Assembly (NCBI GenBank): GCA_017601225.1
Contig: JAFNIX010000002.1
Location: 52,903-116,902 of the forward strand
Direction: 5' to 3'
DNA length: 64,000 bases
Source of the DNA: Candidatus Brockarchaeota archaeon
Lineage (GTDB): Archaea > Thermoproteota > EX4484-205 > JAAOZP01
This document shows positions 1 through 64,000 of this stretch, in pieces (positions within the stretch are counted from its first letter, which is position 1; every line of letters starts with the position of its first letter). The notes beneath the pieces are model-generated. The model did not search any database. It was given only the letters and a program-made list of their open reading frames with translations, and had not been told where the DNA came from. The position numbers and the translations under genes were made by a program.

Positions 1-1
1 G

Positions 2-1003
2 GAAATGCTGAGGAAGGCTAAGCCTAGGGCAGTTGACATATGTACACCGCATTCTGAACATCATAGGGTTGCATTAGAATGCATCAGGTCTGGGGCGGAC
101 ATTATGGTTGAAAAACCCCTCGGGGTGACGCTGAGGGCGAGCAAGACGATAATAGCTGCAGGGAAGAAACATGGGAGGATTGTTGCGACTGCGGAGAACA
201 TTCGCCGCGGAGTTAACCAGAGGACTATGCACTGGCTGATTAACGAAGCCAAGCTGATCGGTAGGCCAAGAATGTTCTACGCGATCCATGCTTCCTGGAA
301 CGATCCATTGAAGCCGAGGAAGTGGCATTGGAGGATTGAGAAGAACCTGAGTGGGGGAGGCCTGGTTTTAGACAGTGGAGCACATTTCTGCGATTCGATG
401 AGATACTTCTTTGGAGAGGTGGATATGGTTTACGCCTTCGTAGGACAGTTTGAAAAATGGCCTCACGATAAGAATGGGGAAACCTTTTACAGCGAAGTGG
501 AGGATAGCTGGGTTGCACTAATAAGCTTTGAAAACGGTCTCGTCGGAACATGGAGCTGGACCATGGCTGCACCCGGCCATTCTTTCACGAAGGTTGTTTA
601 CTACGGGTCAGAGGGATGTCTTCTCGACTCGGGCGATGTCTTCCACGGTCCTTTCGACAACGCTGTGCTAATTCTAAAAGACGGGACTCAGCGCACCATG
701 CTTGAGCTTCGAGAAGAATTCCTTAGAAGCATAGGCGAGGAGGGTAGGAACAGGCTTTTCCCACACGGCTTTACTGATGGTATTACTCTGGAGTGCTACG
801 ATTTTCTCGAAGCCGTTCAGAAAAGGAGGAGGCCTGAGGTTGACGGCGAAGACGGGATGAGGGCTAAGGCGATAGCCGAAGCAATATACGAGTCCGCTAA
901 GCTACGCGCAGCCGTAAGGTATAGGGATGTTCTCAACGGGAAGATTTCAAAATACCAGGATCCAATCGACAGGGCGAACGGGCTCTTAAAGAGGAAACGT
1001 TAG
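2..1003 (+). CDS. Gfo/Idh/MocA-family NAD(P)-dependent oxidoreductase, 5' end cut by window edge
   Basis: The frame is open from the window edge. It contains the family core TPHSEHHRVALECIRSGADIMVEKPL. The Rossmann GxGxxG N-terminus is absent, so the gene starts upstream of the window. Confidence 0.8.
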   Translation, partial: EMLRKAKPRAVDICTPHSEHHRVALECIRSGADIMVEKPLGVTLRASKTIIAAGKKHGRIVATAENIRRGVNQRTMHWLINEAKLIGRPRMFYAIHASWNDPLKPRKWHWRIEKNLSGGGLVLDSGAHFCDSMRYFFGEVDMVYAFVGQFEKWPHDKNGETFYSEVEDSWVALISFENGLVGTWSWTMAAPGHSFTKVVYYGSEGCLLDSGDVFHGPFDNAVLILKDGTQRTMLELREEFLRSIGEEGRNRLFPHGFTDGITLECYDFLEAVQKRRRPEVDGEDGMRAKAIAEAIYESAKLRAAVRYRDVLNGKISKYQDPIDRANGLLKRKR

Positions 1004-1008
1004 CCGAG

Positions 1009-2181
1009 TTATTCTCTGGCGTTTCTCAGAATACTGAGGACATCCTCCTTACCCAGCTTCACGAAGCTCCCTATTTTAGAGCGACCTGAGTCAGTGCACC
1101 GGAGCGCCATCTCCTCCAGCCTGTCTTCAGGAACACCCAGTTCCCTGAGCGTCGTCGGAAGACCTATTCGCTTGAAGAAAGACTTCAGCATCTCTACGCC
1201 TTCAAGAGCCGTTTTTCCAGGATCCTGGAAATCAGGCTCAACACCCCAGACTCTAACGGCGAACTGCACGAATATGTCTATGCGATGCTTATACACGTGT
1301 CTCATCCAGCTTGGAAACAATACTGCCAGCCCTGCGCCGTGCGGCACGTCGTACAGGCCGCTGAGCTCATGCTCTATTATGTGCGTAGCCCAATCCCCTA
1401 TCCGGCCTGTTCCAAGAAGATCATTGTGCGCAACAGTGCTGGCCCACATTATTTCAGCCCGAGCATCATAGTTCTCAGGCTCCCTTAAGACGATTGGAAC
1501 AATCCTTATCACTGTTTTTAAAGTTGCTTCGCAAAGCCTATCCGTCAGATCCGCATGCCGCACATTGGTAAAGTACCGCTCCATGACGTGAGCCATTATG
1601 TCAGCTGCTCCGCAAGCAGTATAGTAGGGTGGCACTGAAAAAGTAATCTCAGGATTCATCAACGCGAACCTGGGGCGTAAGAGATCGGATGTGAGTGAAA
1701 GCTTACGCCAATCCTCCTCGTTTGTAATAACAGAGCTGCTGCTCGCCTCACTCCCCGCTCCAGGTATCGTTAAAACAACTCCCACGGGCAACGCTTCCAT
1801 CGGCTCAGCCTTGCCAACGTAGAAATCCCATACGTCACCCCTATACGGAACGCCCACGCTTATGGCTTTAGCAGAGTCTATTACGCTCCCACCTCCAACC
1901 GCCAGTATGAAGCTTATATTGTTACTCCGGCAGATCTCTACTCCTTTTCTAACAAGGCTTAGACGAGGGTTAGGCTTAACACCCGGAAGTTCGATGAAAC
2001 TGACGCCTGCACCCTTCAAAGATTCCACAACCTTGTCGTAAAGACCTATTCTCTTTATGCTTCCACCACCATAATGGAAAAGAACCCTGTCGCTATATTT
2101 CTTCACCTCTTCTCCAACCAGATTTTCAACACCTCTGCCGAAAAGGATTTTAGTAGGACATTGAAACTGGAAGTCCTCCAT
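1009..2181 (-). CDS. Iron-containing (group III) alcohol dehydrogenase, butanol-dehydrogenase-like
   Basis: GGGSVIDSAKA motif and metal-binding His cluster (AHVMERYF, HIIEHELSGLYDVPHGAGLA). The ORF-track start at 2253 looks over-extended. The ATG at 2181 (MEDFQFQCPTKILFGRG) fits family N-termini. Confidence 0.85.
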   Translation of the reverse strand: MEDFQFQCPTKILFGRGVENLVGEEVKKYSDRVLFHYGGGSIKRIGLYDKVVESLKGAGVSFIELPGVKPNPRLSLVRKGVEICRSNNISFILAVGGGSVIDSAKAISVGVPYRGDVWDFYVGKAEPMEALPVGVVLTIPGAGSEASSSSVITNEEDWRKLSLTSDLLRPRFALMNPEITFSVPPYYTACGAADIMAHVMERYFTNVRHADLTDRLCEATLKTVIRIVPIVLREPENYDARAEIMWASTVAHNDLLGTGRIGDWATHIIEHELSGLYDVPHGAGLAVLFPSWMRHVYKHRIDIFVQFAVRVWGVEPDFQDPGKTALEGVEMLKSFFKRIGLPTTLRELGVPEDRLEEMALRCTDSGRSKIGSFVKLGKEDVLSILRNARE

Positions 2182-2316
2182 GGGGAAGGATTTCTTTAAA
2201 CAGGCTTTTAACCTTTGTTTTTCACAGGCTTCGGCACCTCGTAAGATTAGCATAGGTGTTTCCCCAGTAAAACATTTTTATTAGGATTGCATGGGTAATT
2301 TAGGAGGTTGAAGAAC

Positions 2317-2796
2317 ATGGTTAAAGTCTTAATACTTTACTATTCTAGAGGGGGAAACGTTGAAGCCCTAGCTAGGGCTGTTGCCCAAGGCGTGGAGAAG
2401 GTTGAAGGAGCCACGGCTGAGCTGAAACGCGTAGACTACGCTACTGTCGAAGACCTTATATCGTGCGACGCTGTAGCATTCGGCTCACCCAACTACTTCG
2501 GCTACATGGCGGGATTGTTGAAGGATTTCTTCGACAGGGCTTGGAGCATTAGGGAGAAGGTCGCGGGGAAACCGGCGGCCGTGTTCACGTGCGGCGGCAG
2601 TTCAAGCGACTCAGCGTTGCTGAGCATAGAAAGGATTTTCCCGGCTTTCAAAATGGAGAAAGCTGCTGGAGGCATTGTCTGGGGTCTCAGGGAGAAAGGA
2701 TCACCGTTCGAAAAGGACTTGTCTGAGTTGAAGAGACTTGGAGAGACTCTGGCGAAAGCAGCCGTTGAAAGAAAAACAAGAATGCCAGAGGACTGA
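2317..2796 (+). CDS. Flavodoxin-like fold NAD(P)H:quinone/FMN reductase (WrbA-like)
   Basis: N-terminus MVKVLILYYSRGGNVEALARAV and FGSPNYFGYMAG are typical of flavodoxin-like FMN reductases. The ATG at 2317 is preceded by GGAGGT; the TTG at 2308 is the ORF-track start. Confidence 0.7.
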   Translation: MVKVLILYYSRGGNVEALARAVAQGVEKVEGATAELKRVDYATVEDLISCDAVAFGSPNYFGYMAGLLKDFFDRAWSIREKVAGKPAAVFTCGGSSSDSALLSIERIFPAFKMEKAAGGIVWGLREKGSPFEKDLSELKRLGETLAKAAVERKTRMPED

Positions 2797-3210
2797 CAGC
2801 ATGAAACCCTCGGGGAAAGCAGTGTATTTTAGACCACTTTATCCCTAATCATTTTTGTTTCAGAATATCAGCGTCTTAAACATCCTCTGCTTCCTTTAAT
2901 GTTCCTTCAAGAAATAAAAAGGAATGTCCCTTTCGGATCAAGCACGCCTGCTCTAGCAGTACTGGTTTTGCTTGAATGCTCGTACATATGGGTGTGGTTC
3001 CCTGGCCCTCTTTAACCGCTCAAGGTTTCCCGCTATCACGCCACTATTGCCAACTCATGTGATGACTGCGGAACCACAGCACGCGCTGAGTAAAACTCGG
3101 AGAACCATAGGCAAGAAAAAGGGGAAATCAGCCTCAAGTCGAAAGAGTTCAAGACGAGCATGAAAAAACGTTGAACAACACGCCTGAAGACGGTGTGGGA
3201 AAACAAATAT

Positions 3211-4962
3211 ATGGGATTAAGGAAAAAACGTGACAACATGAGATCAGCGAGAACATGCTGTATGGCATTGATTGTTACAGCGACTGTTTTCCTTATGGGA
3301 ACAATGGCCGCGTTCATCATAAACAACGATTTCGGAAGGCTTGAAGTAAAAACCGTTGCAATACCGAATGACGAATACTACATAAGTGGAGTACTTTACC
3401 GTCCGCATGTAGCCACTGAGGAAAACCCTTTGCCAGCCGTAGTCCTTGTGCACGGTATCAGCAGTGCTAAAGAATCCATGAGCAGCATAGCGTTGGAGCT
3501 TGCCAGAAGAGGTTTCGTCGCATTATCGATAGATGTTGTGGGCCACGGAGACTCCGGTGGTAGGCTTGGTGCAACCAAGGATCACAGCCTTGGGGCTCTT
3601 GCAGCCTTAAGATACGTTGAAACATTGCCGTATGTTGACGCTTCTTCACTCGGCCTCGTTGGGCACAGCCTGGGGGCTGGGGCAGCAAGGGCGGCGGCCG
3701 CTGCTCACCGGAGGGTTAAAGCAACTGTGCTAATAGCGGGAGGTCTAGGCGGAATGGCTTCCGACCCGTTGGCATACGGGGTTCTGAACACTACTTTCCC
3801 AAAAAACCTGCTGGTAGCCATAGGTAGGCAGGACGTGCTTTTCAACCTTAATCAGGTTACCGATGAATGGCTACCCACGGTTTTTGGGGTTCAGGAGGTT
3901 TCCCCTGGAACACTATACGGCGATTTCACATCTGGAACCGCTAGGAAACTGGTAGCACCAGATACAACCCATCTGCTTGAACCCCTCGACCCAACTATTG
4001 TTTCTGAAACAGTCGTCTGGATGAGCAGCGCTCTCAAGCCTGGTGAAGCCAGCCGAATCGGACAACTGGAAGGAGGTTTAACGTATCCATACCGTGAAAC
4101 AATGATGCTCCTGAGTGTGTTCTCACTTGTGGGCTTAACCTTCCCGGTTTCCATGTTAATCTCGCCGCGCAAGCCTTTGAATAAGAATAGTATAGAGTAT
4201 GGTTCTCTTAAAGACTGGAAGATTATGGTTATTTGGGGAGCCCTGAGCATAGTACTGCTCCTACCAACGTTCATACTGGGCTTCAGACTACCCTTCCCAC
4301 CGGTTTTATTCGGCTCATCTATAGCCTGGTGGCTGCTCATTGTTGCTATAGCCGGTGTTTTAATCATCCTGTTCCTCATGCCTAGGTTAGGCGTTAGGCT
4401 GAGGATGAGAATCCTGGTGTCCGAATCCTTCACGCGGCGGGGAGCCTCAGCTGCAGTAAGCCTGTTCCTAATGCTGTATATCATTGTCTACCTTATAGGA
4501 CTATTATTAGGCGTGAACCTCTGGATTTTCGTACCCATTTTCAGAGTTCTCAGCATTCCGGCGAGAATAATCCTGTTTCTAACCTTCATACCGTTTTTCC
4601 TAGTCTTCTTCTACGTCGAGGGAATTTACCTGCATATTCTGCGCAGGGGAAGCGGGAAAAACGGGTTCCTCCAAGAAGCCGTAGAGATGGGTCGAACCAT
4701 CGGGATAAAGATTGCACCCTACATTCTCGTAATGGGAATGCAGTATATTCCAATGTTCCTGTTCGAGATTAAGCCGCTCACCTCTTTCCTCGGCTTCCTA
4801 ATAGAGTTCCTTCCACTCATAACAGTACTGTTCATCATCTCAACCGCATGCTCATGGTGGCTTCACCGGGTTACCTCATCCATAGGCACGGGCACAGTTT
4901 TCAACGCGCTCCTCTTCGCCTGGGTTTCAGCAGGCGTATTCCCCTTCGGAGCATTAGGTTAA
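3211..4962 (+). CDS. Alpha/beta-hydrolase domain fused to a polytopic membrane domain
   Basis: N-terminal TM (CCMALIVTATVFLMGTMAAFII), HG oxyanion motif (VVLVHGISS), and nucleophile elbow GHSLG (Ser codon at 3667-3669). About 8 hydrophobic helices follow from roughly residue 300 to the end. Start is uncertain (3193 GTG, 3211 ATG or 3238 ATG). Confidence 0.7.
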   Translation: MGLRKKRDNMRSARTCCMALIVTATVFLMGTMAAFIINNDFGRLEVKTVAIPNDEYYISGVLYRPHVATEENPLPAVVLVHGISSAKESMSSIALELARRGFVALSIDVVGHGDSGGRLGATKDHSLGALAALRYVETLPYVDASSLGLVGHSLGAGAARAAAAAHRRVKATVLIAGGLGGMASDPLAYGVLNTTFPKNLLVAIGRQDVLFNLNQVTDEWLPTVFGVQEVSPGTLYGDFTSGTARKLVAPDTTHLLEPLDPTIVSETVVWMSSALKPGEASRIGQLEGGLTYPYRETMMLLSVFSLVGLTFPVSMLISPRKPLNKNSIEYGSLKDWKIMVIWGALSIVLLLPTFILGFRLPFPPVLFGSSIAWWLLIVAIAGVLIILFLMPRLGVRLRMRILVSESFTRRGASAAVSLFLMLYIIVYLIGLLLGVNLWIFVPIFRVLSIPARIILFLTFIPFFLVFFYVEGIYLHILRRGSGKNGFLQEAVEMGRTIGIKIAPYILVMGMQYIPMFLFEIKPLTSFLGFLIEFLPLITVLFIISTACSWWLHRVTSSIGTGTVFNALLFAWVSAGVFPFGALG

Positions 4963-5150
4963 CAACACGCCAATAAAAGATTAGCTATGACTACGGCAAG
5001 CCGGGAAAGCGTGGGTAAAGATAGTTTCACAGTTTTACGCTTTAGGGTTAAATAGAATTTTTGGAGCTCTTCCACTCAGTATCTTGCCTCCCTGGCACAT
5101 CTGGTCTTTTCTCAAAAGGCACGCGTTTGAAACTATAGCCGTTTTCAAAC

Positions 5151-6095
5151 CTACCCCTGTTTCACCGACGGTATGAGCGCGTTTAAAACTGGTTCAACCC
5201 ACCTATTGTTCGGGATATCGTAAAGTATGAAGTCGCTGTCAAACTGCCAGTATGCCCAGCTCCACCCTATTTCCTCAGCCAGCCTAGCCACGAAGCTGAG
5301 GTATCTTACCCTAGAATCCATATCGGCCCTGTCATATACTCCGAACTCTCCTAGGAAAATAGGCCTGTCATGCTTCTCAGACCACGCTTGAACCTTCTCG
5401 AAATCACGCATGATTGCCTTCCTCTCCTCCGGGGAGCCCGCCCACTTTACTCCAACCCTGTTCTCGCGGCCAGCCCATTTAGCACCCTGATGCGTGAAAT
5501 CCATAGGTTCATAGTAGTGCACAGTCACAATTATATTCCTGTCTTCCTCAGGTAGAGCCAGCCTGTCAAGGCCGGTTAAGCTGTTCCAAAGGGCTGGGCC
5601 TATTATCACAGCCCTATCCGGGTTAGTCTTGCGCACAATTCTAAGAACATCGATGAGAAGACGATTCCAGAGCTCAGGCGTAAGCTCCCCGTTGGGCTCG
5701 TTTAGAAGCTCGAAAACCAAGCTGTCAGGATAATTACTGTAAAGCTTCCCGATTTGATCCCAGAAGGCGAGAAGCCTATCCCTGTTTCCAAACGGATCCC
5801 TCCCCATTACTATGAACTCGTGGAAATCAATTATTGGCATCAGCCAGTTGCCCAGAGCCTGTTCAACCGCCCAATCCAAGGTTTCAAGCCACTCTTCTGA
5901 AAGCCTGTTTTCCTCACCAATAGCATCGTCGCGGAAAGGGTGTAGAGCGATACGCACATTATTGAAGCCGACGCTCCTTATCAGCCTGAAATGCTCACTC
6001 CTCATCCTCGCCATAAACCTGTTTTTCCAGACCGGGTCGTAACCCAGAATGTTAACACCCCTGCCAAGCCGCTCATTCTGCTTAAACACATCCAT
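5151..6095 (-). CDS. Glycoside hydrolase family 5 (cellulase-type), no signal peptide
   Basis: GH5 signatures: acid/base Glu in FELLNEPNGEL and nucleophile Glu in FLGEFGVY, plus HYY and W-rich C-terminus. It starts MDVFKQNERLGRGVNILG with no hydrophobic leader. Confidence 0.85.
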   Translation of the reverse strand: MDVFKQNERLGRGVNILGYDPVWKNRFMARMRSEHFRLIRSVGFNNVRIALHPFRDDAIGEENRLSEEWLETLDWAVEQALGNWLMPIIDFHEFIVMGRDPFGNRDRLLAFWDQIGKLYSNYPDSLVFELLNEPNGELTPELWNRLLIDVLRIVRKTNPDRAVIIGPALWNSLTGLDRLALPEEDRNIIVTVHYYEPMDFTHQGAKWAGRENRVGVKWAGSPEERKAIMRDFEKVQAWSEKHDRPIFLGEFGVYDRADMDSRVRYLSFVARLAEEIGWSWAYWQFDSDFILYDIPNNRWVEPVLNALIPSVKQG

Positions 6096-6121
6096 TTTTA
6101 ATCAACCCCAGTACTCCATGC

Positions 6122-7849
6122 TCAACATTCAACCTTAAAAGCCCTGTAGGACGAGGGGGGAAGGTGGACTTGGAACACTGTTTCATCGTTCCTCTCAAAA
6201 CTTTTTAATTCTTCCTCGTAAGTAAGCTCACGCAGCTTCAAACCCTTACCCTTGACAACAACGTTGACTCTTGAAGGATGGGGCAGGAAAGAATGTAGGA
6301 TTAAAGCATCGTTGTCGTAAAGGAAAATGCAGACCCTGCTCGGCCCTTCGAGGCTTATTTTCAGATTCTTCGAAAAGGCTCTCCTAATGCCGTTTAAAAC
6401 CTGGGGTGGGAGATGGTATAGGTCGCTAAAGTTATCCGGTATTGTAAGAATGTAAAGCGTTCCTCTACCATAGTTCATGAGCATGAGTAAAGGATACCCG
6501 TTGCCCCTGCTTAAGCATGTGATGACCTCCCAAACATCGTTAGTCGGATATTTTAGATGCGGGATAAGGATTTCCACATCCGAGTGGTAAACATCCTTGA
6601 AAAGAAAGAAGCCCAGGGAAAAATCTTTAACAAGTATTTTCCCACTGGTATACTCAACCTCGGCTAGCTCCCTTGTCACCTCATCCTGCATCGCCCTGAG
6701 AAAGCCGGAGGTAATAATAGCGTCACCGCCTTTAACAAGATGCTTCTTGATTTTCCCCATTATCTCCCTGTCAAACTTGGCGCACTCTGGCAGGAACACG
6801 GTTTCACCGGATTCGGGAAAACCCGGAGTCATCTCGATGGGGATGCCTAGCATGCCTATGTAGCTGGGAAGGAAATCCTCGCCGGACGAGTTGAACGGCT
6901 TATAGCTTTTAACACCATAAGGGTTGCCGAGTCTCCCAAGGAGAAAATCCATCTCTTCAAATACGTTTCCAACTATTGGCGCAAGAATGCTTCTAGGAGT
7001 TTTCACCTCCTCCTGTTTTAAAGACTCAAGCAGAGAACCGTAGCAGAAGAGCGTCACCTCCCTAGCTTTAGCGAAGAGCGTCAGCCTTATTTGCTCCGCG
7101 TAACGGTCAAGAGTCCTCCTGGCAAATGGATCAATCCAGCCGCCGCCGTTTAAACCTGGCTTAACGTTCTCCAGAAACCTCATTATAGCGTAGCTCTGAT
7201 ACTCCTGAAGGTGTTGATGGGTATACTCTGAGTCTCTGGTCTCAGTGCCCGTGTAAACCATGTCGAAAAGCCGCGATTCGAAATCTAGACTGTAGCCGAG
7301 AAACTGGTAATGCTCATACCAGTTTGGATACTTTATTATCAGCCTAACCTTAGGATTAACCTCCTTCGCTGTTTTAAAGATGATGTTTTGCGCAACATCC
7401 TCCATAGTCTTCAAACGGTACTCGGTCCAGCTTCTATCGCCCTTGGCTTCAACACACGCTTCACACTTGCAACTTGTAAAAAGCCAATCGTCCAAAATTA
7501 TCTCGTCAAATAATTCAGCAGTATACTTGACAATGCTTTCAAGCATTTCCCGGTCTCCGGGCTTCGAGTAGCAGAGAGATTGGCCGTGCGGACCATTGGT
7601 AGCTATTCCCCCGGATGTCTCAATGCCCTTATCTTTGAAAAACGATTTAAGCTTCTGCAATAAGCCTCTATCCGCCAGGGTGCCGCTGCCGAAGGTCTCG
7701 AGATAGACTTTGTCTAAGAGAATACTATTGCTCAAAACCTTGAAACTGTTTTCCAGCCAGGTTGAATCAGCCATATTATTCACGTCGCGAACCGTGCAGT
7801 AGACTGCAACCTTAAAATTCCTATGTTTTCCTCCAACACCCATAAGCAT
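6122..7849 (-). CDS. Uncharacterised 575-aa protein, possibly glycoside-hydrolase-like TIM barrel with CxCxxC motif
   Basis: Long ORF lying 26 nt upstream of, and co-directional with, the GH5 gene. It carries a CKCEAC motif (nt 7454-7471) followed by W..YR. The family is not recognised with certainty. Confidence 0.6.
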   Translation of the reverse strand: MLMGVGGKHRNFKVAVYCTVRDVNNMADSTWLENSFKVLSNSILLDKVYLETFGSGTLADRGLLQKLKSFFKDKGIETSGGIATNGPHGQSLCYSKPGDREMLESIVKYTAELFDEIILDDWLFTSCKCEACVEAKGDRSWTEYRLKTMEDVAQNIIFKTAKEVNPKVRLIIKYPNWYEHYQFLGYSLDFESRLFDMVYTGTETRDSEYTHQHLQEYQSYAIMRFLENVKPGLNGGGWIDPFARRTLDRYAEQIRLTLFAKAREVTLFCYGSLLESLKQEEVKTPRSILAPIVGNVFEEMDFLLGRLGNPYGVKSYKPFNSSGEDFLPSYIGMLGIPIEMTPGFPESGETVFLPECAKFDREIMGKIKKHLVKGGDAIITSGFLRAMQDEVTRELAEVEYTSGKILVKDFSLGFFLFKDVYHSDVEILIPHLKYPTNDVWEVITCLSRGNGYPLLMLMNYGRGTLYILTIPDNFSDLYHLPPQVLNGIRRAFSKNLKISLEGPSRVCIFLYDNDALILHSFLPHPSRVNVVVKGKGLKLRELTYEEELKSFERNDETVFQVHLPPSSYRAFKVEC

Positions 7850-7967
7850 GCTGAGAATTCTTGATACTTATACTTTATTCTTGTTTCTTGTTACAAGAAA
7901 CTGTTCAAAAGGCTTTAGGAAAAAGCCTTATAAGGATTTCCCGACTCGAAGATGAACAGTAGGAGAA

Positions 7968-9143
7968 GTGGGGGGAAAGCCTTCGTTCAAAAACATAGCA
8001 ACGTCGACCCAAATACTGCTGGCTCTAATTATAATGCTGCCGATAGTCGTAAGCCTATGGTTAGTTCTCACATATCCCCCCAGCTTTTTCAAACTGCTTC
8101 CCGGAATTGGGGAGGACGGAGCAATACCGATCATGGTGGGAGAAGAAACATTTGAAACATTGATTGTTAAAATCCACTATCCTTCTGAAATAGCTAGGAT
8201 AATGGAGAATAGGATATGGAGCGAGGCCAGAGGGAACCGTTTGACTGTAAAAATAGGGGGATGCCTCAGGATAGTGTGGCACGACGATATGGTCATAGTG
8301 GGTATGATTAATAGTACGGAACATGTTTTTAACATAAGGGAGCTGAGGAGAAGACTAGAGCAACTAAAACTGTCTGTAAACAACACTTCTGTAGAGGCAA
8401 TGATCAATGTTTTAAACCTATCCTACCCGAGGCTGAGGAACCTGCCTGAAGACTTTAAGAATATGGTTTTCACGATCTTAGAGAACCAGTCTTTCATCAG
8501 ATGGCTTAGGGAGGAAGGCTTAACCTACAGTGTTGAAAGGGCCAGACTATGGGGAGCATTAGGAGGCGCACACGCGCTAACTTCGAATGTGGTGGAAATA
8601 GAACTGCTGGTTGAGGGGATTGAAGCATCGTGCAGCCTAATCCTTAATAAAACCTATAAGGTGGTTTCTAACTCTAATGCATCTAGGGAACTGCAAGTAG
8701 CGCTTGGGGAGAGCAACAAGACTAATGGAATTTGTATATACATTTACAAATATGATGATGGATTTATAGTGGGCACAATAGTGGAATTCAAAAACCCGTA
8801 TGACCCAGGATATACTCACAGCATGGGCGAAGCATGGCTAAAGAACAGCTCGTCAAACATTTGGACTTCACCAAGTACATATGTAAGGGTTTCGATTATT
8901 AACGCGACGAGTGAGCTGGGGCAGAGAATCATGCAGATATTAAGCAGCAACAGGCTTACGGGCAGGCTTATAGAATACGGATTCGAGGTAGACCTGGTCA
9001 TGACGGAGGAATATCTTTTCGATGAAACAAGCCGATACTTCAACACATATTTTTACTATGCAGGAAAAGAAGTGGAATTGAATGTGAATATTAATCCGGA
9101 TGCTGGAAGGATTGAGAAAATATCTTTCATTGCCCGAGAATAA
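7968..9143 (+). CDS. Hypothetical membrane-anchored/secreted protein (391 aa)
   Basis: N-terminal hydrophobic helix (ILLALIIMLPIVVSLWLVLTY) and several N-x-S/T sequons. No recognisable family. GTG start as given by the ORF track. Confidence 0.55.
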   Translation: MGGKPSFKNIATSTQILLALIIMLPIVVSLWLVLTYPPSFFKLLPGIGEDGAIPIMVGEETFETLIVKIHYPSEIARIMENRIWSEARGNRLTVKIGGCLRIVWHDDMVIVGMINSTEHVFNIRELRRRLEQLKLSVNNTSVEAMINVLNLSYPRLRNLPEDFKNMVFTILENQSFIRWLREEGLTYSVERARLWGALGGAHALTSNVVEIELLVEGIEASCSLILNKTYKVVSNSNASRELQVALGESNKTNGICIYIYKYDDGFIVGTIVEFKNPYDPGYTHSMGEAWLKNSSSNIWTSPSTYVRVSIINATSELGQRIMQILSSNRLTGRLIEYGFEVDLVMTEEYLFDETSRYFNTYFYYAGKEVELNVNINPDAGRIEKISFIARE

Positions 9144-9179
9144 GATTTTTAAAGATTTTCAGCAGAGAAAAGCTTAGAA

Positions 9180-10556
9180 ATGGCTCTACTTGAAAAGAGT
9201 CTTGGAACATACATCTTATTGTCCAGTTTGCTTTTCTCAACCATACTCTACCCTTTTAGCACGAGGGGAGGCGGTGAGAAAGCGCAGCCATCTCACGATT
9301 ATCGGTTTGAAGAAGCAGTCGTGGAATCCAGGATGCGTAGGGGAATAAACATCGGGAATGCTTTGGAAGCACCTAGGGAGGGTGAATGGGGGGTTTACAT
9401 TAGGGACGAGTATTTCAAGATAATAAAGGAAGCAGGCTTCGACACCGTTCGAATACCAATAAGATGGTCAGCTCACGCTGAGAACAGCCCACCATATAGG
9501 ATTGACGAAGCCTTCTTCAAAAGGGTGGATTGGGTTGTGAACAAGTCCTTGGAACAGCATCTTACCACCATAATAAATATTCACCACTATGAGGAGATAA
9601 TGCAAGACCCGTTGGGTCACAGAGACCGTTTCAAAGCCTTATGGAGCCAGATATCTGAGCACTATAAGGGTTATCCTGAAACGCTTTTCTTCGAGCTTCT
9701 AAACGAGCCTTACGGCGAGCTGACTGATGAGAAGTGGAACATGCTTACCAGGGAGACCGTTGAAATAATAAGAAGAACCAACCCTACGAGAAAAATAATC
9801 ATAGGTCCAACAGGGTGGAACAGCGTTTACAATCTTAAGGGGCTGGTTATTCCTGAGGATGAGAACATTATCGTCACCTTCCACTTTTACACCCCCTTCG
9901 AATTCACCCATCAGGGAGCAGAATGGGTCAATCCCTCCCCCACCGTTGGCAGGAAATGGCTTGGAACACAGGACGAGAAGAAACAGATTACGGATGAGTT
10001 GAACATGGCTGTCGAATGGGCAATGCAGCACGGCAACGTTTCCCTCTTCATGGGCGAGTTTGGAGCATACGGTAAGGCAGACATGGTTTCAAGAGTGAGA
10101 TGGACACGTTTTGTCGCTAGAGAGGCGGAGAAGAGGGGAATAGCCTGGTGCTACTGGGAGTTCTGCGCAGGCTTCGGAGCCTACGACCCGGATAGGGGGG
10201 AGTGGAAAACAGAGCTTTTGAACGCGTTGATCTCTGAGAAGCACTATGTTGCTGTTGAGACCGAGTATGGAAACGCTTTCGGCACAGGCTGGTATGATGA
10301 GGGTAGTTACGTGCAGATAGGGATTGATATTACAAGCTGGGGCTTCTATGTTTTCGACCATTTTGAAGGTCTGGGCCCTAAGGACAGGATTATAGATGAG
10401 ACGACTGTTGAAATCTACGTCGACGATTGCAGGATGATAAAGGCTGTTTGGAGAATAGACTATGTTAAACCGTTGACAATAGCCCTAATATGTTTCGCCG
10501 CATGTGCAGCAGCAACCCTGTATAAAAAGCGAGCCTTAAAAGCCTTTCATAATTAA
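9180..10556 (+). CDS. Secreted, C-terminally membrane-anchored glycoside hydrolase family 5 (cellulase-type)
   Basis: Signal-like N-terminus (YILLSSLLFSTILYPF), GH5 motifs FELLNEPYGEL and FMGEFGAY, an extra ~80-aa beta-rich module, then a C-terminal TM (LTIALICFAACAAATLY) followed by KKR. Confidence 0.85.
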   Translation: MALLEKSLGTYILLSSLLFSTILYPFSTRGGGEKAQPSHDYRFEEAVVESRMRRGINIGNALEAPREGEWGVYIRDEYFKIIKEAGFDTVRIPIRWSAHAENSPPYRIDEAFFKRVDWVVNKSLEQHLTTIINIHHYEEIMQDPLGHRDRFKALWSQISEHYKGYPETLFFELLNEPYGELTDEKWNMLTRETVEIIRRTNPTRKIIIGPTGWNSVYNLKGLVIPEDENIIVTFHFYTPFEFTHQGAEWVNPSPTVGRKWLGTQDEKKQITDELNMAVEWAMQHGNVSLFMGEFGAYGKADMVSRVRWTRFVAREAEKRGIAWCYWEFCAGFGAYDPDRGEWKTELLNALISEKHYVAVETEYGNAFGTGWYDEGSYVQIGIDITSWGFYVFDHFEGLGPKDRIIDETTVEIYVDDCRMIKAVWRIDYVKPLTIALICFAACAAATLYKKRALKAFHN

Positions 10557-10794
10557 CCAGCCTGTGGTTTAAAAACTAGTATTTGCATCCGAATTACGCG
10601 AATATATCAATAGAGGGCACTCGACGTAGAAAGCCTTGACCCTCAAATTATCGATATCCGTGGAGAAGACTTGCTTGAAGCGATGAAGAATAGGGCTGGC
10701 ACTAACTTTACCAAGAATCATGGCTCTTTATAATGCGGCCCACCCATTCATTCTTGTTTTCCCGCTTCCCTATTCGTCATATCGCATCGCTGCT

Positions 10795-12132
10795 TCACCT
10801 TCTTGTAGTCCAGAAGGTACTCCATCCGCCGAAATGCCCGCCGCTTTTAGAGTCCCCCGGTAGAAGATCCATATAGTTTTCAGCAACCTTCCTGAATGCT
10901 TGAGCATACTCTTCAATGATCTCAGGCCTGTAATGCTTGAACCATGGGACGGTGAAAACGCGCTCCTGCACGCTCTCTGAAACTGGGAGGCTACCCGGTG
11001 GCTGTCTCACATCAACACCCGGAGGAGAATTCGCTATGCGCGTCGGTCTACCCTGGTTGTAGACATCTATCTCGTTGAACAAGGGGTGTAAATGCAGCGG
11101 GAGGTTGCAGCCAGGGTAGCATGGGGCCCCCTCGGCCCTTACTGCTTCGCAGAACCGTTGAACAGACAGGCCTCCCAACTCCTCCGGATGGTAGATGCCA
11201 TGGGGCGCATACCACCCACCCTTGGTTGACCCAGAGTCTTTCGGAGGCCTATGGCTCCTGATCCCGGGGACGCCTTCAAGCAGGTCCCAAAAATAGTTCA
11301 TGGCTTTATCTATCTCAGCCATAAGCATCGGGTAATGCTTCAACTGGACACGGCCGACTGCCGAGGTTAACTGGTGCATCCTATACTTGTACCCTCCCCA
11401 GGGCAGCCCTGCTCCACGCTTAAGGTCCTCCAATGTTAAGACGAACCCGTGGCGCTCGTAATGGCCGAAGGCCACAGCCCTTTCATAAACCCGCCTGTCA
11501 TTCGTAGTCATCATTCCTCCCTCGCCGCAAGGCAGGGATTTGCCGGACATTAAGGAGAAGCCTGCAGCATCTCCAAGGGTTCCAACCATTCTACCCTTGT
11601 AAAGAGCACCATGGGCGTGGGAACAATCCTCAATCACCGTCAAGCCGTTTCTCTCAGCTATCTTCATTATTGCATCCATATCTGCCGGCATTCCCAGGTA
11701 GTGGACAACCATTATCGCCTTAGTTCTCGGAGTAACCCAGCGTTCAATATCCTTAGGATCGATGCAGAGCGTTTCAGGATCGATGTCGGCAAAGACAACT
11801 GTTCCACCGAGCGAGTATACCTGTAGGCAGGAGGCCCAGTAAGTGATGCTTGGACAAATGATCTCGTCCCCCTTCCCTATGCCTACTCCGAACATCGCGC
11901 TATGTAGAGCAGCGGTTCCAGTATTATGCGCTAACGCGTATTCCACGCCAAGCCATCTGGCGAACTCCTCCTCGAATTTTTGAGTCACATCTATGTCCGA
12001 CATTTTCCCAGCGCGAAGCACTTCTAAAACAGCATCCTCAACCTCGCCAGTTATAATTGGCCAAGCGAATATCTCTCTATGTTCAGATCCCACACTCTTA
12101 GGACCCCCTAAGAGGGCTAAACCGCTTTCCAA
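10795..12132 (-). CDS. DegT/DnrJ/EryC1/StrS-family PLP-dependent sugar aminotransferase
   Basis: Family pattern GDEIICPSITYWAS, DCSHAHGA and the Lys-containing SGKSLPCGEGGMM. Apparent TTG start at 12132. Confidence 0.75.
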   Translation of the reverse strand: MESGLALLGGPKSVGSEHREIFAWPIITGEVEDAVLEVLRAGKMSDIDVTQKFEEEFARWLGVEYALAHNTGTAALHSAMFGVGIGKGDEIICPSITYWASCLQVYSLGGTVVFADIDPETLCIDPKDIERWVTPRTKAIMVVHYLGMPADMDAIMKIAERNGLTVIEDCSHAHGALYKGRMVGTLGDAAGFSLMSGKSLPCGEGGMMTTNDRRVYERAVAFGHYERHGFVLTLEDLKRGAGLPWGGYKYRMHQLTSAVGRVQLKHYPMLMAEIDKAMNYFWDLLEGVPGIRSHRPPKDSGSTKGGWYAPHGIYHPEELGGLSVQRFCEAVRAEGAPCYPGCNLPLHLHPLFNEIDVYNQGRPTRIANSPPGVDVRQPPGSLPVSESVQERVFTVPWFKHYRPEIIEEYAQAFRKVAENYMDLLPGDSKSGGHFGGWSTFWTTRR

Positions 12133-12330
12133 CCTTTAAACAACAATTAATCTGTTTCAGCGGATAGTTAAATATTTCCGCTCCCATACTTTCACGCTGG
12201 CCTCGAATACTAGGATTCTACAACGCTCAGCATTCACAGACGTCTGAAACCAGCTTAGGGATACGCGTATCTTCCGTTGAAACTTCAGTTCGAATACTTA
12301 AATAGGTTGCTTCGCGCAGACTGTAAATCA

Positions 12331-13227
12331 ATGATCATTGATATTCACGCGCACTGTTCCCCCAGACGAAGCTGGCTTACCTATGATCCGGTTAAAGACC
12401 AGTATATACCGTGGATAACAGTGTCTGAACTCGTTAAAAGAATGAAGGAAGAGGGAATAGACATAACGGTGATTCTCCCACTGCCAAGCCCGGAAAGCAC
12501 CATAGAGCCAGTGACCAGCCGCGATGTTATAGAGTTCTGCAAGAAATACGGGAGCAGGCTAATCCCTTTCTGCAACCCGGATCCGAGGCTAAACGCCGGC
12601 TCGGAGAAAAGTCTAAGATTCATAATGGAGGAGTATAAAAACGAAGGGTGTAAAGGCGTGGGTGAGATAACTGCCAACATATACTTTGACGACCCAAGGG
12701 CCCTGGGCCTCTTCAGAGTTTGCGAGGAATTAGAGCTCCCCGTAATATTCCATATTGGTCCCCACCTAGGTGGCTGCTACGGCCTTGTGGATGAGCCTGG
12801 TCTGCCTAGGCTGGAGAAGTGTCTAAAAATGTTCCCAAGCCTGATATTCATAGGACACTCTCAACCATTCTGGGCTGAGATATCTGGAGACCTTAAGCCG
12901 GAGGATAGGAACAGTTACCCAGCTGGCAGGGTTGCTCCAGGCGGGAGGGTCGTCGACCTTTTCAGAAGCTATCAAAACCTTTACGGTGATCTTTCGGCCG
13001 GCAGCGGGTATAATGCTATTTCGAGGGACCCGGAGTTCGGAGTCCAATTCTTAGAGGAGTTTCAAGACCGGTTGATGTTCGGAACAGACTTGGACATGCC
13101 GGGTCAAAACATACCCCAACTGAAATACCTGCGCAGCCTGAGGGAAGAAGGAAAAATATCCAATGAAACTTATGATAAAATCATGTATAGAAATGCTGTG
13201 AGAGTCTTGAAGCTTGACTTAGAGTAG
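12331..13227 (+). CDS. Amidohydrolase-family metal-dependent TIM-barrel hydrolase
   Basis: MIIDIHAHC metal-binding HxH start, internal GHSQPF and a terminal GTDLD. The ATG at 12331 is preferred over the TTG at 12277. Confidence 0.7.
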   Translation: MIIDIHAHCSPRRSWLTYDPVKDQYIPWITVSELVKRMKEEGIDITVILPLPSPESTIEPVTSRDVIEFCKKYGSRLIPFCNPDPRLNAGSEKSLRFIMEEYKNEGCKGVGEITANIYFDDPRALGLFRVCEELELPVIFHIGPHLGGCYGLVDEPGLPRLEKCLKMFPSLIFIGHSQPFWAEISGDLKPEDRNSYPAGRVAPGGRVVDLFRSYQNLYGDLSAGSGYNAISRDPEFGVQFLEEFQDRLMFGTDLDMPGQNIPQLKYLRSLREEGKISNETYDKIMYRNAVRVLKLDLE

Positions 13228-13246
13228 GCACTAACACTTGTTCAAA

Positions 13247-14290
13247 TCAGGTTAACGGAAGCCTCACCATCTCGCTACTTTTACTGGACTGGTAGATGGC
13301 GTTGATGATTTCGATAGACTTCCTTCCCTCCTCGCCAGAAATCTTCGGCTCCCTGTCCTCCAAGACGGCTTGGGCAAAGTCCCTTATTGATGCTGCATGG
13401 TTCAACGGGGGCGCGGCCTCCGGCCTAGCCCATGTCTCCAAGCCTACCTTAGCCTCCTTCTCAGAATATGGTTTCTCCCCCTTTATGTCTAACAGTTTAA
13501 TCACTTCCCCCTCTATGATTGCTGTGCCATTCGTCCCGTATAACTCAAGCTCAGTTGGGAAACCGGGATAAAGTGCTGTGCTAGCCTGAACAAGGCCGAG
13601 AGCACCGTTCTTAAACCTTAGGGTAGCAACAGCAAGGTCCTCAACCTCTATGTTGTGGAAAACAGTGCCGCATTGAGCCCAAAGGTATTCTACAGGCCCC
13701 ATGATCCAGATGAGTTGGTCCAAGGTGTGAATAGCCTGGTTTATCAGTGCTCCACCACCCTCGGTGGCCCATCTCCCCCTCCAAGGGCTTTTATCGTAGT
13801 ATTCTCTCACCCTGAACCATTTTACGGTTGCCTCCCCATAGAAAAGCCTGCCCAGCCTACCAGTGTCCACCGCCTCCTTTACCTTGAGGACACTGGGGTC
13901 GAACCTACCCTGAAGGTTTACACCAAGCTTCACGCCAGCCCTCCTAGCCCTCCTTATCATCTCATCAGCCTCCCTTATGTTTATAGCCATGGGCTTGTCA
14001 ACAAGCACGTTTACACCGGCCTCTATGGCATCTATAGCCATAGGGAAATGAAGATAGTGCGGTGTTGAAATGAAAACAGCGTCAACCCTCTCCTTAACGA
14101 ATAAATCCCTATAGTTGAGAAAATACTTTATTCCGAACTCCTCAGCAGTTTTCTTAGCTAAATCCTCAACAACGTCGCTTACGGCAACCGGTTTGACAAT
14201 TCCCTCCTTCTCCTCGAGGAGCTTCATGGCGCGGAGGGCAAAGTTGGCCCCTACGCCGGCGCCAACTATGCCAAACCGAACCTGCTTCAT
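13247..14290 (-). CDS. Gfo/Idh/MocA-family oxidoreductase
   Basis: Rossmann start MKQVRFGIVGAGVGANF, STPHYLHFPMAIDAIEAGVNVLVDKPM core, and a C-terminal alpha/beta domain. Confidence 0.85.
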   Translation of the reverse strand: MKQVRFGIVGAGVGANFALRAMKLLEEKEGIVKPVAVSDVVEDLAKKTAEEFGIKYFLNYRDLFVKERVDAVFISTPHYLHFPMAIDAIEAGVNVLVDKPMAINIREADEMIRRARRAGVKLGVNLQGRFDPSVLKVKEAVDTGRLGRLFYGEATVKWFRVREYYDKSPWRGRWATEGGGALINQAIHTLDQLIWIMGPVEYLWAQCGTVFHNIEVEDLAVATLRFKNGALGLVQASTALYPGFPTELELYGTNGTAIIEGEVIKLLDIKGEKPYSEKEAKVGLETWARPEAAPPLNHAASIRDFAQAVLEDREPKISGEEGRKSIEIINAIYQSSKSSEMVRLPLT

Positions 14291-14405
14291 AGAATCTTTA
14301 TTTGAAAAACAGGCTTAAAAATATTAAACGGCTTATTCCCTGCAGCCTATGGGAACCGTGGTTTAAAAAAGCCCTGGTTTCTTCAGGCGGATATGTAACT
14401 GCAAA

Positions 14406-14675
14406 CTAGAGGGAGGCTTTCAATTTTTCAAGATACTCCTTTATGAACCTGAGGTTTTCAACCGTCTTAGGTATGAAATTCGCGTATGCTAAGCTCCCTC
14501 GATATCCTTCCTCAACGCCTTTTATAATTTCATCAATATTTTCCTTCGTAATATTTTTCAACTGTTCCTTCAGCATTTCTAAACCTTTTATAGCGTTACT
14601 AGCTTCCGAGGAGAACATCCTGTAGGGTTTCAACTCAGCTATGCATTCATCTATCTTAGACTCAACCTCAGACAT
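14406..14675 (-). CDS. Hypothetical small helical protein (89 aa)
   Basis: ORF only. Charged helical composition, co-directional with upstream genes. Confidence 0.4.
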   Translation of the reverse strand: MSEVESKIDECIAELKPYRMFSSEASNAIKGLEMLKEQLKNITKENIDEIIKGVEEGYRGSLAYANFIPKTVENLRFIKEYLEKLKASL

Positions 14676-14780
14676 TTAGACCACCACGTGTAAAGCGTTT
14701 TTGAAAGTATTAAATCTTACTTTCGAGAAAAACGTATAGAGAAACATGGTTTTTCATCCATATCGAAATAATCAGCGGGT

Positions 14781-14984
14781 TTAATCAAGCATATTTAGAT
14801 AGTTCTCCAATTCCAATACACGCAGTTTAACCCTGCTCAAGATTTCCCTCAGCTCCTCGAAGTCCCCGCGCGATAAAGCAGTATTGAGGCTCTGAACCAT
14901 CTTGGATAGTTCTTCAGCACACTCTATTGTCTGCTTAATTCTTCCACACCCTTCCTTTTCAGCCCGACTCGTCTCGTCCTGCAT
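14781..14984 (-). CDS. Hypothetical small helical protein (67 aa)
   Basis: ORF only. It overlaps the 3' end of the upstream gene by 26 nt. Confidence 0.35.
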   Translation of the reverse strand: MQDETSRAEKEGCGRIKQTIECAEELSKMVQSLNTALSRGDFEELREILSRVKLRVLELENYLNMLD

Positions 14985-15594
14985 TTTTAACCACCTGTAG
15001 CGCCACCTTATAAATGTCTCTCATGCTAGCCTCCTTGCTAATAATCCCAAAGCCAGCAGCAGCTGAACCCTGAAATGCCTCGTCCAAAGCCTTTAGAATA
15101 AGCCTATCAGCTACAGGCTTCTGCCTACCCATCAGCATGTTTACGATTAGAATAGCCTCTTCGTCTGAAGCTTTATTGAGAAGCCCGGTTAAGCTTTTAA
15201 CCTTGAAGGCGATGCTGCTCTTCCCGCTTATCCTACAAGTCTCAAGCATCCCAAGATAAGCCTGGTCTATGCTCAACCCCTTCTCGAGAAGTGTGCTGCT
15301 CCTCCTGCTTAAAACATCCTTCAGTCTCCCGGATTGCACTAATCCTTCAGCAACATCCTGTTTGAGAAGCGTTATTCCGGCTAAGGCTTCTGAAACTATT
15401 CTTTTTAACAAGTGTGTCCCGATAAGCCTTGAAGCCTCTCCGAAATCCATCCTCATTATCCTGAGAAGTGTTTCGATGCAATTGGCGTCAACCTTTTTAA
15501 ATAAGGCTGCGATCTCACGGACAGCATCCTGCTCTTCCAACATGCTCAACCGGTTGAGCACCTCAGCCACGTCCCTGAACCCCCTGCTCCCCAT
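14959..15594 (-). CDS. Stand-alone homolog of the ATP-dependent DNA ligase N-terminal DNA-binding domain
   Basis: From memory it is collinear with archaeal LigA N-terminal domains: F..VAEVLNRL start, LIGTHLLKRIVS versus LGIGEKFLIKAIS, and GLSIDQAYLGMLETCRISGKSSIAFKVKSLTGLLNKASDEEAILIVNML versus LTVDEVY..L..A...G.GS...K...L..LL.KA.P.EAKFLVRF. It ends where the adenylation domain would begin. The ATG at 15594 avoids overlap with the upstream gene. Confidence 0.5.
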   Translation of the reverse strand: MGSRGFRDVAEVLNRLSMLEEQDAVREIAALFKKVDANCIETLLRIMRMDFGEASRLIGTHLLKRIVSEALAGITLLKQDVAEGLVQSGRLKDVLSRRSSTLLEKGLSIDQAYLGMLETCRISGKSSIAFKVKSLTGLLNKASDEEAILIVNMLMGRQKPVADRLILKALDEAFQGSAAAGFGIISKEASMRDIYKVALQVVKNAGRDESG

Positions 15595-15595
15595 A

Positions 15596-16117
15596 TTACT
15601 GGAACTCCTCATACAGGATCTTCATGCTTATAGGCGGCGGGGGTCGGCCGCGGGGCGCCGAATCCGAATAACCCAAGGGAGTGAGTGAAACCGCCCTATA
15701 TCCTTTAGGAGCGTTGAGAATCTCTTCAACCCGTCTCTCGTCAAAAGCGCCGATCCAGCATGTTGACAACCCTAGGCTTGTGGCAGCCAGCATAAGGTTC
15801 TCCATAGATGCGCCAACGTCCAGAATACTGTAGAGTTCAATCCCCCTCTTCCCGTATGCCGAAGCCTCTTCCAGCGAAACCAAGTACACTATCACGATGG
15901 GGGCTTGAGATATGAAAGTCTGGTTTAAAGCAGCCTCAGCGATCCGCCTTATCTTATCCTCATCCGTTACGACAACTATCCTGTAGGGATGTATGTCTCC
16001 CGCTGAGGGAGCCATGAGGGCTGCTTCAAGAACCCTGTTGACCAGTTCTTTAGGAACCGGTTTCTTTAAGAACGACCTCACGCTCCTCCTTTTCGAGATG
16101 CATTCAAACGTGTCCAA
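15596..16117 (-). CDS. Nitroreductase-family protein
   Basis: RRSVRSFLKKPVPKELVNRVLEAALMAPSAGDIHPYRIVVV is a canonical nitroreductase N-terminus. Confidence 0.85.
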   Translation of the reverse strand: MDTFECISKRRSVRSFLKKPVPKELVNRVLEAALMAPSAGDIHPYRIVVVTDEDKIRRIAEAALNQTFISQAPIVIVYLVSLEEASAYGKRGIELYSILDVGASMENLMLAATSLGLSTCWIGAFDERRVEEILNAPKGYRAVSLTPLGYSDSAPRGRPPPPISMKILYEEFQ

Positions 16118-16220
16118 CGCTTGAAGAAAATCTTACCGTTGAAGATAAGGTTTTCCATTAACAGGCCTACTCCAGTCTAAGAAAAAACCCCTCTTCCTAT
16201 TAGTTTAGCCCGTTCTCCGG

Positions 16221-16541
16221 CTAGAGTATTGTTATGTTTCTTTCCGAGAAGCCGTTTTTAGACAAATAGTTGTAGACCTTCTGCCTGTGGTCGCCCTGAA
16301 GCATTATAACGTTATTCTTAACGGTTCCGCCGCATGCGCAGTAAGTTTTAAGCTTCTTAGCAAGGCCGGCTAAGTCCACCTCCTTCGGATCAATGCCTTC
16401 GACTATAGTCATCTGCTTGTTCCACCTCGTCACCTCAAGCCTTATTGTAATTATCTGCTCCTCCTTACTTAGCTCCTCGAAAATTTCCTTGTCGTCAAAC
16501 GGCTTTATCCTTTCACCTAACGTTTCCTCTATCCCTACCAT
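16221..16541 (-). CDS. Translation initiation factor aSUI1 (eIF1 homolog)
   Basis: SUI1 pattern: IRLEVTRWNKQMTIVEGI, LAKKLKTYCACGGTVKNNVIMLQGDHRQKV. Confidence 0.85.
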   Translation of the reverse strand: MVGIEETLGERIKPFDDKEIFEELSKEEQIITIRLEVTRWNKQMTIVEGIDPKEVDLAGLAKKLKTYCACGGTVKNNVIMLQGDHRQKVYNYLSKNGFSERNITIL

Positions 16542-16614
16542 TTAGGCTTTGTTCGTAGAAAGATTCTCCAGGATGCTTAAAAACCTTTTCAACCCCGCGG
16601 ATAAAAAAGAACCT

Positions 16615-17031
16615 TCAGGTTTCAACCCTAGCCTCCTCAGCTTTAAACTCGAACACGATGTCCCTTAGACTATCCGCAATCGCTTTTAAACGCTCCTTCA
16701 ATGGGTAGTTCTTGTCAATATCCGCAATAACCTCCCACTCAGCCAGTTTACCTGGCACCAGGGTTGTTGAGCTCGTTGCCACGAGGTTTATTCCTGATGA
16801 AGCGAGCATGTTAGCAACCTTCGCCAATGAGCCTGGTTGATCAGATATTTTGAAAACTATTCTGACGAAGTTGCCGCCCTGCCGGGCGGGCATCAGCGTG
16901 AAAACGTTTCTCTCAGAATCATATGTTCCAACGGTCTCGGACTGCGGCCTAAGCCCCATAAGGTCTCTAACGGCTTGAGGAATAAGTATTCTACCCCTAT
17001 CATCTATTTTAAGCAGGTATGTTTTCGGCAT
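16615..17031 (-). CDS. AbrB/SpoVT-type DNA-binding domain fused to an ACT domain
   Basis: N-terminus KIDDRGRILIPQAVRDLMGL is a swapped-hairpin AbrB/MazE motif. C-terminus VRIVFKISDQPGSLAKVANMLASSGINLV is an ACT-like ligand-binding motif. Confidence 0.7.
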   Translation of the reverse strand: MPKTYLLKIDDRGRILIPQAVRDLMGLRPQSETVGTYDSERNVFTLMPARQGGNFVRIVFKISDQPGSLAKVANMLASSGINLVATSSTTLVPGKLAEWEVIADIDKNYPLKERLKAIADSLRDIVFEFKAEEARVET

Positions 17032-17035
17032 TCTT

Positions 17036-17052
17036 GCCTCCTCTTAGGAGGC
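17036..17052. promoter_or_regulatory. Perfect inverted repeat GCCTCC-TCTTA-GGAGGC in the divergent AbrB-ACT/hisC intergenic region
   Basis: Read directly from the sequence. On the minus strand, the half nearer the AbrB-ACT gene is a GGAGG Shine-Dalgarno-like element a few nt upstream of the AbrB-ACT ATG (17031). Confidence 0.45.
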
Positions 17053-17062
17053 TTGGGAAAAG

Positions 17063-17070
17063 CTTATAAA
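17063..17070. promoter_or_regulatory. TATA-like box CTTATAAA (TTTATAAG on the minus strand), candidate shared divergent promoter element
   Basis: It lies 31 nt upstream of the hisC ATG (17101) and 32 nt upstream of the AbrB-ACT ATG (17031). It is the only A/T-rich octamer in the 69-bp spacer. Confidence 0.4.
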
Positions 17071-17100
17071 CATGTGGGTCTCCAATGGAACATCATTCCC

Positions 17101-18090
17101 ATGATATTCCCACTAAGGCCTATACGCCTAGACACGAACGAAAACCCGTTCGGCCCTTCTCCCAGGGCTATAAATGCCTATTTTAAGACGGCTATGCGTC
17201 TAAACAGGTATCCGGACTACGTTGAGTACAGAGAGTTTATCTCCAGCCGTCTAGGGCTAAAGCCACGGGAGGTTCTTCCAACACCAGGTAGCGACAGAGG
17301 GCTGCAGACCCTGCTGCAATGCTTGTCGAAAAACTACGCACGCATCGTAATCCCTTCACCAGCCTTCCTTATGTACACACGTTTCTCCAAGCCTTTCTTC
17401 AACAGAGTTGAGCAGCCTCCTTCTTGGCTTGGCAGGGGCTGGGATGCAGTCTTCAGCCTTTCAGGAAGCGACGCTGTCCTATTGTTAGGATCGCCAAACA
17501 ATCCGACGGGGGAGGTTGTTGAAGAGAGCATTGTAAGAAGGTTTCTGGAGGAATTCGGGATGGTTATTGTGGATGAGGCCTATGTTGAGTACTACGGCAA
17601 AAGCTTCGTCTCACTTCTACGCGGCTTCAGCAATCTAGTGTTAGCCAGGACTTTTTCTAAAGCATACGGGTTAGCGGGCTTAAGATCCGGGTATCTTTTA
17701 GGTGAAAGCTCTGTTTTAAGAGAAGTTGAGAAAGCCATGGGGCCTTTCGATGTTCCAGCTCCGGCTGTGGAGGCTTCTAAGGCAGCTTTCGAGGATGAAA
17801 ACTGGCTTAGAATGGTTGTTGAATCAACCTCCCTGAACAGGACCTACATGGTTGAAACGTTGAACAGGCTTGACGGCGTAAGGACGTGTGATTCCAAGGC
17901 GAATTACGTCCCGATCTATGTCGAAGAAGCTCGAAGAGTATTTGAGAAGCTTCTTGCCGAAAATATAAGGGTGCGTTTAGTGACACCTGAGTGGGGGGGA
18001 GTTGAGGAACCGTTTCTCAGAGTCACGGTTGGAACCATGGTTGAGCTGAAATGCTTCCTCGATGCTTTAGGGAGGATTCTGGCAAGTTGA
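17101..18090 (+). CDS. hisC: Histidinol-phosphate aminotransferase
   Basis: LDTNENPFGPSP and the PLP-lysine motif TFSKAYGLAGLRSGY. The ORF-track start at 16837 would overlap the convergent-strand AbrB-ACT gene, so the ATG at 17101 is preferred. Confidence 0.9.
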   Translation: MIFPLRPIRLDTNENPFGPSPRAINAYFKTAMRLNRYPDYVEYREFISSRLGLKPREVLPTPGSDRGLQTLLQCLSKNYARIVIPSPAFLMYTRFSKPFFNRVEQPPSWLGRGWDAVFSLSGSDAVLLLGSPNNPTGEVVEESIVRRFLEEFGMVIVDEAYVEYYGKSFVSLLRGFSNLVLARTFSKAYGLAGLRSGYLLGESSVLREVEKAMGPFDVPAPAVEASKAAFEDENWLRMVVESTSLNRTYMVETLNRLDGVRTCDSKANYVPIYVEEARRVFEKLLAENIRVRLVTPEWGGVEEPFLRVTVGTMVELKCFLDALGRILAS

Positions 18091-18965
18091 GCAGTCAGGT
18101 TTTCCTAGTCCTTCCCAGCAAGGGGAGATTGTTCCAGCCTTCGCTTGATCTACTGGGTTCATCAGGCCTGATAACCTATTTCCCTAATGATCGGAGTTAT
18201 CAAGCGATATCCCGTTTAAAAGGTCTTTCGATAGTGTTCAACCGCGCGGCAGATATTCCCAAGATGGTTGAAAACGGTGTTGTAGACCTAGGCATTACTG
18301 GTAGAGACCTTGTCAAGGAATCAGGCGTAGACGTTGAGGAGATCCTTCCACTCAACTATGGTCATGCTAAGCTAGTGCTCGCAGCACCCTCTTCAAGGTT
18401 CGGCGACCTGAATGACCTGCTTAAAAAAGAAAGCTTCAAGGTGGCGACAGAGTTTCCAAACATAGCGAGAAGCTTCTTTCAAAGCCTGAATGTTAACGCT
18501 GAAATCATAAGTGTTGAAGGAACCTCGGAGACAATGCCGAACCTCGGCCTATCCGACTGCATAGTCTCGGTGATGAGCACCGGCACAACGCTTCTAGTAC
18601 ACGGATTGAAGGTTCTTTCAACAATAATGGACTCGCAGGCAGTTCTAATAGGCAACAGGAACAGCCTTAAAAACCCTGAGAAGCACCCCATTATTGGAAG
18701 CATCATATCAATCATTCAAGCAACCCAGATGGCACAGGGAAAGAAGCTTTTAATGATGAATGTGCCTGAAGAATGTTTGAAGGAAGTTATTAGCTGCCTG
18801 CCCTGCATGAGCGGCCCAACGATCTCTAAAGTAGAGTCTCGGGAACCCATGTGGGAAGTTATCACCGTCGTGGATTCGGACAAGGTTTTCGAAGTGGTTT
18901 ACAACGTTAAAAACAAGGGTGCACGGGATATTCTCGTTCTAAACATCGATAAGGTGATTATTTGA
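18087..18965 (+). CDS. hisG: ATP phosphoribosyltransferase, long form with C-terminal regulatory domain
   Basis: LPSKGRL N-terminal motif and a HisG_C-like C-terminus. The proposed in-frame TTG start at 18087 overlaps the hisC TGA (TTGA). The ATG at 18051 is the alternative. Confidence 0.85.
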   Translation: MSSQVFLVLPSKGRLFQPSLDLLGSSGLITYFPNDRSYQAISRLKGLSIVFNRAADIPKMVENGVVDLGITGRDLVKESGVDVEEILPLNYGHAKLVLAAPSSRFGDLNDLLKKESFKVATEFPNIARSFFQSLNVNAEIISVEGTSETMPNLGLSDCIVSVMSTGTTLLVHGLKVLSTIMDSQAVLIGNRNSLKNPEKHPIIGSIISIIQATQMAQGKKLLMMNVPEECLKEVISCLPCMSGPTISKVESREPMWEVITVVDSDKVFEVVYNVKNKGARDILVLNIDKVII

Positions 18966-19681
18966 TGAAGATAATTCCGTCTATAGACCTGATGGGTTCG
19001 AAGAGAGTTGAGGTAGTCAGCCATACGGTGGATAAGGCTCTTGAAGACTCCGACCCGGTTAAAATAGCAGCATACTGGGAGAAAGCAGGAGCACAAATGA
19101 TTCACCTGGTTGACATAGATGCTGCCTTGAACACTGGGAGAAGTAACACTGGCATTATTAAGAAGGTTATTTGCTCAGTCTCGATACCGGTTCAAGTAGC
19201 AGGCGGAATCAGAAGTAGGAGGCAGGTTGAAGACTTTCTTTCATATGGAGCCTCAAGAATAGTTGTGAGGCTGAAGCCCTGCTCGATGGATGCTGCGGAT
19301 GATTTCTCAGGCTTAGAGAAGATTGTTCTAGGAATAGACTATCTGGGGAGAAACATGTTTAGAGGCATCGGTAAGGAAAGCCTCACTATTAGGGAGGAGG
19401 AAGCAGTCAGCTGGGTCTTAAAGGTTGATGACGCAACAGGTTTGAAAGGAATCCTTCTAACCGATGTTGGGAGAGAAGGCTCGCTAGCAGGGTTGCGCAG
19501 TGAAACGCTTTCATTCCTATCCATGCTTAGGGAAACAGGCTTGGAGCTCATGTATGCTGGAGGAGTTTCTTCCCTAGAAGACATTTTGACTTTAAAAAAG
19601 ACTGGGGTGGAGGGCGTGGTCGTCGGGAAAGCTTTATACAACGGGCTGATAAGCCTAGAGGAGTTAAGGAGGATCGTTTAG
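18965..19681 (+). CDS. hisA: ProFAR isomerase (HisA)
   Basis: KIIPSIDL start, VQVAGGIRS, and YAGGVSSLEDI phosphate-binding motifs. The ATG overlaps the hisG stop (TGATG). Confidence 0.85.
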   Translation: MKIIPSIDLMGSKRVEVVSHTVDKALEDSDPVKIAAYWEKAGAQMIHLVDIDAALNTGRSNTGIIKKVICSVSIPVQVAGGIRSRRQVEDFLSYGASRIVVRLKPCSMDAADDFSGLEKIVLGIDYLGRNMFRGIGKESLTIREEEAVSWVLKVDDATGLKGILLTDVGREGSLAGLRSETLSFLSMLRETGLELMYAGGVSSLEDILTLKKTGVEGVVVGKALYNGLISLEELRRIV

Positions 19682-19683
19682 AA

Positions 19684-20265
19684 TTGAATAGAACATCCAT
19701 GGTTCGCAGAGAGACTGCTGAAACAGTAGTTGAGCTGGAGCTCACCTTGGATGGTGAAGGCTTGCACACTATAGAGACACCCTACCCCGTGTTCAACCAT
19801 CTGCTCGGAAGCATGATCAGGTTCTCAGGCTTCAACCTTAGGCTCAAAGCTAGGAACATGGTTGAATGCGATGAGCACCATTTAATCGAGGATGTCGCAA
19901 TAGCTTTAGGCGAGGCCTTAAGGAGGGCTCTCGGTGAGAAAAAAGGAGTGAATAGGTTCGGCTATTCTATTGTCCCTATGGACGAGGTGCTTGCATGTGT
20001 CTCATTAGACTTGAGTGGAAGACCGTTCTTCTCACACAACATGCGGTTTAACCAGACAATGATCGGCAACATGGGAACCAGCATGATTCCACACTTCTTC
20101 CGGAGCCTTTCAAACTCATCCGGCTCTACGCTTCACATCCTGATCTTTAGAAACGGTGATCCGCACCATTTGGCCGAAGCCGTTTTTAAAGCCGCGGGCC
20201 TTGCTTTCAAACAGGCGGTTATAGTAACGGGTTCAACAATCCCGAGTGAAAAGGGGGTCTTGTGA
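19684..20265 (+). CDS. hisB: Imidazoleglycerol-phosphate dehydratase
   Basis: [19 protein letters not shown] and the [12 protein letters not shown] metal-binding histidine motifs. Start is either the TTG at 19684 or the ATG at 19699. Confidence 0.9.
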
Positions 20266-20269
20266 AAGA

Positions 20270-21028
20270 ATGGGTTTAACCAAGAGGATAATTCCATGTC
20301 TTGACGTTTACGACGGTGTTGTAGTTAAAGGCGTCAAGTTTTCAAACCTTAAGAGAATAGGAGACCCCGCGGAGCTCGCTGTTAAATACATGGAGCAGTA
20401 TGCCGACGAAATAGTTTTCCTAGATATTTCTGCCACCCCGGAGGAAAGGGAAACCATGGTGGAAGTGGTGAAGAGAACCGCTGAGAACCTTTTCATCCCC
20501 CTGACTGTTGGGGGAGGGGTTAGAAGCGTGGAGGATTTCGGTAAGCTTCTTAGAGCAGGCGCAGACAAGGTTTCAGTCAATACTGCAGCCGTCAAGGATA
20601 GGAGCCTGATTAGAAGGGCTAGCAGTATCTTTGGACAGCAATGCGTAGTTGTTGCTGTCGACGCTAAAAGAGTTGGGGAAGGATGGGAGGTGTATGTTAA
20701 AGCTGGAAAAGAGCCGACTGGGCTTGACGCGCTTGAATGGATTAAGACGTGTGAATACGAGGGTGCTGGCGAAATACTTTTAACAAGCATAGATGCGGAC
20801 GGCACTAGACTGGGCTACGATGTCGAACTCTTGCAGGCGGCTAGGAGAAGCGTCAACATCCCTATAATAGCCTCGGGCGGAGCCGGCTCACTGCAACACG
20901 TTTACGAGGCCCTTACCAGAGGAGGTGCTGACGCTGCACTCATCGCCTCACTCCTACACTATGATCAGTACAGTGTTTTAGAAATTAAGAAATGGCTAAA
21001 GGAAAGAGGGGTTGAAGTAAGGCTTTGA
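20270..21028 (+). CDS. hisF: Imidazole glycerol phosphate synthase, cyclase subunit
   Basis: [25 protein letters not shown] motifs. The ATG at 20270 ([13 protein letters not shown]) is preferred over 20246. Confidence 0.9.
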
Positions 21029-21309
21029 ACCTCGAGTATCTGGCTGAGCTTTTCGAAGTCGTGAAAAACAGGGTTCGAGAGAAGCCTAAGGAGTCTTACG
21101 TCGCGAGGATCGTTGAAGGAGGGATGGACAGGGTTCTCGGAAAATTCGGGGAGGAGGCTTTTGAATTTGCCTCAGCCGTCCAGGGTAACGGTGACAAGGT
21201 TGCGGAGGCAGCCGACCTTTTATTCCACTATCTCATTGTGTTGGCAGCATCCGGAGTAGAGCTTGATGAAGTTGTGAGAGAGCTTGAGAGAAGGCGTAGA
21301 CACCGATGA
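21025..21309 (+). CDS. hisE: Phosphoribosyl-ATP pyrophosphatase
   Basis: 94-aa all-helical protein with [10 protein letters not shown]...KFGEEAFE...[13 protein letters not shown], typical of HisE. The TTG start overlaps the hisF stop. Confidence 0.8.
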
Positions 21310-21926
21310 AAAAAATACTGGTTCTTGATTGCGGGGTCGGAAACCTTGCAAGCATAAGCGCGTCCCTTAAGAAAGCAGGAGCAGACGTGAGAATCTCGTC
21401 AATAGTCCCTGAAGAGGGTTTCGACGGCCTAGTTATTCCAGGGGTTGGAAGCTATTCCGCCGCCTTTAAGAAGGTCGACGAGCAACGGGGAAGGATTAGG
21501 AGTATTGTGGAGAATGGTCGCCCAGTTCTCGGCGTATGCTTAGGCCTGCAACTAATGTTCAACGGAAGCGAAGAGGGAAAACAGGATGAAGAAGGCCTTG
21601 GGTTTTTCAGAGGATTTGTTAAAAAGATTCCTGTTAAAAGGCTTCCACACATAGGCTGGAACAGCTTAGAAACAGTCAGGAAATCAGTTATTCTGAACGG
21701 CTTAGAGAATGGGGCTTACATGTATTTTGTACACTCCTACGCTCCTTTGGATTATGATGAGGATGACGCTGTCGCTTACGCCAGCTACGGAGGCATAAGG
21801 TTCCCGGTTGCGTTCGAGAAGGGAAAAGTTTTCGGCGTGCAGTTCCATCCTGAGAAAAGCTGGCAGCCAGGTCTAAGAATCCTCAGAAACTTCCTAAGCC
21901 TCTGCGAGGGTGGGAAAAGTGTTTAA
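21306..21926 (+). CDS. hisH: Imidazole glycerol phosphate synthase, glutamine amidotransferase subunit
   Basis: ILVLDCGVGNLASI, catalytic Cys in GVCLGLQLMF, and His-Glu in QFHPEKS. The ATG overlaps the hisE stop (ATGA). Confidence 0.9.
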   Translation: MKKILVLDCGVGNLASISASLKKAGADVRISSIVPEEGFDGLVIPGVGSYSAAFKKVDEQRGRIRSIVENGRPVLGVCLGLQLMFNGSEEGKQDEEGLGFFRGFVKKIPVKRLPHIGWNSLETVRKSVILNGLENGAYMYFVHSYAPLDYDEDDAVAYASYGGIRFPVAFEKGKVFGVQFHPEKSWQPGLRILRNFLSLCEGGKSV

Positions 21927-22326
21927 AACAAGCGTTAAGAAAACAAGGAGGATCATTTCCCAACTCAATTTTGAAAAAGGCTTGATCCCTGTGGTGGCGA
22001 GAAACTTTGACGGGGAAGTCCTGATGATAGCGTTCATGAATAAGAATGCTCTTTTAAAAACTCTTTCAACAGGCTTAATGCACTACTATTCTAGAAGAAT
22101 GAAAAAAATATGGATGAAAGGGGGGGTATCGGGCTTTGTGCAGAAGGTTCTTGAGGTAAGGGTCAACTGTGAAAACAACAGCCTACTCTTCACGGTTAAG
22201 CAGGAGGGCCCCGGAGCGTGCCACATGGGCTATAAAACTTGTTTCTACAGGAAAATTCTTAATAGCGGTAGGTTTAAAAAGGTTGAGAAAAAGGTTTTCA
22301 ACCCTAAGCGGGTATATAGGAAGTAG
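21910..22326 (+). CDS. hisI: Phosphoribosyl-AMP cyclohydrolase
   Basis: GLIPVVARNFDGEVLMIAFMNKNAL...YYSRRMKKIWMKG...CHMGYKTCFY. The GTG start overlaps the end of hisH by 17 nt. Confidence 0.85.
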   Translation: MGKVFKTSVKKTRRIISQLNFEKGLIPVVARNFDGEVLMIAFMNKNALLKTLSTGLMHYYSRRMKKIWMKGGVSGFVQKVLEVRVNCENNSLLFTVKQEGPGACHMGYKTCFYRKILNSGRFKKVEKKVFNPKRVYRK

Positions 22327-22387
22327 TGTTTAGGTTAGATAAACTGTAAACCTTAAGTATCGGCTACTGTTTATTCCTGTCTCGACT

Positions 22388-23125
22388 ATGAGCGATGAAC
22401 TGGTTCCCTACCTCAGCGAACTGCTCACAGTAGCCAAGCAGGTGTCTATGAAGAAGATTATTAGCGATGTTGTTTTGGCTGAGCAGCCCTTCATAGTCCT
22501 GAGAAACTGGCGTGAGAAGTTCGGGGTCTCTCAGAAAACGCTGGCTAGCAAAATGGGGATTTCAGCCTCAGTAATAAGCGACTACGAGACAGGCAGGAGG
22601 AGAAACCCGGGGATAGGATTTCTGAGAAACTACGTTCAAAACCTTGTTGAAAGCGATGCTGAAAGAGGCGGTGCACACCTGATAGACCTTCTGAAGACAG
22701 AGCCTATTCTTAAAGGAATAATTCTAGACATGAAAGAGTATTCCAAGCCTGTTTCAATGCGTAAGGTTGTTGAGGCGGTTGAGGGAAAGGTGGCAACTTT
22801 CCCCGATATGCTTGACGACTTTGTTTTCGGCCACACGGTTCTCGACAGCGTTAAAGCAATACTTTACTTCAAATGGTATGACTTGGTTAATGTTTTCGGA
22901 TACACGAACATAAGGACGCTTGTCTTTACGAATGTTCAACACGGTAGAAGCCCCCTGGTCGGGATACATCTTTACCCGTTTAAGCCTAAGATGATTGTTC
23001 TCCACGGCCCTAAGGAACTTGACCCGGTTGCCACGGAGATAGCGAAGGTTGACGGGATAGTTGTAGCACTGTCAAAACTCGGCTCAACGAGAGAACTTAT
23101 AGAAAGGCTTACGTCCCTAGGCTAA
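22388..23125 (+). CDS. XRE-family helix-turn-helix protein with archaeal C-terminal domain
   Basis: HTH_3-type motif REKFGVSQKTLASKMGISASVISDYETGRR, followed by a ~150-aa uncharacterised domain. Confidence 0.7.
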   Translation: MSDELVPYLSELLTVAKQVSMKKIISDVVLAEQPFIVLRNWREKFGVSQKTLASKMGISASVISDYETGRRRNPGIGFLRNYVQNLVESDAERGGAHLIDLLKTEPILKGIILDMKEYSKPVSMRKVVEAVEGKVATFPDMLDDFVFGHTVLDSVKAILYFKWYDLVNVFGYTNIRTLVFTNVQHGRSPLVGIHLYPFKPKMIVLHGPKELDPVATEIAKVDGIVVALSKLGSTRELIERLTSLG

Positions 23126-23163
23126 GCTTAAATAGCCCTTTAAGAAGAACTCTCAAGCTTTTG

Positions 23164-23994
23164 ATGGTTTCCGAAATCCTGGTTAAAACGCTTGCGATAG
23201 TCACGCTGGCGGTAGCAACATATGTCTCGCGCTCCCTAAGCTTTTCCGGGGTCCTAGCCTCTATTTTAATAGGTGTAACAGTGCTCTTCCTAGGGGGTTG
23301 GGACTGCTTCATAGTAATGCTGGCTTTCCTCATCCTAGGCGTTGCGTCCACAAAGTATAGACGTAAAGACAAGGAGGCGGATGCTTTGACCCAGGAGAAG
23401 GGTGGGGTTAGAAGCTGGGTTAACGTTCTCGCAAACGGTGGGCCGGCGGCAATATCCATCATGCTTGAATACTTTTTCCGGATGGAGATATTTCTCGTCT
23501 TCTTCATCACCAGTGTTTGCTCAGCTGCAGCGGACACGCTGGCTACTGAACTAGGGCTGTTAAGCAGCTCTAAGCCAAGGCTTATAACAAACCTTAAGAG
23601 GAGTGTTGAGAAAGGGGTTTCAGGCGGAGTCACCCTGCTGGGCACTTTCGCAGGGTTTTCTGGAGCCCTGGCGATAGCGCTTGTCTCGCTTACACTCCAG
23701 CAGGCTAATGCTCCGGGCATCATTCCCAGGGCGAGTAATGTTCAAAGCCTATTCGTAGCATGCTCAATCGGCGGTTTCCTAGGGATGGTTGTGGACAGCC
23801 TGCTTGGAGCAACCGTCCAAGAAGCCTACTTTTCTAAGGCTGACAGCAGGCTCCATGAGAAGCCTGGAAAACAGGGAGAATACGTTTTAGTGAAAGGATT
23901 CAGGGGTTTTAACAATCACGTGGTAAACTTTGTCTCAAACATTATAGCGGGAATTCTGGGTATCACGATATATGTTTTCACCGCAGCACTATAA
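23164..23994 (+). CDS. DUF92/TIGR00297-family integral membrane protein (TMEM19/VTE6-like)
   Basis: Polytopic, with the conserved GGVRSWVNVLANGG motif recalled for DUF92. The ATG at 23164 directly follows the TTG at 23161. Confidence 0.65.
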   Translation: MVSEILVKTLAIVTLAVATYVSRSLSFSGVLASILIGVTVLFLGGWDCFIVMLAFLILGVASTKYRRKDKEADALTQEKGGVRSWVNVLANGGPAAISIMLEYFFRMEIFLVFFITSVCSAAADTLATELGLLSSSKPRLITNLKRSVEKGVSGGVTLLGTFAGFSGALAIALVSLTLQQANAPGIIPRASNVQSLFVACSIGGFLGMVVDSLLGATVQEAYFSKADSRLHEKPGKQGEYVLVKGFRGFNNHVVNFVSNIIAGILGITIYVFTAAL

Positions 23995-24036
23995 ACAGGT
24001 TAATATTTATCTACTCACCCGGCGGCACGAATAGGG

Positions 24037-25197
24037 ATGATCACGCTAATATACTTGACGCGCTATGCCCTACGTGATATTGCGAGTAAAAAGCTTAGGG
24101 CAGGCCTTACCGTGCTAGGTATTTCAATAGGCATAGCCTCCCTCGTCTCGCTTTTCATAGTTTCGCTCGGCATGCGTGCAAGGGTTGAGAGCGAGATAAA
24201 CACCCTGTTAGGGTCATCAATAATAGTCAGAACCAGGAACAGCGAGCCCATGTCGATCTACGTGGTCCACTTGATAAGTAATATCACTGGCGTTGAAAGG
24301 GCTGTTCCAGTTATAATCGGCTCAGGCCTGGTTGAGTCGAGTAACGCTTTCATACTCGCCGTCCCCGTGGAGGAGATAAAAGCATTCCAGACGATCGTAA
24401 GCGGCTCAGGAGTCTCTTCTCCAAACGCTAGAGAATGCTTAATGCCGGAGGAGTCGGCCAAGAAGCTACGTGTTTCAGTCAACTCGACGGTGAGAATTGT
24501 AACATCATATGTGCAGGAGGGAGTGTCTTTCAAGGTTGTTGGGCTTTCAGAGATCGGTGGACTCTTCCAGGCTGCGCTTGCAGGGCCCGCGTCGGTTGTC
24601 GTGATGAGCCTTGAACAGGGAGAGAGGATCCTGAACAAGAGGGGGCTGGCAGACATGATCCTCGTGAGAGTCTATAATTCAAGCATCATGAGTAGTGTTG
24701 TCAACGCTATAAGGTCTACTTACCCGAGCCTCTCAGTTTCAACCGAGGAGGATGTGTTGAAGCAGAGCCAGGCTATTCTGGACACGATAGACGCAGTAAT
24801 ATTCACCATAAGCGCCATAAGCATAATAGTAGCCGGCGTTGGAACCATGAACACTATCACGATGAGCATAAGGGAGAAGATAAGGGAGATAGGTGTTTTG
24901 AAGTCAATAGGCGCTTCACCCCTACAGGTTCTCTACATTTTCCTAGTTGAAGGAATCATACTCGGCCTTTTAGGGGGATTATTCGGGTCAGCCCTCGGCA
25001 TGGGCTTGGGCTACGTCATTGTCGTCTACATGCTCCCCAGGGTTTTCAGGTTCCAGATAAGCCTGCCGTTCATAATCAGCTGCGAGCCTGTGTTAAACGG
25101 CCTCGTCATCTCGGTTGCGGCGAGCTTCCTGAGCAGCGTGCTCCCCTCTTGGAACGCTTCCAGAATAAGGCCTGTAGAGGCTTTAAGATATGAGTAG
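24037..25197 (+). CDS. ABC transporter permease, MacB/FtsX type
   Basis: TM1, then a ~200-aa extracytoplasmic domain, then a C-terminal FtsX-like 3-TM bundle (REKIREIGVLKSIGASPLQV). Confidence 0.8.
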   Translation: MITLIYLTRYALRDIASKKLRAGLTVLGISIGIASLVSLFIVSLGMRARVESEINTLLGSSIIVRTRNSEPMSIYVVHLISNITGVERAVPVIIGSGLVESSNAFILAVPVEEIKAFQTIVSGSGVSSPNARECLMPEESAKKLRVSVNSTVRIVTSYVQEGVSFKVVGLSEIGGLFQAALAGPASVVVMSLEQGERILNKRGLADMILVRVYNSSIMSSVVNAIRSTYPSLSVSTEEDVLKQSQAILDTIDAVIFTISAISIIVAGVGTMNTITMSIREKIREIGVLKSIGASPLQVLYIFLVEGIILGLLGGLFGSALGMGLGYVIVVYMLPRVFRFQISLPFIISCEPVLNGLVISVAASFLSSVLPSWNASRIRPVEALRYE

Positions 25198-26068
25198 CCC
25201 AGCCTTAGAATGCATAGATGTTTCTAAAACCTATATCATGGGTAGAGACATAGAGGTGAAGGCTTTAAGAAATGTTTCGCTAACAATACGGAGGGGGGAT
25301 TTCGTTTCTATCGTCGGGCCCTCTGGCTCTGGGAAGTCTACACTGCTCCATATAGCTGGAACCTTGGATAAGCCTACTTCCGGAAGGGTTCTGGTTGACG
25401 GCGTGGACGTGACTAAGCTCAGCGAGAACGAGCTGGCCGTCTTCCGGAAGAACAAGATAGGGTTCGTCTTCCAGTTCTTCAACCTTCTCAGAAACCTTTC
25501 AGCCTTGGAGAACGTGACACTCCCGATGCTTCTTTCGAAAAGATACACCTTGAAAGAGGCCAGGTTGAAGGCTCTTTACTTGTTGAGGCTGGTAGGCTTC
25601 CCCGAAGACAGGTTGAGAAACCCTCCGAGCAGGCTTAGCGGAGGCCAGCAGCAGAAAGTGGCTATTGCGAGAGCCCTGGCTAACAATCCTGCCTACATAC
25701 TTGCAGACGAGCCTACTGGCAACCTAGACGTCGCTTCATCGACAGAAATAGTATCGACCTTCAAGCTGCTGAACAGTTTTGGAAACACGATTATAATTGT
25801 GACCCATAACGTGGAGCTGGCCCGGGTTACTAATAGGATACTGTTTATGAAGGATGGTCAAGTTTTCGAGGAAGCACCTAGAAGCTTTCTGGAAGGCGTC
25901 CCGATGGATGATGAGACGATAAGGCTGAAGAAGCAGGTTCAACTAGACCTTTTAAAACTGGAGAGGGAGAATGTTGAAAGGCTTTTCAAAAACAGGGTTA
26001 TATCGGGGGAAACCTATGAAAGAGCTTTAAAATCCATAGATGAGAAGGAGATGATAGTGAAGCAATGA
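25190..26068 (+). CDS. ABC transporter ATP-binding protein (MacB/LolD-like) with ~65-aa coiled-coil C-terminal extension
   Basis: Walker A GPSGSGKST, signature LSGGQQQKVAIARAL, Walker B ILADEPTGNLD. It overlaps the permease gene by 8 nt. Confidence 0.9.
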   Translation: MSSPALECIDVSKTYIMGRDIEVKALRNVSLTIRRGDFVSIVGPSGSGKSTLLHIAGTLDKPTSGRVLVDGVDVTKLSENELAVFRKNKIGFVFQFFNLLRNLSALENVTLPMLLSKRYTLKEARLKALYLLRLVGFPEDRLRNPPSRLSGGQQQKVAIARALANNPAYILADEPTGNLDVASSTEIVSTFKLLNSFGNTIIIVTHNVELARVTNRILFMKDGQVFEEAPRSFLEGVPMDDETIRLKKQVQLDLLKLERENVERLFKNRVISGETYERALKSIDEKEMIVKQ

Positions 26069-28269
26069 GGCGCGCCCAAGCCCTCCTCCTAATACTAGTG
26101 GTGATGCTGCCCTCGGTGACCCCGGTTTCCCCGGAGGAAACCCTGGTCACTGTGAGTGAAACCCTCACCTATTTTCTAGATCTAAACCCGTTGACCGGGA
26201 ATTCGACAACGGAATTCAAATCCACCTTGACGGTTAAAAACACGGGGGAGTCAAGCGTCCAGCACCGTTTCATTCAAAGGCTATTCGGGGTTGATGCTTC
26301 AAACCTAGCATTACCCTCGGAGGCACGTCTAATACGGTTTTCAGGAGACGCCTGCATAATCGAATGGGTTGTTAATGCTAATCCGGGTACACGAGTCTTC
26401 GAGGTTAGCGGCAAGCCTCTTCGGCTTCCGCTCACTGTTGAAGCAAGCCTAAGGGTAAACGGAGCGGTGCCAAACTATACTTCAGCATACGGAGTGTTCT
26501 TCGTAAAATCCAGAGAGGGTGATTCGGTGGAATGGGTGATAAGGGTTAAGAATAATAATCCTGTTCTCCTAGACCCGTTGACAAACGCTTCTTCAAAACC
26601 CCCATTATTCGTCTCAATAACGATGAGTATTCCACAAAAATATTTTAGGAATATTGTTTTCAACCCTCCTGTAAACATGACTAATCCTCTCGAGAAGGAT
26701 TCGGTTTCATGGATACTCATACTTAGGGGAGAGGCGGAGATCAGGGTGGAAGCGCTTGTAGACGGGTTTGACGATTGGGGAACCATCCCGTTGACCACAG
26801 TATCGATCTCATCCTCCCCGATGGGAGAGTCCGTTAGAGAATCTATACTTTCACAGTTGAAAGGGCTGAACATGTCTATAAGCATGATGAACATGATTTT
26901 GACACCCATAGGAAACCTTACTGGTTTCACGAGCCTGATGAACAGAATGCTTGGAAACCTGAGCTACGGCTTGGAGACAACCGGTAATCAAACAATTATG
27001 ATCGGCGAGGCGTTGAAAGCAATAGGCTTCGGACTCAGCTCGGCAGCATCCCAGCTTTCCCAGGCGGCTTCGCTACTATCAGTGATCGCTGAAAACGTTT
27101 CCAAGGTGGATTTCAACAGGCTTAAGAAAGGGTTGAACTCCTCTCGAGAGGCGGCTGGCTTAATCCTAAACGAAACCTATAGGATGATTGTCGACGCGAA
27201 ACAGGGCCTCTTGGAGATTAACAATACTTTAACGGCGCTCAGAAACAATTTGACTAACCCTGACCAGATAAGCCTTTTGGAAAACGCTATCCGGAGGATA
27301 AACAGTCTGTACAGCCGTTTAAGCCTGGTTGAAAGCTATTTCGAATCAGCCGGGCCTCAACTTGACTACCTGTTCGAGAGCCTAGAATCCTTCGTAAACA
27401 TGCTGGAGGAATATGGCTCCAGCATCGTGAAGATGAGCTCAGGCCTAAACCTAGGCCTCTCAGCCCTGTACCAAACATCCTCAGCACTATCCGAGATGGG
27501 ATCAGCGTTGAAGCTTATCGGCGAGGCCAACATGATGATGGGAAGCAATCTGACCAGCGTTATCCCGATGCTTGAAACCGCCTCCTCTGGCTTAGAGAGT
27601 ATTCAAAAAAGCCTAAGCGAGAACATGACGTCCCTGGTTAAGGTTTACGACGAGCTGAGCCTGATCCTCAGGCTGATAGAGTATAGTGAATCCAGAACTA
27701 GACTTCTTGCTCCAGAAAAACTAAACGGGGCGAATATTGTTTTTGAACCAGAGCTTGTTGAAGAAGACTTTCTAACTTTAAACAGGCTTGTTTTAATGAA
27801 CGAAACCAGGATTGGGGTTAGACGTGTCGAGGTCGGTTACAACGGTAGTTTCGAGGGAGTTGTTTTAAACGGCTCCAGGTGCTCCGCAAACCTTAGCCTA
27901 ATTGGGATACTTGTTTCAGGAAACAGCGTAGTCATAGAACCTTTCAGGTTTTACGACGAAGGCAATATTCTAACGCTCTGGAACGGGCAGGAAGTTAAAC
28001 TACTCTTCTCTAAAGGCTCTGAGATAAGGATTAAAGTAGACTATTCTACGGCAAGCAGTCTTGGCGAGAGAAGCGAAGCATTAAGCTACTCTATAGTCCA
28101 GCCGACCTTCGGAAAAGGCATCGCTATAACAGTGAAGCCGGGTGAGACAAAGCCTCCTCTTAAAACAGGTTTAAACATTATTGCGATAGCACTATCTGTT
28201 TTAAGCATAATCATAACGATACTGCTCTTATACAGGCTTCGGAAAAGGGGGGAAGTAATAGTATCCTGA
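26065..28269 (+). CDS. Large secreted, C-terminally anchored surface protein with helical repeat core
   Basis: Signal-like N-terminus (LLLILVVMLPSVTPVSP), numerous N-x-S/T sequons, and a central Leu/Gly-rich helical repeat region. C-terminal TM (IIAIALSVLSIIITILLLY) plus RLRKR. The ATGA overlap with the ATPase gene implies co-translation. Confidence 0.65.
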   Translation: MRRAQALLLILVVMLPSVTPVSPEETLVTVSETLTYFLDLNPLTGNSTTEFKSTLTVKNTGESSVQHRFIQRLFGVDASNLALPSEARLIRFSGDACIIEWVVNANPGTRVFEVSGKPLRLPLTVEASLRVNGAVPNYTSAYGVFFVKSREGDSVEWVIRVKNNNPVLLDPLTNASSKPPLFVSITMSIPQKYFRNIVFNPPVNMTNPLEKDSVSWILILRGEAEIRVEALVDGFDDWGTIPLTTVSISSSPMGESVRESILSQLKGLNMSISMMNMILTPIGNLTGFTSLMNRMLGNLSYGLETTGNQTIMIGEALKAIGFGLSSAASQLSQAASLLSVIAENVSKVDFNRLKKGLNSSREAAGLILNETYRMIVDAKQGLLEINNTLTALRNNLTNPDQISLLENAIRRINSLYSRLSLVESYFESAGPQLDYLFESLESFVNMLEEYGSSIVKMSSGLNLGLSALYQTSSALSEMGSALKLIGEANMMMGSNLTSVIPMLETASSGLESIQKSLSENMTSLVKVYDELSLILRLIEYSESRTRLLAPEKLNGANIVFEPELVEEDFLTLNRLVLMNETRIGVRRVEVGYNGSFEGVVLNGSRCSANLSLIGILVSGNSVVIEPFRFYDEGNILTLWNGQEVKLLFSKGSEIRIKVDYSTASSLGERSEALSYSIVQPTFGKGIAITVKPGETKPPLKTGLNIIAIALSVLSIIITILLLYRLRKRGEVIVS

Positions 28270-28342
28270 AATATTTTCCTCCAAGCCTTTCCAGGAAAGT
28301 TTATTTCCAACCTGTCTAAGCCTACAGCGCAGTGCGTAAGCC

Positions 28343-29263
28343 GTGCCTATAAAGGAAGTCGAGAAAATATGGTTTAACGGCAGACTCGTCGACTGGAGGG
28401 ACGCTAAGATACATGTTCTGACACATGGTCTCCATTACGGCACAGGTGTCTTCGAGGGCATAAGGGCATATGAGACCGTTAACGGCACAGCCATCTTCAG
28501 GCTCACCGACCATTTAAAGAGGCTCTACCGCTCTGCGAAAATATACTTCATGGAGATACCGTTCACGCTCGACGAGCTTAGGGAAGCGTGTAAAGCAGTA
28601 GTCAGGGAGAATCTTCTCAAAAGCGCGTACATCAGGCCAATAGTCTTCAGAGGCTATGGAGAGATGGGTCTGTACCCTTTAAACTCCCCGGTGGATGTTG
28701 CTGTAGCAGCATGGTCTTGGGGGACATACTTGGGTGACGAGGGCATTAGAAACGGCATAAGGGTTAAGACATCGTCTTTCAGAAGAATCGATGTTAACAC
28801 TATTCCGGCGGGGGTTAAGGCAACTGGACAATACATCAACAGTGTTCTAGCCAAGGTTGAAGCCAAGATGGCGGGGTACGATGAGGCGGTTATGCTTGAC
28901 TCCCGCGGCATGGTTTCAGAGGGGAGTGGGGAAAACGTTTTCATGGTGAGGAACAACGTGGTTTATACTCCGTCAACCTCGTCAGGCATACTTGAGGGGA
29001 TAACGAGGGACACCGTGTTCCACATTGTTGAAGACATGGGTTTGAAGGTTGTTGAAAGAGATCTTACAAGGGTTGATTTCTACTATGCTGACGAGGCATT
29101 CATGACTGGAACCGCTGCGGAAGTTGTGCCTGTGGTTGAGATGGATAATTACAAGATTGGCGACGGCAAGCCTGGCCCAGTCACCAGAAGAATACAGGTC
29201 GAGTTCTATAAGATAGTTAGAGGAGAATCTGGGAAATACTTACACTGGCTTGAGCCAGTTTAG
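28343..29263 (+). CDS. ilvE: Branched-chain amino acid aminotransferase
   Basis: Class IV aminotransferase pattern (GTGVFEGIRAY, GENVFMV, EGITRD). GTG start. Confidence 0.85.
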   Translation: MPIKEVEKIWFNGRLVDWRDAKIHVLTHGLHYGTGVFEGIRAYETVNGTAIFRLTDHLKRLYRSAKIYFMEIPFTLDELREACKAVVRENLLKSAYIRPIVFRGYGEMGLYPLNSPVDVAVAAWSWGTYLGDEGIRNGIRVKTSSFRRIDVNTIPAGVKATGQYINSVLAKVEAKMAGYDEAVMLDSRGMVSEGSGENVFMVRNNVVYTPSTSSGILEGITRDTVFHIVEDMGLKVVERDLTRVDFYYADEAFMTGTAAEVVPVVEMDNYKIGDGKPGPVTRRIQVEFYKIVRGESGKYLHWLEPV

Positions 29264-29305
29264 GCTAACTCAGTTTTACCCGAGGCATGTTTAGCCTAAA
29301 AAAGA

Positions 29306-30253
29306 TTAGTGTTCGAGATGCGCTAGGCCAACAATCTGTTTAACGCTGCTAAACCCTTTCAACGACAAGTATCTCCTGACGCCTTCCCCTATCTCGTTGA
29401 AAACTTTCAACCCTGATTGGCTGTGCGCTATTGCAGAACCCACTTGGACGGCTGTGGCGCCAGCTAGAATAAGCTCGACAGCACCCCTCCAATCATAGAC
29501 TCCGCCGCACCCGACTACGGGTTTTTTAATCTTCTCATAGAGCTCGAATACTATTCTAACCGCCACCGGGTGAACAGCCTTCCCCGAAAGCCCCCCGTAA
29601 ATGTTTGAGAGAATCGGCCTCATAGCGTTAACGTCAATAGCCATCCCCCTGACCGTGTTTATCGCCGTTATCGCGTCCGCACCAGCCTCAACAGCAGTCC
29701 TAGCGTTGGTGACAAAATCCGTAACGTTAGGACTTATCTTGACTAGAACAGGTTTACCGGTGGAGCCTCGGACGGCTTTAACAATCCCCCTGACCCTTGA
29801 AGCGTCAGCACCAACCTCAATCCCAAGGTTCTCCACATGGGGGCATGAAAGGTTCACCTCAAAACCGTCTGACACGTTGTCCAGCTCTTTAACCATCTCC
29901 TCCGCCTCATTCTCGTCAGAAGGCCCTATGCTAACTATCAAAGGTATTTCCAAACCCCTTCTTACAGATTCCAGTTCAACCCTATAGTTCGAGTAACCCG
30001 GGTTCGGCAGGCCCATCGCGTTCAGCAAGCCGTAACCCAAGTCGACGACGGTAGGGTTCTCGAAGCCCGTTCTCGGCCGGTATGTAACTGTTTTCGTGAC
30101 AACTGCTCCGACATAAGGGTTGGTTGAGACAAGCCTTATCAGGCTTCCCGAAGACCCTAGTACGCCGGAAGCAACCATCAGCGGCGACCTGAGGACTAGG
30201 CCTGCAACCTCCACCTCGATGTTGGGATGCATACCGGTTTCAGCATGTTTCAA
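29306..30253 (-). CDS. pyrD: Dihydroorotate dehydrogenase catalytic subunit (class 1B)
   Basis: TIM-barrel DHODH motifs (MVASGVLG, NLSCPH, GGVYDW) in the same cluster as pyrK. Confidence 0.85.
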   Translation of the reverse strand: MKHAETGMHPNIEVEVAGLVLRSPLMVASGVLGSSGSLIRLVSTNPYVGAVVTKTVTYRPRTGFENPTVVDLGYGLLNAMGLPNPGYSNYRVELESVRRGLEIPLIVSIGPSDENEAEEMVKELDNVSDGFEVNLSCPHVENLGIEVGADASRVRGIVKAVRGSTGKPVLVKISPNVTDFVTNARTAVEAGADAITAINTVRGMAIDVNAMRPILSNIYGGLSGKAVHPVAVRIVFELYEKIKKPVVGCGGVYDWRGAVELILAGATAVQVGSAIAHSQSGLKVFNEIGEGVRRYLSLKGFSSVKQIVGLAHLEH

Positions 30254-30348
30254 ACTTTATTAACCTTGCCAATGCTCCGCGTGGCTACTCACTGTTCAGA
30301 AAAACTTTGGTAAGCCTGATTTCCAAGGATTTTTGAAGCCTGTTTTTT

Positions 30349-31656
30349 CTACGGGTGTTTTAATCCATATATTTTTCCAAAGCCTCTTGAAACCATTATC
30401 TCGTTGTCCTGGAAAACAAGCTCACCCCTGACCAGGGTTGCTTTAACCCTGCCCTTGAGAACCCTGTTTTTAAAGGGAGAATGCTTCGCCTTCGTGTAGA
30501 AATCCTCTGGATTAACCCGCCACTCCTCCTTGGGGTTGAAAACCGTCAGGTTGGCAACATTCCCCTCAACAATGCCTCCCAGCTTAGTGTCGCCAAGAAA
30601 GCCCGCAGGCCCCTTCGTCAACGCTTCCAAAACCCTATGGAGATTCAAAAAACCCCTGTTAACCATGTCTAAAAGAACTGGGAAAGCTGTTTCAAACCCA
30701 GGTATTCCGGATGGAACCTCGTCGTAAAGCGTCGCGCTCTTCTCCTCAACCGTGTGCGGAGCATGGTCTGTAGCAACAATCGGAATCTCCCCCTTGTTAA
30801 GGCTCTCAACCAGCATGCTTCTCTCCTCAGGGCTTCTAAGAGGAGGGTTAACCTTACAAATGCTCCCCATGGAAGACAGGTCTTCGTCACTAAGAGCCAG
30901 ATGGTTCACGCTCACGTCGAACGTGAAACCGTTCACCCTGGCCTTTCTAATGCTCCTCACGCTTGTTAAATGAGTCGCGTGGGAACCGGGTTCTGAAAGC
31001 TTTCTGAAGAGGTCGAGGGCTGAAAGCTCAGCTTCCAGAGGCCTTATGAAGCCGTGTTTCTCAACACCCTTCAACTGCGCGGGGTATCTACTCCTGTTTT
31101 CCTTTACGACTGAAAGATCCTCTGGATGGAAGACTATTTTCCTCCCGGATTCCGCTACAGTCTTCAGCATCCCGGCTAACTCACCCCGTTCAGCTCCACA
31201 GTAATCCTCAGGGTAAAGCTTAACCCCTATTGCAACAGTGTTGAGAAGCTTTTCAAGCTCCCTCCTGTTTTCAGGCTTCCCGAAATAGAACCCGACGTCG
31301 ACAACTATTTTATCACTGGCCTCCTCAATTTTCTCCATCATTCTGAGATGATTGTTGGTAGGGGGCTCAGTGTTAGGCATGTCAAGTACAAGGGTGAATC
31401 CCCCTGCGGCCGCGGCGCAAGTCCCCGTTAGGAAGTCCTCTTTATGCTTGAGCCTCATCCCCCTGAGATGCACGTGAATATCTATCAACCCTGGGACTAT
31501 GATTAGCCTTCCAAAGTCAATCTTCTCGTCGTAAGAGGGAGCGTTAGCCTCCTTGCCGATGAAGACTATGTCTCCCCCGCTTACACCCACACACCCCTCT
31601 ATGAAGTCACCCTCATGGTATATTCTGCCAGTTAGAATCCTGTCCAAGTGCGTCAT
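30349..31656 (-). CDS. pyrC: Dihydroorotase
   Basis: GLIDIHVHLRG metal-binding motif and ATDHAPH. Overlaps pyrK by 4 nt. Confidence 0.85.
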   Translation of the reverse strand: MTHLDRILTGRIYHEGDFIEGCVGVSGGDIVFIGKEANAPSYDEKIDFGRLIIVPGLIDIHVHLRGMRLKHKEDFLTGTCAAAAGGFTLVLDMPNTEPPTNNHLRMMEKIEEASDKIVVDVGFYFGKPENRRELEKLLNTVAIGVKLYPEDYCGAERGELAGMLKTVAESGRKIVFHPEDLSVVKENRSRYPAQLKGVEKHGFIRPLEAELSALDLFRKLSEPGSHATHLTSVRSIRKARVNGFTFDVSVNHLALSDEDLSSMGSICKVNPPLRSPEERSMLVESLNKGEIPIVATDHAPHTVEEKSATLYDEVPSGIPGFETAFPVLLDMVNRGFLNLHRVLEALTKGPAGFLGDTKLGGIVEGNVANLTVFNPKEEWRVNPEDFYTKAKHSPFKNRVLKGRVKATLVRGELVFQDNEIMVSRGFGKIYGLKHP

Positions 31657-32462
31657 TGAACTATTTCAATCCTCCTGCCAGCCTCGTCCCTCATGAATCT
31701 TCCGAAATCTGAGCCCAGGATTTTCTCACCGTTGAAAACCGGCCCGTCTACGCAGACCCTTAGCCCAAGAGGGTCGAGCACGCATGACCCGCAGACTCCC
31801 AGACCGCATTTAACAATTCTAACCAGTGAAACCTGGCAGGAAACACCGTGTTCAACGCACTTCTCAGCTATCTTAACCATCATTCTCTCAGGCCCGATCG
31901 TGAGAACGTTTTCGAAACGGTTTCTCGAAGCCACTTCCACGAAGAACTCTGGCAGGGTTCCCTTGAAGCCTTCACTCCCATCGTCAGTCGCCACCTGGAA
32001 CCTTGCTCCCAGCTCCCTTAGTCTCTGCACATAGACTAGGCTCTCCCTATTCCTTGCCCCGACTAGGAAAAGCGTTTCAACACCCTTTCTAACAAGGCTC
32101 AGGTAGGCTGGTGTCAGGGACGCTGCCCCAGTTCCTCCCCCGACAAGCAGGTATCTTCCTGGGAGGCTGAGGTTGAAGCCATTGCCATAGGGGCCTCTCA
32201 GGAAAACCTTTTCACCAGGCTTGAGCGACGCTAGCCTGCTGGAAGTGAAACCCACTTTCTCTATTGTCAGGCAGAGTGTTTCACCCTCCGCAAGAGACGG
32301 CGTTATAGGTATCTCTCCGTCTCCAGGCCTCCAAACCATTAGGAATTGCCCCGGCGCTATTTTCAGTTCCTCACTAAGCTTGAGGACCAGAGTGTTAACC
32401 CTGCCAGTCTCGCTAATGTTGGAGGCAACGTTAGCCTCTAAATAATAGTGGGAAGCGTTCAT
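31653..32462 (-). CDS. pyrK: Dihydroorotate dehydrogenase electron-transfer subunit
   Basis: FAD/NAD-binding ferredoxin-reductase-like fold (GGGTGAA) and a C-terminal 2Fe-2S cysteine cluster CGLGVCGSC...C. Confidence 0.8.
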   Translation of the reverse strand: MNASHYYLEANVASNISETGRVNTLVLKLSEELKIAPGQFLMVWRPGDGEIPITPSLAEGETLCLTIEKVGFTSSRLASLKPGEKVFLRGPYGNGFNLSLPGRYLLVGGGTGAASLTPAYLSLVRKGVETLFLVGARNRESLVYVQRLRELGARFQVATDDGSEGFKGTLPEFFVEVASRNRFENVLTIGPERMMVKIAEKCVEHGVSCQVSLVRIVKCGLGVCGSCVLDPLGLRVCVDGPVFNGEKILGSDFGRFMRDEAGRRIEIVQ

Positions 32463-32466
32463 GCCG

Positions 32467-33411
32467 CTATATCAAGCCCTCTTGAACCCTCTCCATTTCC
32501 GTGAGGATTAGGCTTAGAACAGCCATTCTCACAGGTATGCTGAAGTAAACCTGTTTGAAATATGCGGCGTAAGGTGTGTCGTCGACCTCGCTTGAAAGCT
32601 CCCAGACTCTTGGGAGAGGATGGAGTATCCTCAGCCCCCTGCTCGCCGGCTCAAGCGTTTTCAAAGTTATAGAGTAGCTTCCCTTCAGCGTCTCAGCCTC
32701 ACCCCTATTGCTGAACCTCTCAACCTGAAGCCTGACAACGTAAAGTATGTCGAGCACGCTTATCAAGTCCTCAATCCTCTCGTAATGGTTGAGCTTAACA
32801 CCCCTGTCATTCATCTCTTTAACGAAGACATCCTCAGGCATAAGCTCCCTCGGCGTTATCAGGTTAACCTCTCTGACTCCGAACAGGCTTAAACCTCTTA
32901 TGAAGTCCTTAGCAGCCCTAGCATGCTTCACGTCGCCCATCACGCCGTAGTTCAACCCTTCAACCATGCCCTTCTCCTTGAAAACGGTGTAAAGGTCGAT
33001 GAGTGCCTGAGTGGGATGGCGGCTCTGCCCCTCTCCAGCGTTTATCAACGGTTTCTTAGCAAGCTGGGCAAGCCTACGCATCACACCGTCTTCCCGGTGT
33101 CTCACAACTATTACGTCGCTATAGTTGTCAAGCATTCTAATAGTGTCTTCGAGGCTCTCACCCTTTTCAACAGACGTGCCCTCAGCGGAGGAGAAGCCTA
33201 TAACGGATCCTCCGAGCCTATGCATCGCCGACTCGAAGCTGAGCCTTGTCCTCGTACTAGGCTCGAAGAAGGCTGCAGCCATGATTTTTCCCTCAAGCAT
33301 CTTCGTCGGCGCCAGCCCAGCCTCCAGGAAGACATCCGCCTGCTTAAACAGGGTTTCAACGTCTCTCCTAGTGAACTCGGTTAAGTCTATCAGATCCCTG
33401 TTCCTCCACAT
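32467..33411 (-). CDS. pyrB: Aspartate carbamoyltransferase catalytic chain
   Basis: STRTRLSFE, HPTQAL and HPLPR motifs. Confidence 0.9.
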   Translation of the reverse strand: MWRNRDLIDLTEFTRRDVETLFKQADVFLEAGLAPTKMLEGKIMAAAFFEPSTRTRLSFESAMHRLGGSVIGFSSAEGTSVEKGESLEDTIRMLDNYSDVIVVRHREDGVMRRLAQLAKKPLINAGEGQSRHPTQALIDLYTVFKEKGMVEGLNYGVMGDVKHARAAKDFIRGLSLFGVREVNLITPRELMPEDVFVKEMNDRGVKLNHYERIEDLISVLDILYVVRLQVERFSNRGEAETLKGSYSITLKTLEPASRGLRILHPLPRVWELSSEVDDTPYAAYFKQVYFSIPVRMAVLSLILTEMERVQEGLI

Positions 33412-34021
33412 TTCGAAAACCCTCCAAATATTTCATTATCCTCTCATATTCCAACTCTGATATAAGCTTGTCCTCGCGAAGTATTTTGAGAAAGCAGTCT
33501 ATCCTTACAACTGAGTAAGCCGTAACCCCTGCTTCACTAAGCCTTTTAGCACCGTTTTGAAGCCTGTCTAGGAAGACGAGCGCGTAAACTACTCTTCCCC
33601 CTGAAGCACTTACCGATTTAACGGCGCCCATAATGCTTCCACCAGTTGTTAAAACATCGTCTACAACAACCACCCTGCTCCCGGCTTCAAGCTCTCCTTC
33701 AACAAGCCTCCCAGTCCCATGCATTCTTTCACCACTCCTAACGTAAACCATCGGCAAACCGGTTTTGAAAGATATTAGCGTTGCGATAGGTATGCCAGCG
33801 GTTTCAACACCCGCCACAACGTCGAAGCCCTCCCCGATCATCCTCATCCTGCCAATATAGGAGTCGACGAGCCTTTCGAAAAGCCTCGGCCTGGAAACCA
33901 GAGTCCTCAGATCAACATAGTAGGGGCTTAACCCTCCTGAAGTCAGCCTGAAATCTCCAGTTTTAAAGGCGCCAGCCCTGTAAATATCTTTAACAAGCTC
34001 TCTGAGCAAGGATTCTTCCAT
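33368..34021 (-). CDS. pyrE: Orotate phosphoribosyltransferase
   Basis: PRPP-binding motif VVVVDDVLTTGGS. The 3' end overlaps pyrB by 44 nt. Confidence 0.85.
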   Translation of the reverse strand: MEESLLRELVKDIYRAGAFKTGDFRLTSGGLSPYYVDLRTLVSRPRLFERLVDSYIGRMRMIGEGFDVVAGVETAGIPIATLISFKTGLPMVYVRSGERMHGTGRLVEGELEAGSRVVVVDDVLTTGGSIMGAVKSVSASGGRVVYALVFLDRLQNGAKRLSEAGVTAYSVVRIDCFLKILREDKLISELEYERIMKYLEGFRNVEEQGSDRLNRVH

Positions 34022-34727
34022 GCTCCCTTTTCACCTCCAATGCTTTTTCAACAGGGTTCAAGGAACCAGTTATGCTCCTTCCAATTATCTCGAAGTCAGC
34101 CCCGGCTGAAAGCCCAGCGCCGTAGGGTGCTCCCTGAACACCCACGCCCGGGGTCAGTATTAGAAGACTGCTTCCAGCCGTCTTCCTCACCTCCTCAACT
34201 ATTCTGAGCCTTGTAGCTGGAGCAACAACCCCATCCGCCCCGTGTTTTAAAGCGGTTTGAACAAGCCCGCCTACAACAGGGTCTATGAAATCCCTTGAGC
34301 CAGGGTGGCTCATGCTCACCACGATTATCACCCCTTTAGAAAGCCGTTTAGCCTCCTTGAAAAGACCTTCTAAACCACCCTCGTACCCTATGAAGCCGTG
34401 CGAAATAATAGCGTCGAAACCCGCCTCGTAGAGAAGCCTGGAAGTAAGGCTGTTCACATGCGAAACGTCAGCCATCTTAACGTCCGATATGAACACGTAA
34501 TCCTCGTTAAACCTTTTAACAAGCCTGCTGAGACTATTTAGACCGGTTGAAAGCATCGTTGGCAAACCTATCTTAATCCCAGCCACGTGTTCACAAAGGC
34601 TTTCACACAGTGCGCTTAGCCTGCTAACAGCCTCCTCACCATTATGCTCGTCGAAAGCCAACACTATTCTGCTTTCCTTCTCAAAAGCCTTCTCAAGGAT
34701 TCTTCTTCTAAACCCGCTTTCCAACAT
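33990..34727 (-). CDS. pyrF: Orotidine 5'-phosphate decarboxylase
   Basis: IVLAFDE, IKIG and DVKMADV motifs. Overlaps pyrE by 32 nt. Confidence 0.8.
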   Translation of the reverse strand: MLESGFRRRILEKAFEKESRIVLAFDEHNGEEAVSRLSALCESLCEHVAGIKIGLPTMLSTGLNSLSRLVKRFNEDYVFISDVKMADVSHVNSLTSRLLYEAGFDAIISHGFIGYEGGLEGLFKEAKRLSKGVIIVVSMSHPGSRDFIDPVVGGLVQTALKHGADGVVAPATRLRIVEEVRKTAGSSLLILTPGVGVQGAPYGAGLSAGADFEIIGRSITGSLNPVEKALEVKREHGRILAQRAC

Positions 34728-34772
34728 CGTTCTTCACGCTTGACGCAGGCTTATTTTCTTTGCGGATAACCT

Positions 34773-34780
34773 TTAAATAG
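34773..34780 (+). promoter_or_regulatory. TATA-like box TTTAAATA upstream of carA
   Basis: It lies 35 nt upstream of the carA GTG (34815), in the 87-bp pyrF/carA divergent spacer. Confidence 0.35.
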
Positions 34781-34814
34781 ACGGTTTGGCAACCTTTCCT
34801 CCTCGAATAAATCT

Positions 34815-35936
34815 GTGACGAAAAACAAGTATGGGAGTAAGAAGGCTGTAATAGTTCTTGCAGACGGGACTGTTGTCCACGGGGAAGGCTTCGGCGCCGT
34901 AGGCGAGGTTGACGGCGAGTTCGTCTTCAACACTGGAATGGTTGGATACGTGGAGTCCATAACAGACCCATCTTACTGGGGTCAAATACTTATTCAAACC
35001 TATCCGTTAATAGGAAACTATGGTGTTAACCCTGAGGATTTCGAGTCGGACAGGCCTAAGATCAGGGGTTTCGTAGTCAGGGAGTGTATAGACACTCCCA
35101 GCCACCGTACCTCAGTGATGTCCCTGCCCGAATGGCTTGAGAAGGAATCCATACCGGGTATTTCAAGAGTTGACACGAGAATGCTGACTCAGAAGATAAG
35201 AGTCAAGGGGACTCAGCTAGGGATTTTAAAAGTGTATTATGATTATGAGAAAGTGGACATCGACGAGCTCGTGGAGAAAGCTAAGAAAGTTCAGGATCCT
35301 AACAGGAGAAACCTTGCTGCAGAAGTCTCCACCAGAAAGATTAAAGAGCATACTCCTTCTAAAGAGAACGGCTACACAATAGTTCTTCTAGATTTCGGCG
35401 TCAAGAAGTCGATCATACTAAACCTGCTGGAGCTGGGTTTCAAAGTAATCCAGGTTCCACATGATACTTCTTTGGAGAAAATCATGAGTTTTGAGCCTGA
35501 TGGGGTTCTCGTTTCAAACGGGCCCGGAGACCCGGCAATACTCGACTATGCTTTCAAAAACGTTAAGGGGCTGATTGAATACAATCTTCCTGTCTTCGGA
35601 ATATGTCTTGGGAACCAGTTGATCTCCCTAGCCCTTGGAGCAACAACTTACAAGTTGAAATTCGGCCACAGGGGCCAGAATCATCCGTCCATAGACCTTG
35701 AGACAGGCAGGGTTCTCATAACCAGCCAGAACCATGGTTTCGCAGTCAGCAAGGAGAGCCTCGGAGACTCAGGGCTGAAGATTACACACCTGAACGTAAA
35801 CGACGGGACGGTGGAAGGTGTTGAAATGGATGATAAACCCGTGTTCGGCGTACAGTTCCACCCGGAGGCTTCACCAGGACCTTTTGACGCAAGAATATAT
35901 TTCAAGAAGTTTCAGAATCTTGTTGAGAAAGAATAA
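34815..35936 (+). CDS. carA: Carbamoyl-phosphate synthase small (glutaminase) subunit
   Basis: CPSase_sm N-domain (VFNTGMVGYVESITDPSY) and the GATase triad region GICLGNQL, FHPE. No carB follows. Confidence 0.9.
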   Translation: MTKNKYGSKKAVIVLADGTVVHGEGFGAVGEVDGEFVFNTGMVGYVESITDPSYWGQILIQTYPLIGNYGVNPEDFESDRPKIRGFVVRECIDTPSHRTSVMSLPEWLEKESIPGISRVDTRMLTQKIRVKGTQLGILKVYYDYEKVDIDELVEKAKKVQDPNRRNLAAEVSTRKIKEHTPSKENGYTIVLLDFGVKKSIILNLLELGFKVIQVPHDTSLEKIMSFEPDGVLVSNGPGDPAILDYAFKNVKGLIEYNLPVFGICLGNQLISLALGATTYKLKFGHRGQNHPSIDLETGRVLITSQNHGFAVSKESLGDSGLKITHLNVNDGTVEGVEMDDKPVFGVQFHPEASPGPFDARIYFKKFQNLVEKE

Positions 35937-36523
35937 AAACAGAAGTTGAATTGAAAATTCTCAGAATGCGCCTGTTCTTCCTTCAATAAGAGAACAAATC
36001 GGATAATGCATAATCTATTAGTTTATGCCTAACAACTATTATGATCCTGTTCTAATCCGTTGTCAAAGGTTCCAGGTTGAGACTACCCGGCAAGCTTGAG
36101 AAACCCAACCGCTGGACTCCAACACTCCTTTTAGTTCAAGAATGAATAGACCCTGTGATTCACATCGGGGAGTCGAATCCGAGGCCATTCTCCTGCTTCC
36201 TTTAATACTTCTACATGCTCTACATTTGATTCTGTAAGTTAGTATTCTCTCCAGCCTTAGACAAGAATCCCCTATATCCGGATATCTTAGCTGAAAAATG
36301 ATGGATTAGCCAATCCCTTTTTCCGGCATTAATGACTGGAATGGCGTGAACCAAGACTAGAAGCTGCTTAAAACATCCATGTCTATCTTTTCATCGTAAT
36401 ACTATATTGAAAAGATTTATTGGCACATTGAATATCTCCCTGGTTCCTGGGAACGGTTTCGACACGCCGCGTGTCTTCAACTTGAAACTCGACGTTTCCA
36501 CCACCATTTTTCTACACGTGTTT

Positions 36524-36979
36524 TCAGTTTCCACTAGGCTCTTGCTGTCTCAGCCTCTCCGTCTTCCTAAGCCTCACCTGCAGAATCCCGTTAACATACT
36601 TATTGTCCTCCAGTACAACGTTTTTCGGCACCCGTATTCTTTTTAGAAAGCCTTCCCCTCCCCTCACCTCCAACACGCCTCTAACAACTTTCACTTTAAC
36701 CTCGTGTGCTGGGCCGGGCACCTTAGCCACAAACGTTACGTTTTCTTCCTCTTCAATAAGATCGTAGAACCATTCGCGCTCCCATAAAGTAGGAGCTTTC
36801 TGCTCCTTGAGAATCCTCTTAATCTCAATCACCCAGTATATTAAAGCCATGGTCGCAATGACACCGATGATAAAGCCCAGTACTCCACCTTTCATTTTGA
36901 AAAAGATGATTAAGAGTATGATTACGATGCCTATGATCACCGTCAGCAGCAAACCTCCCAGCTGCTCATCCCGTTTCAT
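36524..36979 (-). CDS. Membrane-anchored minimal Hsp20/alpha-crystallin-like protein
   Basis: Two N-terminal TM helices (LLLTVIIGIVIILLIIFF, VLGFIIGVIATMALIYWVI), then DLIEEEENVTFVAKVPGPAHEVKVKVVRGVLEVRG...RIRVPKNVVLEDNKYVNGILQVRLRK. This matches the ACD pattern (PG, L.I.G, LP, NG(I/V)L.(I/V).L.K) but is shortened. Confidence 0.55.
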   Translation of the reverse strand: MKRDEQLGGLLLTVIIGIVIILLIIFFKMKGGVLGFIIGVIATMALIYWVIEIKRILKEQKAPTLWEREWFYDLIEEEENVTFVAKVPGPAHEVKVKVVRGVLEVRGGEGFLKRIRVPKNVVLEDNKYVNGILQVRLRKTERLRQQEPSGN

Positions 36980-39794
36980 GAGCCGCTCCCCCGGCTAGCT
37001 CAACCGTCACATAGTGGAGCTCAACCACATCTTCGACGCGCACCAGGATCCCGATATTCATCTTTCCGTCAACTCTCCAAACGAATACTCTTTTAACCTG
37101 ATGAGTATCACATAGCTCCAGGATCCTTTTGAGAGCCAGCTGAACCCCAGTCCAGTCATCATCGGAAATATATCTGGTGCTCCCGTAGTGGAAGGAGACA
37201 TCTGGGTTGACAGCAGTTGGCGAGAGCACCATTAAGCCTGCCTCCTCGAAAACCTTTACCAGTCTAGAGACCCGTTCCTCCTCGCTCTCCTCAGGCGGTG
37301 GCGGCGGGGCTTCGACTCCCGCGACCCTGGATAGGAAAGCCCGGAAGCTTTCCGCAACCGTTGAGCCTAAGCCAACATAATATTCCCCGCTGAAGTCTGC
37401 ACCCACGGTTGCGATGGTTCCAAGCTGGGTGACAACACCACCACCGGGCGCCGTATAAACAGGGATGAAGAACACGTCGTAGTCTCCAATCCTGTAGAAG
37501 ATCTGGTTCCCAACCCGGGGGTTTCTCAGAAGGGTTTTCAACGCGGCGTAATCCGGGTTTCGATCCAACGCCTCGTTTATAGCAGTCGGCCCCAAGAGCT
37601 TGGTCTCTGATTCAAGAGGCACCTTGAAGAAAAACATCTCACCTGTATGCGGGTAGTCGTTTCTAACCACCATGTATCCGGCGAGGTTTTCCCCTAGTGC
37701 TCCACGCAGCTCTAGCGACAGTATTCCTACAAACTCTAGCTCTTTGAAGCCATGGGGCTGGGCGATGATGTAATAAGTGTCTAGACCGCTTGGTACTATG
37801 TAGAACTCCTTGGCCGCGATGAAAGCTGAGGCGTCTGTGACATGGTAAAAATTATACATGGCGATCCTCCACTCGAAGAGTTCTTCAGGATACCTGATCT
37901 GGGTCTTTAACCATTCGGGCACGCTTGTTGAAACGTATTCGCCGTAGACTGTTTTAAACATCTGGCTGAAAAAGTCTTCACCGGTAATTATCAGCTGAAT
38001 CTCCCCGTGGTAAATATCTATCAAAGCGTACCCTACAAGCCTCCCAAAGTGGTTTCCACGGCTCCACGGCACTTTCCCGGCGTCCAGAAAAACCATGAGA
38101 GGCATTATCCAGAATGTTTGCTCACCATCGGTCACCGGCCATATGTCTATTCGGCGACCCCCGATTTCGTATATGAAATAGGGGAACAGTAGCTGCATCC
38201 GTTCGAAGACATCCCTATACCTGAGAACCCGCATGGTTGTTGCAGGATAGGAAAGCAGGAAGTTAGGCTCGAAAACCCAGCTTAGAGGTGGGGGGATTTC
38301 TACTCCTCCTCTGCCATCGTAGAAATAGCCACCTACTTCGTCGCTAACCGTTCTTCCAACCGGGTATGCAACCCATGTTTCCTGGAAGAGCCCTCCCTCC
38401 CCGTAGTAGATTCTCCTCTGGGGAAAGAACCTAGCGGCGTCGACGATTCTTCCAGTGTGAGCGTCAAGCATGAGGAAGCCGCTGGGCACATGCGTGTAGA
38501 CGAAGTGCATGGCATACCACCGGTCTTCCGGCCTGACTGTTTGAGGCAGAATGAGGTCCATTGAAGCACTCCAGTAGAGCGTCCCGTTGAAGCGGAGAAT
38601 ATCCGCGTCTGCGAAATCAATATAGGGGATTAAACCTATCTCTGGCCTCAGCTTGTCAAACGAGGCCTGCTGATCCCAGAGGCGTACTTTTTCCAAGAGC
38701 CCTCTGTTTTTCCTAACATAGTCATCGATCTGGCTTGGAGGGATGGATGATAAGCCGAACTCATATGGTACTTCAACGATCTTATCCAGCTCTGCGAGAT
38801 GCCTGTTCACGGAAATCGCTTGAGAAACATATGGGCCAAGCATCTCAAGTTTCCTTACGTTTGCAATCGTATTGTTGAAAACCATCATGGAGCCGACGGC
38901 TAGGCCGATTGCGAGAAGAACGCCTAGGCGAAGATATGCTTGCCGGCTATGTGAACCCGGGTGGAGTCCAGCCTCCTTACTCTTGTCCAGTATGGCGAAG
39001 AAGGCTAGAGCAATACTGGCGGCGGCAAGCCCCAGAATCAGATACCTAGTGTTGTAATCAATAAATGGGGTGAAGAAGCTGGTGAACGTGAGCCATGAAA
39101 CGACGACCGCGGCCAAGGCCTGCATGGTTGACACGAGTCTTCTCGGGCCCGGCATGCTTAAGCCCAACACGTAGGCTGCGAAAAGGGGTGCAGCCACGCG
39201 GATAATGTGAGTTGCCGCGAAAAGTATCAGGCGTATCCAGAGTGAGCGGAGCAGTGGTGGGGCTAGAAGAGTCAGAATTGGGATTAAGGGTATAACGTTA
39301 TCCTCAGCATAACTCTTGTCCAGCGGGGGGGTTGAGAAGGGAAGGCTGAACAACCGGGGGAATGCTTCAAAATTTGGGTTCCAGCCCATTATTACAGCGT
39401 TTAAAGACATGCCGAATATCACGTTTGTGAAGAAGATCGTTCCAACCAGCACTTTAGTAACCTGCCACATTAGGAACTTGAGAAGCGGCATTTTGAAGCT
39501 TTCGAAGTCGGGCAGCACTGGGGGGCCGGTTTCACCCGTGCCTATTGAACGGGCTAGCTTAACAATGAGCTTAATAATCCACCATGTTACGGATCTCCTG
39601 TTTTTAAAATCCACCCTGAACAGGGCTATGGTAGAGAGAACAAGCCCACCCAGAAAGCTGAAAAACAATGGTTTAAAGTATAGGTTTCCAAATTCCGATA
39701 GATTAAGCCAGAAAACCACGATTTCACGGCCTAGTAGACCAAGGAGGACTGAAACAACCACTAGTATTACCAATAGCCTGTATGTGAAACGCAT
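36966..39794 (-). CDS. UPF0182/COG1615-like large membrane protein (942 aa)
   Basis: About 7 N-terminal TM helices, then a ~600-aa soluble region rich in aromatic residues. Size and architecture match UPF0182 as recalled. No catalytic motif identified. Confidence 0.5.
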   Translation of the reverse strand: MRFTYRLLVILVVVSVLLGLLGREIVVFWLNLSEFGNLYFKPLFFSFLGGLVLSTIALFRVDFKNRRSVTWWIIKLIVKLARSIGTGETGPPVLPDFESFKMPLLKFLMWQVTKVLVGTIFFTNVIFGMSLNAVIMGWNPNFEAFPRLFSLPFSTPPLDKSYAEDNVIPLIPILTLLAPPLLRSLWIRLILFAATHIIRVAAPLFAAYVLGLSMPGPRRLVSTMQALAAVVVSWLTFTSFFTPFIDYNTRYLILGLAAASIALAFFAILDKSKEAGLHPGSHSRQAYLRLGVLLAIGLAVGSMMVFNNTIANVRKLEMLGPYVSQAISVNRHLAELDKIVEVPYEFGLSSIPPSQIDDYVRKNRGLLEKVRLWDQQASFDKLRPEIGLIPYIDFADADILRFNGTLYWSASMDLILPQTVRPEDRWYAMHFVYTHVPSGFLMLDAHTGRIVDAARFFPQRRIYYGEGGLFQETWVAYPVGRTVSDEVGGYFYDGRGGVEIPPPLSWVFEPNFLLSYPATTMRVLRYRDVFERMQLLFPYFIYEIGGRRIDIWPVTDGEQTFWIMPLMVFLDAGKVPWSRGNHFGRLVGYALIDIYHGEIQLIITGEDFFSQMFKTVYGEYVSTSVPEWLKTQIRYPEELFEWRIAMYNFYHVTDASAFIAAKEFYIVPSGLDTYYIIAQPHGFKELEFVGILSLELRGALGENLAGYMVVRNDYPHTGEMFFFKVPLESETKLLGPTAINEALDRNPDYAALKTLLRNPRVGNQIFYRIGDYDVFFIPVYTAPGGGVVTQLGTIATVGADFSGEYYVGLGSTVAESFRAFLSRVAGVEAPPPPPEESEEERVSRLVKVFEEAGLMVLSPTAVNPDVSFHYGSTRYISDDDWTGVQLALKRILELCDTHQVKRVFVWRVDGKMNIGILVRVEDVVELHYVTVELAGGAAHETG

Positions 39795-40134
39795 TTAACG
39801 TAAACCACTCCGCACCACCATATTTAAACTTTTTACGGTAAACGTCCCCACGTTTTCTCATAGCCATAGGGACAAGTATTTCGCGCAAATATGGATCGTG
39901 GGGAAAGCTTTTGAGAAAGAGTTGGACACAGCATATTCACGTAAAGAGAATCGATATTGAAGAAAAAAGGCGCATATTCGCAATCATGAGAGAAAAATCA
40001 ATAAGGCTTAAGCGTTATTACAACCTGGTTGTTAAACCCATCTCAGCGAACAATGGCTCAGCATAAGCCTTTCAACAGCATTATTAACCATCTGCTCGTC
40101 CACCATGCAGTAGTGCACATCAGATGTTAAGGCT

Positions 40135-40644
40135 TCATAAGATAGCGCTCCCAGCCAAAAGAATAACTAGGATTGCAGCAGTATGCAATATTCCTACTAT
40201 GGCTGAAAATTCTCTCGGCGAAACATTTCTTATTAAAGCAAGTAATGAAACACCGATTTCTGTTGGGAGAGGAGAAGCAATGAAGAGGCAGGCTGAGAAC
40301 CCGAGAAGGATTTTTCCAACCCGGCTTGGCATAGTTTTCCCAGCAGCCTTAACAAATCTCTCCTTTGAAAGCTTTTGAACCTCAACGCTGAAAACATGTC
40401 TTACAAAATAAAATATGGTGAGGTCGCCTAGCAAGGCGCCGAAACCAGCGGTGAGCCAAGCGGAAAGCAGGCTGTGTTCTTCAGCAAGGATCAGCAATAT
40501 GGAGGCTGCCGGTGCAGCCGTGAAGGAGTAAGCGTATAGAAAACCTGCTAAAAATGTTCCGAAATATCCTAGGCTAATCAGCATGTCGTGAAGGGGAGCA
40601 TAAGATCTTTCCGCGAACAGGGCAAATGCTATCACATAGCTCAA
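40135..40644 (-). CDS. Small polytopic membrane protein (169 aa), possibly DedA/VTT-like
   Basis: 4-5 hydrophobic helices and a GALLGDLTIFYFVRH motif. Family assignment is weak. Confidence 0.45.
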   Translation of the reverse strand: MSYVIAFALFAERSYAPLHDMLISLGYFGTFLAGFLYAYSFTAAPAASILLILAEEHSLLSAWLTAGFGALLGDLTIFYFVRHVFSVEVQKLSKERFVKAAGKTMPSRVGKILLGFSACLFIASPLPTEIGVSLLALIRNVSPREFSAIVGILHTAAILVILLAGSAIL

Positions 40645-40769
40645 AACGAGCAGTAGAAGCTTGGGATACTTTACTCTAGATCGAATATATCCGGAGCCCC
40701 GGCTTAAAATGTGCCACTCACCTCAAGATTTCCATTATGATTCGCCTATAAATATTTTTCTTTGGCAGA

Positions 40770-40964
40770 CTAAGAGCCGAATTTCTCCACAGCATATAGC
40801 TTGTCTTCCAAGTAACAGTAATGGTGGAAACAAGTTTTCCAAAAAGTAATAGTCTTAAAAACCGATACGACTTTATCGGCCAGCTCCCTTTCAATAATAC
40901 TCACGAATTCATTGACAGAATTTTCATAATCCGCTCTACTTACCGTGTGCTGGACACGTACCAT
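40770..40964 (-). CDS. Hypothetical protein (64 aa)
   Basis: ORF only. Confidence 0.25.
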   Translation of the reverse strand: MVRVQHTVSRADYENSVNEFVSIIERELADKVVSVFKTITFWKTCFHHYCYLEDKLYAVEKFGS

Positions 40965-41146
40965 GAAACACCTTCTTAAGTCTAATAAAGCTGTCGTTAG
41001 CCATCCCCTATTTCAAAAATACCTGAAGGGTTTGAAACATATGGAAGGTTAAAATGCTTAGAATACGACTTAGACCCGCACTAATGTAAAAACCTTATGT
41101 TTCAAAACAGGCAAAGGTTTAAGTTAAGAATAATGACTTTAGTTCT

Positions 41147-43117
41147 ATGGAAGGCGAAATCCCCGGCCTGATTAGCGGGACGCAGATACATGTTGTTGGA
41201 AAAGATCCTGTCGTCAGTTTCGCAGCCGAAGAGCTGTCCCGATATCTTGAAAAAATGACGGGTTTGAAACATCATGTGGAAAAAATAGATGTCTATAGGG
41301 GTGAAGAGGGTATTTGCTTGGGTCTGCCGAAAGACCTTATGCTTAGCGGTGTTAACCTCGCCGTCAGCGAAGACGAGGTGAGGGACACGATAATCCTGAA
41401 GACGGTGGGGCGATGCTTATTTATTTCCGGTTCCAACCCTAGGAGCATCCTATTCGCCTCATACTACTATTTGAAGCTGCACGGGGCGGAATGGCTATGG
41501 CCGGGTGAAGATGGAGAAGTGTTGCCCAGAATTAAGAATGCAAGGATAGACGGCTTCGACATTAAGGAAACGGCTTCATATGACCATCGGGGCGTATGTA
41601 TTGAAGGGGCTGTAACACCTGAGATGGTTATAGACTTCGTAGACTGGATGGCTAAGCAGAGACTCAACGAGTTCTTCCTACAGTTCAAAACGTCGCGCTA
41701 TTTCTACAACAGGTATTACGCTAGAAAATACAATCCGATGGCGGAACCCTCTCCAGAGCTGTCTGTGGAGGAGGCTCTAAGACAGGATGATAGAATAATA
41801 GCGGAGTTGAAGAAAAGAGGCATGGTTGTAGAACGCGTAGGCCACGGTTGGACATGCGAGTCAATCGGCATTCAAGGCCTCGGATGGGATCCTGAAAAAG
41901 ACCCTGTTAAGGATGAGCAAAGACAGCTTCTGGCCCTAGTAAACGGGAGAAGGGAGCTGTTCGGCGGGATTGCGGTTAACACGGAGCTATGCTACTCGAA
42001 CCCGAAGGCGTTTCAGACGATCGTCGACCATGTTGTTCAATACGCCTTGGAACATCCTGAGGTGGACATACTTCACTTCTGGCTCTCAGACGGAATGAAC
42101 AATCACTGTGAATGCCCAGAATGCCGGGAAATGTCTCCGTCCGACTGGTATTCTAAGCTTGTAAACGCTGTGTCACACAGGCTTGGAGAATTAAACTGTA
42201 AGACGAGGATCGTATTCCTATGCTATTCAAACACCCTATGGGCTCCAACCAAGGAGTTTGTCGACAATAAGTATGGGAACACAATCTTCATGTTCGCGCC
42301 AATAAGCCGTTGCTATCTTCATCCTCTCGCCGACGAGAAATGTTCAGAACAATACTCCCTTACAGAGCCTCCGAGGAACAGAATAGTTCCGCCTAGGACA
42401 AACCGTGAGTTCATCCAGCTGCTCAGGGCCTGGCAGAAAACGTTGAAGTCAGACAGCTTTCTGTTCGACTACCACTTCTGGTTCGCATACGGCTTCGACT
42501 TCCTGAAAGGAGATATTGGAAAAATCCTGTGGCAAGACCTGCGTGATCTGGATAAAATCGGGTTAAACGGTCTACTTTCCTGTCAAACCCTGCGTGCCTT
42601 CTACCCGACGGGGGTTAACATGAAGATACTTGCTGAAACGCTTTGGAATAAAAACGCCAGTCTAGAGGACGTGAAGAAAAACTATCTTCAAGCAGCGTTC
42701 GGCAGTTCAGCGGAATTCGTTTCAGAATACTTGGAGAAGATCTATTCGTTTATCGATACAAGCAACTATGAGCACAGGGAATACTTGTCGAAACCGGAAA
42801 ACTTGGAGAAACTGCTTGAGTTCGTTAAAAAGAGTAGAAAACAGATTGAGAAAATCGCGCAGAACAGTGATGAACCGGTTCAAAAAAGGTCCGCTACCAT
42901 TCTCCTCCACCACAATACTTTCATCACGCTTGTTCTCGAGGCTATTGAACAGTATGTTCAGGAAAACTATGGGAAGGCGCTTGAATCAATGAGGAAAGCG
43001 TTAAACCATTTCCTGTCAACCGAAGACGAGTTTGTTAAGATCGTCGACGTATTCATAGTAAGTCTAGTAATAAACCGGCTTTCCTCAGCAATCCAGTCTA
43101 AGAAACTATTCACATAG
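41147..43117 (+). CDS. DUF4838-like putative glycoside-hydrolase-related protein (656 aa)
   Basis: N-terminal motif VSFAAEELSRYLEKMTG, recalled from the GH20/GH67-like N-domains of DUF4838 proteins. It has a central TIM-barrel-like region and a CECPEC motif (nt 42107-42124). Confidence 0.5.
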   Translation: MEGEIPGLISGTQIHVVGKDPVVSFAAEELSRYLEKMTGLKHHVEKIDVYRGEEGICLGLPKDLMLSGVNLAVSEDEVRDTIILKTVGRCLFISGSNPRSILFASYYYLKLHGAEWLWPGEDGEVLPRIKNARIDGFDIKETASYDHRGVCIEGAVTPEMVIDFVDWMAKQRLNEFFLQFKTSRYFYNRYYARKYNPMAEPSPELSVEEALRQDDRIIAELKKRGMVVERVGHGWTCESIGIQGLGWDPEKDPVKDEQRQLLALVNGRRELFGGIAVNTELCYSNPKAFQTIVDHVVQYALEHPEVDILHFWLSDGMNNHCECPECREMSPSDWYSKLVNAVSHRLGELNCKTRIVFLCYSNTLWAPTKEFVDNKYGNTIFMFAPISRCYLHPLADEKCSEQYSLTEPPRNRIVPPRTNREFIQLLRAWQKTLKSDSFLFDYHFWFAYGFDFLKGDIGKILWQDLRDLDKIGLNGLLSCQTLRAFYPTGVNMKILAETLWNKNASLEDVKKNYLQAAFGSSAEFVSEYLEKIYSFIDTSNYEHREYLSKPENLEKLLEFVKKSRKQIEKIAQNSDEPVQKRSATILLHHNTFITLVLEAIEQYVQENYGKALESMRKALNHFLSTEDEFVKIVDVFIVSLVINRLSSAIQSKKLFT

Positions 43118-43133
43118 GGCCTGTATCAAAAAG

Positions 43134-43331
43134 TTAACGGATTAATCCATCCTGTCGCTTTTTATCCCAATATAATCCTTTCTGAATCAGCTCATCCAAC
43201 AGTTTTAACAATCTAATCCTAAGATTTGCATTTTCTTTTTTGGATTGAAGTGGAAACGAAAAAAGTATATGCTGGGAGTCCTTTCTTAAGGGGATAGTAG
43301 AGTATAAATCGCATCTTAGGAGATTACTCAA
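43134..43331 (-). pseudogene. Degenerate 3' fragment of a TATA-box-binding protein (TBP) gene
   Basis: Translation ...HILFSFPLQSKKENANLRIRLLKLLDELIQKGLYWDKKRQDGLIR* aligns with the second fragment (VILLFASGKLVCTGA.CNEKMVYDAVEKLMAELIQKGLLIR*). It has an internal deletion of the SGK.V.TG core and shares a 23-nt near-identical stretch with that fragment. Confidence 0.45.
43172..43194. repeat. Direct repeat copy 1: ATAATCCTTTCTGAATCAGCTCA
   Basis: 22 of 23 nt identical to 45697-45719 in the same orientation. It encodes ELIQKGL on the minus strand. Confidence 0.8.
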
Positions 43332-43433
43332 TAGAACACGTAATGGAAGGATAAACTTCCCCTATCGCTGAGATCGGGTCAGGGCGCGAGCTAACGCTTA
43401 TAAGCTCCATGATGAAAAAACTACGACGATCCC

Positions 43434-44300
43434 ATGGAATGCAGATCCCTAGTGTCTCTCGCCTCGATCCTGTTAGTACTCTCGGTTAGCTTCTCCACGT
43501 CTTTCTCCCAGAAGCCCTTTACCGTCAAAAAGGCGATGCTGACGATCTATAGGGATGGGAACGTTTGCGTTGAGGTGGAACTCTCCATCGATGAATCAGA
43601 ATTTTCAATCATGCTCCCGCTCCTAACATCCTCGGACAAGGTCTGGGAGATCATTGTTCTCAACGGAACAGGTGTCCTGCTGGACTACGAGCTAAACGAT
43701 TACAATATAACCATATACTCCCTAGGTTCCACAGACTTGACGCTTGAGTACTACACCTCCGCCCTTACCTTTAAGGAAGCTGACCTCTGGACCATCAAGT
43801 TCAGCTCACCATTCGAGCTTACAGTGGAGTTTCCGGTGAATGCAACAATCATCTACTTCAACAGGGTTCCCTCCGCCATAAGAACCAAGGACGGGGTAAT
43901 CTCCCTCGATCTTCAACCGGGGGAATGGGAGATCAGCTATCATATTCCGATAGCATCGTCCCAGCCCCCTACCCCTGGTTCACAGTCTGACCAAAAAACC
44001 ACACAACCCTTGCCTATTTTGCAGACAGGCATAATCGTCATCGCTGTCTCCGTATCCGCTTTAGTTATAGCCTTTGCCGTTATCAAGGGTAAGAAGGGGT
44101 TTAGGGGGCTAAGCGGTGAGGAGGCCGAGATAGTGCAGTACCTAATGGAAAGGGGAGGAAGGGCCCTTGAGGCCGAGCTCAGGGAAAGATTTCCCTACAT
44201 ACCTAGGACAAGCATGTGGCGCATGATAAGGCGCCTGGAGAAAAAGGGCATCGTCAGCGTGAGGAAGGTAGGTCTACAAAACGTCGTTGAGCTCAAGTAG
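43434..44300 (+). CDS. Membrane-tethered winged-helix protein with extracellular N-terminal domain (COG2512-like)
   Basis: Signal-like N-terminus, a ~170-aa beta-rich ectodomain with sequons, a Pro/Gln/Ser linker, and a TM (GIIVIAVSVSALVIAFAVI). The cytoplasmic wHTH is IVQYLMERGGRALEAELRERFPYIPRTSMWRMIRRLEKKGIVSVRKVG. Confidence 0.65.
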   Translation: MECRSLVSLASILLVLSVSFSTSFSQKPFTVKKAMLTIYRDGNVCVEVELSIDESEFSIMLPLLTSSDKVWEIIVLNGTGVLLDYELNDYNITIYSLGSTDLTLEYYTSALTFKEADLWTIKFSSPFELTVEFPVNATIIYFNRVPSAIRTKDGVISLDLQPGEWEISYHIPIASSQPPTPGSQSDQKTTQPLPILQTGIIVIAVSVSALVIAFAVIKGKKGFRGLSGEEAEIVQYLMERGGRALEAELRERFPYIPRTSMWRMIRRLEKKGIVSVRKVGLQNVVELK

Positions 44301-44452
44301 GAAAAGGCGATTAATTTACTGACCATTCTAAGGATCGACTAATCTGAGGACCCGAAAAATGCCTTTTTCTCAACGTTTCTGGCACTGAAACGCCGCGTTT
44401 CAAAGTATTCCTTAAGTACGATTTCTTTTCATCAGGTACCAGGTGATGCGAG

Positions 44453-45448
44453 ATGGCGTGGAAAAAGGCGATCTATGCACCTGTGATATGCGTGCTGATG
44501 ATACTATCCTTAACCCCTGTTGCAATACCCCTGTCTCCGAACCCCGAAGAATCTGGCAACCTGGCTGAAAAGGCTGGAAGGATACTCTCCGTAACGGAAT
44601 CGGCTAAGAATGCAGTACAGAGGCTGATAACCTATGTTGAAGAAAACGAGACCGCAACAGCCCTCATTGAGAAAATGGGTTTAATGGATGATTTTGAAGG
44701 CAACATAACGCGATTTGAAGATGGTGTTTCAATCCTTGAGGATGCACGTGGTTCCTTCGAGAAAGGAAACTATGAGGATGCCATATCTAAAGCGATGGAG
44801 GTGCTAGCGATATTCAGGGAAGTCTTTAGAAACATCAACAGGATCCTCTGCTCCGCGAAAATCAAAAGTCACGAGATCATGGATGGACAGGGCCTCATCG
44901 TAGCCATGAACACGGCTTTAAACAGGGTCGAGAGGCTGGAAAAGCTTGCAGAAGCCCTTAATGAAAAAGGCGTTGATGTGAGCGACGTTATGGGGCTATT
45001 GAATCAAGCCAGAGGAAAATTAAACATCGATGAGGCGAGGAAGCTAATCGAACAAGGAGACGTCTCAACCGTCGCGCGCAACCTTGCAGAGGCCAACAGG
45101 CTCATCGCAGAGGCTTCGCGCATACTGAATGCAAAAAACAGGAGACTAATCGCCGAGAGGATAAAGCAATACCTTGAGCGCTTGCGAGCCAAGGTTAGGG
45201 AAAGGCTCCGGGAGATGGGCGTTACCGAGGAGGAGCTCTTTAGAGGTTGGAACTTCGAGGAGTTCTGGAGCACGCAGTGGGAAGCGTTAGAGAGGATCCG
45301 AAGCCGCATAGAGGAGAGGAGATTCAACGATATACTATCCGATTTGAGGGAGCTCGGGAGGAAAATCAACGAGTTCAGACACGAGTTAGAATTTAGAATT
45401 CAGCAGCGTAAGGGTACGCCTGGACCTAAACAAGGGAATAAGCCCTAG
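44453..45448 (+). CDS. Secreted or N-terminally anchored coiled-coil protein (331 aa)
   Basis: Hydrophobic N-terminus (VICVLMILSLTPVAI), then long heptad-like charged helices. No family recognised. Confidence 0.55.
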   Translation: MAWKKAIYAPVICVLMILSLTPVAIPLSPNPEESGNLAEKAGRILSVTESAKNAVQRLITYVEENETATALIEKMGLMDDFEGNITRFEDGVSILEDARGSFEKGNYEDAISKAMEVLAIFREVFRNINRILCSAKIKSHEIMDGQGLIVAMNTALNRVERLEKLAEALNEKGVDVSDVMGLLNQARGKLNIDEARKLIEQGDVSTVARNLAEANRLIAEASRILNAKNRRLIAERIKQYLERLRAKVRERLREMGVTEEELFRGWNFEEFWSTQWEALERIRSRIEERRFNDILSDLRELGRKINEFRHELEFRIQQRKGTPGPKQGNKP

Positions 45449-45685
45449 CTAAGTGAACAGGGATCCTTCCCCCTCTCCCATGCTACACCTTACCCAAGCC
45501 CCCTTGCTCAAAAATTTAGGTGGGAAATATTATATTTTTACCATTTACTTTCTAACCGTACTCCTATGGATGATAATACTCGGTTTAGCGCGCGCCAATG
45601 TAATAAACCTCTCCGAAATCCTCGAATAACATATAAACAGGAAGACTGAATAAGGAGTAATATTGTTCGGCCAACGTATGCTTTT

Positions 45686-45825
45686 TTATCTAATCAATAA
45701 TCCTTTCTGTATCAGCTCAGCCATGAGTTTCTCAACAGCATCATATACCATCTTCTCATTACAGCGCCGGTGCAAACAAGTTTCCCAGAAGCAAATAAAA
45801 GTATAACTACGTCTGGATCATGCAT
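45686..45825 (-). pseudogene. Truncated, frameshifted 3' fragment of a TBP gene
   Basis: Minus-strand translation gives MHDPDVVILLFASGKLVCTGA, the hallmark TBP repeat motif (L)(I/L)F.SGK.V.TGA. After a 1-nt frame change near 45761-45768 it continues as CNEKMVYDAVEKLMAELIQKGLLIR*. Only about 46 codons are present and nothing TBP-like lies upstream. Confidence 0.7.
45697..45719. repeat. Direct repeat copy 2: ATAATCCTTTCTGTATCAGCTCA
   Basis: 22 of 23 nt identical to 43172-43194. Confidence 0.8.
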
Positions 45826-45838
45826 CCTATATATTAGG

Positions 45839-46212
45839 TTAGTGTCTTTCTATTATTCTTATGCGTTTACGAGTTACTATTATTAGTTTACCTGTATGCT
45901 TTGACAAGTCCAATTCTTGAATCAGCTTATTCATCGCTCTTATTAGTTCGACTGGTGTCGGCGGCTTATGCGTAATAGTATTACTGTCAGCATCCCCTTG
46001 TATAGCTTGTGATAGATGTATCCGAAGTCCTTGTCAAAAGTCACTATGATAAGCTTCTTACTTACTGCATACTCGGCTACAACAGTGTCCTTTGCTCCTT
46101 TAAGCCCTACGTCGCTAAGCCTGTAGGCGGTAAATCCTGCAAGCCTAATGGCGTCTCTAAGCGATACTGGAAGGTTTTCGTCAATAAGGAAAGCAGGCTT
46201 ACTCGAGTGCAA
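45839..46212 (-). pseudogene. DUF5615-family (Mut7-C/PIN-like) toxin gene interrupted by a frameshift
   Basis: The ORF-track frame (45943-46212) gives FLIDENLPVSLRDAIRLAGF...IIVTFDKDFG...TVILLRISRRHQSN*. A shifted frame continues without stops as PPTPVELIRAMNKLIQELDLSKHTGKLIIVTRKRIRIIERH* to 45839, restoring the family-typical C-terminus and length (~124 aa). The shift is near 45957-45965. Confidence 0.6.
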
Positions 46213-46432
46213 GCAGTATCTCTTTCTCCGTCAGCCTAGCTGCATAAAGCAAAGCAGCCTTAACATCCTCTAAGGAAAGCTCAGGGTACTCTTTAACTAT
46301 TTCTTCAGGCCTCATTCCGTTTGCCACGAGCTCAAGTATCAAGGCCACCGGGATCCTAGTACCCTTAATAACTGGTTTACCACCCAGCTTCTCCACGTCG
46401 ACTTCAATCCTTTCGAGTAAAGGCTCAGCCAT
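46199..46432 (-). CDS. DUF433-family antitoxin-like protein
   Basis: GGKPVIKGTRIPVALILELVANGMRPEEIVKEYPELSLEDVKAALLYA is the canonical DUF433 pattern. It overlaps the downstream DUF5615 gene by 14 nt. Confidence 0.8.
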   Translation of the reverse strand: MAEPLLERIEVDVEKLGGKPVIKGTRIPVALILELVANGMRPEEIVKEYPELSLEDVKAALLYAARLTEKEILLALE

Positions 46433-47200
46433 TCTTTAACCCGATCCTTCTATACTGGCTTAACTACTTAAACCTTTCAAATGAAGACCTTTTATTACAG
46501 TTGAACTAGATGTAGGAAGATAATTTAAGAAAATAGGCATGATAAGAATCACCATATCTAGAGAGCCAAGAATCCCTTAGAAATTGTTCTTTATGATTTC
46601 TTTAAAAGGAAGACTCTCCGGAGTCTTCTTCGGCATGCTCGTCTTCCATCACAAGACTAGGAAAAACATACTTTGGGTTTATCATTACTCCAGCACTAAT
46701 CATATACGCCTTTGTCCTCCTAGTTTTAACACGAACCTGAAGAAATTGCGTAAATCAGTCATATCAATAGTTCATAAAGGGTAGTGTGTGCTTGCTTTGA
46801 AAACTAAAAGGGCAGGCGGTAGGATTCAGAGCTAAGCTTGTAAGCCTGACGCGGTTTCTGTTAAGGGAACGCCACTAGGATTGGTAGCAATATCGTCAAG
46901 ACAGTTAGGAAGTAGAGTTAGATTTTAGATAAAGACAATATTACAAGAAATTGTTCTCCTATTGACGAGAGGTGTAACACTCTGTAAGAGGACTGTTTTC
47001 TCCTTTTTAAGAATGCTATCGTTACAACTATGACGAGTAGGATTACCATGGTTATTGCTCCCACGGTAGTCAGGTTAGTTTCAGCCTTCCAAGCTGCTGT
47101 TAGACTAAGTGGCCCCGTTACGCGCGCACTCTTATTCTTCCTTATAGTAGGAACACATTAGAAGAAGCAAGGTTATGATATCAGGCGTTTTCAGAAAAAC

Positions 47201-47208
47201 TTTATCTA
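47201..47208 (+). promoter_or_regulatory. TATA-like box TTTATCTA upstream of the 489-aa/2379-aa operon
   Basis: It lies 28-35 nt upstream of the ATG at 47236, which would imply a leaderless or very short-leader transcript. Confidence 0.3.
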
Positions 47209-47235
47209 AAACCTCTGCCTTTCCTATCTAAAAAT

Positions 47236-48705
47236 ATGGTTAAACGCTCTTGGCTGGGGGGCCTGCTTGTTTTACTTTTCACAGTAATGCTCGCTTTGCT
47301 TTCGACTAGTTTAAATTCTCCACTACGCGGCCCCTTGGTCTCAGCAGCTCCATCGTCCTACTTTTGGAGCAGCCTAAGCAGGAATACGGTGGCGGTAACC
47401 TATTCTGTTGACGAGAGGACATGGTACGGTGGAACAGACTATCTACACGTTAAGGCTAGTGGACAAGGCGTGTACGGCGACACCAAGACAGCTATAGCGA
47501 CAGTAACAATACCCGCTGGTTTCTCGGCAGGAATCTATGTTTGCGGCGACGATCGTAACCCTGTTCCCAACGGATGGACTGTTCAGGAGAAGTATCTAAG
47601 GCTAGAGGTTGACGGGGTCAGGGTCTACGAGCTGGGTAAAGAATACTGGTGGGCGAAATGCTACTCTAAGGCTGCAACCCTATGCTCAGGTACGCACGAG
47701 GTTAAGCTGACAATAGGCATCACGGTTAAGGTTTCCTCAAACTTTGAGGAACGCGACCTGCATTGGGCTTCGATGGACATAAGGCTTGAGGGAAGCGGAA
47801 CGATAACGGCTGAATCCCATACCGCTGAGGCGACCCTAGATGGGAGTGTAACGCACGTCTTCACTTTCATGCTTCCCCAGGCATCTGGCGTGAGAAACAT
47901 GAGTTGGACGGCTAGGTGGAACGGGCTTGAGGAAACTGGCTGCGGAGTCCCGGGAAGCATGCAGAAAGCAGTGTTCTCAGGGGTTAACAGGGGCAGCTGG
48001 GTTTTCACAAGCCCGGTCGTAATCAGGGTTGGCGAGTCTGTCCCGTTGGTAAGCGTTGGAGACGGTTACGCTATCGACGCTGTCTACGATGAGGGCTCGG
48101 GGGAAACTGGAATCCGTAGGATCGCTGTAGCCATTAGTAATGGTGACGAGGCAGGGTTTACCTCAGCAAGATATCTCGTAACCGAGATTAAGCGTGAAAC
48201 AAGGGTCGTGGGTGGGACACTGATAGGCTCCGCAATATGGGCGAACAGCGGTTCAACCATCGTGTTCAACCAGACTGTAAGCTACTATGCTTCAAACGGC
48301 TGGGTTACTGAGAGGATTAGGGGAGGTGTTGAAACAGGCTCAGGCGTAGTGAAGGCTTTCCAAGAGCTTAATGTTTCTAGAAAAGTTGGTTTCTCCTCGA
48401 AGAACAGGAATGATGAGCTCGAACTGACGGTAAGGATTCCTCTGCTAACCATGGTTTTCACCCACATCGTAGTCTCAGCTGAGAGGAACGGTGACAATGT
48501 TAATGTTAGGGCCTTCTGGGCCCACGATAACAGCCCCATAGCAGGGTTAAGGGTAAAGTGTTTCGAAACAGACCAGAGCGGAGTAACCGATCTGAACGGC
48601 AGGGTCTCGTTCAGAATAGCCGGCTCAGGATTCGAAGCAACCATCTACCCCTCTGAAGGAAGAAACGGGATAACCGTTTACGAGAAGGCGAGGGTAAGGC
48701 TATGA
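47236..48705 (+). CDS. Secreted beta-rich protein (489 aa) with C-terminal CarboxypepD_reg-like domain
   Basis: Signal-like N-terminus (LGGLLVLLFTVMLALLSTS). C-terminal IAGLRVKCFETDQSGVTDLNGRVSFRIAGSGFEATIYP resembles the prealbumin-like carboxypeptidase-regulatory fold motif. The stop overlaps the next start (ATGA). Confidence 0.6.
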   Translation: MVKRSWLGGLLVLLFTVMLALLSTSLNSPLRGPLVSAAPSSYFWSSLSRNTVAVTYSVDERTWYGGTDYLHVKASGQGVYGDTKTAIATVTIPAGFSAGIYVCGDDRNPVPNGWTVQEKYLRLEVDGVRVYELGKEYWWAKCYSKAATLCSGTHEVKLTIGITVKVSSNFEERDLHWASMDIRLEGSGTITAESHTAEATLDGSVTHVFTFMLPQASGVRNMSWTARWNGLEETGCGVPGSMQKAVFSGVNRGSWVFTSPVVIRVGESVPLVSVGDGYAIDAVYDEGSGETGIRRIAVAISNGDEAGFTSARYLVTEIKRETRVVGGTLIGSAIWANSGSTIVFNQTVSYYASNGWVTERIRGGVETGSGVVKAFQELNVSRKVGFSSKNRNDELELTVRIPLLTMVFTHIVVSAERNGDNVNVRAFWAHDNSPIAGLRVKCFETDQSGVTDLNGRVSFRIAGSGFEATIYPSEGRNGITVYEKARVRL

Positions 48706-51700
48706 GCAAACATAATAGGCTTAGCGGTTTCTTAAACCTTGCGAAGGCTTGGCCGATATGTCTGGTTAACGCTGCGACAGCATACTTCACGATAGTCGGC
48801 TTGCTTCTCCTCTTAACACCCGATATCGCTGAGCTAATAGTCAACGGCGTTCCAACGAGTAGGCTGATTCTAACCACGGCTGTTGCATTCGTTTTCCTTA
48901 ATATGCTTCTCGTGTTAACCTACGCTGCATCACTCTTCACCGTTAAGCGTGAGAGCATGATGGATGGCTTTAGGAGGAATGGCGGAAGGCTGATCAAGGG
49001 GCTCCTGCTTCTCTCGCTCTCCAGCCTTATCTGCCTAGCCTTAATCGTCTTCGCCGGCTATAGTGCTGTTTCCCCGGCAAGCCTTTCCCAGGACGCGTTT
49101 AAACTTCTAGCGATGAACTATGGAGCAGGATTAGCAGTCTCGATCCTACATGCTCTTCCACTGGTCTGGCTGGTGAAATCTTTAGCAGGCGAAAAAATAC
49201 GGATGGGGCTGGGCAGGTTCCTCTCCCTGGTGGTGTTGGTCTTCCTGATGCTCGTTGCCCTCTCATCATACGGTTTCCTGGGGCTGTTCACAGACTCCGT
49301 GCTTATTCCAACGGCTGTAAGCCTCATTGTTCATGCTGGCTGGGGGAAGGCTGAGGACAGGGGGAGCAGTCTCTCCCGGCTTAAGAGGAGGAGCACGGGG
49401 AGGGCGGTGATTGGAATCATTCTAAGCATGCTTGTTCTAAGCACCGGAACCCCTTTCAACAGCATCCTGCTCAGCCTGGGTGAGGAGTCGAGCTTCAGCG
49501 AAGACGGGTTGAAAAGCCTTGTCTCAAGGGCTGTTGCAGAAGGCTGGAGTAATGGGGAGCTTGCCTCAGCGATAAGAAGCAACCCGGGGCTAAGCATGCT
49601 TTCAACCTACGACCTTAGCAGCATAACTATTGAGAGGGATGATGCTGGAAGCGTCAAGGTTACAATACCGCTCACCGCCTCAGGCTACGGAATATATAGG
49701 AAAACAGGCAATAAGACCACGGTTTACGACGTTTACGCTCAAACCGGTTCAAGCGAGCTAGTTATAGGCGATAAGCGCTACGTCCTAGCCGGCTACAGGA
49801 GCAGCGGGGAAACCTACGGCCCGTTTGAAAACCTCGATGACGCGCTGGCCATGGAGAATGAGGCTAAGGCTTACGCTAACGCCACGAGGATCACTTCCAA
49901 CACTGTTCTGAAGACTGAGACCAGGGAGGCGGCAAGGGTTGAGACCAAGTACGCTGTCGTCCCAACAGTCAGGGTAGTGAAGTATGAGGTGCTGGGAGAG
50001 TTTGAAACCTATGAGGCTGCTCAAAGCTACCTCAGCCTCTACCCGGGACTTCTGTGGACAGCGGAGGTGAAGACTCTTGAGAAGCAGGTCTGGGTACACT
50101 CCTACAGGCTTGAATTCCTCGAGGAGACAACCAGCTATTACAGGGCTTTGATGATGAGCAGGGACGGCTATGTTGCGGAGGAGGTTAGGAGCCTTGTGAC
50201 TGTCTACGTTTTCGACAGGTGCAGCCCGCTCGGGAGGCTGATGGTCCTCGACAGGGTTGAGATCGCGAAGGAGGATTTCGAAAGAATGCTTCAAACAGGA
50301 GAGCTTGCGAGGAGTGTTGACGAGCATGGTGAAGAATACTACTATTACTCTTCGCAGGGGCCGTATTCAGCAAGGCTCTACAGGACTGGGGTGAAGCAGG
50401 TTGAAGGAAGCGTCGTAGCTTGGAGAATATACCGCAGGATCGACACTTCTCACTGGGAGACTAGGAGGACTTACCGGGTTGTTGCTCCAGACGGTTATGA
50501 GGAGGGGAAGGTTAGCATAGATGAGTTGCCGAGCTACGCGAAGGGCTTCCCGTCTAGGAGCGATGCTGCGGACTCTAAGAGTGTTGTTGAAAACATGCTT
50601 GGAAGCTGGGCTGACAGCCAAGGTGTGACTCTGAGGTTCTGCGAAGTGGAATCGTACGAGCAGAATGTTTCTGGGGTTGAAACCGTAACCAGGCAGGTTA
50701 AACAGTACTATGTTACTGCGACATTCCTGAAGCCTGTTTACGATGTTTACGAGCTTCAACCATACCACAGGGTTTGGAACGAGACGAGTTACGAGGAAAC
50801 ATGGGGCTGGGTTTTCAAAGGCTATGTTGACGAGAAGCCTGAGAACTATGATGCGTCGACATGGGTTTACTCGCCTGAGGTGGTGAACTGGACTTCTAAG
50901 ACGTACTTGGGAATATTCACCGAGTGGGAAACGCAGGTATTAATGAGCGCTGACCCGCGCTACGTCGCTGAGAAGCATAACACCACGACGATAACTAGGG
51001 AAGTATCTTACTACGATGTTTACAACGCAACCTGGAAACTGTTATACCACTACTACAAGTATGTTGTCCACCCCACTCATGAATATATCGCTAACGGGAA
51101 CATTTCCACCGGCGGAGGATGGGCCTTCGAAAACTTGGGTGACGCTAACGGAGAAGTATGCTCCTCAGCCTTTCGCAGTAGCCCGAATAGTTTGAGAATA
51201 GTTTCTGGGAGTGGAAGAGGGGCCTGGAGGCAAACATTCTACTATGACGCCGGGGGCTCAAGCCCAGTGTTAGACTTCTGGTATGTTTTAAGGGGGAGTG
51301 GAGCCGTTGCGGTGAAGAAGCCAGATGGCTCAGCACAAGTCTTCACCCTAGGAGAAAACAGTGGTTGGACTAGGTTCAACAGGGATTCTGGTGATGTCTT
51401 CAGTCAAGCGGGATACTACACGATATCCTTCGTAGCTTCTGAGAACAGCGAGCTCCTTGTTGACGATGTTAGCCTACATGTAGGCGGCTACGGTGAATGG
51501 GTCTACCAGGGTGATGTTGAAAACAGGCCTGAAAACGTTCCTTCCAACGAGAAGTATGAAGCCTCCTATAAAATTGAGAACAAGAGGCTCATAGGAACCT
51601 TCGACGAGAGCGTTGCAAACCAGTATCCCACCCCGCCCTACATAAAGGAGTTTAAAAAGAAGGAGACTGTTAGCTATACTGTAGACCTCTACAAGCTATA

Positions 51701-54700
51701 CTACTTGGAGGGCGGGTTCGTCAAGTATAAGGTTTTCCATTGGGAGAAGCAGCAGGTTCCAATAGTTGTTAGGAAGGAGGAGTCCGGGGCAAAATGGGTC
51801 TTGGTTGAGAGCGGTGTGGAAACAGGATTCGGCGGGCTAATGCTGGTTGAGCAGAACGTGCCGGAGGACGTTGTTAAAGCGAAGTATAATGATCCTGTGA
51901 AATACCTTCTTGTCCCCAAGGTTGTTGAAGCCGGGGAGGCTCTTGAGCTTGTGTGCGAAACCCTCGATGGGAGTCTTGCGAGAAAATACGAGAAAGAGGG
52001 CTACATAGTCAGAAACACCGAGGTCTCAACCGGAAACCCGATAAGGTTCAGCGTGAGAATGCTTCAAGCAACCGTTGAGAAGAATGAGATGGGTATGCTT
52101 GGCAAGCAGAACACTTTGAGAGTCGCCATAGCTAACCCGACTCAGGATACTCTGGCCTACCAGGTTACCATAGAGGCGGAGAACAACGAGATTGTTGAGG
52201 AAATGCTCCCAGAGGGACAGGCTTTCCACATGCCTGAGGCGGTCAGGAGGATCACCATGGTTCCGGTTGCCGAGCCCAGTAGCTGGCTCCTAGCTGTTCA
52301 GCCTGGTGGAGCGTCATACTCGCTGGAGTTCGCAACCTGGGTCAGGAGGACGGAGGAGAAGGAGTATGGTAGTTATAATGTGAACACTGCTTACTGGCCA
52401 ACCGGCTCAGTCGGATGCAGCTTCACGGTTAAAGTGTTGAGAAACGGGAGGCTGGTTGCTAAGCAACGGGTTCTGGAAACCTTCGACAGCTTCAACGTGG
52501 AAAGAGCAGTGGCGAGACACCCGTTTGAGACAGTGGGCGGGTTCCTAATGGGCTTCGGGGCGATGGCGGCGATAACAGCCTTATCCTTCTCCCTGCCCCA
52601 GGTCACCATAGGTTTAGCAGGCCTGTCCCTCACCATGTCTCCCTTCACCTTAGTGGGGCTCGCGGCCGGCACCGCCAGCGCCCTAATAGTCTACGCTCAA
52701 ACCGGGAGCGGTGTTGAAGCCTTAACGTACAGCCCGCTTGGAGTATTCGTCGCACCCGTAAGGGCCTTGGCGGACCCTACTATGGATGATAGTAGGAGAG
52801 CGTCGATAATAGGCGCGGTGATAGGTGCTCCACTCGGCGTCCTCGTGGGCCAGAGGATAGCTCTGGATGTCGCGATGCTAAGGATGCCTAGCGAGCTCAG
52901 GAATGATCCTAAGGTCTACGGCTTCCTATACGCGGCTGAGAAGAACTATGGCACGGCTTTCGCCTCAACCGTAGCCGGATACATTGGGAAGCTCTACCCT
53001 TATGCTGATGTCCCCGACGCCAAGGGCCTTGTAGCATTGCTTCTAAGCGACGCTTTGAAGAGCAGGCAGGACGCTTTCTACATCGCGAGCATGCTTGAAA
53101 AAGCCTCCGGCATGGGTGAAGAGTTTCTCAGTAGGCATGCAGGCAGCGTGATGGAGTGGCTCGGAAGCCCACTGCTGAGATACAAGCTTGCCTCCCTCCT
53201 CCAGCTGAGCCCGGATGAGGCCCTCCAGATCTCCCAGAGCGTTGGGGGAGACTTCGTGCAAATGATTCGCCTCGCGGAGTTCAAGCATGCTTGGAACCAG
53301 CTTTCCAAGCTCGGCCCAGACACGGTTAGAGTGTTAAGCTGGAGCCCGGACGGGATAGAGGTGGGGGTTGAGAAGAGCCTCGCAGGCCAGCTCTACCCGG
53401 GTATTCAGAAGGGCAGCGTCGTGGAGTTCGAGTTCGCGAGGGGGAGCATTGTCCTCAAAGGATTCTTGACATACGCGGAGGAAAAAGCCCTTGGAGACTC
53501 TAAGTACCTCGTCTTCGCGTTCAAGGCTGAGGAAAGAATCCCATATGTTTTCGACCTCCTTAGGGAGGACATGCAGGCAATACCCGGGCAGCAGGCTGAG
53601 AAAACATTCGGCTTCAACGCTTTCAACCCTTCAAAAGGGAAGCTCACTCTAGACAAGGGTAGCCTGAGCGTAGACGGGAGCGTGAGGTTTAGCGACGGAA
53701 TGGTTCTCAAAATGGATGACCCCGGGGTCATGCTTGTCCCCAGCGAAAACCCGTTGGAAACCGGGACGCTTAACGAGGTGCTTCTGCAGGGGAGGATAAG
53801 CGGGACCAGCGTGGTTGTTGATGAAGATGGGGTGGTTAAAGCGTTCCACCAAGGAGATTATCTGCCCGCTGTCGTCACGGCGAGCACACTGGGGCTCCAG
53901 CTTGGAATACTTGCGAAGCCGAGCGGTGGAGTATTGACAATCCCTGGGGAAAGCCTTAGGGCGAGAGGCATTCTTGACCCAAGCTTGGTGCATGTTGTCT
54001 ACCCGGATGGGGCGGCGGTGACAACCCTGTACACGGGTGGAAGCCTCCAGATACCTTTACACTCATACTTCTCCGGGGCTTTCCTAGGGGTTCAGGCGGT
54101 TGAAACAAGGGTTGTCTGGACTGAAACAATGGGGCGGAGGGAGTTCTACGCTCAGGTTGCCAGCACCAGCGAAATAATCGGGAATGCTCTCGGAAGAGGC
54201 TTTTCAGAGGAGTTCGTGGAGACATTGCTGCTGAGCGGGCTCACGGATTCTCAGGCGTTGGACATGGCTAACGAGCTTGTTAGGAACATTGAGTGGCTTA
54301 AAGCGTTCAGCAGCAGTAGGAGGATTGAGGCTGTCAGGAGGATAACGGAGTACGTTGTGAAGGGGGAGACCGCTGAGGAGGCTGTTGAAAAAGTCAGGAG
54401 GGAGAGCGAGGAGTATGTTAGAAACCTTGAGCTTGAGACGATAGAGTTCTACAACTCCATCCCCGACACCATGCTTGCGAACGAGGTTCTAAGCCTGATA
54501 AAACATATTCAGGAGAGGCTTGGGCCTGAGGCTGCGAGATGGCTCCTGGAGGTTTTGAAGAGGACATATGTGGAAACCCTTGCCTCAACCCTTGGCGATA
54601 GGGAGGCTGCGGACAATAGGCTTAGAAGCGTCGTCGAAAAAGCGTTCAAGTATCCTGAGAGCGTAACCCAAGGATGCGCACTATCCTCAGCAGTAGTCGT

Positions 54701-55841
54701 TGAACTGATGGAGAAGAGTGTTGAGGAAGCGTGGGAGACGCTTAACAGACTGGTCAATTATCCTGATGGCTTAAGAGTAAAATGCGTCTTAAAACCACAC
54801 GAAGATCGTTTCACAATACATATACCAGAAGAACAATTAGCTTCGTACTTAGGCAGTGAAGCCTGCTGGATAAGAATGGAGGTTAAAGGAACAGTTCTGT
54901 ACAAGAAGTATAACCCAACTTTCAATTTCGATGTTCCGCCAGGGCTCGGTGAAGCTGGCGAGGAAATAGAAATAACCATTAGGAAAATCACTCCCTACGA
55001 GTTTATCAGGACAGCAATCACGGAAGGAAGAATGCCCTTCGACATAGAATTCTCACTCGAAAGATACTGGCTCGTCGTAGGAGATGGAAAGATAGAAACA
55101 TCCTTAAAGCAAGGTATGTATTACGACAGGGGAGACAAGGGGCCTGCAGTAGTCTTCATGATAAAAGACTGGCAGGGAGAGGAGCATGAGCTTAAACTAG
55201 TCTACAATTGGGATAGGAAATATTTATCCAAGATAATGATCGAGGACTTCAGACAGATCCAGGACGCAGAATACGATTCCGAAACCGGAATACTTACAAT
55301 AACATACTTGAAAGGCGACCATGCATCGGAACACCTGATATACTTAGAGAACCCAAAATCCGTTTTAACAAGGATGGTTGAAAAATTAAAAATCACCCTT
55401 AGCGAAGAACGCGAAGACACAAACCTTGAGGGAGACATCGGTGAGTATTATATAATGCTCTATAAGAGTGATGTAATCAAAGAAAAAGTATCTGAGATTC
55501 TGGGGGTTCCAAAGGACAAGATCAAGGTCGTCAAGGGTTATTCGAATTGGGGGCCGGACTTCTACGTTTACTGCGAAGGTAAGCTAGTGGCGATAATTGA
55601 TGTAAAAACTACTACGAAATCTAAGTATTATCCGGCGGAGAAACTGAAAGAGGCTAAAGATAGTCTGGAGAATAAATACTTCACTCGAGATGAATGGAAA
55701 GATCTCTTCAAAAAGGTCAAGTATGGGATTCCAATAGCAGTCTTTCTTAAGAACCTAGATGAAATAATTCAGACAGAGTTTTTGAGTGGGATAGATTGTA
55801 AGCTAGGGGAAGTGGTTGAAAATCCGAATTACGAGCCTTAG
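48702..55841 (+). CDS. Giant polytopic membrane protein (2379 aa) with CBM-like module and C-terminal PD-(D/E)XK nuclease-like module
   Basis: Uninterrupted 7.1-kb ORF. About 6-7 TM helices lie in residues 1-260, then a ~1000-aa hydrophilic region. That region includes a jelly-roll/CBM-like segment (residues ~798-927) and is followed by a second TM cluster (residues ~1278-1385). A ~1000-aa C-terminal region ends with E...GPD(x13)DVK. Confidence 0.8.
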   Translation: MSKHNRLSGFLNLAKAWPICLVNAATAYFTIVGLLLLLTPDIAELIVNGVPTSRLILTTAVAFVFLNMLLVLTYAASLFTVKRESMMDGFRRNGGRLIKGLLLLSLSSLICLALIVFAGYSAVSPASLSQDAFKLLAMNYGAGLAVSILHALPLVWLVKSLAGEKIRMGLGRFLSLVVLVFLMLVALSSYGFLGLFTDSVLIPTAVSLIVHAGWGKAEDRGSSLSRLKRRSTGRAVIGIILSMLVLSTGTPFNSILLSLGEESSFSEDGLKSLVSRAVAEGWSNGELASAIRSNPGLSMLSTYDLSSITIERDDAGSVKVTIPLTASGYGIYRKTGNKTTVYDVYAQTGSSELVIGDKRYVLAGYRSSGETYGPFENLDDALAMENEAKAYANATRITSNTVLKTETREAARVETKYAVVPTVRVVKYEVLGEFETYEAAQSYLSLYPGLLWTAEVKTLEKQVWVHSYRLEFLEETTSYYRALMMSRDGYVAEEVRSLVTVYVFDRCSPLGRLMVLDRVEIAKEDFERMLQTGELARSVDEHGEEYYYYSSQGPYSARLYRTGVKQVEGSVVAWRIYRRIDTSHWETRRTYRVVAPDGYEEGKVSIDELPSYAKGFPSRSDAADSKSVVENMLGSWADSQGVTLRFCEVESYEQNVSGVETVTRQVKQYYVTATFLKPVYDVYELQPYHRVWNETSYEETWGWVFKGYVDEKPENYDASTWVYSPEVVNWTSKTYLGIFTEWETQVLMSADPRYVAEKHNTTTITREVSYYDVYNATWKLLYHYYKYVVHPTHEYIANGNISTGGGWAFENLGDANGEVCSSAFRSSPNSLRIVSGSGRGAWRQTFYYDAGGSSPVLDFWYVLRGSGAVAVKKPDGSAQVFTLGENSGWTRFNRDSGDVFSQAGYYTISFVASENSELLVDDVSLHVGGYGEWVYQGDVENRPENVPSNEKYEASYKIENKRLIGTFDESVANQYPTPPYIKEFKKKETVSYTVDLYKLYYLEGGFVKYKVFHWEKQQVPIVVRKEESGAKWVLVESGVETGFGGLMLVEQNVPEDVVKAKYNDPVKYLLVPKVVEAGEALELVCETLDGSLARKYEKEGYIVRNTEVSTGNPIRFSVRMLQATVEKNEMGMLGKQNTLRVAIANPTQDTLAYQVTIEAENNEIVEEMLPEGQAFHMPEAVRRITMVPVAEPSSWLLAVQPGGASYSLEFATWVRRTEEKEYGSYNVNTAYWPTGSVGCSFTVKVLRNGRLVAKQRVLETFDSFNVERAVARHPFETVGGFLMGFGAMAAITALSFSLPQVTIGLAGLSLTMSPFTLVGLAAGTASALIVYAQTGSGVEALTYSPLGVFVAPVRALADPTMDDSRRASIIGAVIGAPLGVLVGQRIALDVAMLRMPSELRNDPKVYGFLYAAEKNYGTAFASTVAGYIGKLYPYADVPDAKGLVALLLSDALKSRQDAFYIASMLEKASGMGEEFLSRHAGSVMEWLGSPLLRYKLASLLQLSPDEALQISQSVGGDFVQMIRLAEFKHAWNQLSKLGPDTVRVLSWSPDGIEVGVEKSLAGQLYPGIQKGSVVEFEFARGSIVLKGFLTYAEEKALGDSKYLVFAFKAEERIPYVFDLLREDMQAIPGQQAEKTFGFNAFNPSKGKLTLDKGSLSVDGSVRFSDGMVLKMDDPGVMLVPSENPLETGTLNEVLLQGRISGTSVVVDEDGVVKAFHQGDYLPAVVTASTLGLQLGILAKPSGGVLTIPGESLRARGILDPSLVHVVYPDGAAVTTLYTGGSLQIPLHSYFSGAFLGVQAVETRVVWTETMGRREFYAQVASTSEIIGNALGRGFSEEFVETLLLSGLTDSQALDMANELVRNIEWLKAFSSSRRIEAVRRITEYVVKGETAEEAVEKVRRESEEYVRNLELETIEFYNSIPDTMLANEVLSLIKHIQERLGPEAARWLLEVLKRTYVETLASTLGDREAADNRLRSVVEKAFKYPESVTQGCALSSAVVVELMEKSVEEAWETLNRLVNYPDGLRVKCVLKPHEDRFTIHIPEEQLASYLGSEACWIRMEVKGTVLYKKYNPTFNFDVPPGLGEAGEEIEITIRKITPYEFIRTAITEGRMPFDIEFSLERYWLVVGDGKIETSLKQGMYYDRGDKGPAVVFMIKDWQGEEHELKLVYNWDRKYLSKIMIEDFRQIQDAEYDSETGILTITYLKGDHASEHLIYLENPKSVLTRMVEKLKITLSEEREDTNLEGDIGEYYIMLYKSDVIKEKVSEILGVPKDKIKVVKGYSNWGPDFYVYCEGKLVAIIDVKTTTKSKYYPAEKLKEAKDSLENKYFTRDEWKDLFKKVKYGIPIAVFLKNLDEIIQTEFLSGIDCKLGEVVENPNYEP

Positions 55842-55848
55842 GAAAGCT

Positions 55849-56589
55849 TCATCGTTTATAGATTTCCCATTTCCTTTCCTTCTTAAGCCTATCTGCCTCT
55901 TCCTCAGTCAGTGCGACTAAAGCCAATTTCCCATCTCTTGTAGCCTCTGAAAATGCATAGTATTGATATCCCGTATCCCTGATTATTTTATTTATATCCC
56001 AAACAAAGGTATCGTAGAGGTAATCCCTATGAAAGAAGATATTGACAGTATGTTCTTTCATCCCGTACTTGAAGCGAACCGTGAATGAGCTCCACATACC
56101 TCTACCCCGCCACAATTCATCCTGTGGTGGATTCTCCTCATGCTCGTTCAGCTCTTCGCTGAGTATGATTGGCTGAAAGCTCCCCCTCGATATCTTCGTA
56201 AGCCTCTTGATGATGCCGATGCCAGCCCCTTTAATGACATCCGTCTCCGCATCCTGAACCATAACCCTCTTGGTATCGAAGCAGGCCATCTCATAGTCCA
56301 AAGAAGCATCGCTCGTCTTCATCCATAAATCCTCCTTTTCCTTAATGGATTCGATGAGAACGGCCCCATAACTACTCAGCTTCAGCTTATCCCGTTTCCT
56401 CTTATATTCCTCATCGCTCAAGTCCCCATCCTCCCAAAATATACTATAATCTATCTCTCCTCTGAGAATCTTTTCGAAAATCTCCTCTGAGGATAAGTTA
56501 GAGTAATCCTGAAAGAAACCCATCTTCCTAAGGTAATCTATCGAATCGACGAATCTCTTCCTTAGCTCAGGGTTCATCACTATAACCAC
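55849..56589 (-). CDS. Hypothetical acidic protein (246 aa) convergent with the giant gene
   Basis: ORF with a GTG at 56589 or an ATG at 56577 (MNPELRKRF). No family recognised. Its stop lies 7 bp from the stop of the giant gene. Confidence 0.6.
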   Translation of the reverse strand: MVIVMNPELRKRFVDSIDYLRKMGFFQDYSNLSSEEIFEKILRGEIDYSIFWEDGDLSDEEYKRKRDKLKLSSYGAVLIESIKEKEDLWMKTSDASLDYEMACFDTKRVMVQDAETDVIKGAGIGIIKRLTKISRGSFQPIILSEELNEHEENPPQDELWRGRGMWSSFTVRFKYGMKEHTVNIFFHRDYLYDTFVWDINKIIRDTGYQYYAFSEATRDGKLALVALTEEEADRLKKERKWEIYKR

Positions 56590-56643
56590 ATTAACCAGGC
56601 TTTTAAGCCTAAACAGTCTTCAAGAATTCGGAGAACACGGGAG

Positions 56644-56648
56644 AAAAA
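56644..56648 (-). terminator. Oligo-T tract immediately 3' of the tRNA
   Basis: The minus strand reads CCA-C-TTTTT directly after the tRNA 3' end. Confidence 0.45.
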
Positions 56649-56649
56649 G

Positions 56650-56797
56650 TGGTAGCCCGGGAGAGATTCGAACTCTCGTCAACGGGTTTCTTCTCCAGCG
56701 GATCCAGAGCCCGCCATCCCTAGTCGGGATGTAAGCCTTACCTCCCATTGACCGCTGCCCTTAGCGCTTTTTCGCGTCTAATCTAGACGACCGGGCT
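56650..56797 (-). tRNA. tRNA-Gln (anticodon CUG) with about 70 nt of intervening sequence, probably 2-3 introns, and encoded CCA
   Basis: Minus strand: perfect 7-bp acceptor stem AGCCCGG/CCGGGCT with A1-U72, discriminator A and CCA. T-arm is GAGAG-TTCGAAT-CTCTC. Candidate anticodon arm is GCGGG-CTCTGGA-TCCGC (U33, CUG). Total length is 148 nt versus about 75-78 nt for a mature tRNA. Confidence 0.75.
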
Positions 56798-56822
56798 GCC
56801 GGGGCTTATGGTTGTTGCGCGC

Positions 56823-56830
56823 TATATTAA
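56823..56830 (-). promoter_or_regulatory. TATA-like box TTAATATA upstream of the tRNA
   Basis: The minus strand reads AAAAATTAATATAGC, 26-33 nt upstream of the tRNA 5' end (56797). Confidence 0.45.
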
Positions 56831-56943
56831 TTTTTCGAGTCTGGCGTAGTGTTTCTTTCTTCTCCAATATGTGTTGCGATAGATAGGTTTTATTCTATAT
56901 GTGTTAAAGCTTTATTAACCCTTGTCTCCCGCTCGACCGGGAA

Positions 56944-59685
56944 ATGTCCGGCGAGAAGGAGGATGCTTTTCACGCTCTTGAGGTTCGGGAAGTGTTTGAG
57001 AGGCTTGGGTCTAGTGTTAGGGGTTTGAGCAGCCGCGAGGCTGAGAGGAGGCTTAGGGAGTATGGTCCCAACGAGCTGGAAGAGGAGGAGAAGACTAGTG
57101 TTCTGACTCTTGTTTTCAACCAGGTGAGAAGCCCCATAATAATGGTTTTGTTCGCCGCGATACTTATTTCTCTTGCTATCGGTAAAGTGGTTGACGCTGC
57201 TGTTATAGGCGTGGTTATAGCTTTCAACACTGTTATAGGTTTCACGCAGGAGTTTAAGGCTGAGAAGGCTCTTCAGGCTTTGAAAAGGCTTGCGGCGCCG
57301 GAGGCAGAGGTGGTTCGAGACTGTCCCGAGTCGGGTGGCTGCGTGGGAATGCGGGTTAAGGCTAGGGAGATTGTTCCCGGGGACGTGATCCTCCTGGAGG
57401 CTGGTGACAGGGTGCCTGCTGACGCTCGGATATTTGAGGCCTTTAACCTGGAGATAGATGAGTCTATGCTTACAGGCGAGTCGACACCGGTTGGGAAAAC
57501 AACCGAGCCTCTTGAGAAGGATCTTCCAGTGGCGGAGCGTAGGAATATTGCTTTCGCCGGGACGATTGTGACCAAGGGGAGGGGTAGGGCTGTCGTGTTC
57601 GCCACAGGGGTTAGGACGGAGATTGGAAAAATAGCGCGTCTAATTAGGGAGACTGAGAAGATTGAAACGCCTATTCAGAAGCGAACGTCTGATCTTTCGA
57701 AGAAACTCGGTGTTCTCGCCTTGTCTTCGAGCAGCCTGATGGTTATAGTTGGTGTTTTACGGGGCTTCGAGTTTTTCGAAATGTTTCTGTTCGCGCTTGC
57801 AGCCGCTGTTTCCGCTATTCCTGAGGGGCTTCCCGTAGTGATTACGGTGACGCTCGCCATCGGGGTTAACAGGATGGCTAGGCGTAATGCTATAATCAGG
57901 AGGCTTCAGGCTGTTGACACTCTCGGCTCAGTTACAGCCATATGTACAGACAAGACTGGAACGCTTACGACAAACCAGATGACGGTTCAAGAGGTCTTCG
58001 TATCCGGGAGGACGGTGAAGGTCACTGGGTCAGGCTTCACCCCTGAGGGACGGTTCGTGCTTGAGGAGGAGCCGGTTGACCCGCTGGGTTTCGAGCCTCT
58101 TAAGCTTCTCCTTCAAGCCGGCGCTCTCTGTAACGATGCTCGTTTAATACAGCATGAGGTTGACGGCGGGTTCAGGTGGGAGGTTCACGGCGACCCGACT
58201 GAGGGTGCTCTCGTTGTTGCCGCAGCCAAGGCTGGTTTGCGAAAGGAGGAGCTTGAGGAGCTTTATCCGCGTATAGACGAGATTCCGTTCGACCCTCAGG
58301 AGAGATACATGGCCACGTTCCACAAGGCTCCTTCAGGAGTTTTGACGGTTTACGCTAAGGGTGCGCCTAAAACAATACTTGAAATCTGCTCGGAATACTT
58401 GGAGGACGGTGAGAGGAAAAAGCTGTCTGAGGAGAAAAAGGAGGAGGTTCTAGAGGTTTCTCGGAGCATGGCGGGTAGGGCTCTGAGGGTTCTTGCAGTA
58501 GCATTCTTGGAGATTAGCGACGGGGAGTTGAAAAGGGTGAAGGCTAATATTCGCGTCGAACCCAGAATGGTGTTCATCGGCTTAGTCGGGATGATGGATC
58601 CACCGAGGCCTGAGGCGAAAACTGCTGTTCAGCTTTGCAAGAGAGCAGGCATTAAGGTCCTTATGTTGACGGGGGACCATAGGCTTACGGCTCAGGCTAT
58701 TGCGAGCGAGCTTGGGATCCTGAAACCCGGCTCAAAAGTGCTGACGGGTGTGGAGCTCGACCAGATGGGTGACGGGGAGCTGGATGCTGTGGTTGAGGAT
58801 GTGGCGGTGTTCGCAAGGGTTTCACCCCTGCATAAGCATAGGATTGTCCAGTCTTTGAGGCGCAGGGGCCACGTGGTGGCTATGACTGGAGACGGTGTTA
58901 ACGATGCTCCGGCTTTAAAAACGGCTGAGGTTGGCATCGCGATGGGAATAACTGGGACTGACGTTACGAAGGAGACTGCCGACATGGTTTTGGTTGACGA
59001 TAATTTCGCCAGCATTGTTAACGCGGTGGAGGAGGGCAGGGTGGTCTTTGAAAATATTAGGAAGGTTGTGAAGTACTTGGTCTCCACAAACCTTGGGGAA
59101 ATAATAACGATATTTGCCGCCCTTTTTCTCCTGCCTGATGCACCCGTCCTTTTCACCCCTGTTCAAATACTCTGGGTTAACCTTGTCACCGACGGGCTTC
59201 TCACCGTTACTCTAGCTATGGAGCCCAAGGAGGAGGACGTTATGGATCAGCCTCCCAGGAAGCCGGGGGAGAAGATAATTAACAGGGACATTCTGCTCAA
59301 CACTATCTACGTTTCAACATTCATGGCTATAGGGTCTCTCTGGATTTTTACGAGAGAGTGGGTCAACGGAGATTTGACTAGGGCACGGGCCATGACTTTC
59401 ACCGTTATGGCGATGTTCCAAGTCTTTAACGCGTTTAACTGCCGATCCAGAACGAAGTCTGTTTTCAAAATAGGTTTTTTCACGAACAAGTATCTTTTCG
59501 CAGGCGTAGCTTCCTCAGTCTCCCTACAGGTGTTGGCAACGATACTGCCCTTCTTCCAAGCGGCTCTTCAAACAAAACCGCTTTCACCATGGGATTGGGC
59601 AACCATAATTCTTGTTTCGAGCAGCGTGTTTATTGCGGACGAGGTCAGAAAACTCGTTAGAGCCAAGTTGAAAAAAGCTGGCTAA
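56944..59685 (+). CDS. P2-type cation-transporting ATPase (Ca2+/SERCA-PMR1-like)
   Basis: N-terminal cation-ATPase domain (LSSREAERRLREYGPNEL), TGES, TM4 IPEGLP, phosphorylation site CTDKTGTLT, and hinge TGDGVNDAPAL. Confidence 0.9.
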   Translation: MSGEKEDAFHALEVREVFERLGSSVRGLSSREAERRLREYGPNELEEEEKTSVLTLVFNQVRSPIIMVLFAAILISLAIGKVVDAAVIGVVIAFNTVIGFTQEFKAEKALQALKRLAAPEAEVVRDCPESGGCVGMRVKAREIVPGDVILLEAGDRVPADARIFEAFNLEIDESMLTGESTPVGKTTEPLEKDLPVAERRNIAFAGTIVTKGRGRAVVFATGVRTEIGKIARLIRETEKIETPIQKRTSDLSKKLGVLALSSSSLMVIVGVLRGFEFFEMFLFALAAAVSAIPEGLPVVITVTLAIGVNRMARRNAIIRRLQAVDTLGSVTAICTDKTGTLTTNQMTVQEVFVSGRTVKVTGSGFTPEGRFVLEEEPVDPLGFEPLKLLLQAGALCNDARLIQHEVDGGFRWEVHGDPTEGALVVAAAKAGLRKEELEELYPRIDEIPFDPQERYMATFHKAPSGVLTVYAKGAPKTILEICSEYLEDGERKKLSEEKKEEVLEVSRSMAGRALRVLAVAFLEISDGELKRVKANIRVEPRMVFIGLVGMMDPPRPEAKTAVQLCKRAGIKVLMLTGDHRLTAQAIASELGILKPGSKVLTGVELDQMGDGELDAVVEDVAVFARVSPLHKHRIVQSLRRRGHVVAMTGDGVNDAPALKTAEVGIAMGITGTDVTKETADMVLVDDNFASIVNAVEEGRVVFENIRKVVKYLVSTNLGEIITIFAALFLLPDAPVLFTPVQILWVNLVTDGLLTVTLAMEPKEEDVMDQPPRKPGEKIINRDILLNTIYVSTFMAIGSLWIFTREWVNGDLTRARAMTFTVMAMFQVFNAFNCRSRTKSVFKIGFFTNKYLFAGVASSVSLQVLATILPFFQAALQTKPLSPWDWATIILVSSSVFIADEVRKLVRAKLKKAG

Positions 59686-59704
59686 TATCGCTGAAAACCT
59701 AGTA

Positions 59705-60379
59705 ATGCTTTTAAAATACTGGAGCAGAGGAAATGGATCTAGGTTGAAGAGTAGGAAGGCTGGGCGAAAAGGATTTACTGTCGCCATTTTCGGCTCAGCA
59801 AGGGTTCGTGAAGGCAGCACGATATACAGGGAAATCCATGATTTGGCCGCTATGATTTCCGGAGCAGGGATGAACATTGTCACGGGAGGCGGCCCGGGCC
59901 TTATGGATGCGGCTAGCAAGGGACACTACTTTGGCCGCAGGGATAGGAACTCCAAATCAATAGGCTTAAGAATCAGGCTTCCTTTCGAAGAGAAAGAATC
60001 CAGCCATCTAGATATAAAGAAAGAGTTTAAACATTTCTCAACCCGGCTCGACGGCTTCATAAGGCATTCCAACGTGGTCATAGTGGCTCCGGGAGGGGTG
60101 GGGACTCTGCTCGAGTTTGCCTATACGTGGCAGCTGCTTCAGGTTAAGCATATTTCCAATATTCCCATTATCCTGCTTGGGAGAATGTGGTTTGACTTCG
60201 TCAAATGGATCAGGAAATGGCCCCTTAAACACGGGTTGATCGACCCTAAGGATGTGGAACTGTTCTTCTTAGCTAAGGATATTCACGAAGCTTTTTCAAT
60301 AATTAAAAATGCTTACGAGCTATACGAGAGGGGAAACGGGATAATAATGTCTGAACTACACGAAATGCAGGATAAATAA
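59705..60379 (+). CDS. LOG/TIGR00730-family Rossmann-fold nucleotide-binding protein
   Basis: VAIFGSAR, TGGGPGLMDAASKG and the PGGVGTLLEF motif. Confidence 0.8.
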   Translation: MLLKYWSRGNGSRLKSRKAGRKGFTVAIFGSARVREGSTIYREIHDLAAMISGAGMNIVTGGGPGLMDAASKGHYFGRRDRNSKSIGLRIRLPFEEKESSHLDIKKEFKHFSTRLDGFIRHSNVVIVAPGGVGTLLEFAYTWQLLQVKHISNIPIILLGRMWFDFVKWIRKWPLKHGLIDPKDVELFFLAKDIHEAFSIIKNAYELYERGNGIIMSELHEMQDK

Positions 60380-60526
60380 TAATGCTTATACTTTTGCAAC
60401 TAGGTATTCAGCCGAGTTAAGAGTCTTCTTTCACGATACCGAGCGGTTGTAGCACTGCCAGCGGGTTGCATCAGAAAAGTTAAATAGGAAAGCTTTAATC
60501 GTCTTCTTACTGTTATAAAGCACAGT

Positions 60527-61423
60527 ATGGATAAGACTGACATGATCCTGTGCCAGCTTTTGATGTCGAATTCAAGAATGTCCTACCGTGAATTAGCTGA
60601 TAGGCTGAATCTTTCTGTTACTGCTATACACTCCCGGGTCCAATCTCTGGTGGAGCAGGGCGTTATCCGCAGGTTTTCAGCCAGGTTGAGTCCGAGAGTT
60701 TTGAAGGCGGTCAGTGTCCTAGTTTTCGGCTTATCCCGGGCGGTTCCGGTTCAAGAACTGGGGAAAAGGCTTGCTGGACAAGGCTCAGTCTACTGGCTTG
60801 GCGTCGGAGGAGGCGACTATCTCTACATAGGAGCATGCCTACAAGATGTAAGTGAACTAGTTGATCTTGTGAGTTTTTTAAGGGAGAAGGCTGGTATTCT
60901 TGAGCCGACTGTCGGCATAGTTGCGTACACCTCTCTACCCAGGGACACTGTCCCGGTTGAAGCTAAGCTCAGCAGCCTGGATTACCGGATAATAAGGTCC
61001 CTGGCGGATGATTCGCGTAAAGCCTTGTCTAAGGTTTCTGAGGAGCTAGGTGTTTCAACCAGAACTGTGCGCCGCCGCCTCGAAAGGATGATGGAGCTTG
61101 GCCTAGTGGATATGTCGATAGACTGGTACCCGGATGCTTCCAACGACATAATGGCTGTGCTACACCTCAACCTGAAGCCGGGGGCTGATAGTGATGCGAC
61201 TAGAACAGTTCTGCAGAAGCACTGGCCTAATGTTTTCATGTCATGGAGCTTCAGCAATATTCCAAACCTGATCCTGTCCTTCGCTTGGACGAATACCATG
61301 AAAGAGTTGAAAGAGCTTTGCAAGAGCCTTGAGCAGGAGAATGTTTTCCAGTCTGTTTCGCCCAATGTTCTCTACACGGGCTACGTTTTCAAGACATGGG
61401 TCGACCGGCTTGTTGAAAAATAG
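60527..61423 (+). CDS. Tandem (duplicated) Lrp/AsnC-family transcriptional regulator
   Basis: Two HTH_AsnC modules (ILCQLLMSNSRMSYRELADRLNLSVTAIHSRVQSLVEQGVI and DYRIIRSLADDSRKALSKVSEELGVSTRTVRRRLERMMELGLV), each followed by a RAM-like beta-alpha-beta region. Confidence 0.75.
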   Translation: MDKTDMILCQLLMSNSRMSYRELADRLNLSVTAIHSRVQSLVEQGVIRRFSARLSPRVLKAVSVLVFGLSRAVPVQELGKRLAGQGSVYWLGVGGGDYLYIGACLQDVSELVDLVSFLREKAGILEPTVGIVAYTSLPRDTVPVEAKLSSLDYRIIRSLADDSRKALSKVSEELGVSTRTVRRRLERMMELGLVDMSIDWYPDASNDIMAVLHLNLKPGADSDATRTVLQKHWPNVFMSWSFSNIPNLILSFAWTNTMKELKELCKSLEQENVFQSVSPNVLYTGYVFKTWVDRLVEK

Positions 61424-61554
61424 GCTGCCTGTCCGCTTCTTAAACCTGAAGCCTTATGAAGAAGACGTTTAGAAAACCTGTTAGACACTTTCTTCAATAG
61501 GCCTGTTAACATACATCTATATTCTCTGTTTAGAGGGATAAACGTGTGTGAAAA

Positions 61555-62301
61555 ATGGTTGAACCGGGGATCGTGATGGAGAGGCTTGTTAAGAAGTATG
61601 AGGATGTTACTGCAGTTGACGACTTAAGCCTGCGGGTTGCGAGGGGTGAGCTGTTCGGGCTGCTTGGGCCGAATGGCGCCGGCAAGACAACGACTATAAA
61701 CATTCTATGCGGACTTGTGAAGCCTACGAGCGGCTTTGTCTCAGTATACGGGTTTGACGTGCAGGCTGAGCCTTGGAAAGTCAAGCAGCTCATAGGCGTG
61801 TGCACTCAGGAAACAGCTGTCTACGGTTACTTGACTGGTTTGGAGAATGTTGAACTATTCGGTAGTCTTTACGCGATGCAGGGAGACGTGCTTAAAGCAA
61901 GGCGGAAAACCCTCTTGGAGAAGATGGGGCTCGACAAGGATGCGGAGAAGAGGGTTGAGAAATACAGCGGCGGGATGAGACGCAGGCTCAGCCTCATACT
62001 CGCACTGGTCCATGACCCTCAAGTGGTTTTCCTGGATGAGCCGACTGTCGGCATGGATCCGCAGTCGCGCCGCGCCGTCTGGGGCTTCATAAGGGGGCTT
62101 AAGGCTGAAGGGAAGACAGTCATCTTAACAACGCACTACATGGAGGAGGCTGAGGAGCTGTGTGACCGCGTTGGAATAATAGACCACGGCAGGCTGATAG
62201 CTCTAGGATCCCCGAGAGAGCTGGTATCGGACGGCGAGGTTGGGAGCCTGGAGGAGCTGTTCATCAAGCTTACGGGGAGAAGGATAAGGGAGGAGGCCTA
62301 A
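61555..62301 (+). CDS. ABC-2-type transporter ATP-binding protein
   Basis: Walker A GPNGAGKTT, signature YSGGMRRRL, Walker B VVFLDEPTVGMD. Confidence 0.9.
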   Translation: MVEPGIVMERLVKKYEDVTAVDDLSLRVARGELFGLLGPNGAGKTTTINILCGLVKPTSGFVSVYGFDVQAEPWKVKQLIGVCTQETAVYGYLTGLENVELFGSLYAMQGDVLKARRKTLLEKMGLDKDAEKRVEKYSGGMRRRLSLILALVHDPQVVFLDEPTVGMDPQSRRAVWGFIRGLKAEGKTVILTTHYMEEAEELCDRVGIIDHGRLIALGSPRELVSDGEVGSLEELFIKLTGRRIREEA

Positions 62302-62302
62302 G

Positions 62303-63451
62303 ATGAGGATTCAGAGGGTTCTTGCCATAGTTAAGAAGGAGGCAAAGAAGACTGTACGCGACCCGGCTGTTTTATTCATGGTATTCCTTTTTCCAGTGGT
62401 ATTCATTCTCGCGTTCAGCACCTTCTTCGGTGGGGCTGGGGGCGAACAGCCCGTGTATGAAGTCGGAGTGGTCAACATGGATGATGGGAACTCCTCGCAA
62501 ACTCTGCTTACCTTGCTGTCTAAAACCGGGCTGCTCAACCCCAAGCTTTACGGTGACAACAAGACTGCTCAGGACGATCTTTCACAGGGCAAGGTCAAGG
62601 CTGTGATCATAATCCCGAGCGACTTCAGCCTAAGCCTAGCCTCCTACAATGCGGCTCCGGGAGAACCGGGAAGATGGGTTAATACAACCATTGCCCTATA
62701 CTTGGACAAGGGCTCGCTCGTCGCGATCCAAGCAGTGTCGCCAATATTGCAGCAGGCGCTGGCGACTGTCGCTGGCCGAGAGAGCCAAGCCCCTTTAAGC
62801 CCGTTTCGCGTGGAGGTCGCTTCCTTGGTTGAGGTGAAGACGCTATCCGCCTTCGAGTTCATGGCTCCAGGCATGTTCACCTTCGCGTCAATATACATTC
62901 TGATGATGGTTGCCCAGGCTTTCATCCAGGACCGTGAGAACGGTATGTTGAAGAGAATAAGGACTACGCCGATAACCCCGGTCGAGTTCATGACGGGCCA
63001 AGTCTTCTCATATATGCTGATGGCCCTAGTCCAAGCAGCGCTGGTGTTCGCAACGATATACCTTCTGGGCTTCAGGCCGAACGTGGGTTTAGCAACATAC
63101 TTGTTCGCGTTCACAATCCTAATGGTTTTCTCCCTGTCCAACGTTGGGTTCGGCCTGATAGCCGCGACTCTAGCAAAGTCTCCAGGCGCAGCCACAGGAT
63201 TCTCATTCCTGTTCCTGTTGCCGCAGCTCTTCCTCGGAACCTTCGTCGGCATGTCGTTCTCCCAGACGGCTCAAATCGCAGGCAAGTTCGTACCAAGCTT
63301 CTACGTCACCAATGCTCTATCCTCTCTCTTCCTAAGGGGGGCGAGCATTCTGAGCCCAGCAATACTTTTAGACCTGGCGGTTGTATGCGTGTTCTCCGGA
63401 GCAGTCTTAACCATAGGCATATTTCTCTATGCGAAATACTTCAGGATCTAG
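62303..63451 (+). CDS. ABC-2-type transporter permease
   Basis: TM1, a ~150-aa external loop, then 5 C-terminal TM helices. It starts 1 nt after the ATPase stop. Confidence 0.8.
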   Translation: MRIQRVLAIVKKEAKKTVRDPAVLFMVFLFPVVFILAFSTFFGGAGGEQPVYEVGVVNMDDGNSSQTLLTLLSKTGLLNPKLYGDNKTAQDDLSQGKVKAVIIIPSDFSLSLASYNAAPGEPGRWVNTTIALYLDKGSLVAIQAVSPILQQALATVAGRESQAPLSPFRVEVASLVEVKTLSAFEFMAPGMFTFASIYILMMVAQAFIQDRENGMLKRIRTTPITPVEFMTGQVFSYMLMALVQAALVFATIYLLGFRPNVGLATYLFAFTILMVFSLSNVGFGLIAATLAKSPGAATGFSFLFLLPQLFLGTFVGMSFSQTAQIAGKFVPSFYVTNALSSLFLRGASILSPAILLDLAVVCVFSGAVLTIGIFLYAKYFRI

Positions 63452-63468
63452 GAGAGTGTGATAGTGAA

Positions 63469-63858
63469 ATGGGAAAGGATTGTGAAGATGGGAAAAAGGG
63501 CTTGCTGAATCCTGAGGCGCTGGTGAAGGAGGCGAAAGCATCCAAGTACCGAGAAGCCTATAAAACCCTGGACAGTAGCCTGAGCTATAGAATAGGAGTT
63601 GGCGTTAGGCTAAGATCCTCGGAGAACTACTCTTTCTTCATTGAGGCCCTCTTCTACCTGTGCCCTGCTTCCGGAACTGTTGATCTGGAAACTCTTGGTA
63701 AATGTCTAGCCTGCTTGAAAGAATTGAAGAAGCGGGGCTACTCACTGACCTGTCAAGACGGGGAATGCGTCTCCTGCGAGGCAATAGTACCCGTTGAGAG
63801 AGTATCAGAGGAATACGTCACCGTCAAGTCGTTAATCGCAAACATTCTAAACCTGTAA
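63469..63858 (+). CDS. Hypothetical Cys-containing protein (129 aa)
   Basis: ORF only. The ATG at 63469 is preferred because the ORF-track start at 63385 overlaps the permease gene. Contains CLACL and CQDGECVSC. Confidence 0.4.
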   Translation: MGKDCEDGKKGLLNPEALVKEAKASKYREAYKTLDSSLSYRIGVGVRLRSSENYSFFIEALFYLCPASGTVDLETLGKCLACLKELKKRGYSLTCQDGECVSCEAIVPVERVSEEYVTVKSLIANILNL

Positions 63859-64000
63859 TAGATGCTTCAAAGACTTCTTGAAGCCCTGAACGGTCGCGCT
63901 AGCGCACGTCTAGGAAGGAAGCGTCTATTTAACCCTAACTCTCAACAGTAACCCAGCGACGGAACGAAACCGCCTTGAGGCTTGTTCGCAACCCTTATGT

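Follow-up and report, generated by a model that had tools for sequence, protein, structure and literature searches.

We have compared a small gene beside the histidine operon of a Candidatus Brockarchaeota archaeon with its homologues in other Thermoproteota, and conclude, with a probability of about two in three, that it encodes a ligand-sensing transcription factor dedicated to that operon, a repressor that would bind phased boxes in the his promoter with histidine as its co-repressor. The gene lies in a stretch of 64,000 nucleotides, referred to here as the window, and positions given without a contig name are positions in that stretch. Our comparisons establish the domain architecture of the protein, the linkage of its gene to histidine genes, and an operator that co-occurs with the gene; the feature is confirmed as an AbrB/SpoVT plus ACT protein beside the his operon. 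A sequence-only reading of the window had offered the protein as a candidate regulator of this operon. It keeps that standing, and to it the comparison of genomes adds support for a functional link, through gene linkage, a conserved operator and the co-occurrence of the two.

The AbrB-ACT protein

The regulator gene (P0001) occupies positions 16615..17031 on the (-) strand, begins with an ATG start codon and specifies a product of 138 aa. It is present in a single copy in its own genome. An oligo-T run is read from the sequence just past its stop codon (16596..16601, (-) strand); possibly, this run serves as an archaeal terminator, and the regulator gene would then be monocistronic. The fusion of an AbrB/SpoVT domain to an ACT domain, claimed for this gene from its sequence, was borne out, with the open reading frame, a family profile and a Pfam match to the ACT domain all in agreement.

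The N-terminal SpoVT/AbrB-type domain extends over approximately residues 1-50 (16882..17031, (-) strand), carries a D-x-x-G-R-I-x-I-P...R motif, and was recognized by means of the family profile. On the window protein alone, TIGR01439 matched residues 8-29 with 23.7 bits, which is below its cut-off of 28.3, and PF04014 gave no match at E<=0.01. We compared a profile of 64 aligned homologues with the PDB, and observed that its best match was the N-domain of SpoVT (2ro5, E 1.3e-6); AbrB (1z0r, E 7.8e-6) and the archaeal AbrB proteins 5itj, 5itm and 2l66 were also matched. These AbrB-type matches use the first 47 positions of the profile, and the remaining positions match ACT domains. PF04014 was matched by 50 of the 64 homologues and PF01842 likewise by 50 of 64, while 43 of the 64 relatives matched PF02381 (MraZ). 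In the family alignment D10, G13, R14, P18 and R22 are nearly invariant, and the G-R-x-x-I-P plus Arg motif is retained in the window protein. The assignment of a predicted SpoVT/AbrB swapped-hairpin domain to the window protein is thus made through the family and not from the single sequence; we regard it as settled because the aligned family matches SpoVT/AbrB, the single sequence being below threshold. In an AlphaFold2 monomer model of the protein (pLDDT 90.4, pTM 0.72), the N-domain is arranged as strand-helix-strand-strand, with the helix at residues 19-25 and strands at 33-38 and 43-48; its first hairpin appears as bridge residues only.

The C-terminal ACT domain extends over approximately residues 54-133 (16633..16872, (-) strand) and contains a D-x-P-G-x-L loop and a signature of S88 and W99. 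PF01842 matched residues 57-119 of the window protein with 32.4 bits, above the 27-bit cut-off, and D64, G67 and L69 are nearly invariant in the family alignment. The model shows the beta-alpha-beta-beta-alpha-beta order of the ACT fold, with a strand at 54-63, a helix at 68-78, strands at 82-92 and 96-105, a helix at 111-121 and a strand at 126-133. The profile score and the predicted fold, with its Gly-containing beta1-alpha1 ligand loop, both argue for an ACT domain. Foldseek searches with the model returned the ACT domains of PGDH, IlvN, aspartokinase and Rel, which include serine-, valine-, threonine- and phenylalanine-binding examples, and also NikR (2wve); they returned no solved structure in which AbrB and ACT are combined. 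Histidine is the most likely ligand of this domain, as judged solely from the target operon.

The histidine operon and its linkage to the regulator gene

The predicted target operon, hisC-G-A-B-F-E-H-I (17101..22326), is composed of hisC (17101-18090), hisG (18051-18965), hisA (18962-19681), hisB (19684-20265), hisF (20246-21028), hisE (21025-21309), hisH (21306-21926) and hisI (21910-22326), all on the (+) strand and overlapping or abutting each other. All eight products were identified by Pfam, in agreement with the earlier description of hisC as the head of an eight-gene histidine operon. The start of hisC is the ATG at 17101; indels just downstream of it are all multiples of three across the genus, and because these in-frame indels support this start codon, the spacer between the two divergent genes is 69 bp (17032-17100), as had been claimed. 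The hisD gene of the same genome lies elsewhere (C52:22591-23850); none of the boxes described below was found upstream of it, so that hisD is not an obvious member of the regulon.

Two other reading frames of the neighbourhood may be mentioned here. A protein of 245 aa with an HTH_3 domain at its N-terminus is encoded 62 bp after hisI (22388-23125, (+) strand), and its C-terminal part has no assigned domain; an HTH_3 protein also follows the his operon in family f4 and not in other families, and the protein in the window could be a second, order-specific regulator. On the far side, a 217-aa ORF (14959-15612, (-) strand) matches only PF04675, the ATP-dependent DNA ligase N-terminal domain, with no adenylation domain, and is conserved in a close relative (L003).

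Because both flanks of the regulator gene are syntenic within the genus and the order, comparison within the genus says little, and we therefore searched 301 sampled Thermoproteota genomes for homologues, with the requirement that a match cover both domains. Homologues of 23-41% identity were found in 90 of the 301 genomes (41 of 123 genera), and all but two of the 90 carrier genomes had a single AbrB-ACT match. The loci were compared over 8 kb on each side of 40 homologues which, together with the window, made up 41 representative loci. The gene is head-to-head with a his operon at 15 of these 41 loci, from 10 families, and a comparison of hisB (IGPD) coordinates adds family f6, which brings the his-linked families to 11; the his-linked homologues across these families are 30-40% identical. 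The first his gene in the linked families, as identified by Pfam, is hisC, hisG or a HisRS-like gene of the hisZ type, and hisG stands at the far end of the operon in some of them. Genes on the other side of the regulator are not conserved between families. Only the his side of the neighbourhood is thus kept across families, and it is kept through rearrangements of the his genes themselves. The sequence-only reading had proposed, as a check, to see whether the AbrB-ACT gene travels with his genes in relatives; it does, being divergent from differently ordered his operons in 11 families. The same reading would have been damaged by copies of the gene at loci unrelated to his genes. Such copies were found in two situations only: in a sister clade, distinct from the group of the window gene, and as unlinked copies in genomes whose his operons still carry the boxes.

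In a maximum-likelihood tree of the family, 18 sequences of families f7, f16, f20, f24 and f33 form a supported clade (97/90), referred to here as the sister clade, and those of f11 and f38 form a second one (98/95); all his-linked sequences fall in the remainder of the tree, where the branching is not resolved. At the equivalents of window residues 88 and 99, Ser and Trp are present in 22 of 22 his-type sequences, within the motifs SESRT and AEW, and Cys and Cys in all 18 sister-clade sequences. The window protein carries the Ser/Trp signature (S88, W99). At 13 of the 18 sister-clade loci (loci named for this clade are L047, L054, L057, L061, L063, L065-L069, L071 and L072) a DUF72 gene lies within ~300 bp; it is downstream and co-directional in 12, near XPB and PCNA. 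Also, hisB was found in none of 13 genomes of family f7, nor in most of those of f16 and f24, and there were no boxes at the his operon of one sister-clade genome (L086). As judged from these sequences, the sister clade is distinct from the group of the window gene and does not fit the picture of a his regulator; its members may be sensors, of redox state or of a metal, that put the same DNA-binding domain to another use.

The window protein is itself a fast-evolving member of the family: its branch, at 2.86 changes per column, is long, and its best identity is 36%. It is without the conserved his-type residues in two motifs, SESRT being replaced by TSSTT and RRG by VPG, and because these residues are lost, its ligand pocket may differ from that of other his-type members.

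The operator

The sole TATA-like element in the 69-bp spacer is a near-palindromic box, TTATAAA (17064..17070, assigned to neither strand), with a purine-rich, BRE-like GGAAAAG just upstream of it. It is invariant in 16 sequences from the genus, and we infer that it acts as a promoter. Directly downstream of the TATA box lies operator box 1, TGTGGGT (17073..17079, (+) strand), which is also invariant in the 16 sequences while its flanks vary, and which has the same placement in other families. Operator box 2, TCCCAT (reverse complement ATGGGA; 17097..17102, (-) strand), is genus-invariant and overlaps the hisC start codon, and operator box 3, TCCCAC (reverse complement GTGGGA; 17108..17113, (-) strand), identified in the genus alignment, lies within hisC codons 3-5. 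Boxes 2 and 3 are 11 bp apart and in inverted orientation. A weak box 0, TTGGGAA (17053..17059, (+) strand), is found just upstream of the TATA box and 21 bp from box 1; only its GGAAA is genus-invariant. It resembles the GTGGGAAAAG-TATA arrangement at the unlinked loci of family f11, and is taken as a box only tentatively.

The 16 genus sequences share two invariant blocks, GGAAA-CTTATAAA-yATGTGGGT, which contains the TATA box and box 1, and TCCCATG-nnn-TTCCCA, which contains boxes 2 and 3; ~13 variable bases separate the two. Within box 3, the TTC CCA sequence is invariant including third codon positions and neighbouring hisC codons vary freely, and the invariance of these third positions therefore suggests that the DNA itself is constrained. 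In the window, TTATAAAYATGTGGGT was found once (0 expected) and the box 2-3 pair once (0.16 expected), and the pattern of three boxes is unique in the 2.3-Mb genome from which the window comes.

A short ORF that begins MEHHSHD (17085-17186, (+) strand) overlaps the hisC start in the -1 frame relative to hisC. We considered this His-rich ORF, with its ATG at 17085, as a leader peptide and rejected it: the start is ATG or GTG in only 9 of the 16 genus sequences, being restricted to the sub-clade close to the window, and hisC keeps a conserved ATG of its own. From the alignment, the conserved TCCCATG box probably gives rise to this ORF incidentally.

Boxes were also seen at two other places in the same genome, and Rfam found nothing at these loci. 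At C3:47779-47794 and C3:51835-51850 (L109 ~2780 and ~6836), a TATA box is followed by TCCCATTATTTTCCCA, with boxes 11 bp apart; these sites are in duplicated promoters, those of a pair of paralogous DUF6785/DUF6784 membrane proteins of 669 aa, which may be additional targets of the regulator or may carry the boxes by chance. At C17:19709-19728 (L110 ~2210-2229), ATGGGAGGATGATGGGAA contains a pair of boxes, likewise 11 bp apart, and directly precedes the ATG of an ORF of 281 aa with no assigned function. A small stand-alone AbrB-like ORF (C17:21287-21430) lies ~1.5 kb from the latter ORF.

The shared spacer of the other his-linked families contains a TATA box and, after it, from two to four (G/T/A)TGGG boxes that are spaced by 11 bp and repeated in direct or inverted orientation. 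A phased pair is present within 150 bp upstream at 14 of 15 his-linked loci, as compared with 19 of 4007 background windows from the same loci, figures that are to be read with the understanding that the motif was defined post hoc from the linked loci and that the genomes compared are related and hence not independent. A TATA box is recognisable at 12 of the his-linked loci, and at these the first box begins 9-22 bp downstream of the TATA start. Because the motif had been defined after inspection of linked loci, we turned to fresh loci. The regions surrounding hisB (10-18 kb) were taken from ten genomes of families f11, f17 and f38, in which the regulator gene is unlinked, and each of the 10 contained exactly one phased pair, directly upstream of the first his gene. 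As a control, we used 20 genomes with a his operon and no AbrB-ACT match; they represent 11 families, one of them a sister family within the same order. A phased pair upstream of the his operon was present in 0 of these 20, and the single phased pair in their 309 kb of his loci is inside hisH. The TATA box of f11 and f38 has the phased pair directly against its upstream (BRE) side, and not downstream of it. Finally, phased boxes precede the regulator gene itself at 4 of 26 loci that are not his-linked, three of the four belonging to family f7. In the aggregate, it is the protein family, and not his genes in themselves, that the boxes track; among his-type members, the his operon is marked by boxes both where the regulator gene lies beside it and where it does not.

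One oddity was seen just downstream of the phased boxes at his loci of family f11 (L075, L076, L082, L083, L084 and L087). The frame that holds the conserved N-terminus of the hisZ-like first gene (FTRLQTPRGFRD) has no canonical start codon ahead of it, and a short ATG-started ORF, M(M)ERRN-L/S-V/L-H, runs in the -1 frame and ends 0-5 codons past a His codon. Taken together, these features imply that HisZ could be made only by way of a +1 shift at NTT-CAY. The hisZ-like gene of family f22 (L050) has an in-frame ATG instead.

Proposed mechanism and comparison with known systems

The AbrB-ACT protein is most likely a ligand-dependent repressor that occludes the his promoter. We infer from the observations above that it is the protein that binds the boxes, that it does so as an oligomer, and that it represses rather than activates. 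AbrB domains would pair to give swapped-hairpin dimers, and the ACT domains would join such dimers into a higher oligomer, which could match two to four (G/T/A)TGGG boxes that are phased at 11 bp on one face of the helix. Box 1 would lie between the TATA box and the start site expected ~25 bp downstream of the TATA box, and boxes 2 and 3 would extend over the region of the start and the opening codons of hisC. Archaeal repressors usually act by blocking recruitment of polymerase, and the bound oligomer would block recruitment of RNA polymerase at the his promoter in this manner. The divergent promoter of the regulator gene would probably be affected too, since the spacer has only one TATA-like element and that element is near-palindromic. 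Histidine bound to the ACT domain would be the likely co-repressor, by the logic of end-product control. Against the proposal may be set the lost his-type residues of the window protein, the position of hisD away from the operon and without boxes, the placement of the boxes upstream of the TATA box in f11 and f38, and the HTH_3 protein as a second candidate regulator.

The same protein, bound to the same operator, might instead activate the his genes at low histidine, or respond to some other effector such as a pathway intermediate, a PRPP- or ATP-related signal, or another amino acid. The side of the TATA box against which the phased pair lies in f11 and f38, the upstream or BRE side, is a known binding place of archaeal activators; also, the ACT domain of the window protein differs at several conserved positions from the consensus of the his type, and ACT domains bind varied ligands, as is illustrated by the Foldseek matches. 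Yet at the 12 his-linked loci with a TATA box, the boxes are either between this element and the start codon or over the start, which is typical of repressors, and end-product control is the usual logic of a dedicated biosynthetic operon. We therefore consider activation, or another effector, to be unlikely, though in f11 and f38 the protein might be an activator.

It might also be argued that adjacency reflects inherited gene order, that another factor binds the boxes, and that the AbrB-ACT protein regulates other genes, for example those downstream of its own, aIF1/SUI1 and nitroreductase. The whole neighbourhood is indeed syntenic on both sides within the genus and the order, and the sister clade has no tie to his genes. 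However, across families only the his side is conserved and the downstream genes differ, the head-to-head position is kept even where the order of his genes is rearranged, the operator is present with an unlinked regulator gene and absent where the gene is absent, and boxes also occur at the family's own promoters in genomes where hisB was not found. These points make the argument from inherited order quite improbable. Close homologues are named at JGI as the 'antitoxin component of YhaV-PrlF', and relatives give weak matches to PF04014 (MazE_antitoxin), which would suggest the AbrB-type antitoxin of a toxin-antitoxin pair. We give this suggestion hardly any credence: the C-terminal half of the protein is an ACT domain and not a toxin-binding tail, and nearly every carrier genome has one copy of the gene. 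An antitoxin of the AbrB, PrlF or MazE type was rejected on gene context as well, the neighbours in the window being SUI1, nitroreductase and hisC, and relatives having varying downstream genes and no recurring toxin; the antitoxin label of relatives is thus unsupported by its gene context.

We retain, then, the proposal of a histidine-responsive repressor of the his operon. The chances seem to us evenly balanced for the broader proposal that his-type AbrB-ACT proteins (Ser88/Trp99) are the histidine repressor of much of the Thermoproteota, that GTGGGA-N5-GTGGG is their core-promoter operator, and that the Cys/Cys sister clade is a separate redox or metal sensor. If this broader proposal is correct, no dedicated regulator of histidine would have been described in Archaea before these proteins, their regulon could be read from sequence alone, and the sister clade, with its two invariant cysteines, would share their DNA-binding specificity. 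The family offers a candidate protein, a defined operator and a prediction of which genomes use that operator, and in the combination of AbrB with ACT the ligand-responsive transcription factors of archaea, of which few are listed, gain a sensor architecture that is uncharacterised. Also, an operator that lies over the TATA box and the transcription start region is well suited to mechanistic work on archaeal repression.

Among curated models, NF006352 (PRK08577, 'hypothetical protein', 136 positions) is the only one with the AbrB plus ACT architecture, and it carries no function. It matched residues 4-124 of the window protein, and thus both domains; membership was rejected, the score of 81.6 bits (80.8 in the genome search) being below the equivalog cut-off of 140 bits. 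Relatives are named in databases as 'AbrB family transcriptional regulator' or 'ACT domain-containing protein', or carry the antitoxin label. The full-text literature that we searched contained no paper in which AbrB is brought together with 'ACT domain' or with archaeal histidine biosynthesis, and no described regulator of archaeal histidine biosynthesis. On comparative grounds, the AbrB-ACT protein is a strong candidate for a regulator of the histidine operon, and would be the first of its kind to be known in archaea.

In archaeal regulators of the Lrp type, amino acids are sensed by an ACT-like RAM domain, to which a DNA-binding domain is joined. The role proposed here is the same as that of the archaeal Lrp/AsnC proteins (LysM, for example), which differ in having an HTH in place of the AbrB domain. 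In bacteria, his genes are controlled by attenuators, T-boxes and the TrpR-type HisR (PMC9413887), the last of these being a histidine-dependent repressor of his genes (PMC9413887). In contrast to the AbrB-ACT protein, HisR recognises a 20-bp palindrome rather than phased GTGGG boxes, and does so with an HTH that has no homology to the AbrB DNA-binding domain. Membership in the TrpR family was rejected, in that Pfam and NCBIfam gave no match to a TrpR-type HTH; HisR is a functional analogue only.

The boxes of E. coli MraZ are TGGGN repeats with ~10-bp spacing, and are close to the GTGGG boxes described here. MraZ, the repressor of the bacterial dcw cluster, also has an AbrB-like fold; unlike its boxes, those of the AbrB-ACT family occur in both direct and inverted arrangements. 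Membership in the MraZ family (PF02381) was rejected, since it requires two tandem AbrB-like repeats in about 150 aa and no sensor, and the present protein has one AbrB domain and an ACT domain. Repression by MraZ is described as the result of its binding to several repeated boxes in the promoter region of its own gene (PMC8475190, citing Eraso 2014). NikR, a ligand-dependent repressor, resembles the AbrB-ACT protein in that it joins a small beta-sheet DNA-binding domain to an ACT-fold domain for regulation and oligomerisation, but its N-domain is of the RHH type, its ligand is nickel, and its DNA-binding part has no sequence relationship to that of AbrB-ACT. SpoVT of Bacillus resembles the AbrB-ACT protein in that a swapped-hairpin AbrB domain is fused to a C-terminal sensor of small molecules; it differs in that its sensor is GAF rather than ACT, and its targets are sporulation genes rather than, as predicted here for an archaeal host, an operon for amino-acid biosynthesis. 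Set beside these systems, to none of whose families it belongs, the AbrB-ACT protein is supported as an uncharacterised ligand-sensing repressor, predicted from comparative evidence that is unusually clean.

Follow-up and report, generated by a model that had tools for sequence, protein, structure and literature searches.

Bacterial polymorphic toxins—CdiA/CdiI, Rhs, LXG and MafB among them (Zhang et al. 2012, PMC3482391)—join a big conserved N-terminal part across a sharp breakpoint to a variable C-terminal nuclease cassette, the restriction-endonuclease (REase) fold being an established toxin class, and are accompanied by an adjacent cognate gene, ankyrin-repeat immunity proteins included, by orphan pairs of cassette and partner nearby, and by several loci per genome. 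Among archaeal toxins, DNase and RNase tails are the commonest moieties according to Makarova et al. 2019 as cited in PMC8416519, and neither the predicted archaeal polymorphic toxins nor VARTIG is reported to have been tested in experiments. VARTIG (Makarova et al. 2021, PMC8416519), found in Thermococcales, is a large archaeal surface protein with a recombination-shuffled hypervariable C-terminus and variable downstream genes, built on Ig domains and without a recognisable toxin. The locus described here, which belongs to a lineage of hot-spring Thermoproteota/Brockarchaeota, resembles both organisations but differs from VARTIG in carrying a nuclease-like tail on an unrelated polytopic scaffold. 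Its three genes, A, B and C1, are best read, with confidence evenly balanced, as a polymorphic nuclease toxin–immunity system carried by a new polytopic scaffold and probably serving inter-cell conflict.

The locus lies in a 64,000-nucleotide stretch of an archaeal contig, referred to below as the window, and all features are on the forward strand unless stated otherwise. Gene A (47236..48705) encodes a beta-rich protein of 489 aa, secreted or N-terminally anchored, its hydrophobic N-terminus (residues 4-30 in a Kyte-Doolittle scan) being a signal or an anchor, in keeping with the secreted product of the preliminary description. Gene B (48702..55841) encodes a polytopic giant protein of 2379 aa and is, as had been claimed, the largest gene in the window, the runners-up reaching 942 and 913 aa. 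The proposed translational coupling of the two can be read directly in the sequence as an ATGA overlap of the B start codon with the A stop codon (48702..48705), and the same 4-nt overlap is present in loci L001, L002, L006, L007 and L008. Wherever the 5' end of B is available, L004/L005 excepted, the gene immediately before it is an A homolog, in most cases overlapping B by 4 nt; judged by this gene order, gene A is the obligate upstream partner of B. Searches of Pfam, NCBIfam, PADLOC, PHROG and PDB libraries returned no match for A or B, and the null results of all library searches agree with the earlier failure to recognise any described archaeal system. That the ORF is an assembly artefact had been named as a possibility; an artefact of assembly or annotation, with a chimeric or falsely fused ORF, is hardly credible, because a 98%-identical copy (P0001) occurs in an independent assembly and B has at least ten collinear, full-length homologs similar to it in length (2332-2460 aa). 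Conservation of the A-B overlap also speaks against an artefact, for which no support was found; in some MAGs (L004/L005, L011) B is split.

The layout of B begins with an N-terminal bundle of about seven predicted transmembrane helices (48753..49472, residues 18-257), where six to seven strong hydrophobic segments with Kyte-Doolittle scores of 1.7-2.6 bear out the helices suspected in the first 260 residues. Under the positive-inside rule, from which the topology of B is derived, the positively charged loops of this bundle are predicted to be cytoplasmic. The following region, predicted to be extracellular (49473..52532, residues 258-1277), is hydrophilic and, over residues 401-1000, rich in Tyr/Trp (9.5-14.5%), as the preliminary description had it; no other part of the protein is as well conserved, windowed identity reaching 75-90% over residues 700-1100. 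N-glycosylation sequons are enriched there, with 81 observed against 53.9 expected, and five of them are conserved in all ten of the ten homologs compared. The AF2 model of this region is poor (pLDDT 49). In Foldseek, stretches of 105-135 residues locally matched CBM61, CBM16, CBM29 and the C-terminal domains of tailspikes (probability 1.0, E about 2e-3). The matches came without query-residue ranges, so that a probable carbohydrate-binding-module (CBM)-like beta-jelly-roll is placed only by inference at residues ~810-930 (51129..51491), its candidate sequence ending in ...YYTISFVASENSELLVDDVSLH. Surface exposure of the middle part is suggested by the conserved and enriched sequons together with the CBM-like fold matches.

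A second hydrophobic cluster (52533..52865, residues 1278-1388), anticipated as three to four helices, consists of three marginal Gly/Ala-rich segments with Kyte-Doolittle scores of 1.62-1.72; it gives weak glycine-zipper matches in profile searches and holds an invariant loop, ALTYSP..G..VAP.RALADPTMDD..R, in the alignment. With three helices here, the simplest topology would leave the whole C-terminal half, some 990 residues, in the cytoplasm of the producing cell, which counts against the polymorphic-toxin reading. The conserved region from this cluster to the breakpoint (52866..54716, residues 1389-2005) consists of a bundle of helices, a part rich in beta structure and another helical part; family members carry one of two alternative versions of residues ~1300-1700. 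Within it, the invariant alignment columns GGSLQ.PL.SY.SGAF.G.QAVETR..WT (54036..54122, residues 1779-1807) lie just 5' of the points at which stand-alone cassettes start, and may represent a pre-toxin or processing motif. A helical 'handle' (54144..54716, residues ~1815-2005), ending in the motif FKYPES..GC.L.S..V.EL, is common to B and the stand-alone cassettes; P0017 and L4_split start at the handle, and many representatives start at profile positions 900-1060.

B is conserved over residues 1-2005, and its final ~370 residues are exchanged as a cassette (type 1 in the window; 54717..55838, residues 2006-2379), a division visible in the collapse of identity, the clustering of C-terminal sequences and a drop in GC. 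A sharp recombination breakpoint precedes this variable nuclease-like tail. For P0003 and P0004, identity is 88.4% over residues 1-2005 (100% over 1614-1810) and 24.8% beyond; P0013 and P0014 share 85.5% before the breakpoint and 22.9% after it, and P0004 and P0011 share 73.8% before and 80.0% after. In the window itself GC falls at the breakpoint from 0.55-0.58 to 0.38-0.45 (from ~0.56 to ~0.42).

The nuclease-like motif reported at the end of B proves to be a genuine PD-(D/E)xK signature, GPD(2286)FYVY...AIID(2300)VK(2302), with D2286 at nt 55557-55559, D2300 at 55599-55601 and K2302 at 55605-55607, and with E2243 or E2248 as candidates for the acidic residue of helix 1; the core (55419..55751) is delimited by this motif, the AF2 model and weak clan matches. 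The model of the cassette (pLDDT 80-90) has the alpha-beta-beta-beta-alpha-beta core of PD-(D/E)xK nucleases such as the Card1/Can2 effector domain, Cas4, SfsA, the HsdR N-terminal domain, NERD, Shedu SduA and Tox-REase, with the motif residues in canonical positions and with the same E...D...(D/E)xK pattern, often with a following Q. The best PDB profile matches, aligned on the motif, are to Card1, a Cas4-like protein, SfsA and VRR-NUC (best E = 0.036), and many members give weak Pfam matches to HSDR_N, PDDEXK_1/4/9/14, SfsA, NERD, Tox-REase-9 and SduA_C, the best value, 4e-4 for NERD, coming from one member only. The window cassette itself has no significant match to any nuclease family in library and Pfam searches, and, falling below the threshold of every named family, the cassette is by profile comparison a new family within the PD-(D/E)xK clan. 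Every one of 17 diverse cassettes has the D and the K, E/D occurs in 90% or more of them, and since these cassettes are only 15-50% identical to that of the window, the active site appears to be retained; the tail of B would accordingly be expected to act as a nuclease on the strength of motif and model. Structure models of B are of low to medium confidence overall and Foldseek with the whole model found no match for the C-terminal half, points that weigh against the toxin–immunity reading, as does E-x-E in place of E-x-K in cassettes P0012, P0026 and P0047. The missing lysine and the lack of a significant family match would suit an adhesin or structural protein of the cell envelope, whose degenerate nuclease-like tail served as an interaction domain and whose partners merely bound it with no toxin–immunity relation, an account rendered very improbable by the invariant D and K, the nearly invariant E/D and the occurrence of the cassette without any surface part.

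Downstream of B lies gene C1 (55849..56577, reverse strand), which encodes a 242-aa cytoplasmic protein, a putative cognate immunity protein or inhibitor, and is convergent with B, the two stop codons lying 7 nt apart. A convergent C1 homolog accompanies all six type-1 cassettes (window, L001, L003, L010, L011 and L024), and at L031 the layout is the same, with a convergent gene of 246 aa at the corresponding position. The C1 family, without a match in library searches, forms 112 clusters with many copies per genome; its subfamilies track those of the cassettes, the L004-type cassette having its own. All other cassette types are paired with a C2-family gene that runs in the same direction, in many cases with an overlap of 4 nt; in one instance the C2 gene is fused to an array of eight ankyrin repeats. 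Partner genes co-vary with cassette type, and C1 and C2 may be inhibitors of their cognate cassettes. At L001, a 252-aa orphan fragment, 98.7% identical to the tail of P0004 and followed by the ankyrin partner, adjoins a type-1 full-length gene; orphan fragments and extra C2 genes also occur at L002, L016 and L020, a degraded cassette and C1 pair at L024, and stand-alone pairs of cassette and C1 at L010, L029 (three pairs) and L030. Such stand-alone pairs have no membrane part, outnumber B, a further point against the polymorphic-toxin reading, and resemble intracellular toxin-antitoxin modules. Of the two readings in the preliminary description, the polymorphic-toxin organisation gains from the breakpoint, the co-varying partners and the orphan and stand-alone pairs; the swappable tail, the third gene at 55849-56577 and the stand-alone pairs had been overlooked there.

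The B family is narrow: a total of 1.84 billion yielded about 40 representatives, every one from a MAG of hot-spring Thermoproteota/Brockarchaeota, and B has 16 close homologs. Its 18 loci are spread over about 10 MAGs, two to three paralogous loci per genome, and paralogs within one genome bear different tails. The accessory context claimed for B is upheld at several loci, which adjoin restriction-modification or toxin-antitoxin genes (GmrSD, PIN/MazE and ParE among the neighbours), but flanks vary between genomes and are often housekeeping genes; the window locus adjoins a tRNA-like gene. Neighbours of the former kind, together with the toxin-antitoxin-like stand-alone pairs, the cytoplasmic tail predicted from the three-helix cluster and the weak matches of some cassettes to the defence nucleases Card1, SduA_C and NERD, would fit an envelope-triggered abortive infection or defence device, in which B and A sense virus attachment or envelope damage and a C1/C2 antitoxin restrains a permanently cytoplasmic nuclease until the trigger leads to destruction of viral and host DNA. 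This alternative is possible but doubtful: A, B and C1 all lack a PADLOC match, orphan pairs and swaps between scaffolds 85-100% identical typify toxin–immunity weapons rather than known defence, several paralogs with different tails share a genome, and many loci sit among housekeeping genes. A purely cytoplasmic domain would also not be expected to be depleted of sequons, which number 5 against 15.8 expected in 13 diverse cassettes (24 against 29.3 in non-membrane window ORFs), a weak hint that the tail may meet the glycosylation machinery. A nuclease attached to a polytopic membrane protein that has an extensive surface domain also recalls machines for DNA uptake or exchange, in which two helix clusters would form a channel, the cytoplasmic nuclease would process incoming DNA (cf. 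ComEC) and C1/C2 would be regulators. This is unlikely, as a housekeeping nuclease would scarcely be a hypervariable cassette with matching partners and orphan copies, no conserved ATPase, pilus or DNA-binding component neighbours B at the loci examined, and the family is restricted to a narrow clade.

Set beside known systems, the locus shares with bacterial polymorphic toxins (PMC3482391) the conserved N-terminal part and breakpoint, the variable REase-fold cassette, the adjacent partner, and the orphan pairs and multiple loci. Unlike them, it has no T5SS, T6SS, T7SS, Sec-dependent, RHS, FHA, PT-HINT or PrsW elements; profile searches found none of the secretion, trafficking, repeat or autoprotease domains typical of such toxins. 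Its scaffold, a polytopic protein with about ten membrane helices, is confined to one archaeal clade, its cassettes all have one fold where classical systems carry many, its tail is predicted to be cytoplasmic, and its partner families are new, C1 being convergent rather than co-oriented; the absent domains, the single fold and the convergent C1 all count against the toxin–immunity reading. Two-gene pairs of nuclease and partner in many copies are also a feature of type II toxin-antitoxin modules, and the coupling of a membrane sensor to a nuclease effector is a familiar concept from the membrane-anchored defence systems Zorya and Kiwa; the B system differs from all three in the lack of a PADLOC match, in a cassette protein of 550-610 aa convergent with its partner, and in cassette swapping and orphan pairs. 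The scaffold of B appears not to have been seen before, with no detectable relative outside its clade, and it is set apart from the 2019 archaeal predictions through PMC8416519 only.

Under the preferred toxin–immunity reading, the large middle part of B, glycosylated and CBM-containing, would stand on the cell surface, probably with secreted A, and its last ~370 residues would form a swappable cassette with a PD-(D/E)xK DNase at its end. C1 would be the cognate cytoplasmic immunity protein of the type-1 cassette, C2-family partners serving the other types. The cassette may act between cells, entering the cytoplasm of adjacent archaea without the corresponding immunity protein, where DNA would be degraded. 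Delivery might involve a regulated step in which the C-terminal half of B is translocated and cleaved, or membrane fusion or vesicle transfer of a membrane-tethered nuclease, which would fit a cytoplasmic tail. In Myxococcus, TraA/TraB outer-membrane exchange delivers SitA polymorphic toxins. There, surface recognition followed by merging of membranes hands tethered toxins to non-immune non-kin, a functional analogy only, with no sequence or fold relation to B, which speculatively reconciles a cytoplasmic tail with inter-cell transfer. A nuclease module that is exchanged together with a dedicated partner gene is what marks a polymorphic toxin–immunity weapon at the genetic level, and its outcome in these archaea would be kin discrimination and competition.

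The two open reading frames that the preliminary description had joined into an operon are present as it reported them: an ATGA overlap, read directly in the sequence, links gene A (47236-48705, +; 489 aa) to gene B (48702-55841, +; 2379 aa). A carries a signal or anchor at its N-terminus. In B, a Kyte-Doolittle scan finds six to seven strongly hydrophobic segments within residues 18-257, predicted to form an N-terminal bundle of about seven transmembrane helices, followed by a hydrophilic, Tyr- and Trp-rich middle part and by a second hydrophobic cluster (nt 52533-52865, +; residues 1278-1388) of three marginal Gly/Ala-rich segments, after which about 990 more residues end in a PD-(D/E)xK signature. 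The layout first proposed is confirmed; a third gene (C1) and the cassette nature of the tail had been overlooked. The giant frame is not an artefact: a 98%-identical copy is present in an independent assembly, and ten or more homologs of 2332-2460 aa are collinear with it. No family match, S-layer and adhesin families included, was obtained for the whole protein, the tail of which has a nuclease fold. Upstream of A, about 800 nt (46440-47235) contain no ORF of at least 80 aa, and a TATA-like element, CTTTATCTAAAA, lies about 25-35 nt ahead of its ATG.

The family to which B belongs is small. An HMMER profile of B residues 830-2005, run against 1.84 billion representatives, recovered only 40 proteins, all of them B-family members or fragments, and when one genome per GTDB species was scanned, 18 loci turned up in about ten MAGs, with two to three B loci per genome. 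These MAGs are labelled Thermoproteota, 'Nitrososphaerota/Thaumarchaeota' or Candidatus Brockarchaeota, and several of their isolate names suggest hot-spring sampling. Scans of A, B, C1 and neighbouring genes against Pfam, NCBIfam, PADLOC and PHROG returned nothing significant for A, B or C1, Pfam matched none of the 16 B-family members, sequence and profile searches of the PDB with B, A1, C1 (A5) and C2 (A6) gave nothing meaningful, and no relative of B or C1 came up when IMG/VR contigs were scanned for a viral origin; the rest of the window yielded neither further family members nor orphan cassettes. An A homolog lies directly upstream of B wherever a homologous locus includes the 5' end of B, except at loci L004 and L005, and the A-B overlap is usually 4 nt. 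Beyond A, B and the downstream gene, the flanks are without synteny between loci and vary from tRNA synthetases to restriction-modification and toxin-antitoxin genes. A P-type cation ATPase adjoins the module both in the window (56944-59685, +) and at L003 (5059-8061, -), on different sides, an adjacency that is probably leftover synteny of close relatives and not a functional link. Also directly beside the module is a tRNA-like gene (56649-56796, -) that has a long extra arm and an intron of about 61 nt. No RNA gene in the window is reported by ARAGORN at default settings or by Rfam at the gathering threshold, and the relaxed ARAGORN run that alone calls this one assigns it to tRNA-Gln(CTG), which is doubtful because of the long variable arm.

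Windowed identity shows residues 1-2005 of B to be conserved, with a peak at 700-1100, and its final ~370 residues to exist in at least five unrelated-looking types. The transition is a sharp breakpoint at residue ~2005, right after the conserved motif FKYPES..GC.L.S..V.EL: the homologs P0003 and P0004 share 88.4% identity before it (100% over 1614-1810) and 24.8% after it, P0013 and P0014 share 85.5% and 22.9%, and P0004 and P0011 are closer in the tail (80.0%) than in the scaffold (73.8%). GC content in the window falls by 10-15 points, from 0.55-0.58 at 52.2-54.2 kb to 0.38-0.45 at 54.6-56.0 kb, coinciding with the start of the cassette and remaining low through C1. In B, a sharp recombination breakpoint divides a conserved N-terminal region from a hypervariable C-terminal domain, the arrangement by which polymorphic toxin systems (PTS) are recognised. 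A second mosaic segment, at residues ~1300-1700 (52600-53800), comes in two forms among family members: within it, P0012, P0013, P0014 and P0016 are only 17-34% identical to the window protein, against 45-80% on both sides.

The tail of the window protein bears a textbook PD-(D/E)xK signature, GPD(2286)FYVY...IID(2300)VK(2302), and the D...(D/E)xK pattern is kept in almost all complete tails despite their divergence. Across an alignment of 17 cassettes, each only 15-50% identical to that of the window, D and K are invariant and the acidic residue of (D/E)xK is present in at least 90%. A few cassettes carry E-x-E instead of E-x-K. The AF2 model of residues ~2219-2379 (pLDDT 80-90) follows the order alpha-beta-beta-beta-alpha-beta, with D2286 at the start of strand 2, D2300-x-K2302 on strand 3 and E2243 or E2248 as a candidate acidic residue on helix 1, which puts D...(D/E)xK on beta-2 and beta-3 of the core, as is characteristic of the PD-(D/E)xK clan. 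Matches of the domain profile to the PDB are all sub-threshold, and four of the top eight are motif-aligned PD-(D/E)xK nucleases (Card1, a Cas4-like protein, SfsA and VRR-NUC). When the 17 domains were searched singly against Pfam, their weak matches, to HSDR_N (five members), PDDEXK_4 (four), SfsA (three), NERD (two) and further to PDDEXK_1/9/14, MmcB-like, UPF0102, Tox-REase-9 and SduA_C, piled onto the PD-(D/E)xK clan; the window's own cassette matched none of the clan's families. Among the 17 members, no Tox-REase-1 to -10 family in Pfam was matched above its gathering score, the sole weak match being that to Tox-REase-9 (E = 0.077), and none of these families matched the window protein. 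Foldseek, queried with a multi-domain model of residues 1270-2379 (pLDDT 66.8), returned no PDB match at E <= 0.001. Because the motif is conserved, the AF2 fold agrees with it and the weak matches concentrate on a single clan, the fold is treated as established and the family as new: judged from sequence and model, the cassette very probably has the PD-(D/E)xK (restriction-endonuclease) fold and is regarded as a new family of predicted nucleases within this clan.

Each type of cassette is accompanied by its own kind of partner gene. Downstream of all six type-1 cassettes (window, L001, L003, L010, L011, L024) lies a convergent gene, C1, which encodes 225-258 aa, has a stop codon that abuts or overlaps that of B, and in the window occupies 55849-56577 (-); L031 has the same convergent layout. 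The other cassette types are followed by a co-oriented gene of 191-232 aa, C2, often overlapping by 4 nt and belonging to a very diverse family, which at L007 is fused to eight ankyrin repeats. Homology between C1 and C2 was considered and given up at an hhalign probability of 1%, and the two are treated as unrelated. C1 subfamilies follow cassette subfamilies. L004, whose non-type-1 tail stands next to a C1 gene, was likewise considered as an exception to the rule of cassette and partner and dismissed, since its tail type and C1 subfamily recur together in two pairs at L029. Members of C1 far outnumber those of B: the C1 family comprises 112 clusters, and some MAGs have at least six copies. 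At L001 (17149-18498, -), two C1 copies are fused in tandem into one gene (449 aa), and similar proteins of 443-448 aa recur in the database (P0057, P0058). Another C1 homolog, P0078, is named by one source as belonging to the cultured Infirmifilum uzonense, the only contig retrieved being a Kamchatka MAG; if that assignment is correct, there may be a host that can be cultured. Ankyrin-repeat immunity proteins and REase-fold toxins are established parts of bacterial PTS (PMC3482391). The adjacency and co-variation of partner gene and cassette type are observed directly, and with the reservation that the convergent orientation of C1 is atypical for a PTS immunity gene, C1 and C2 can be put forward as two new candidate immunity families.

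Cassettes also occur apart from complete B genes. At L001 the full-length type-1 B is adjoined by a 252-aa fragment that is 98.7% identical to the tail of P0004, and the gene for the matching ankyrin protein comes next, overlapping it by 4 nt; L002, L016 and L020 have variable-region fragments and extra C2-like genes downstream, and L024 has a degraded pair of tail and C1 8 kb away. The stand-alone proteins encoded at L010, L029 and L030 are 550-610 aa long, and the gene of each converges on a C1 gene; they either correspond to B from about residue 1815 onwards or differ from it by an unrelated N-terminus. On the 15.9-kb L029 contig of Candidatus Brockarchaeota GD2_1, three C1 genes lie among housekeeping genes, and each faces a convergent cassette-type ORF. 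These ORFs measure 612, 132 and 553 aa, the 132-aa one being a remnant, and the product of the longest has an unrelated N-terminus rich in Glu and Lys. Orphan and stand-alone cassettes with partner genes near full-length loci, a further mark of PTS, are therefore present. The same stand-alone pairs resemble toxin-antitoxin modules and in this respect favour the main rival explanation, an envelope-triggered abortive-infection device with C1 or C2 as its antitoxin, as do the defence-island neighbours of some loci; speaking against such a device are the orphan cassettes, the very recent cassette swaps and the result that no defence-system model of PADLOC-DB 2.0 matches A, B or C1. In L004 and L005 (10001-17337), from two MAGs, gene A is missing and B is split into ORFs of 1764 and 627 aa. 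About 110-160 nt separate the two ORFs, at the point from which stand-alone cassettes begin; these loci could be a two-part functional version or decaying.

With its conserved scaffold, sharp breakpoint, hypervariable tail, co-varying partner, orphans and multiple loci, the A-B-C1 module is read, from gene organisation and sequence, as a PTS-type system built on a scaffold without known relatives, and the earlier suggestion of a polymorphic-toxin-type weapon gains support at the level of gene organisation; the other earlier suggestion, a sensor wired to an intracellular effector, is a less likely alternative. The scaffold, the nuclease family in the PD-(D/E)xK clan and the two candidate immunity families appear to be new, as far as the 2019 archaeal catalogue can be followed through its citations in PMC8416519. 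The features just named, with a nuclease-type tail and a partner lying adjacent, make up the gene organisation that defines PTS. The N-terminal part of B differs from PTS in having no recognised secretion or trafficking domain, repeats or pre-toxin processing domain: Pfam and NCBIfam detected no domain in any of the 16 B members, and for processing there is just one candidate, the invariant motif at 1779-1807.

The simplest predicted topology leaves the tail of B in the cytoplasm of the producer, which again favours the abortive-infection device. The middle region, taken as the surface part, has 81 N-glycosylation sequons against 53.9 expected from composition across ten homologs, five being kept in all ten. 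Its AF2 model (residues 258-1280) is poor (pLDDT 49) and was used for local matches alone, which in Foldseek extend over 105-135 residues of beta-jelly-roll carbohydrate-binding modules and tailspike C-terminal domains and most likely correspond to residues ~810-930, a placement deduced indirectly because the tool reports no query positions. In the C-terminal half of B, by contrast, sequons are depleted relative to composition (8 against 35 expected), as they are in 13 diverse cassettes (5 against 15.8), a roughly 3-4-fold deficit over 52866-55838 and the cassettes of the 13 homologs; non-membrane ORFs of the window show no comparable depletion (24 against 29.3). This is a weak hint that the tail may meet the glycosylation machinery at some stage. 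Two other window ORFs with hydrophobic segments are sequon-rich, 7968-9143 (+) with 10 against 3.5 expected and 26065-28269 (+) with 19 against 8.8, and are probably surface glycoproteins unrelated to A-B-C1.

For a PTS-type system, two routes out of the producer may be envisaged. The C-terminal half could be exported under regulation and then cleaved, the marginal glycine-zipper helices and the invariant motif at 1779-1807 being candidates for these steps, or membrane fusion or vesicle transfer could bring the membrane-tethered cytoplasmic tail into a recipient with its topology unchanged. A more far-reaching proposal, tentative and rather improbable as it stands, is that B is a self-contained archaeal contact-dependent delivery machine of an undescribed kind: the polytopic protein of about ten helices would recognise glycans of a neighbour through its surface domain together with A, and the nuclease cassette would reach the neighbour's cytoplasm by membrane fusion, by vesicle exchange or by self-translocation through the glycine-zipper helices of B with cleavage near 1779-1807. 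If so, Thermoproteota would have in it their first kin-discrimination weapon amenable to mechanistic study.

To our knowledge, no mechanism is known by which toxins of this type are delivered by organisms whose envelope is one membrane with an S-layer. Archaeal PTS have been predicted only, none having been characterised (PMC8416519). The B family offers a clean and compact case, with three genes, one defined breakpoint, a catalytic motif open to mutation, two new candidate immunity families and natural swaps between near-identical scaffolds. If the tail moves between cells, the scaffold would represent a new delivery principle; if it stays, the family would be an abortive-infection device of a new, membrane-coupled type. 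In both cases, some 2000 conserved residues of unknown fold, along with the A, C1 and C2 families, would become assignable to a conflict system.

Follow-up and report, generated by a model that had tools for sequence, protein, structure and literature searches.

Interchangeable C-terminal cassettes ending in a predicted PD-(D/E)XK nuclease domain in giant membrane proteins of hot-spring archaea

What is the role of an archaeal membrane protein of more than two thousand residues whose extreme C-terminus carries the signature of a restriction-endonuclease-fold nuclease, and does this nuclease mark the locus as a defence or toxin module, as an earlier note on the sequence had proposed? The question is raised by a window of 64,000 nucleotides of a Candidatus Brockarchaeota genome (contig JAFNIX010000002.1, positions 52,903 to 116,902), the whole stretch of DNA analysed here, in which the following features are found (positions are those of the window):

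47236-48705, + strand: upstream gene, 489 aa, the product beginning with a signal/anchor sequence and the stop codon overlapping the start of the giant ORF (ATGA)
48702-55841, + strand: giant ORF, 2379 aa, intact and ending in the nuclease domain
54624-54713, + strand: conserved junction motif, aa ~1975-2004, RSVVEKAFKYPESVTQGCALSSAVVVELME, from the alignment of 11 full-length homologs
54714-55838, + strand: variable C-terminal cassette of the 'Q-type', aa ~2005-2379, made up of a middle part specific to its type and then the nuclease domain
55419-55787, + strand: PD-(D/E)XK core, aa ~2240-2362, from the AF2 model, Foldseek and profile links
55443-55445, + strand: codon of E2248 (GxxGE in helix alpha1), candidate metal-site or structural acidic residue
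55557-55559, + strand: codon of D2286, the 'PD' Asp immediately before beta2, D in 57/59 copies
55599-55607, + strand: codons of D2300-V-K2302, the (D/E)xK in beta3, conserved among 59 copies
55849-56589, - strand: partner A gene, an ORF of 246 aa convergent with the giant ORF and 7 nt from its stop codon

Hydropathy places approximately seven transmembrane segments in aa 19-253 and approximately three in aa 1278-1387 of the giant protein, with a stretch of ~1000 aa between the two clusters (aa 254-1277) and a C-terminal half of ~1000 aa following the second. The product of the ORF is thus a predicted membrane protein, in agreement with its earlier description as a membrane protein of 2379 aa. 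These segments are the sole features found, as Pfam, NCBIfam and PADLOC searches identified no domain in the giant protein, known secretion, release and processing domains included. N-glycosylation sequons were also considered as a guide to topology; eight occur in aa 254-1277 and none in aa 1388-2379 (P = 0.047), a depletion that can be read either way, so that the counts are not decisive. The homologs P0001-P0016, which were retrieved with the full-length protein as query, derive from Thermoproteota/Brockarchaeota MAGs only and contain no Pfam domain. A word-index search with the C-terminal 249 aa as query returned no match, the giant protein itself included, and literature searches of a limited collection found no account of the giant-protein family. 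A homolog of the 489-aa protein (64-81% identity) is encoded directly upstream at all loci examined, and this protein has no match in Pfam, NCBIfam or PADLOC. Scans of the surroundings of the locus for Rfam families and for tandem repeats were negative.

Translation of 55404-55850 gives EEREDTNLEGDIGEYYIMLYKSDVIKEKVSEILGVPKDKIKVVKGYSNWGPDFYVYCEGKLVAIIDVKTTTKSKYY...GIPIAVFLKN...NPNYEP*, identical to the residues quoted in the earlier note, with 55404-55841 encoding aa 2235-2379 of the giant ORF, and the codons previously assigned to D2286 (55557-55559), D2300 (55599-55601) and K2302 (55605-55607) are all correct. An AF2 model of aa 2210-2379 (m8da44a43b93e; pLDDT 92, pTM 0.86) comprises, in order, alpha1 (2240-2267), beta1 (2274-2278), beta2 (2287-2291), beta3 (2294-2304), alpha2 (2312-2326) and beta4 (2341-2349), which corresponds to the canonical alpha-beta-beta-beta-alpha-beta core. 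E2248 is located in alpha1, D2286 just ahead of beta2 and D2300/K2302 in beta3. Nearly all top Foldseek matches of this model in the PDB are PD-(D/E)XK nucleases, including Hjc, a lambda-exonuclease-like protein, YaeQ, EcoRV, the bunyavirus/arenavirus cap-snatching endonucleases, McrC and HsdR, but the best has an E-value of 0.025 and TM values range from 0.2 to 0.35. In BFVD an unnamed protein ranks first (E 2.5e-4), ahead of UL24, COG5377 and entries that carry the name PD-(D/E)XK. The fold proposed in the earlier note is supported by its canonical topology and by searches that reach almost only PD-(D/E)XK nucleases, albeit weakly for the domain's own sequence.

Searched on its own against Pfam, NCBIfam and the PDB sequences, the domain in the window has no significant match, and a weak match to the Rex repressor was judged spurious. 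The family profile A1, however, identifies P0087 in a search of 1.8e9 proteins (E 7.9e-5), and alignment of A1 with P0087 by hhalign gives 90% probability and an E-value of 1.6e-6 over 123 columns. P0087 is a member of PDDEXK_9 (PF08011; 38.6 bits against a Pfam cutoff of 25.5), providing a link to the superfamily that is, at the level of profiles, statistically sound but indirect. The sub-threshold Pfam matches of family members also fall mostly in the PD-(D/E)XK clan, with HSDR_N (11/48) and PDDEXK_9 (8/48) alongside PDDEXK_4, NERD, SfsA, VRR_NUC, UPF0102, MmcB, PDDEXK_1 and PDDEXK_2, while the PDB profile matches SfsA, Card1, Cas4 and BpuSI are all aligned on D...ExK. Residues ~2240-2379 almost certainly form a genuine PD-(D/E)XK (restriction-endonuclease-fold) domain, assigned by homology.

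In core topology and D...ExK placement the domain is like PDDEXK_9, HSDR_N, NERD, PDDEXK_1/4 and SfsA. Unlike PDDEXK_9 and its clan neighbours, however, it is located at the very C-terminus of giant membrane proteins, and both the domain in the window and most family members fall below every Pfam threshold; the family is new, with no Pfam or NCBIfam entry so far. The resemblance to Hjc, Mrr and NucS suggested in the earlier note holds only at the level of the fold. Hjc (PDB 1gef), the best PDB Foldseek match, shares the minimal alpha-beta-beta-beta-alpha-beta fold and the E / D / ExK arrangement, but scores poorly (E 0.025, TM 0.25-0.32, 14-22% identity) and is a small stand-alone dimeric resolvase rather than the tip of a giant protein. 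Membership of these three families was rejected, as the best 25 of 47 Pfam families do not include Hjc, Mrr_cat or NucS and hhalign against an Hjc fragment from locus L003 gives 7%. The motif set observed here, GxxGE / D / ExK / Q, also matches the motifs 'GxxxE, IxD, ExK, Q' tabulated for Tox-REase-7 among the Tox-REase toxin families (Zhang et al. 2012, PMC3482391), a likeness at the level of the published motifs.

The first ~2000 aa of the giant protein share 50-90% identity among homologs, which diverge abruptly past the junction motif (pattern YPES..GC..ELM). Identity per 100-aa window drops from 40-77% to 8-32% past aa 2000 in comparison with three other cassette types. At least four cassette types are present, and the examined ones all terminate in homologous copies of this PD-(D/E)XK domain. 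As judged from these alignments, a cassette of ~375 aa is exchanged by recombination at the junction motif among otherwise conserved giant proteins. Orphan cassettes occur at L001 (5584-6342; 252 aa, paired with an Ank gene), L011 (9672-10595; 307 aa, with a partner gene) and L008 (13622-14776), the last being a stand-alone gene of 384 aa (P0018) that is paired with a 233-aa partner and shares 43% identity with the Q-type cassette over 328 aa. Cassettes are also found on soluble carriers without a signal peptide (824 aa in L013, 384 aa in L008), and decayed copies are present in L018 and L026.

The gene adjacent to the cassette in the window, partner A, likely starts at the Met at 56577, which would give a protein of 242 aa. 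Homologs of partner A neighbour a nuclease-domain gene in convergent orientation in L001, L004, L007, L008 and L009-L014, and a partner gene adjoins the cassette in all 13 hand-inspected cases. A genome-wide scan, based on the partner alignment A3 since the nuclease alignment A2 contains no stretch conserved enough, located 47 partner-A loci in ~15 MAG species, with up to 10 per genome and ~20 loci being pseudogenes. Eighteen of the 26 intact copies are convergent with and at most 70 nt from a nuclease-domain ORF, while two more adjoin decayed cassettes; an adjacent nuclease counterpart is present for 18-23 of the 26. The convergent neighbours of partner A in L043, L047 and L053 display a G-E...D...ExK tail by eye and are counted only as possible, because profiles support them weakly (PDDEXK_9 E 0.032, hhalign 14%).

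Q-type and type-5 cassettes are paired with the convergent partner A, and types 2-4 with a co-directional partner B, which is found by itself or as a fusion with Ank repeats or a beta-propeller. Partner A is not co-transcribed downstream of the nuclease gene but convergent, sometimes overlapping its 3' end. The AF2 model of partner A is confident (pLDDT 93) and has no significant Foldseek match, a COMMD-like protein being reached at E 0.013 and TM 0.16. In PADLOC-DB 2.0, too, neither the giant protein nor the upstream 489-aa protein, nor partner A, the stand-alone cassette and the downstream proteins of 206-473 aa, had a meaningful match. A single weak match, to E2, was obtained with the 206-aa protein of L006 (E 0.0017), and only the Ank repeats of the partner B fusions match models, namely generic Ank-containing ones.

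The reading favoured here, with a probability of roughly 55%, is that the domain acts as a nuclease effector kept in check by the partner, the two forming a conflict module of hot-spring Thermoproteota/Brockarchaeota. The domain would be a divalent-metal-dependent nuclease that damages DNA (or RNA) when unchecked, the adjacent protein (here the 242/246-aa product of the opposite strand) may neutralise or gate it, and cassette and partner together would constitute a toxin/immunity-type module built like a polymorphic toxin system. What we observe is the sequence with its conservation and predicted fold, the mosaic structure of the homologs, their linkage to a partner, orphan as well as decayed copies and the occurrence of multiple copies; that the domain is catalytic and toxic, that the partner inhibits it and that the module serves in conflict is what we infer. 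The suggestion in the earlier note of a defence or toxin function is independently, if circumstantially, backed by the cassette polymorphism, the partner linkage and the orphan copies.

Polymorphic toxin systems are defined by orphan C-terminal cassettes, an adjoining cognate immunity gene, an N-terminal secretion or delivery domain and unrelated toxin folds at the tip (PMC3482391). As in the paradigm of CdiA-CT/CdiI and the Rhs orphan modules, the proteins described here combine a conserved large protein with a divergent C-terminal tip of restriction-endonuclease fold, stand-alone cassettes and an adjacent small partner gene. They differ in their archaeal host, in the convergent orientation of partner A and in the presence of cassettes on soluble proteins as well; delivery and immunity are putative. 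All cassette types share one fold, whereas classical polymorphic toxins swap unrelated toxin domains, which argues against their being such a system. Partner A is ~45% identical between Q-type and type-5 loci even though their nuclease domains are less than 20% identical, and so does not co-vary with them as closely as a specific immunity protein should; together with its convergent orientation this argues against specific immunity. The lack of a known secretion or trafficking domain and of a PADLOC match, and the soluble carriers, count against a conflict module, and the lack of a significant direct match for the window's domain (PDB Foldseek E at least 0.025), a partner A fold without known relative and the replacement of the ExK Lys by Glu in 5/59 copies also weigh against the favoured reading. 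An archaeal precedent for the organisation is the VARTIG module of the Thermococcales, where a large protein has a C-terminal region rendered hypervariable by recombination and is followed by variable downstream genes, an arrangement that has been compared with polymorphic toxin systems (Makarova et al. 2021, PMC8416519). In VARTIG, however, it is an Ig domain that varies and a nuclease is absent, its lineage and proteins differ, and no homology to the family described here was detected.

As to where the nuclease would act, we lean slightly towards the cytoplasm of the producer itself, as part of a defence, abortive or addiction module, over delivery into other cells; the former is tentative and the latter doubtful. 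Equally doubtful is a more specific proposal, in which the locus encodes a new contact-dependent archaeal polymorphic toxin system. The envelope-spanning giant protein and the co-transcribed, secreted 489-aa protein would deliver interchangeable nuclease tips to neighbours, partners A and B would be new immunity families and the orphan pairs a switching reservoir, with the toxin type switched by recombination at the YPES..GC..ELM junction.

A housekeeping or other non-conflict role, in which a membrane-anchored PD-(D/E)XK enzyme processes DNA at the envelope (uptake/export, repair, chromosome/plasmid handling) and the partner is a cofactor or regulator, is considered unlikely. It would account for the conserved catalytic residues, the strict conservation of the upstream secreted protein and the location of the locus among ordinary chromosomal genes (e.g. 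P-type ATPase, CPSase), and the comparatively well conserved partner A family, with its many invariant residues, is what would be expected of a protein with an activity of its own. A sharp C-terminal breakpoint with at least four cassette types would be unexpected for such an enzyme, however, as would the orphan cassette and partner pairs, the occurrence of up to 10 loci per genome, the many pseudogenised copies and the confinement of the family to a few hot-spring lineages.

The archaeal polymorphic toxin systems described are few and probably derive from bacteria (PMC3482391). The domain alone would add an unannotated new family to a very well known nuclease superfamily, and the main interest lies in its setting, an archaea-specific giant membrane protein with a recombining nuclease cassette and two uncharacterised partner families. 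To our knowledge, little is known of archaeal conflict with each other or with viruses beyond CRISPR and restriction-modification. Should the nuclease be toxic and be neutralised by the partner, these loci would represent a lineage-specific archaeal conflict system with two new inhibitor families, one of which has a confidently predicted fold without a significant PDB match, and the thermostable nuclease/inhibitor pairs could serve as tools.

In the favoured reading the domain is catalytic. The predicted E...D...(D/E)xK site in aa ~2240-2379 is intact, and, on the evidence of its sequence and model, the domain is probably an active nuclease. The conservation check proposed in the earlier note was performed on 59 domain copies and finds the D...(D/E)xK residues nearly invariant. 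D2286 is the sole invariant column in A2; in the 59 copies it is D in 57, and both exceptions are misaligned and have a D nearby. Position 2300 is acidic in all copies (E 55, D 4), while at position 2302 the K of 54 copies is replaced by E in the other five. The Glu of the helix was said to be conserved; E2248 does sit in alpha1 of the model, but among the 50 copies aligned there E is found in just 30, against 7 with Q and at least 3 with R, while G2244 and G2247 ahead of it are common. These exceptions would suit a domain that has kept its fold and serves as a DNA-binding, oligomerisation or partner-docking module ending a structural giant protein, given that the Lys to Glu replacement recurs in type-5 cassettes and the query itself has Asp where 55 of the 59 copies have Glu. 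This alternative is nevertheless improbable, as the three residues of D...(D/E)xK are better conserved than any other position of a domain with 21% mean column identity, which is what a maintained active site would show, and BamHI is an active PD-(D/E)XK enzyme in which Glu replaces the Lys.

The bare motif is weak evidence, since the loose pattern D-x(8-25)-[DE]xK occurs 17 times in the giant protein, falling to a single occurrence, at 2286, when a hydrophobic strand context is required, and the support for the domain lies instead in homolog conservation and predicted structure. A chance D...DxK string without structural or functional meaning, compatible with those 17 occurrences and with the lack of a significant direct database match, is effectively refuted by the retention of the motif in 59 copies at ~20% overall identity, by the confident AF2 model of canonical topology with the residues in their canonical places, and by the convergence of the weak matches on one superfamily, including the hhalign alignment to the PDDEXK_9 member P0087 (E 1.6e-6). 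Beyond the catalytic motif, the domain family is characterised by a long alpha1 that contains GxxGE and by a tail in which NP(N/Y)Y is conserved.

The sequence at 55404-55841 forms the 3' end of a single intact ORF (48702..55841, +) coding for a giant protein of 2379 aa. Its translation agrees with the C-terminal residues quoted in the earlier note, which had assigned a PD-(D/E)XK nuclease signature to this region, and the codon coordinates claimed for D2286, D2300 and K2302 are correct. Approximately seven hydrophobic segments in aa 19-253 and three in aa 1278-1387 make the accompanying label of membrane protein a fair one. The bare D-x(8-25)-[DE]xK pattern occurs 17 times in the giant protein, becoming unique within it once hydrophobic strand context is added, so that the motif by itself is no proof and both conservation and structure were therefore examined. 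The giant protein contains eight N-x-S/T sequons in aa 254-1277 (49461-52532) versus 5.9 expected and none in aa 1388-2379 (52863-55838) versus 2.9 expected (P = 0.047 by shuffling), and this asymmetry is repeated in four homologs (7-20 versus 0-1). It is ambiguous, as it can be read in two ways with regard to topology, while the crude count of transmembrane segments suggests that the C-terminal half may be cytoplasmic.

Sixteen cluster-level homologs of the full-length protein were identified, all in Thermoproteota/Brockarchaeota metagenome-assembled genomes (MAGs) and none of them annotated. Their C-termini comprise several strongly differing sequence types, in all of which G..GE / [PV]D / (D/E)xK is kept. 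A profile built from nine C-termini and searched against 1.84 billion representative proteins retrieved 78 relatives, mostly C-terminal fragments of similar proteins. Among 59 aligned domain copies, the PD aspartate (D2286 column) is present in 57, the two exceptions being misalignments that have a D close by; position 2300 carries an acidic residue in every one of the 59, and the lysine of (D/E)xK is retained in 54 and replaced by E in five. G2244, G2247, E2248 and a Q in the next helix are also common and, together with the D, acidic and Lys positions, are the best-kept residues of a domain with a mean column identity of 21%. The ExE form (the cassettes of loci L009, L012 and L013 in other genomes, and the related proteins P0012, P0023, P0032, P0074 and P0079), found in these five copies and in several more type-5 cassettes, represents either a variant active site or an inactivated one. 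An NP(N/Y)(Y/I) tail at the extreme C-terminus (55815-55838, aa 2372-2379) is common to Q-type and type-2 cassettes that are otherwise ~20% identical, and might serve for docking or packing.

The AlphaFold2 model of the domain, based on a nine-sequence alignment (pLDDT 92, pTM 0.86), consists of a long helix, three strands, a helix and a strand, with E2248 in the helix, D2286 directly before strand two and the D2300/K2302 pair in strand three; as modelled, this arrangement is the canonical PD-(D/E)XK core. The top Foldseek matches in the PDB were Hjc, a lambda-exonuclease-like protein, YaeQ, EcoRV, the La Crosse and LCMV cap-snatching endonucleases, McrC, EcoT38I and HsdR (E >= 0.025, TM-scores 0.2-0.35), and in BFVD a best match with E 2.5e-4 was followed by herpesvirus UL24, COG5377 and proteins named PD-(D/E)XK. 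The window's own domain has no significant match in Pfam, NCBIfam or the PDB sequences. Most of the commonest sub-threshold Pfam matches of 48 family members fall in the PD-(D/E)XK clan (HSDR_N, PDDEXK_9, PDDEXK_4, NERD, SfsA, VRR_NUC, UPF0102, MmcB, PDDEXK_1/2 and YhcG_C), and the family profile matches SfsA, Card1, a Cas4 and BpuSI in the PDB, all aligned on D...ExK. The family profile also retrieved an outgroup protein, P0087 (E 7.9e-5 library-wide), which is above the Pfam PDDEXK_9 cutoff and whose motifs coincide with those of the family in an hhalign alignment (90% probability, E 1.6e-6). Given the conservation over 59 copies, the canonical modelled core and the P0087/PDDEXK_9 profile link, the nuclease-fold call stands; we place the probability that the domain shares the PD-(D/E)XK fold by homology at roughly 95%, and it is probably an active nuclease. 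The proposed family-level likeness to Hjc, Mrr or NucS is rejected, as hhalign to an Hjc fragment gave 7% and the 25 most-matched of the 47 Pfam families listed include neither Mrr_cat nor NucS. The domain thus represents a new family inside the superfamily, separate from these three.

Across the first ~2000 residues the giant proteins are 50-90% identical. Directly after the conserved motif L(R/K)xVVExxF(K/R)YPES..GC..ELM, identity to three other cassette types falls abruptly to 8-32% over the last ~375 residues (the cassette, Q-type in the window). At least four cassette types occur on giant proteins and more were found elsewhere, and every type ends in the same homologous nuclease domain. 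Recombination extends beyond the cassette, as aa ~1300-1700 (52600-53800) form another mosaic block, in which P0012, P0013 and P0014 are 17-38% identical to the window protein, with flanks at 40-88% on both sides. The 247-aa P0024 contains two consecutive partial nuclease domains, Q-type up to alpha2 and then type 4 from beta2, and looks like an inter-cassette recombinant joined within the nuclease domain.

The gene adjoining the cassette is conserved jointly with it, and cassettes with their partners also occur away from the giant gene:

Partner A, with the Q-type cassettes of the window, L001, L004 and L007: convergent, 230-246-aa protein
Partner B, with cassette types 2-4: co-directional, often overlapping gene bearing a ~200-aa domain
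L001, away from the giant gene: 252-aa type-2 cassette and Ank gene
L008, away from the giant gene: 384-aa Q-type cassette and 233-aa partner A
L011, away from the giant gene: 307-aa cassette and partner A
L013/L014, 9702-14032 (-), away from the giant gene: 824-aa soluble Glu-rich protein ending in the nuclease domain, and partner A

Partner A is duplicated in tandem in L001, and its confident model (pLDDT 93) has no significant structural match. The partner B domain stands alone or behind ankyrin repeats, and in L002 it precedes a beta-propeller and is found 2.4 kb downstream. The 824-aa protein constitutes a second kind of carrier for the nuclease tip; it is extremely acidic and is encoded in an apparent operon with a 396-aa protein (weak Metallophos_2 match) and a 222-aa protein. 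A 332-aa ORF in L012 (9672-10670, -) combines a RadA/Rad51 recombinase (HHH_5 and Rad51, first ~240 aa) with a type-5 nuclease cassette end (last ~90 aa), convergent with a partner A gene, and is either a real deletion-made fusion or an assembly chimera; in the related genome of L011 the plain 307-aa orphan cassette occupies the corresponding position.

A search with the alignment of partner A across 185,579 species-representative genomes revealed 47 loci (L015-L061) in ~15 MAG species, with up to ten loci in Brockarchaeota GD2_1 and seven in S1_Bin_MAXBIN__053. A nuclease-domain ORF ends convergently within 70 nt of 18 of the 26 intact genes, two adjoin decayed cassettes and three a motif-like tail with weak profile support. 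Approximately 20 of the 47 loci hold remnants disrupted by frameshifts or stop codons, a sign of fast turnover in this multi-copy family.

A maintained putative active site, a recombining C-terminal tip, an apparently obligate neighbour, orphan as well as decayed copies, several copies per genome and confinement of the family to few lineages together speak for a candidate toxin/immunity-type conflict module, in which the partner would, on balance, be a neutraliser or regulator. That the nuclease is a toxin delivered to other cells is rather unlikely; it may alternatively act in the producer's own cytoplasm. Among the defining features of polymorphic toxin systems (PMC3482391), three have counterparts in these archaea: a body that is conserved while the tip varies, cassettes that stand alone, and a small neighbouring gene. 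The archaeal proteins, however, have no known delivery domain and their cassettes use one toxin fold only. Also speaking against a classical immunity role, partner A is convergent and stays ~45% identical between loci with nuclease domains <20% alike, and cassettes are carried by soluble proteins too. The candidate conflict module may therefore function in the manner of polymorphic toxin/immunity or toxin/antitoxin modules, but is not classed among these systems. The architecture of cassette, partner and orphan turns the motif call into a testable hypothesis on an archaeal conflict system.

Upstream of the giant gene, a 489-aa protein with a signal/anchor sequence is encoded and translationally coupled at every giant-gene locus. 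In the window, its gene is preceded at 0.8 kb by a small toxin-antitoxin-like pair, and two further genes just upstream of the locus are not conserved in their adjacency to the giant gene elsewhere:

43434-44300 (+): 288-aa protein, signal peptide, one TM segment, C-terminal winged-helix (DUF7343/TrmB-like, sub-threshold)
44453-45448 (+): 331-aa protein, signal peptide, coiled coil
within 45943-46432 (-): 77-aa DUF433 protein (Pfam E 2e-24)
within 45943-46432 (-): 89-aa DUF5615/PIN-like protein (E 5.8e-17), overlapped by the DUF433 gene

Defence genes, of MmeI/Eco57I-type or type I restriction-modification, GmrSD or type III-B CRISPR (Cmr) kinds, occur no more than 10 kb from the giant gene or an orphan cassette in L005, L006, L009/L010, L011 and L012.
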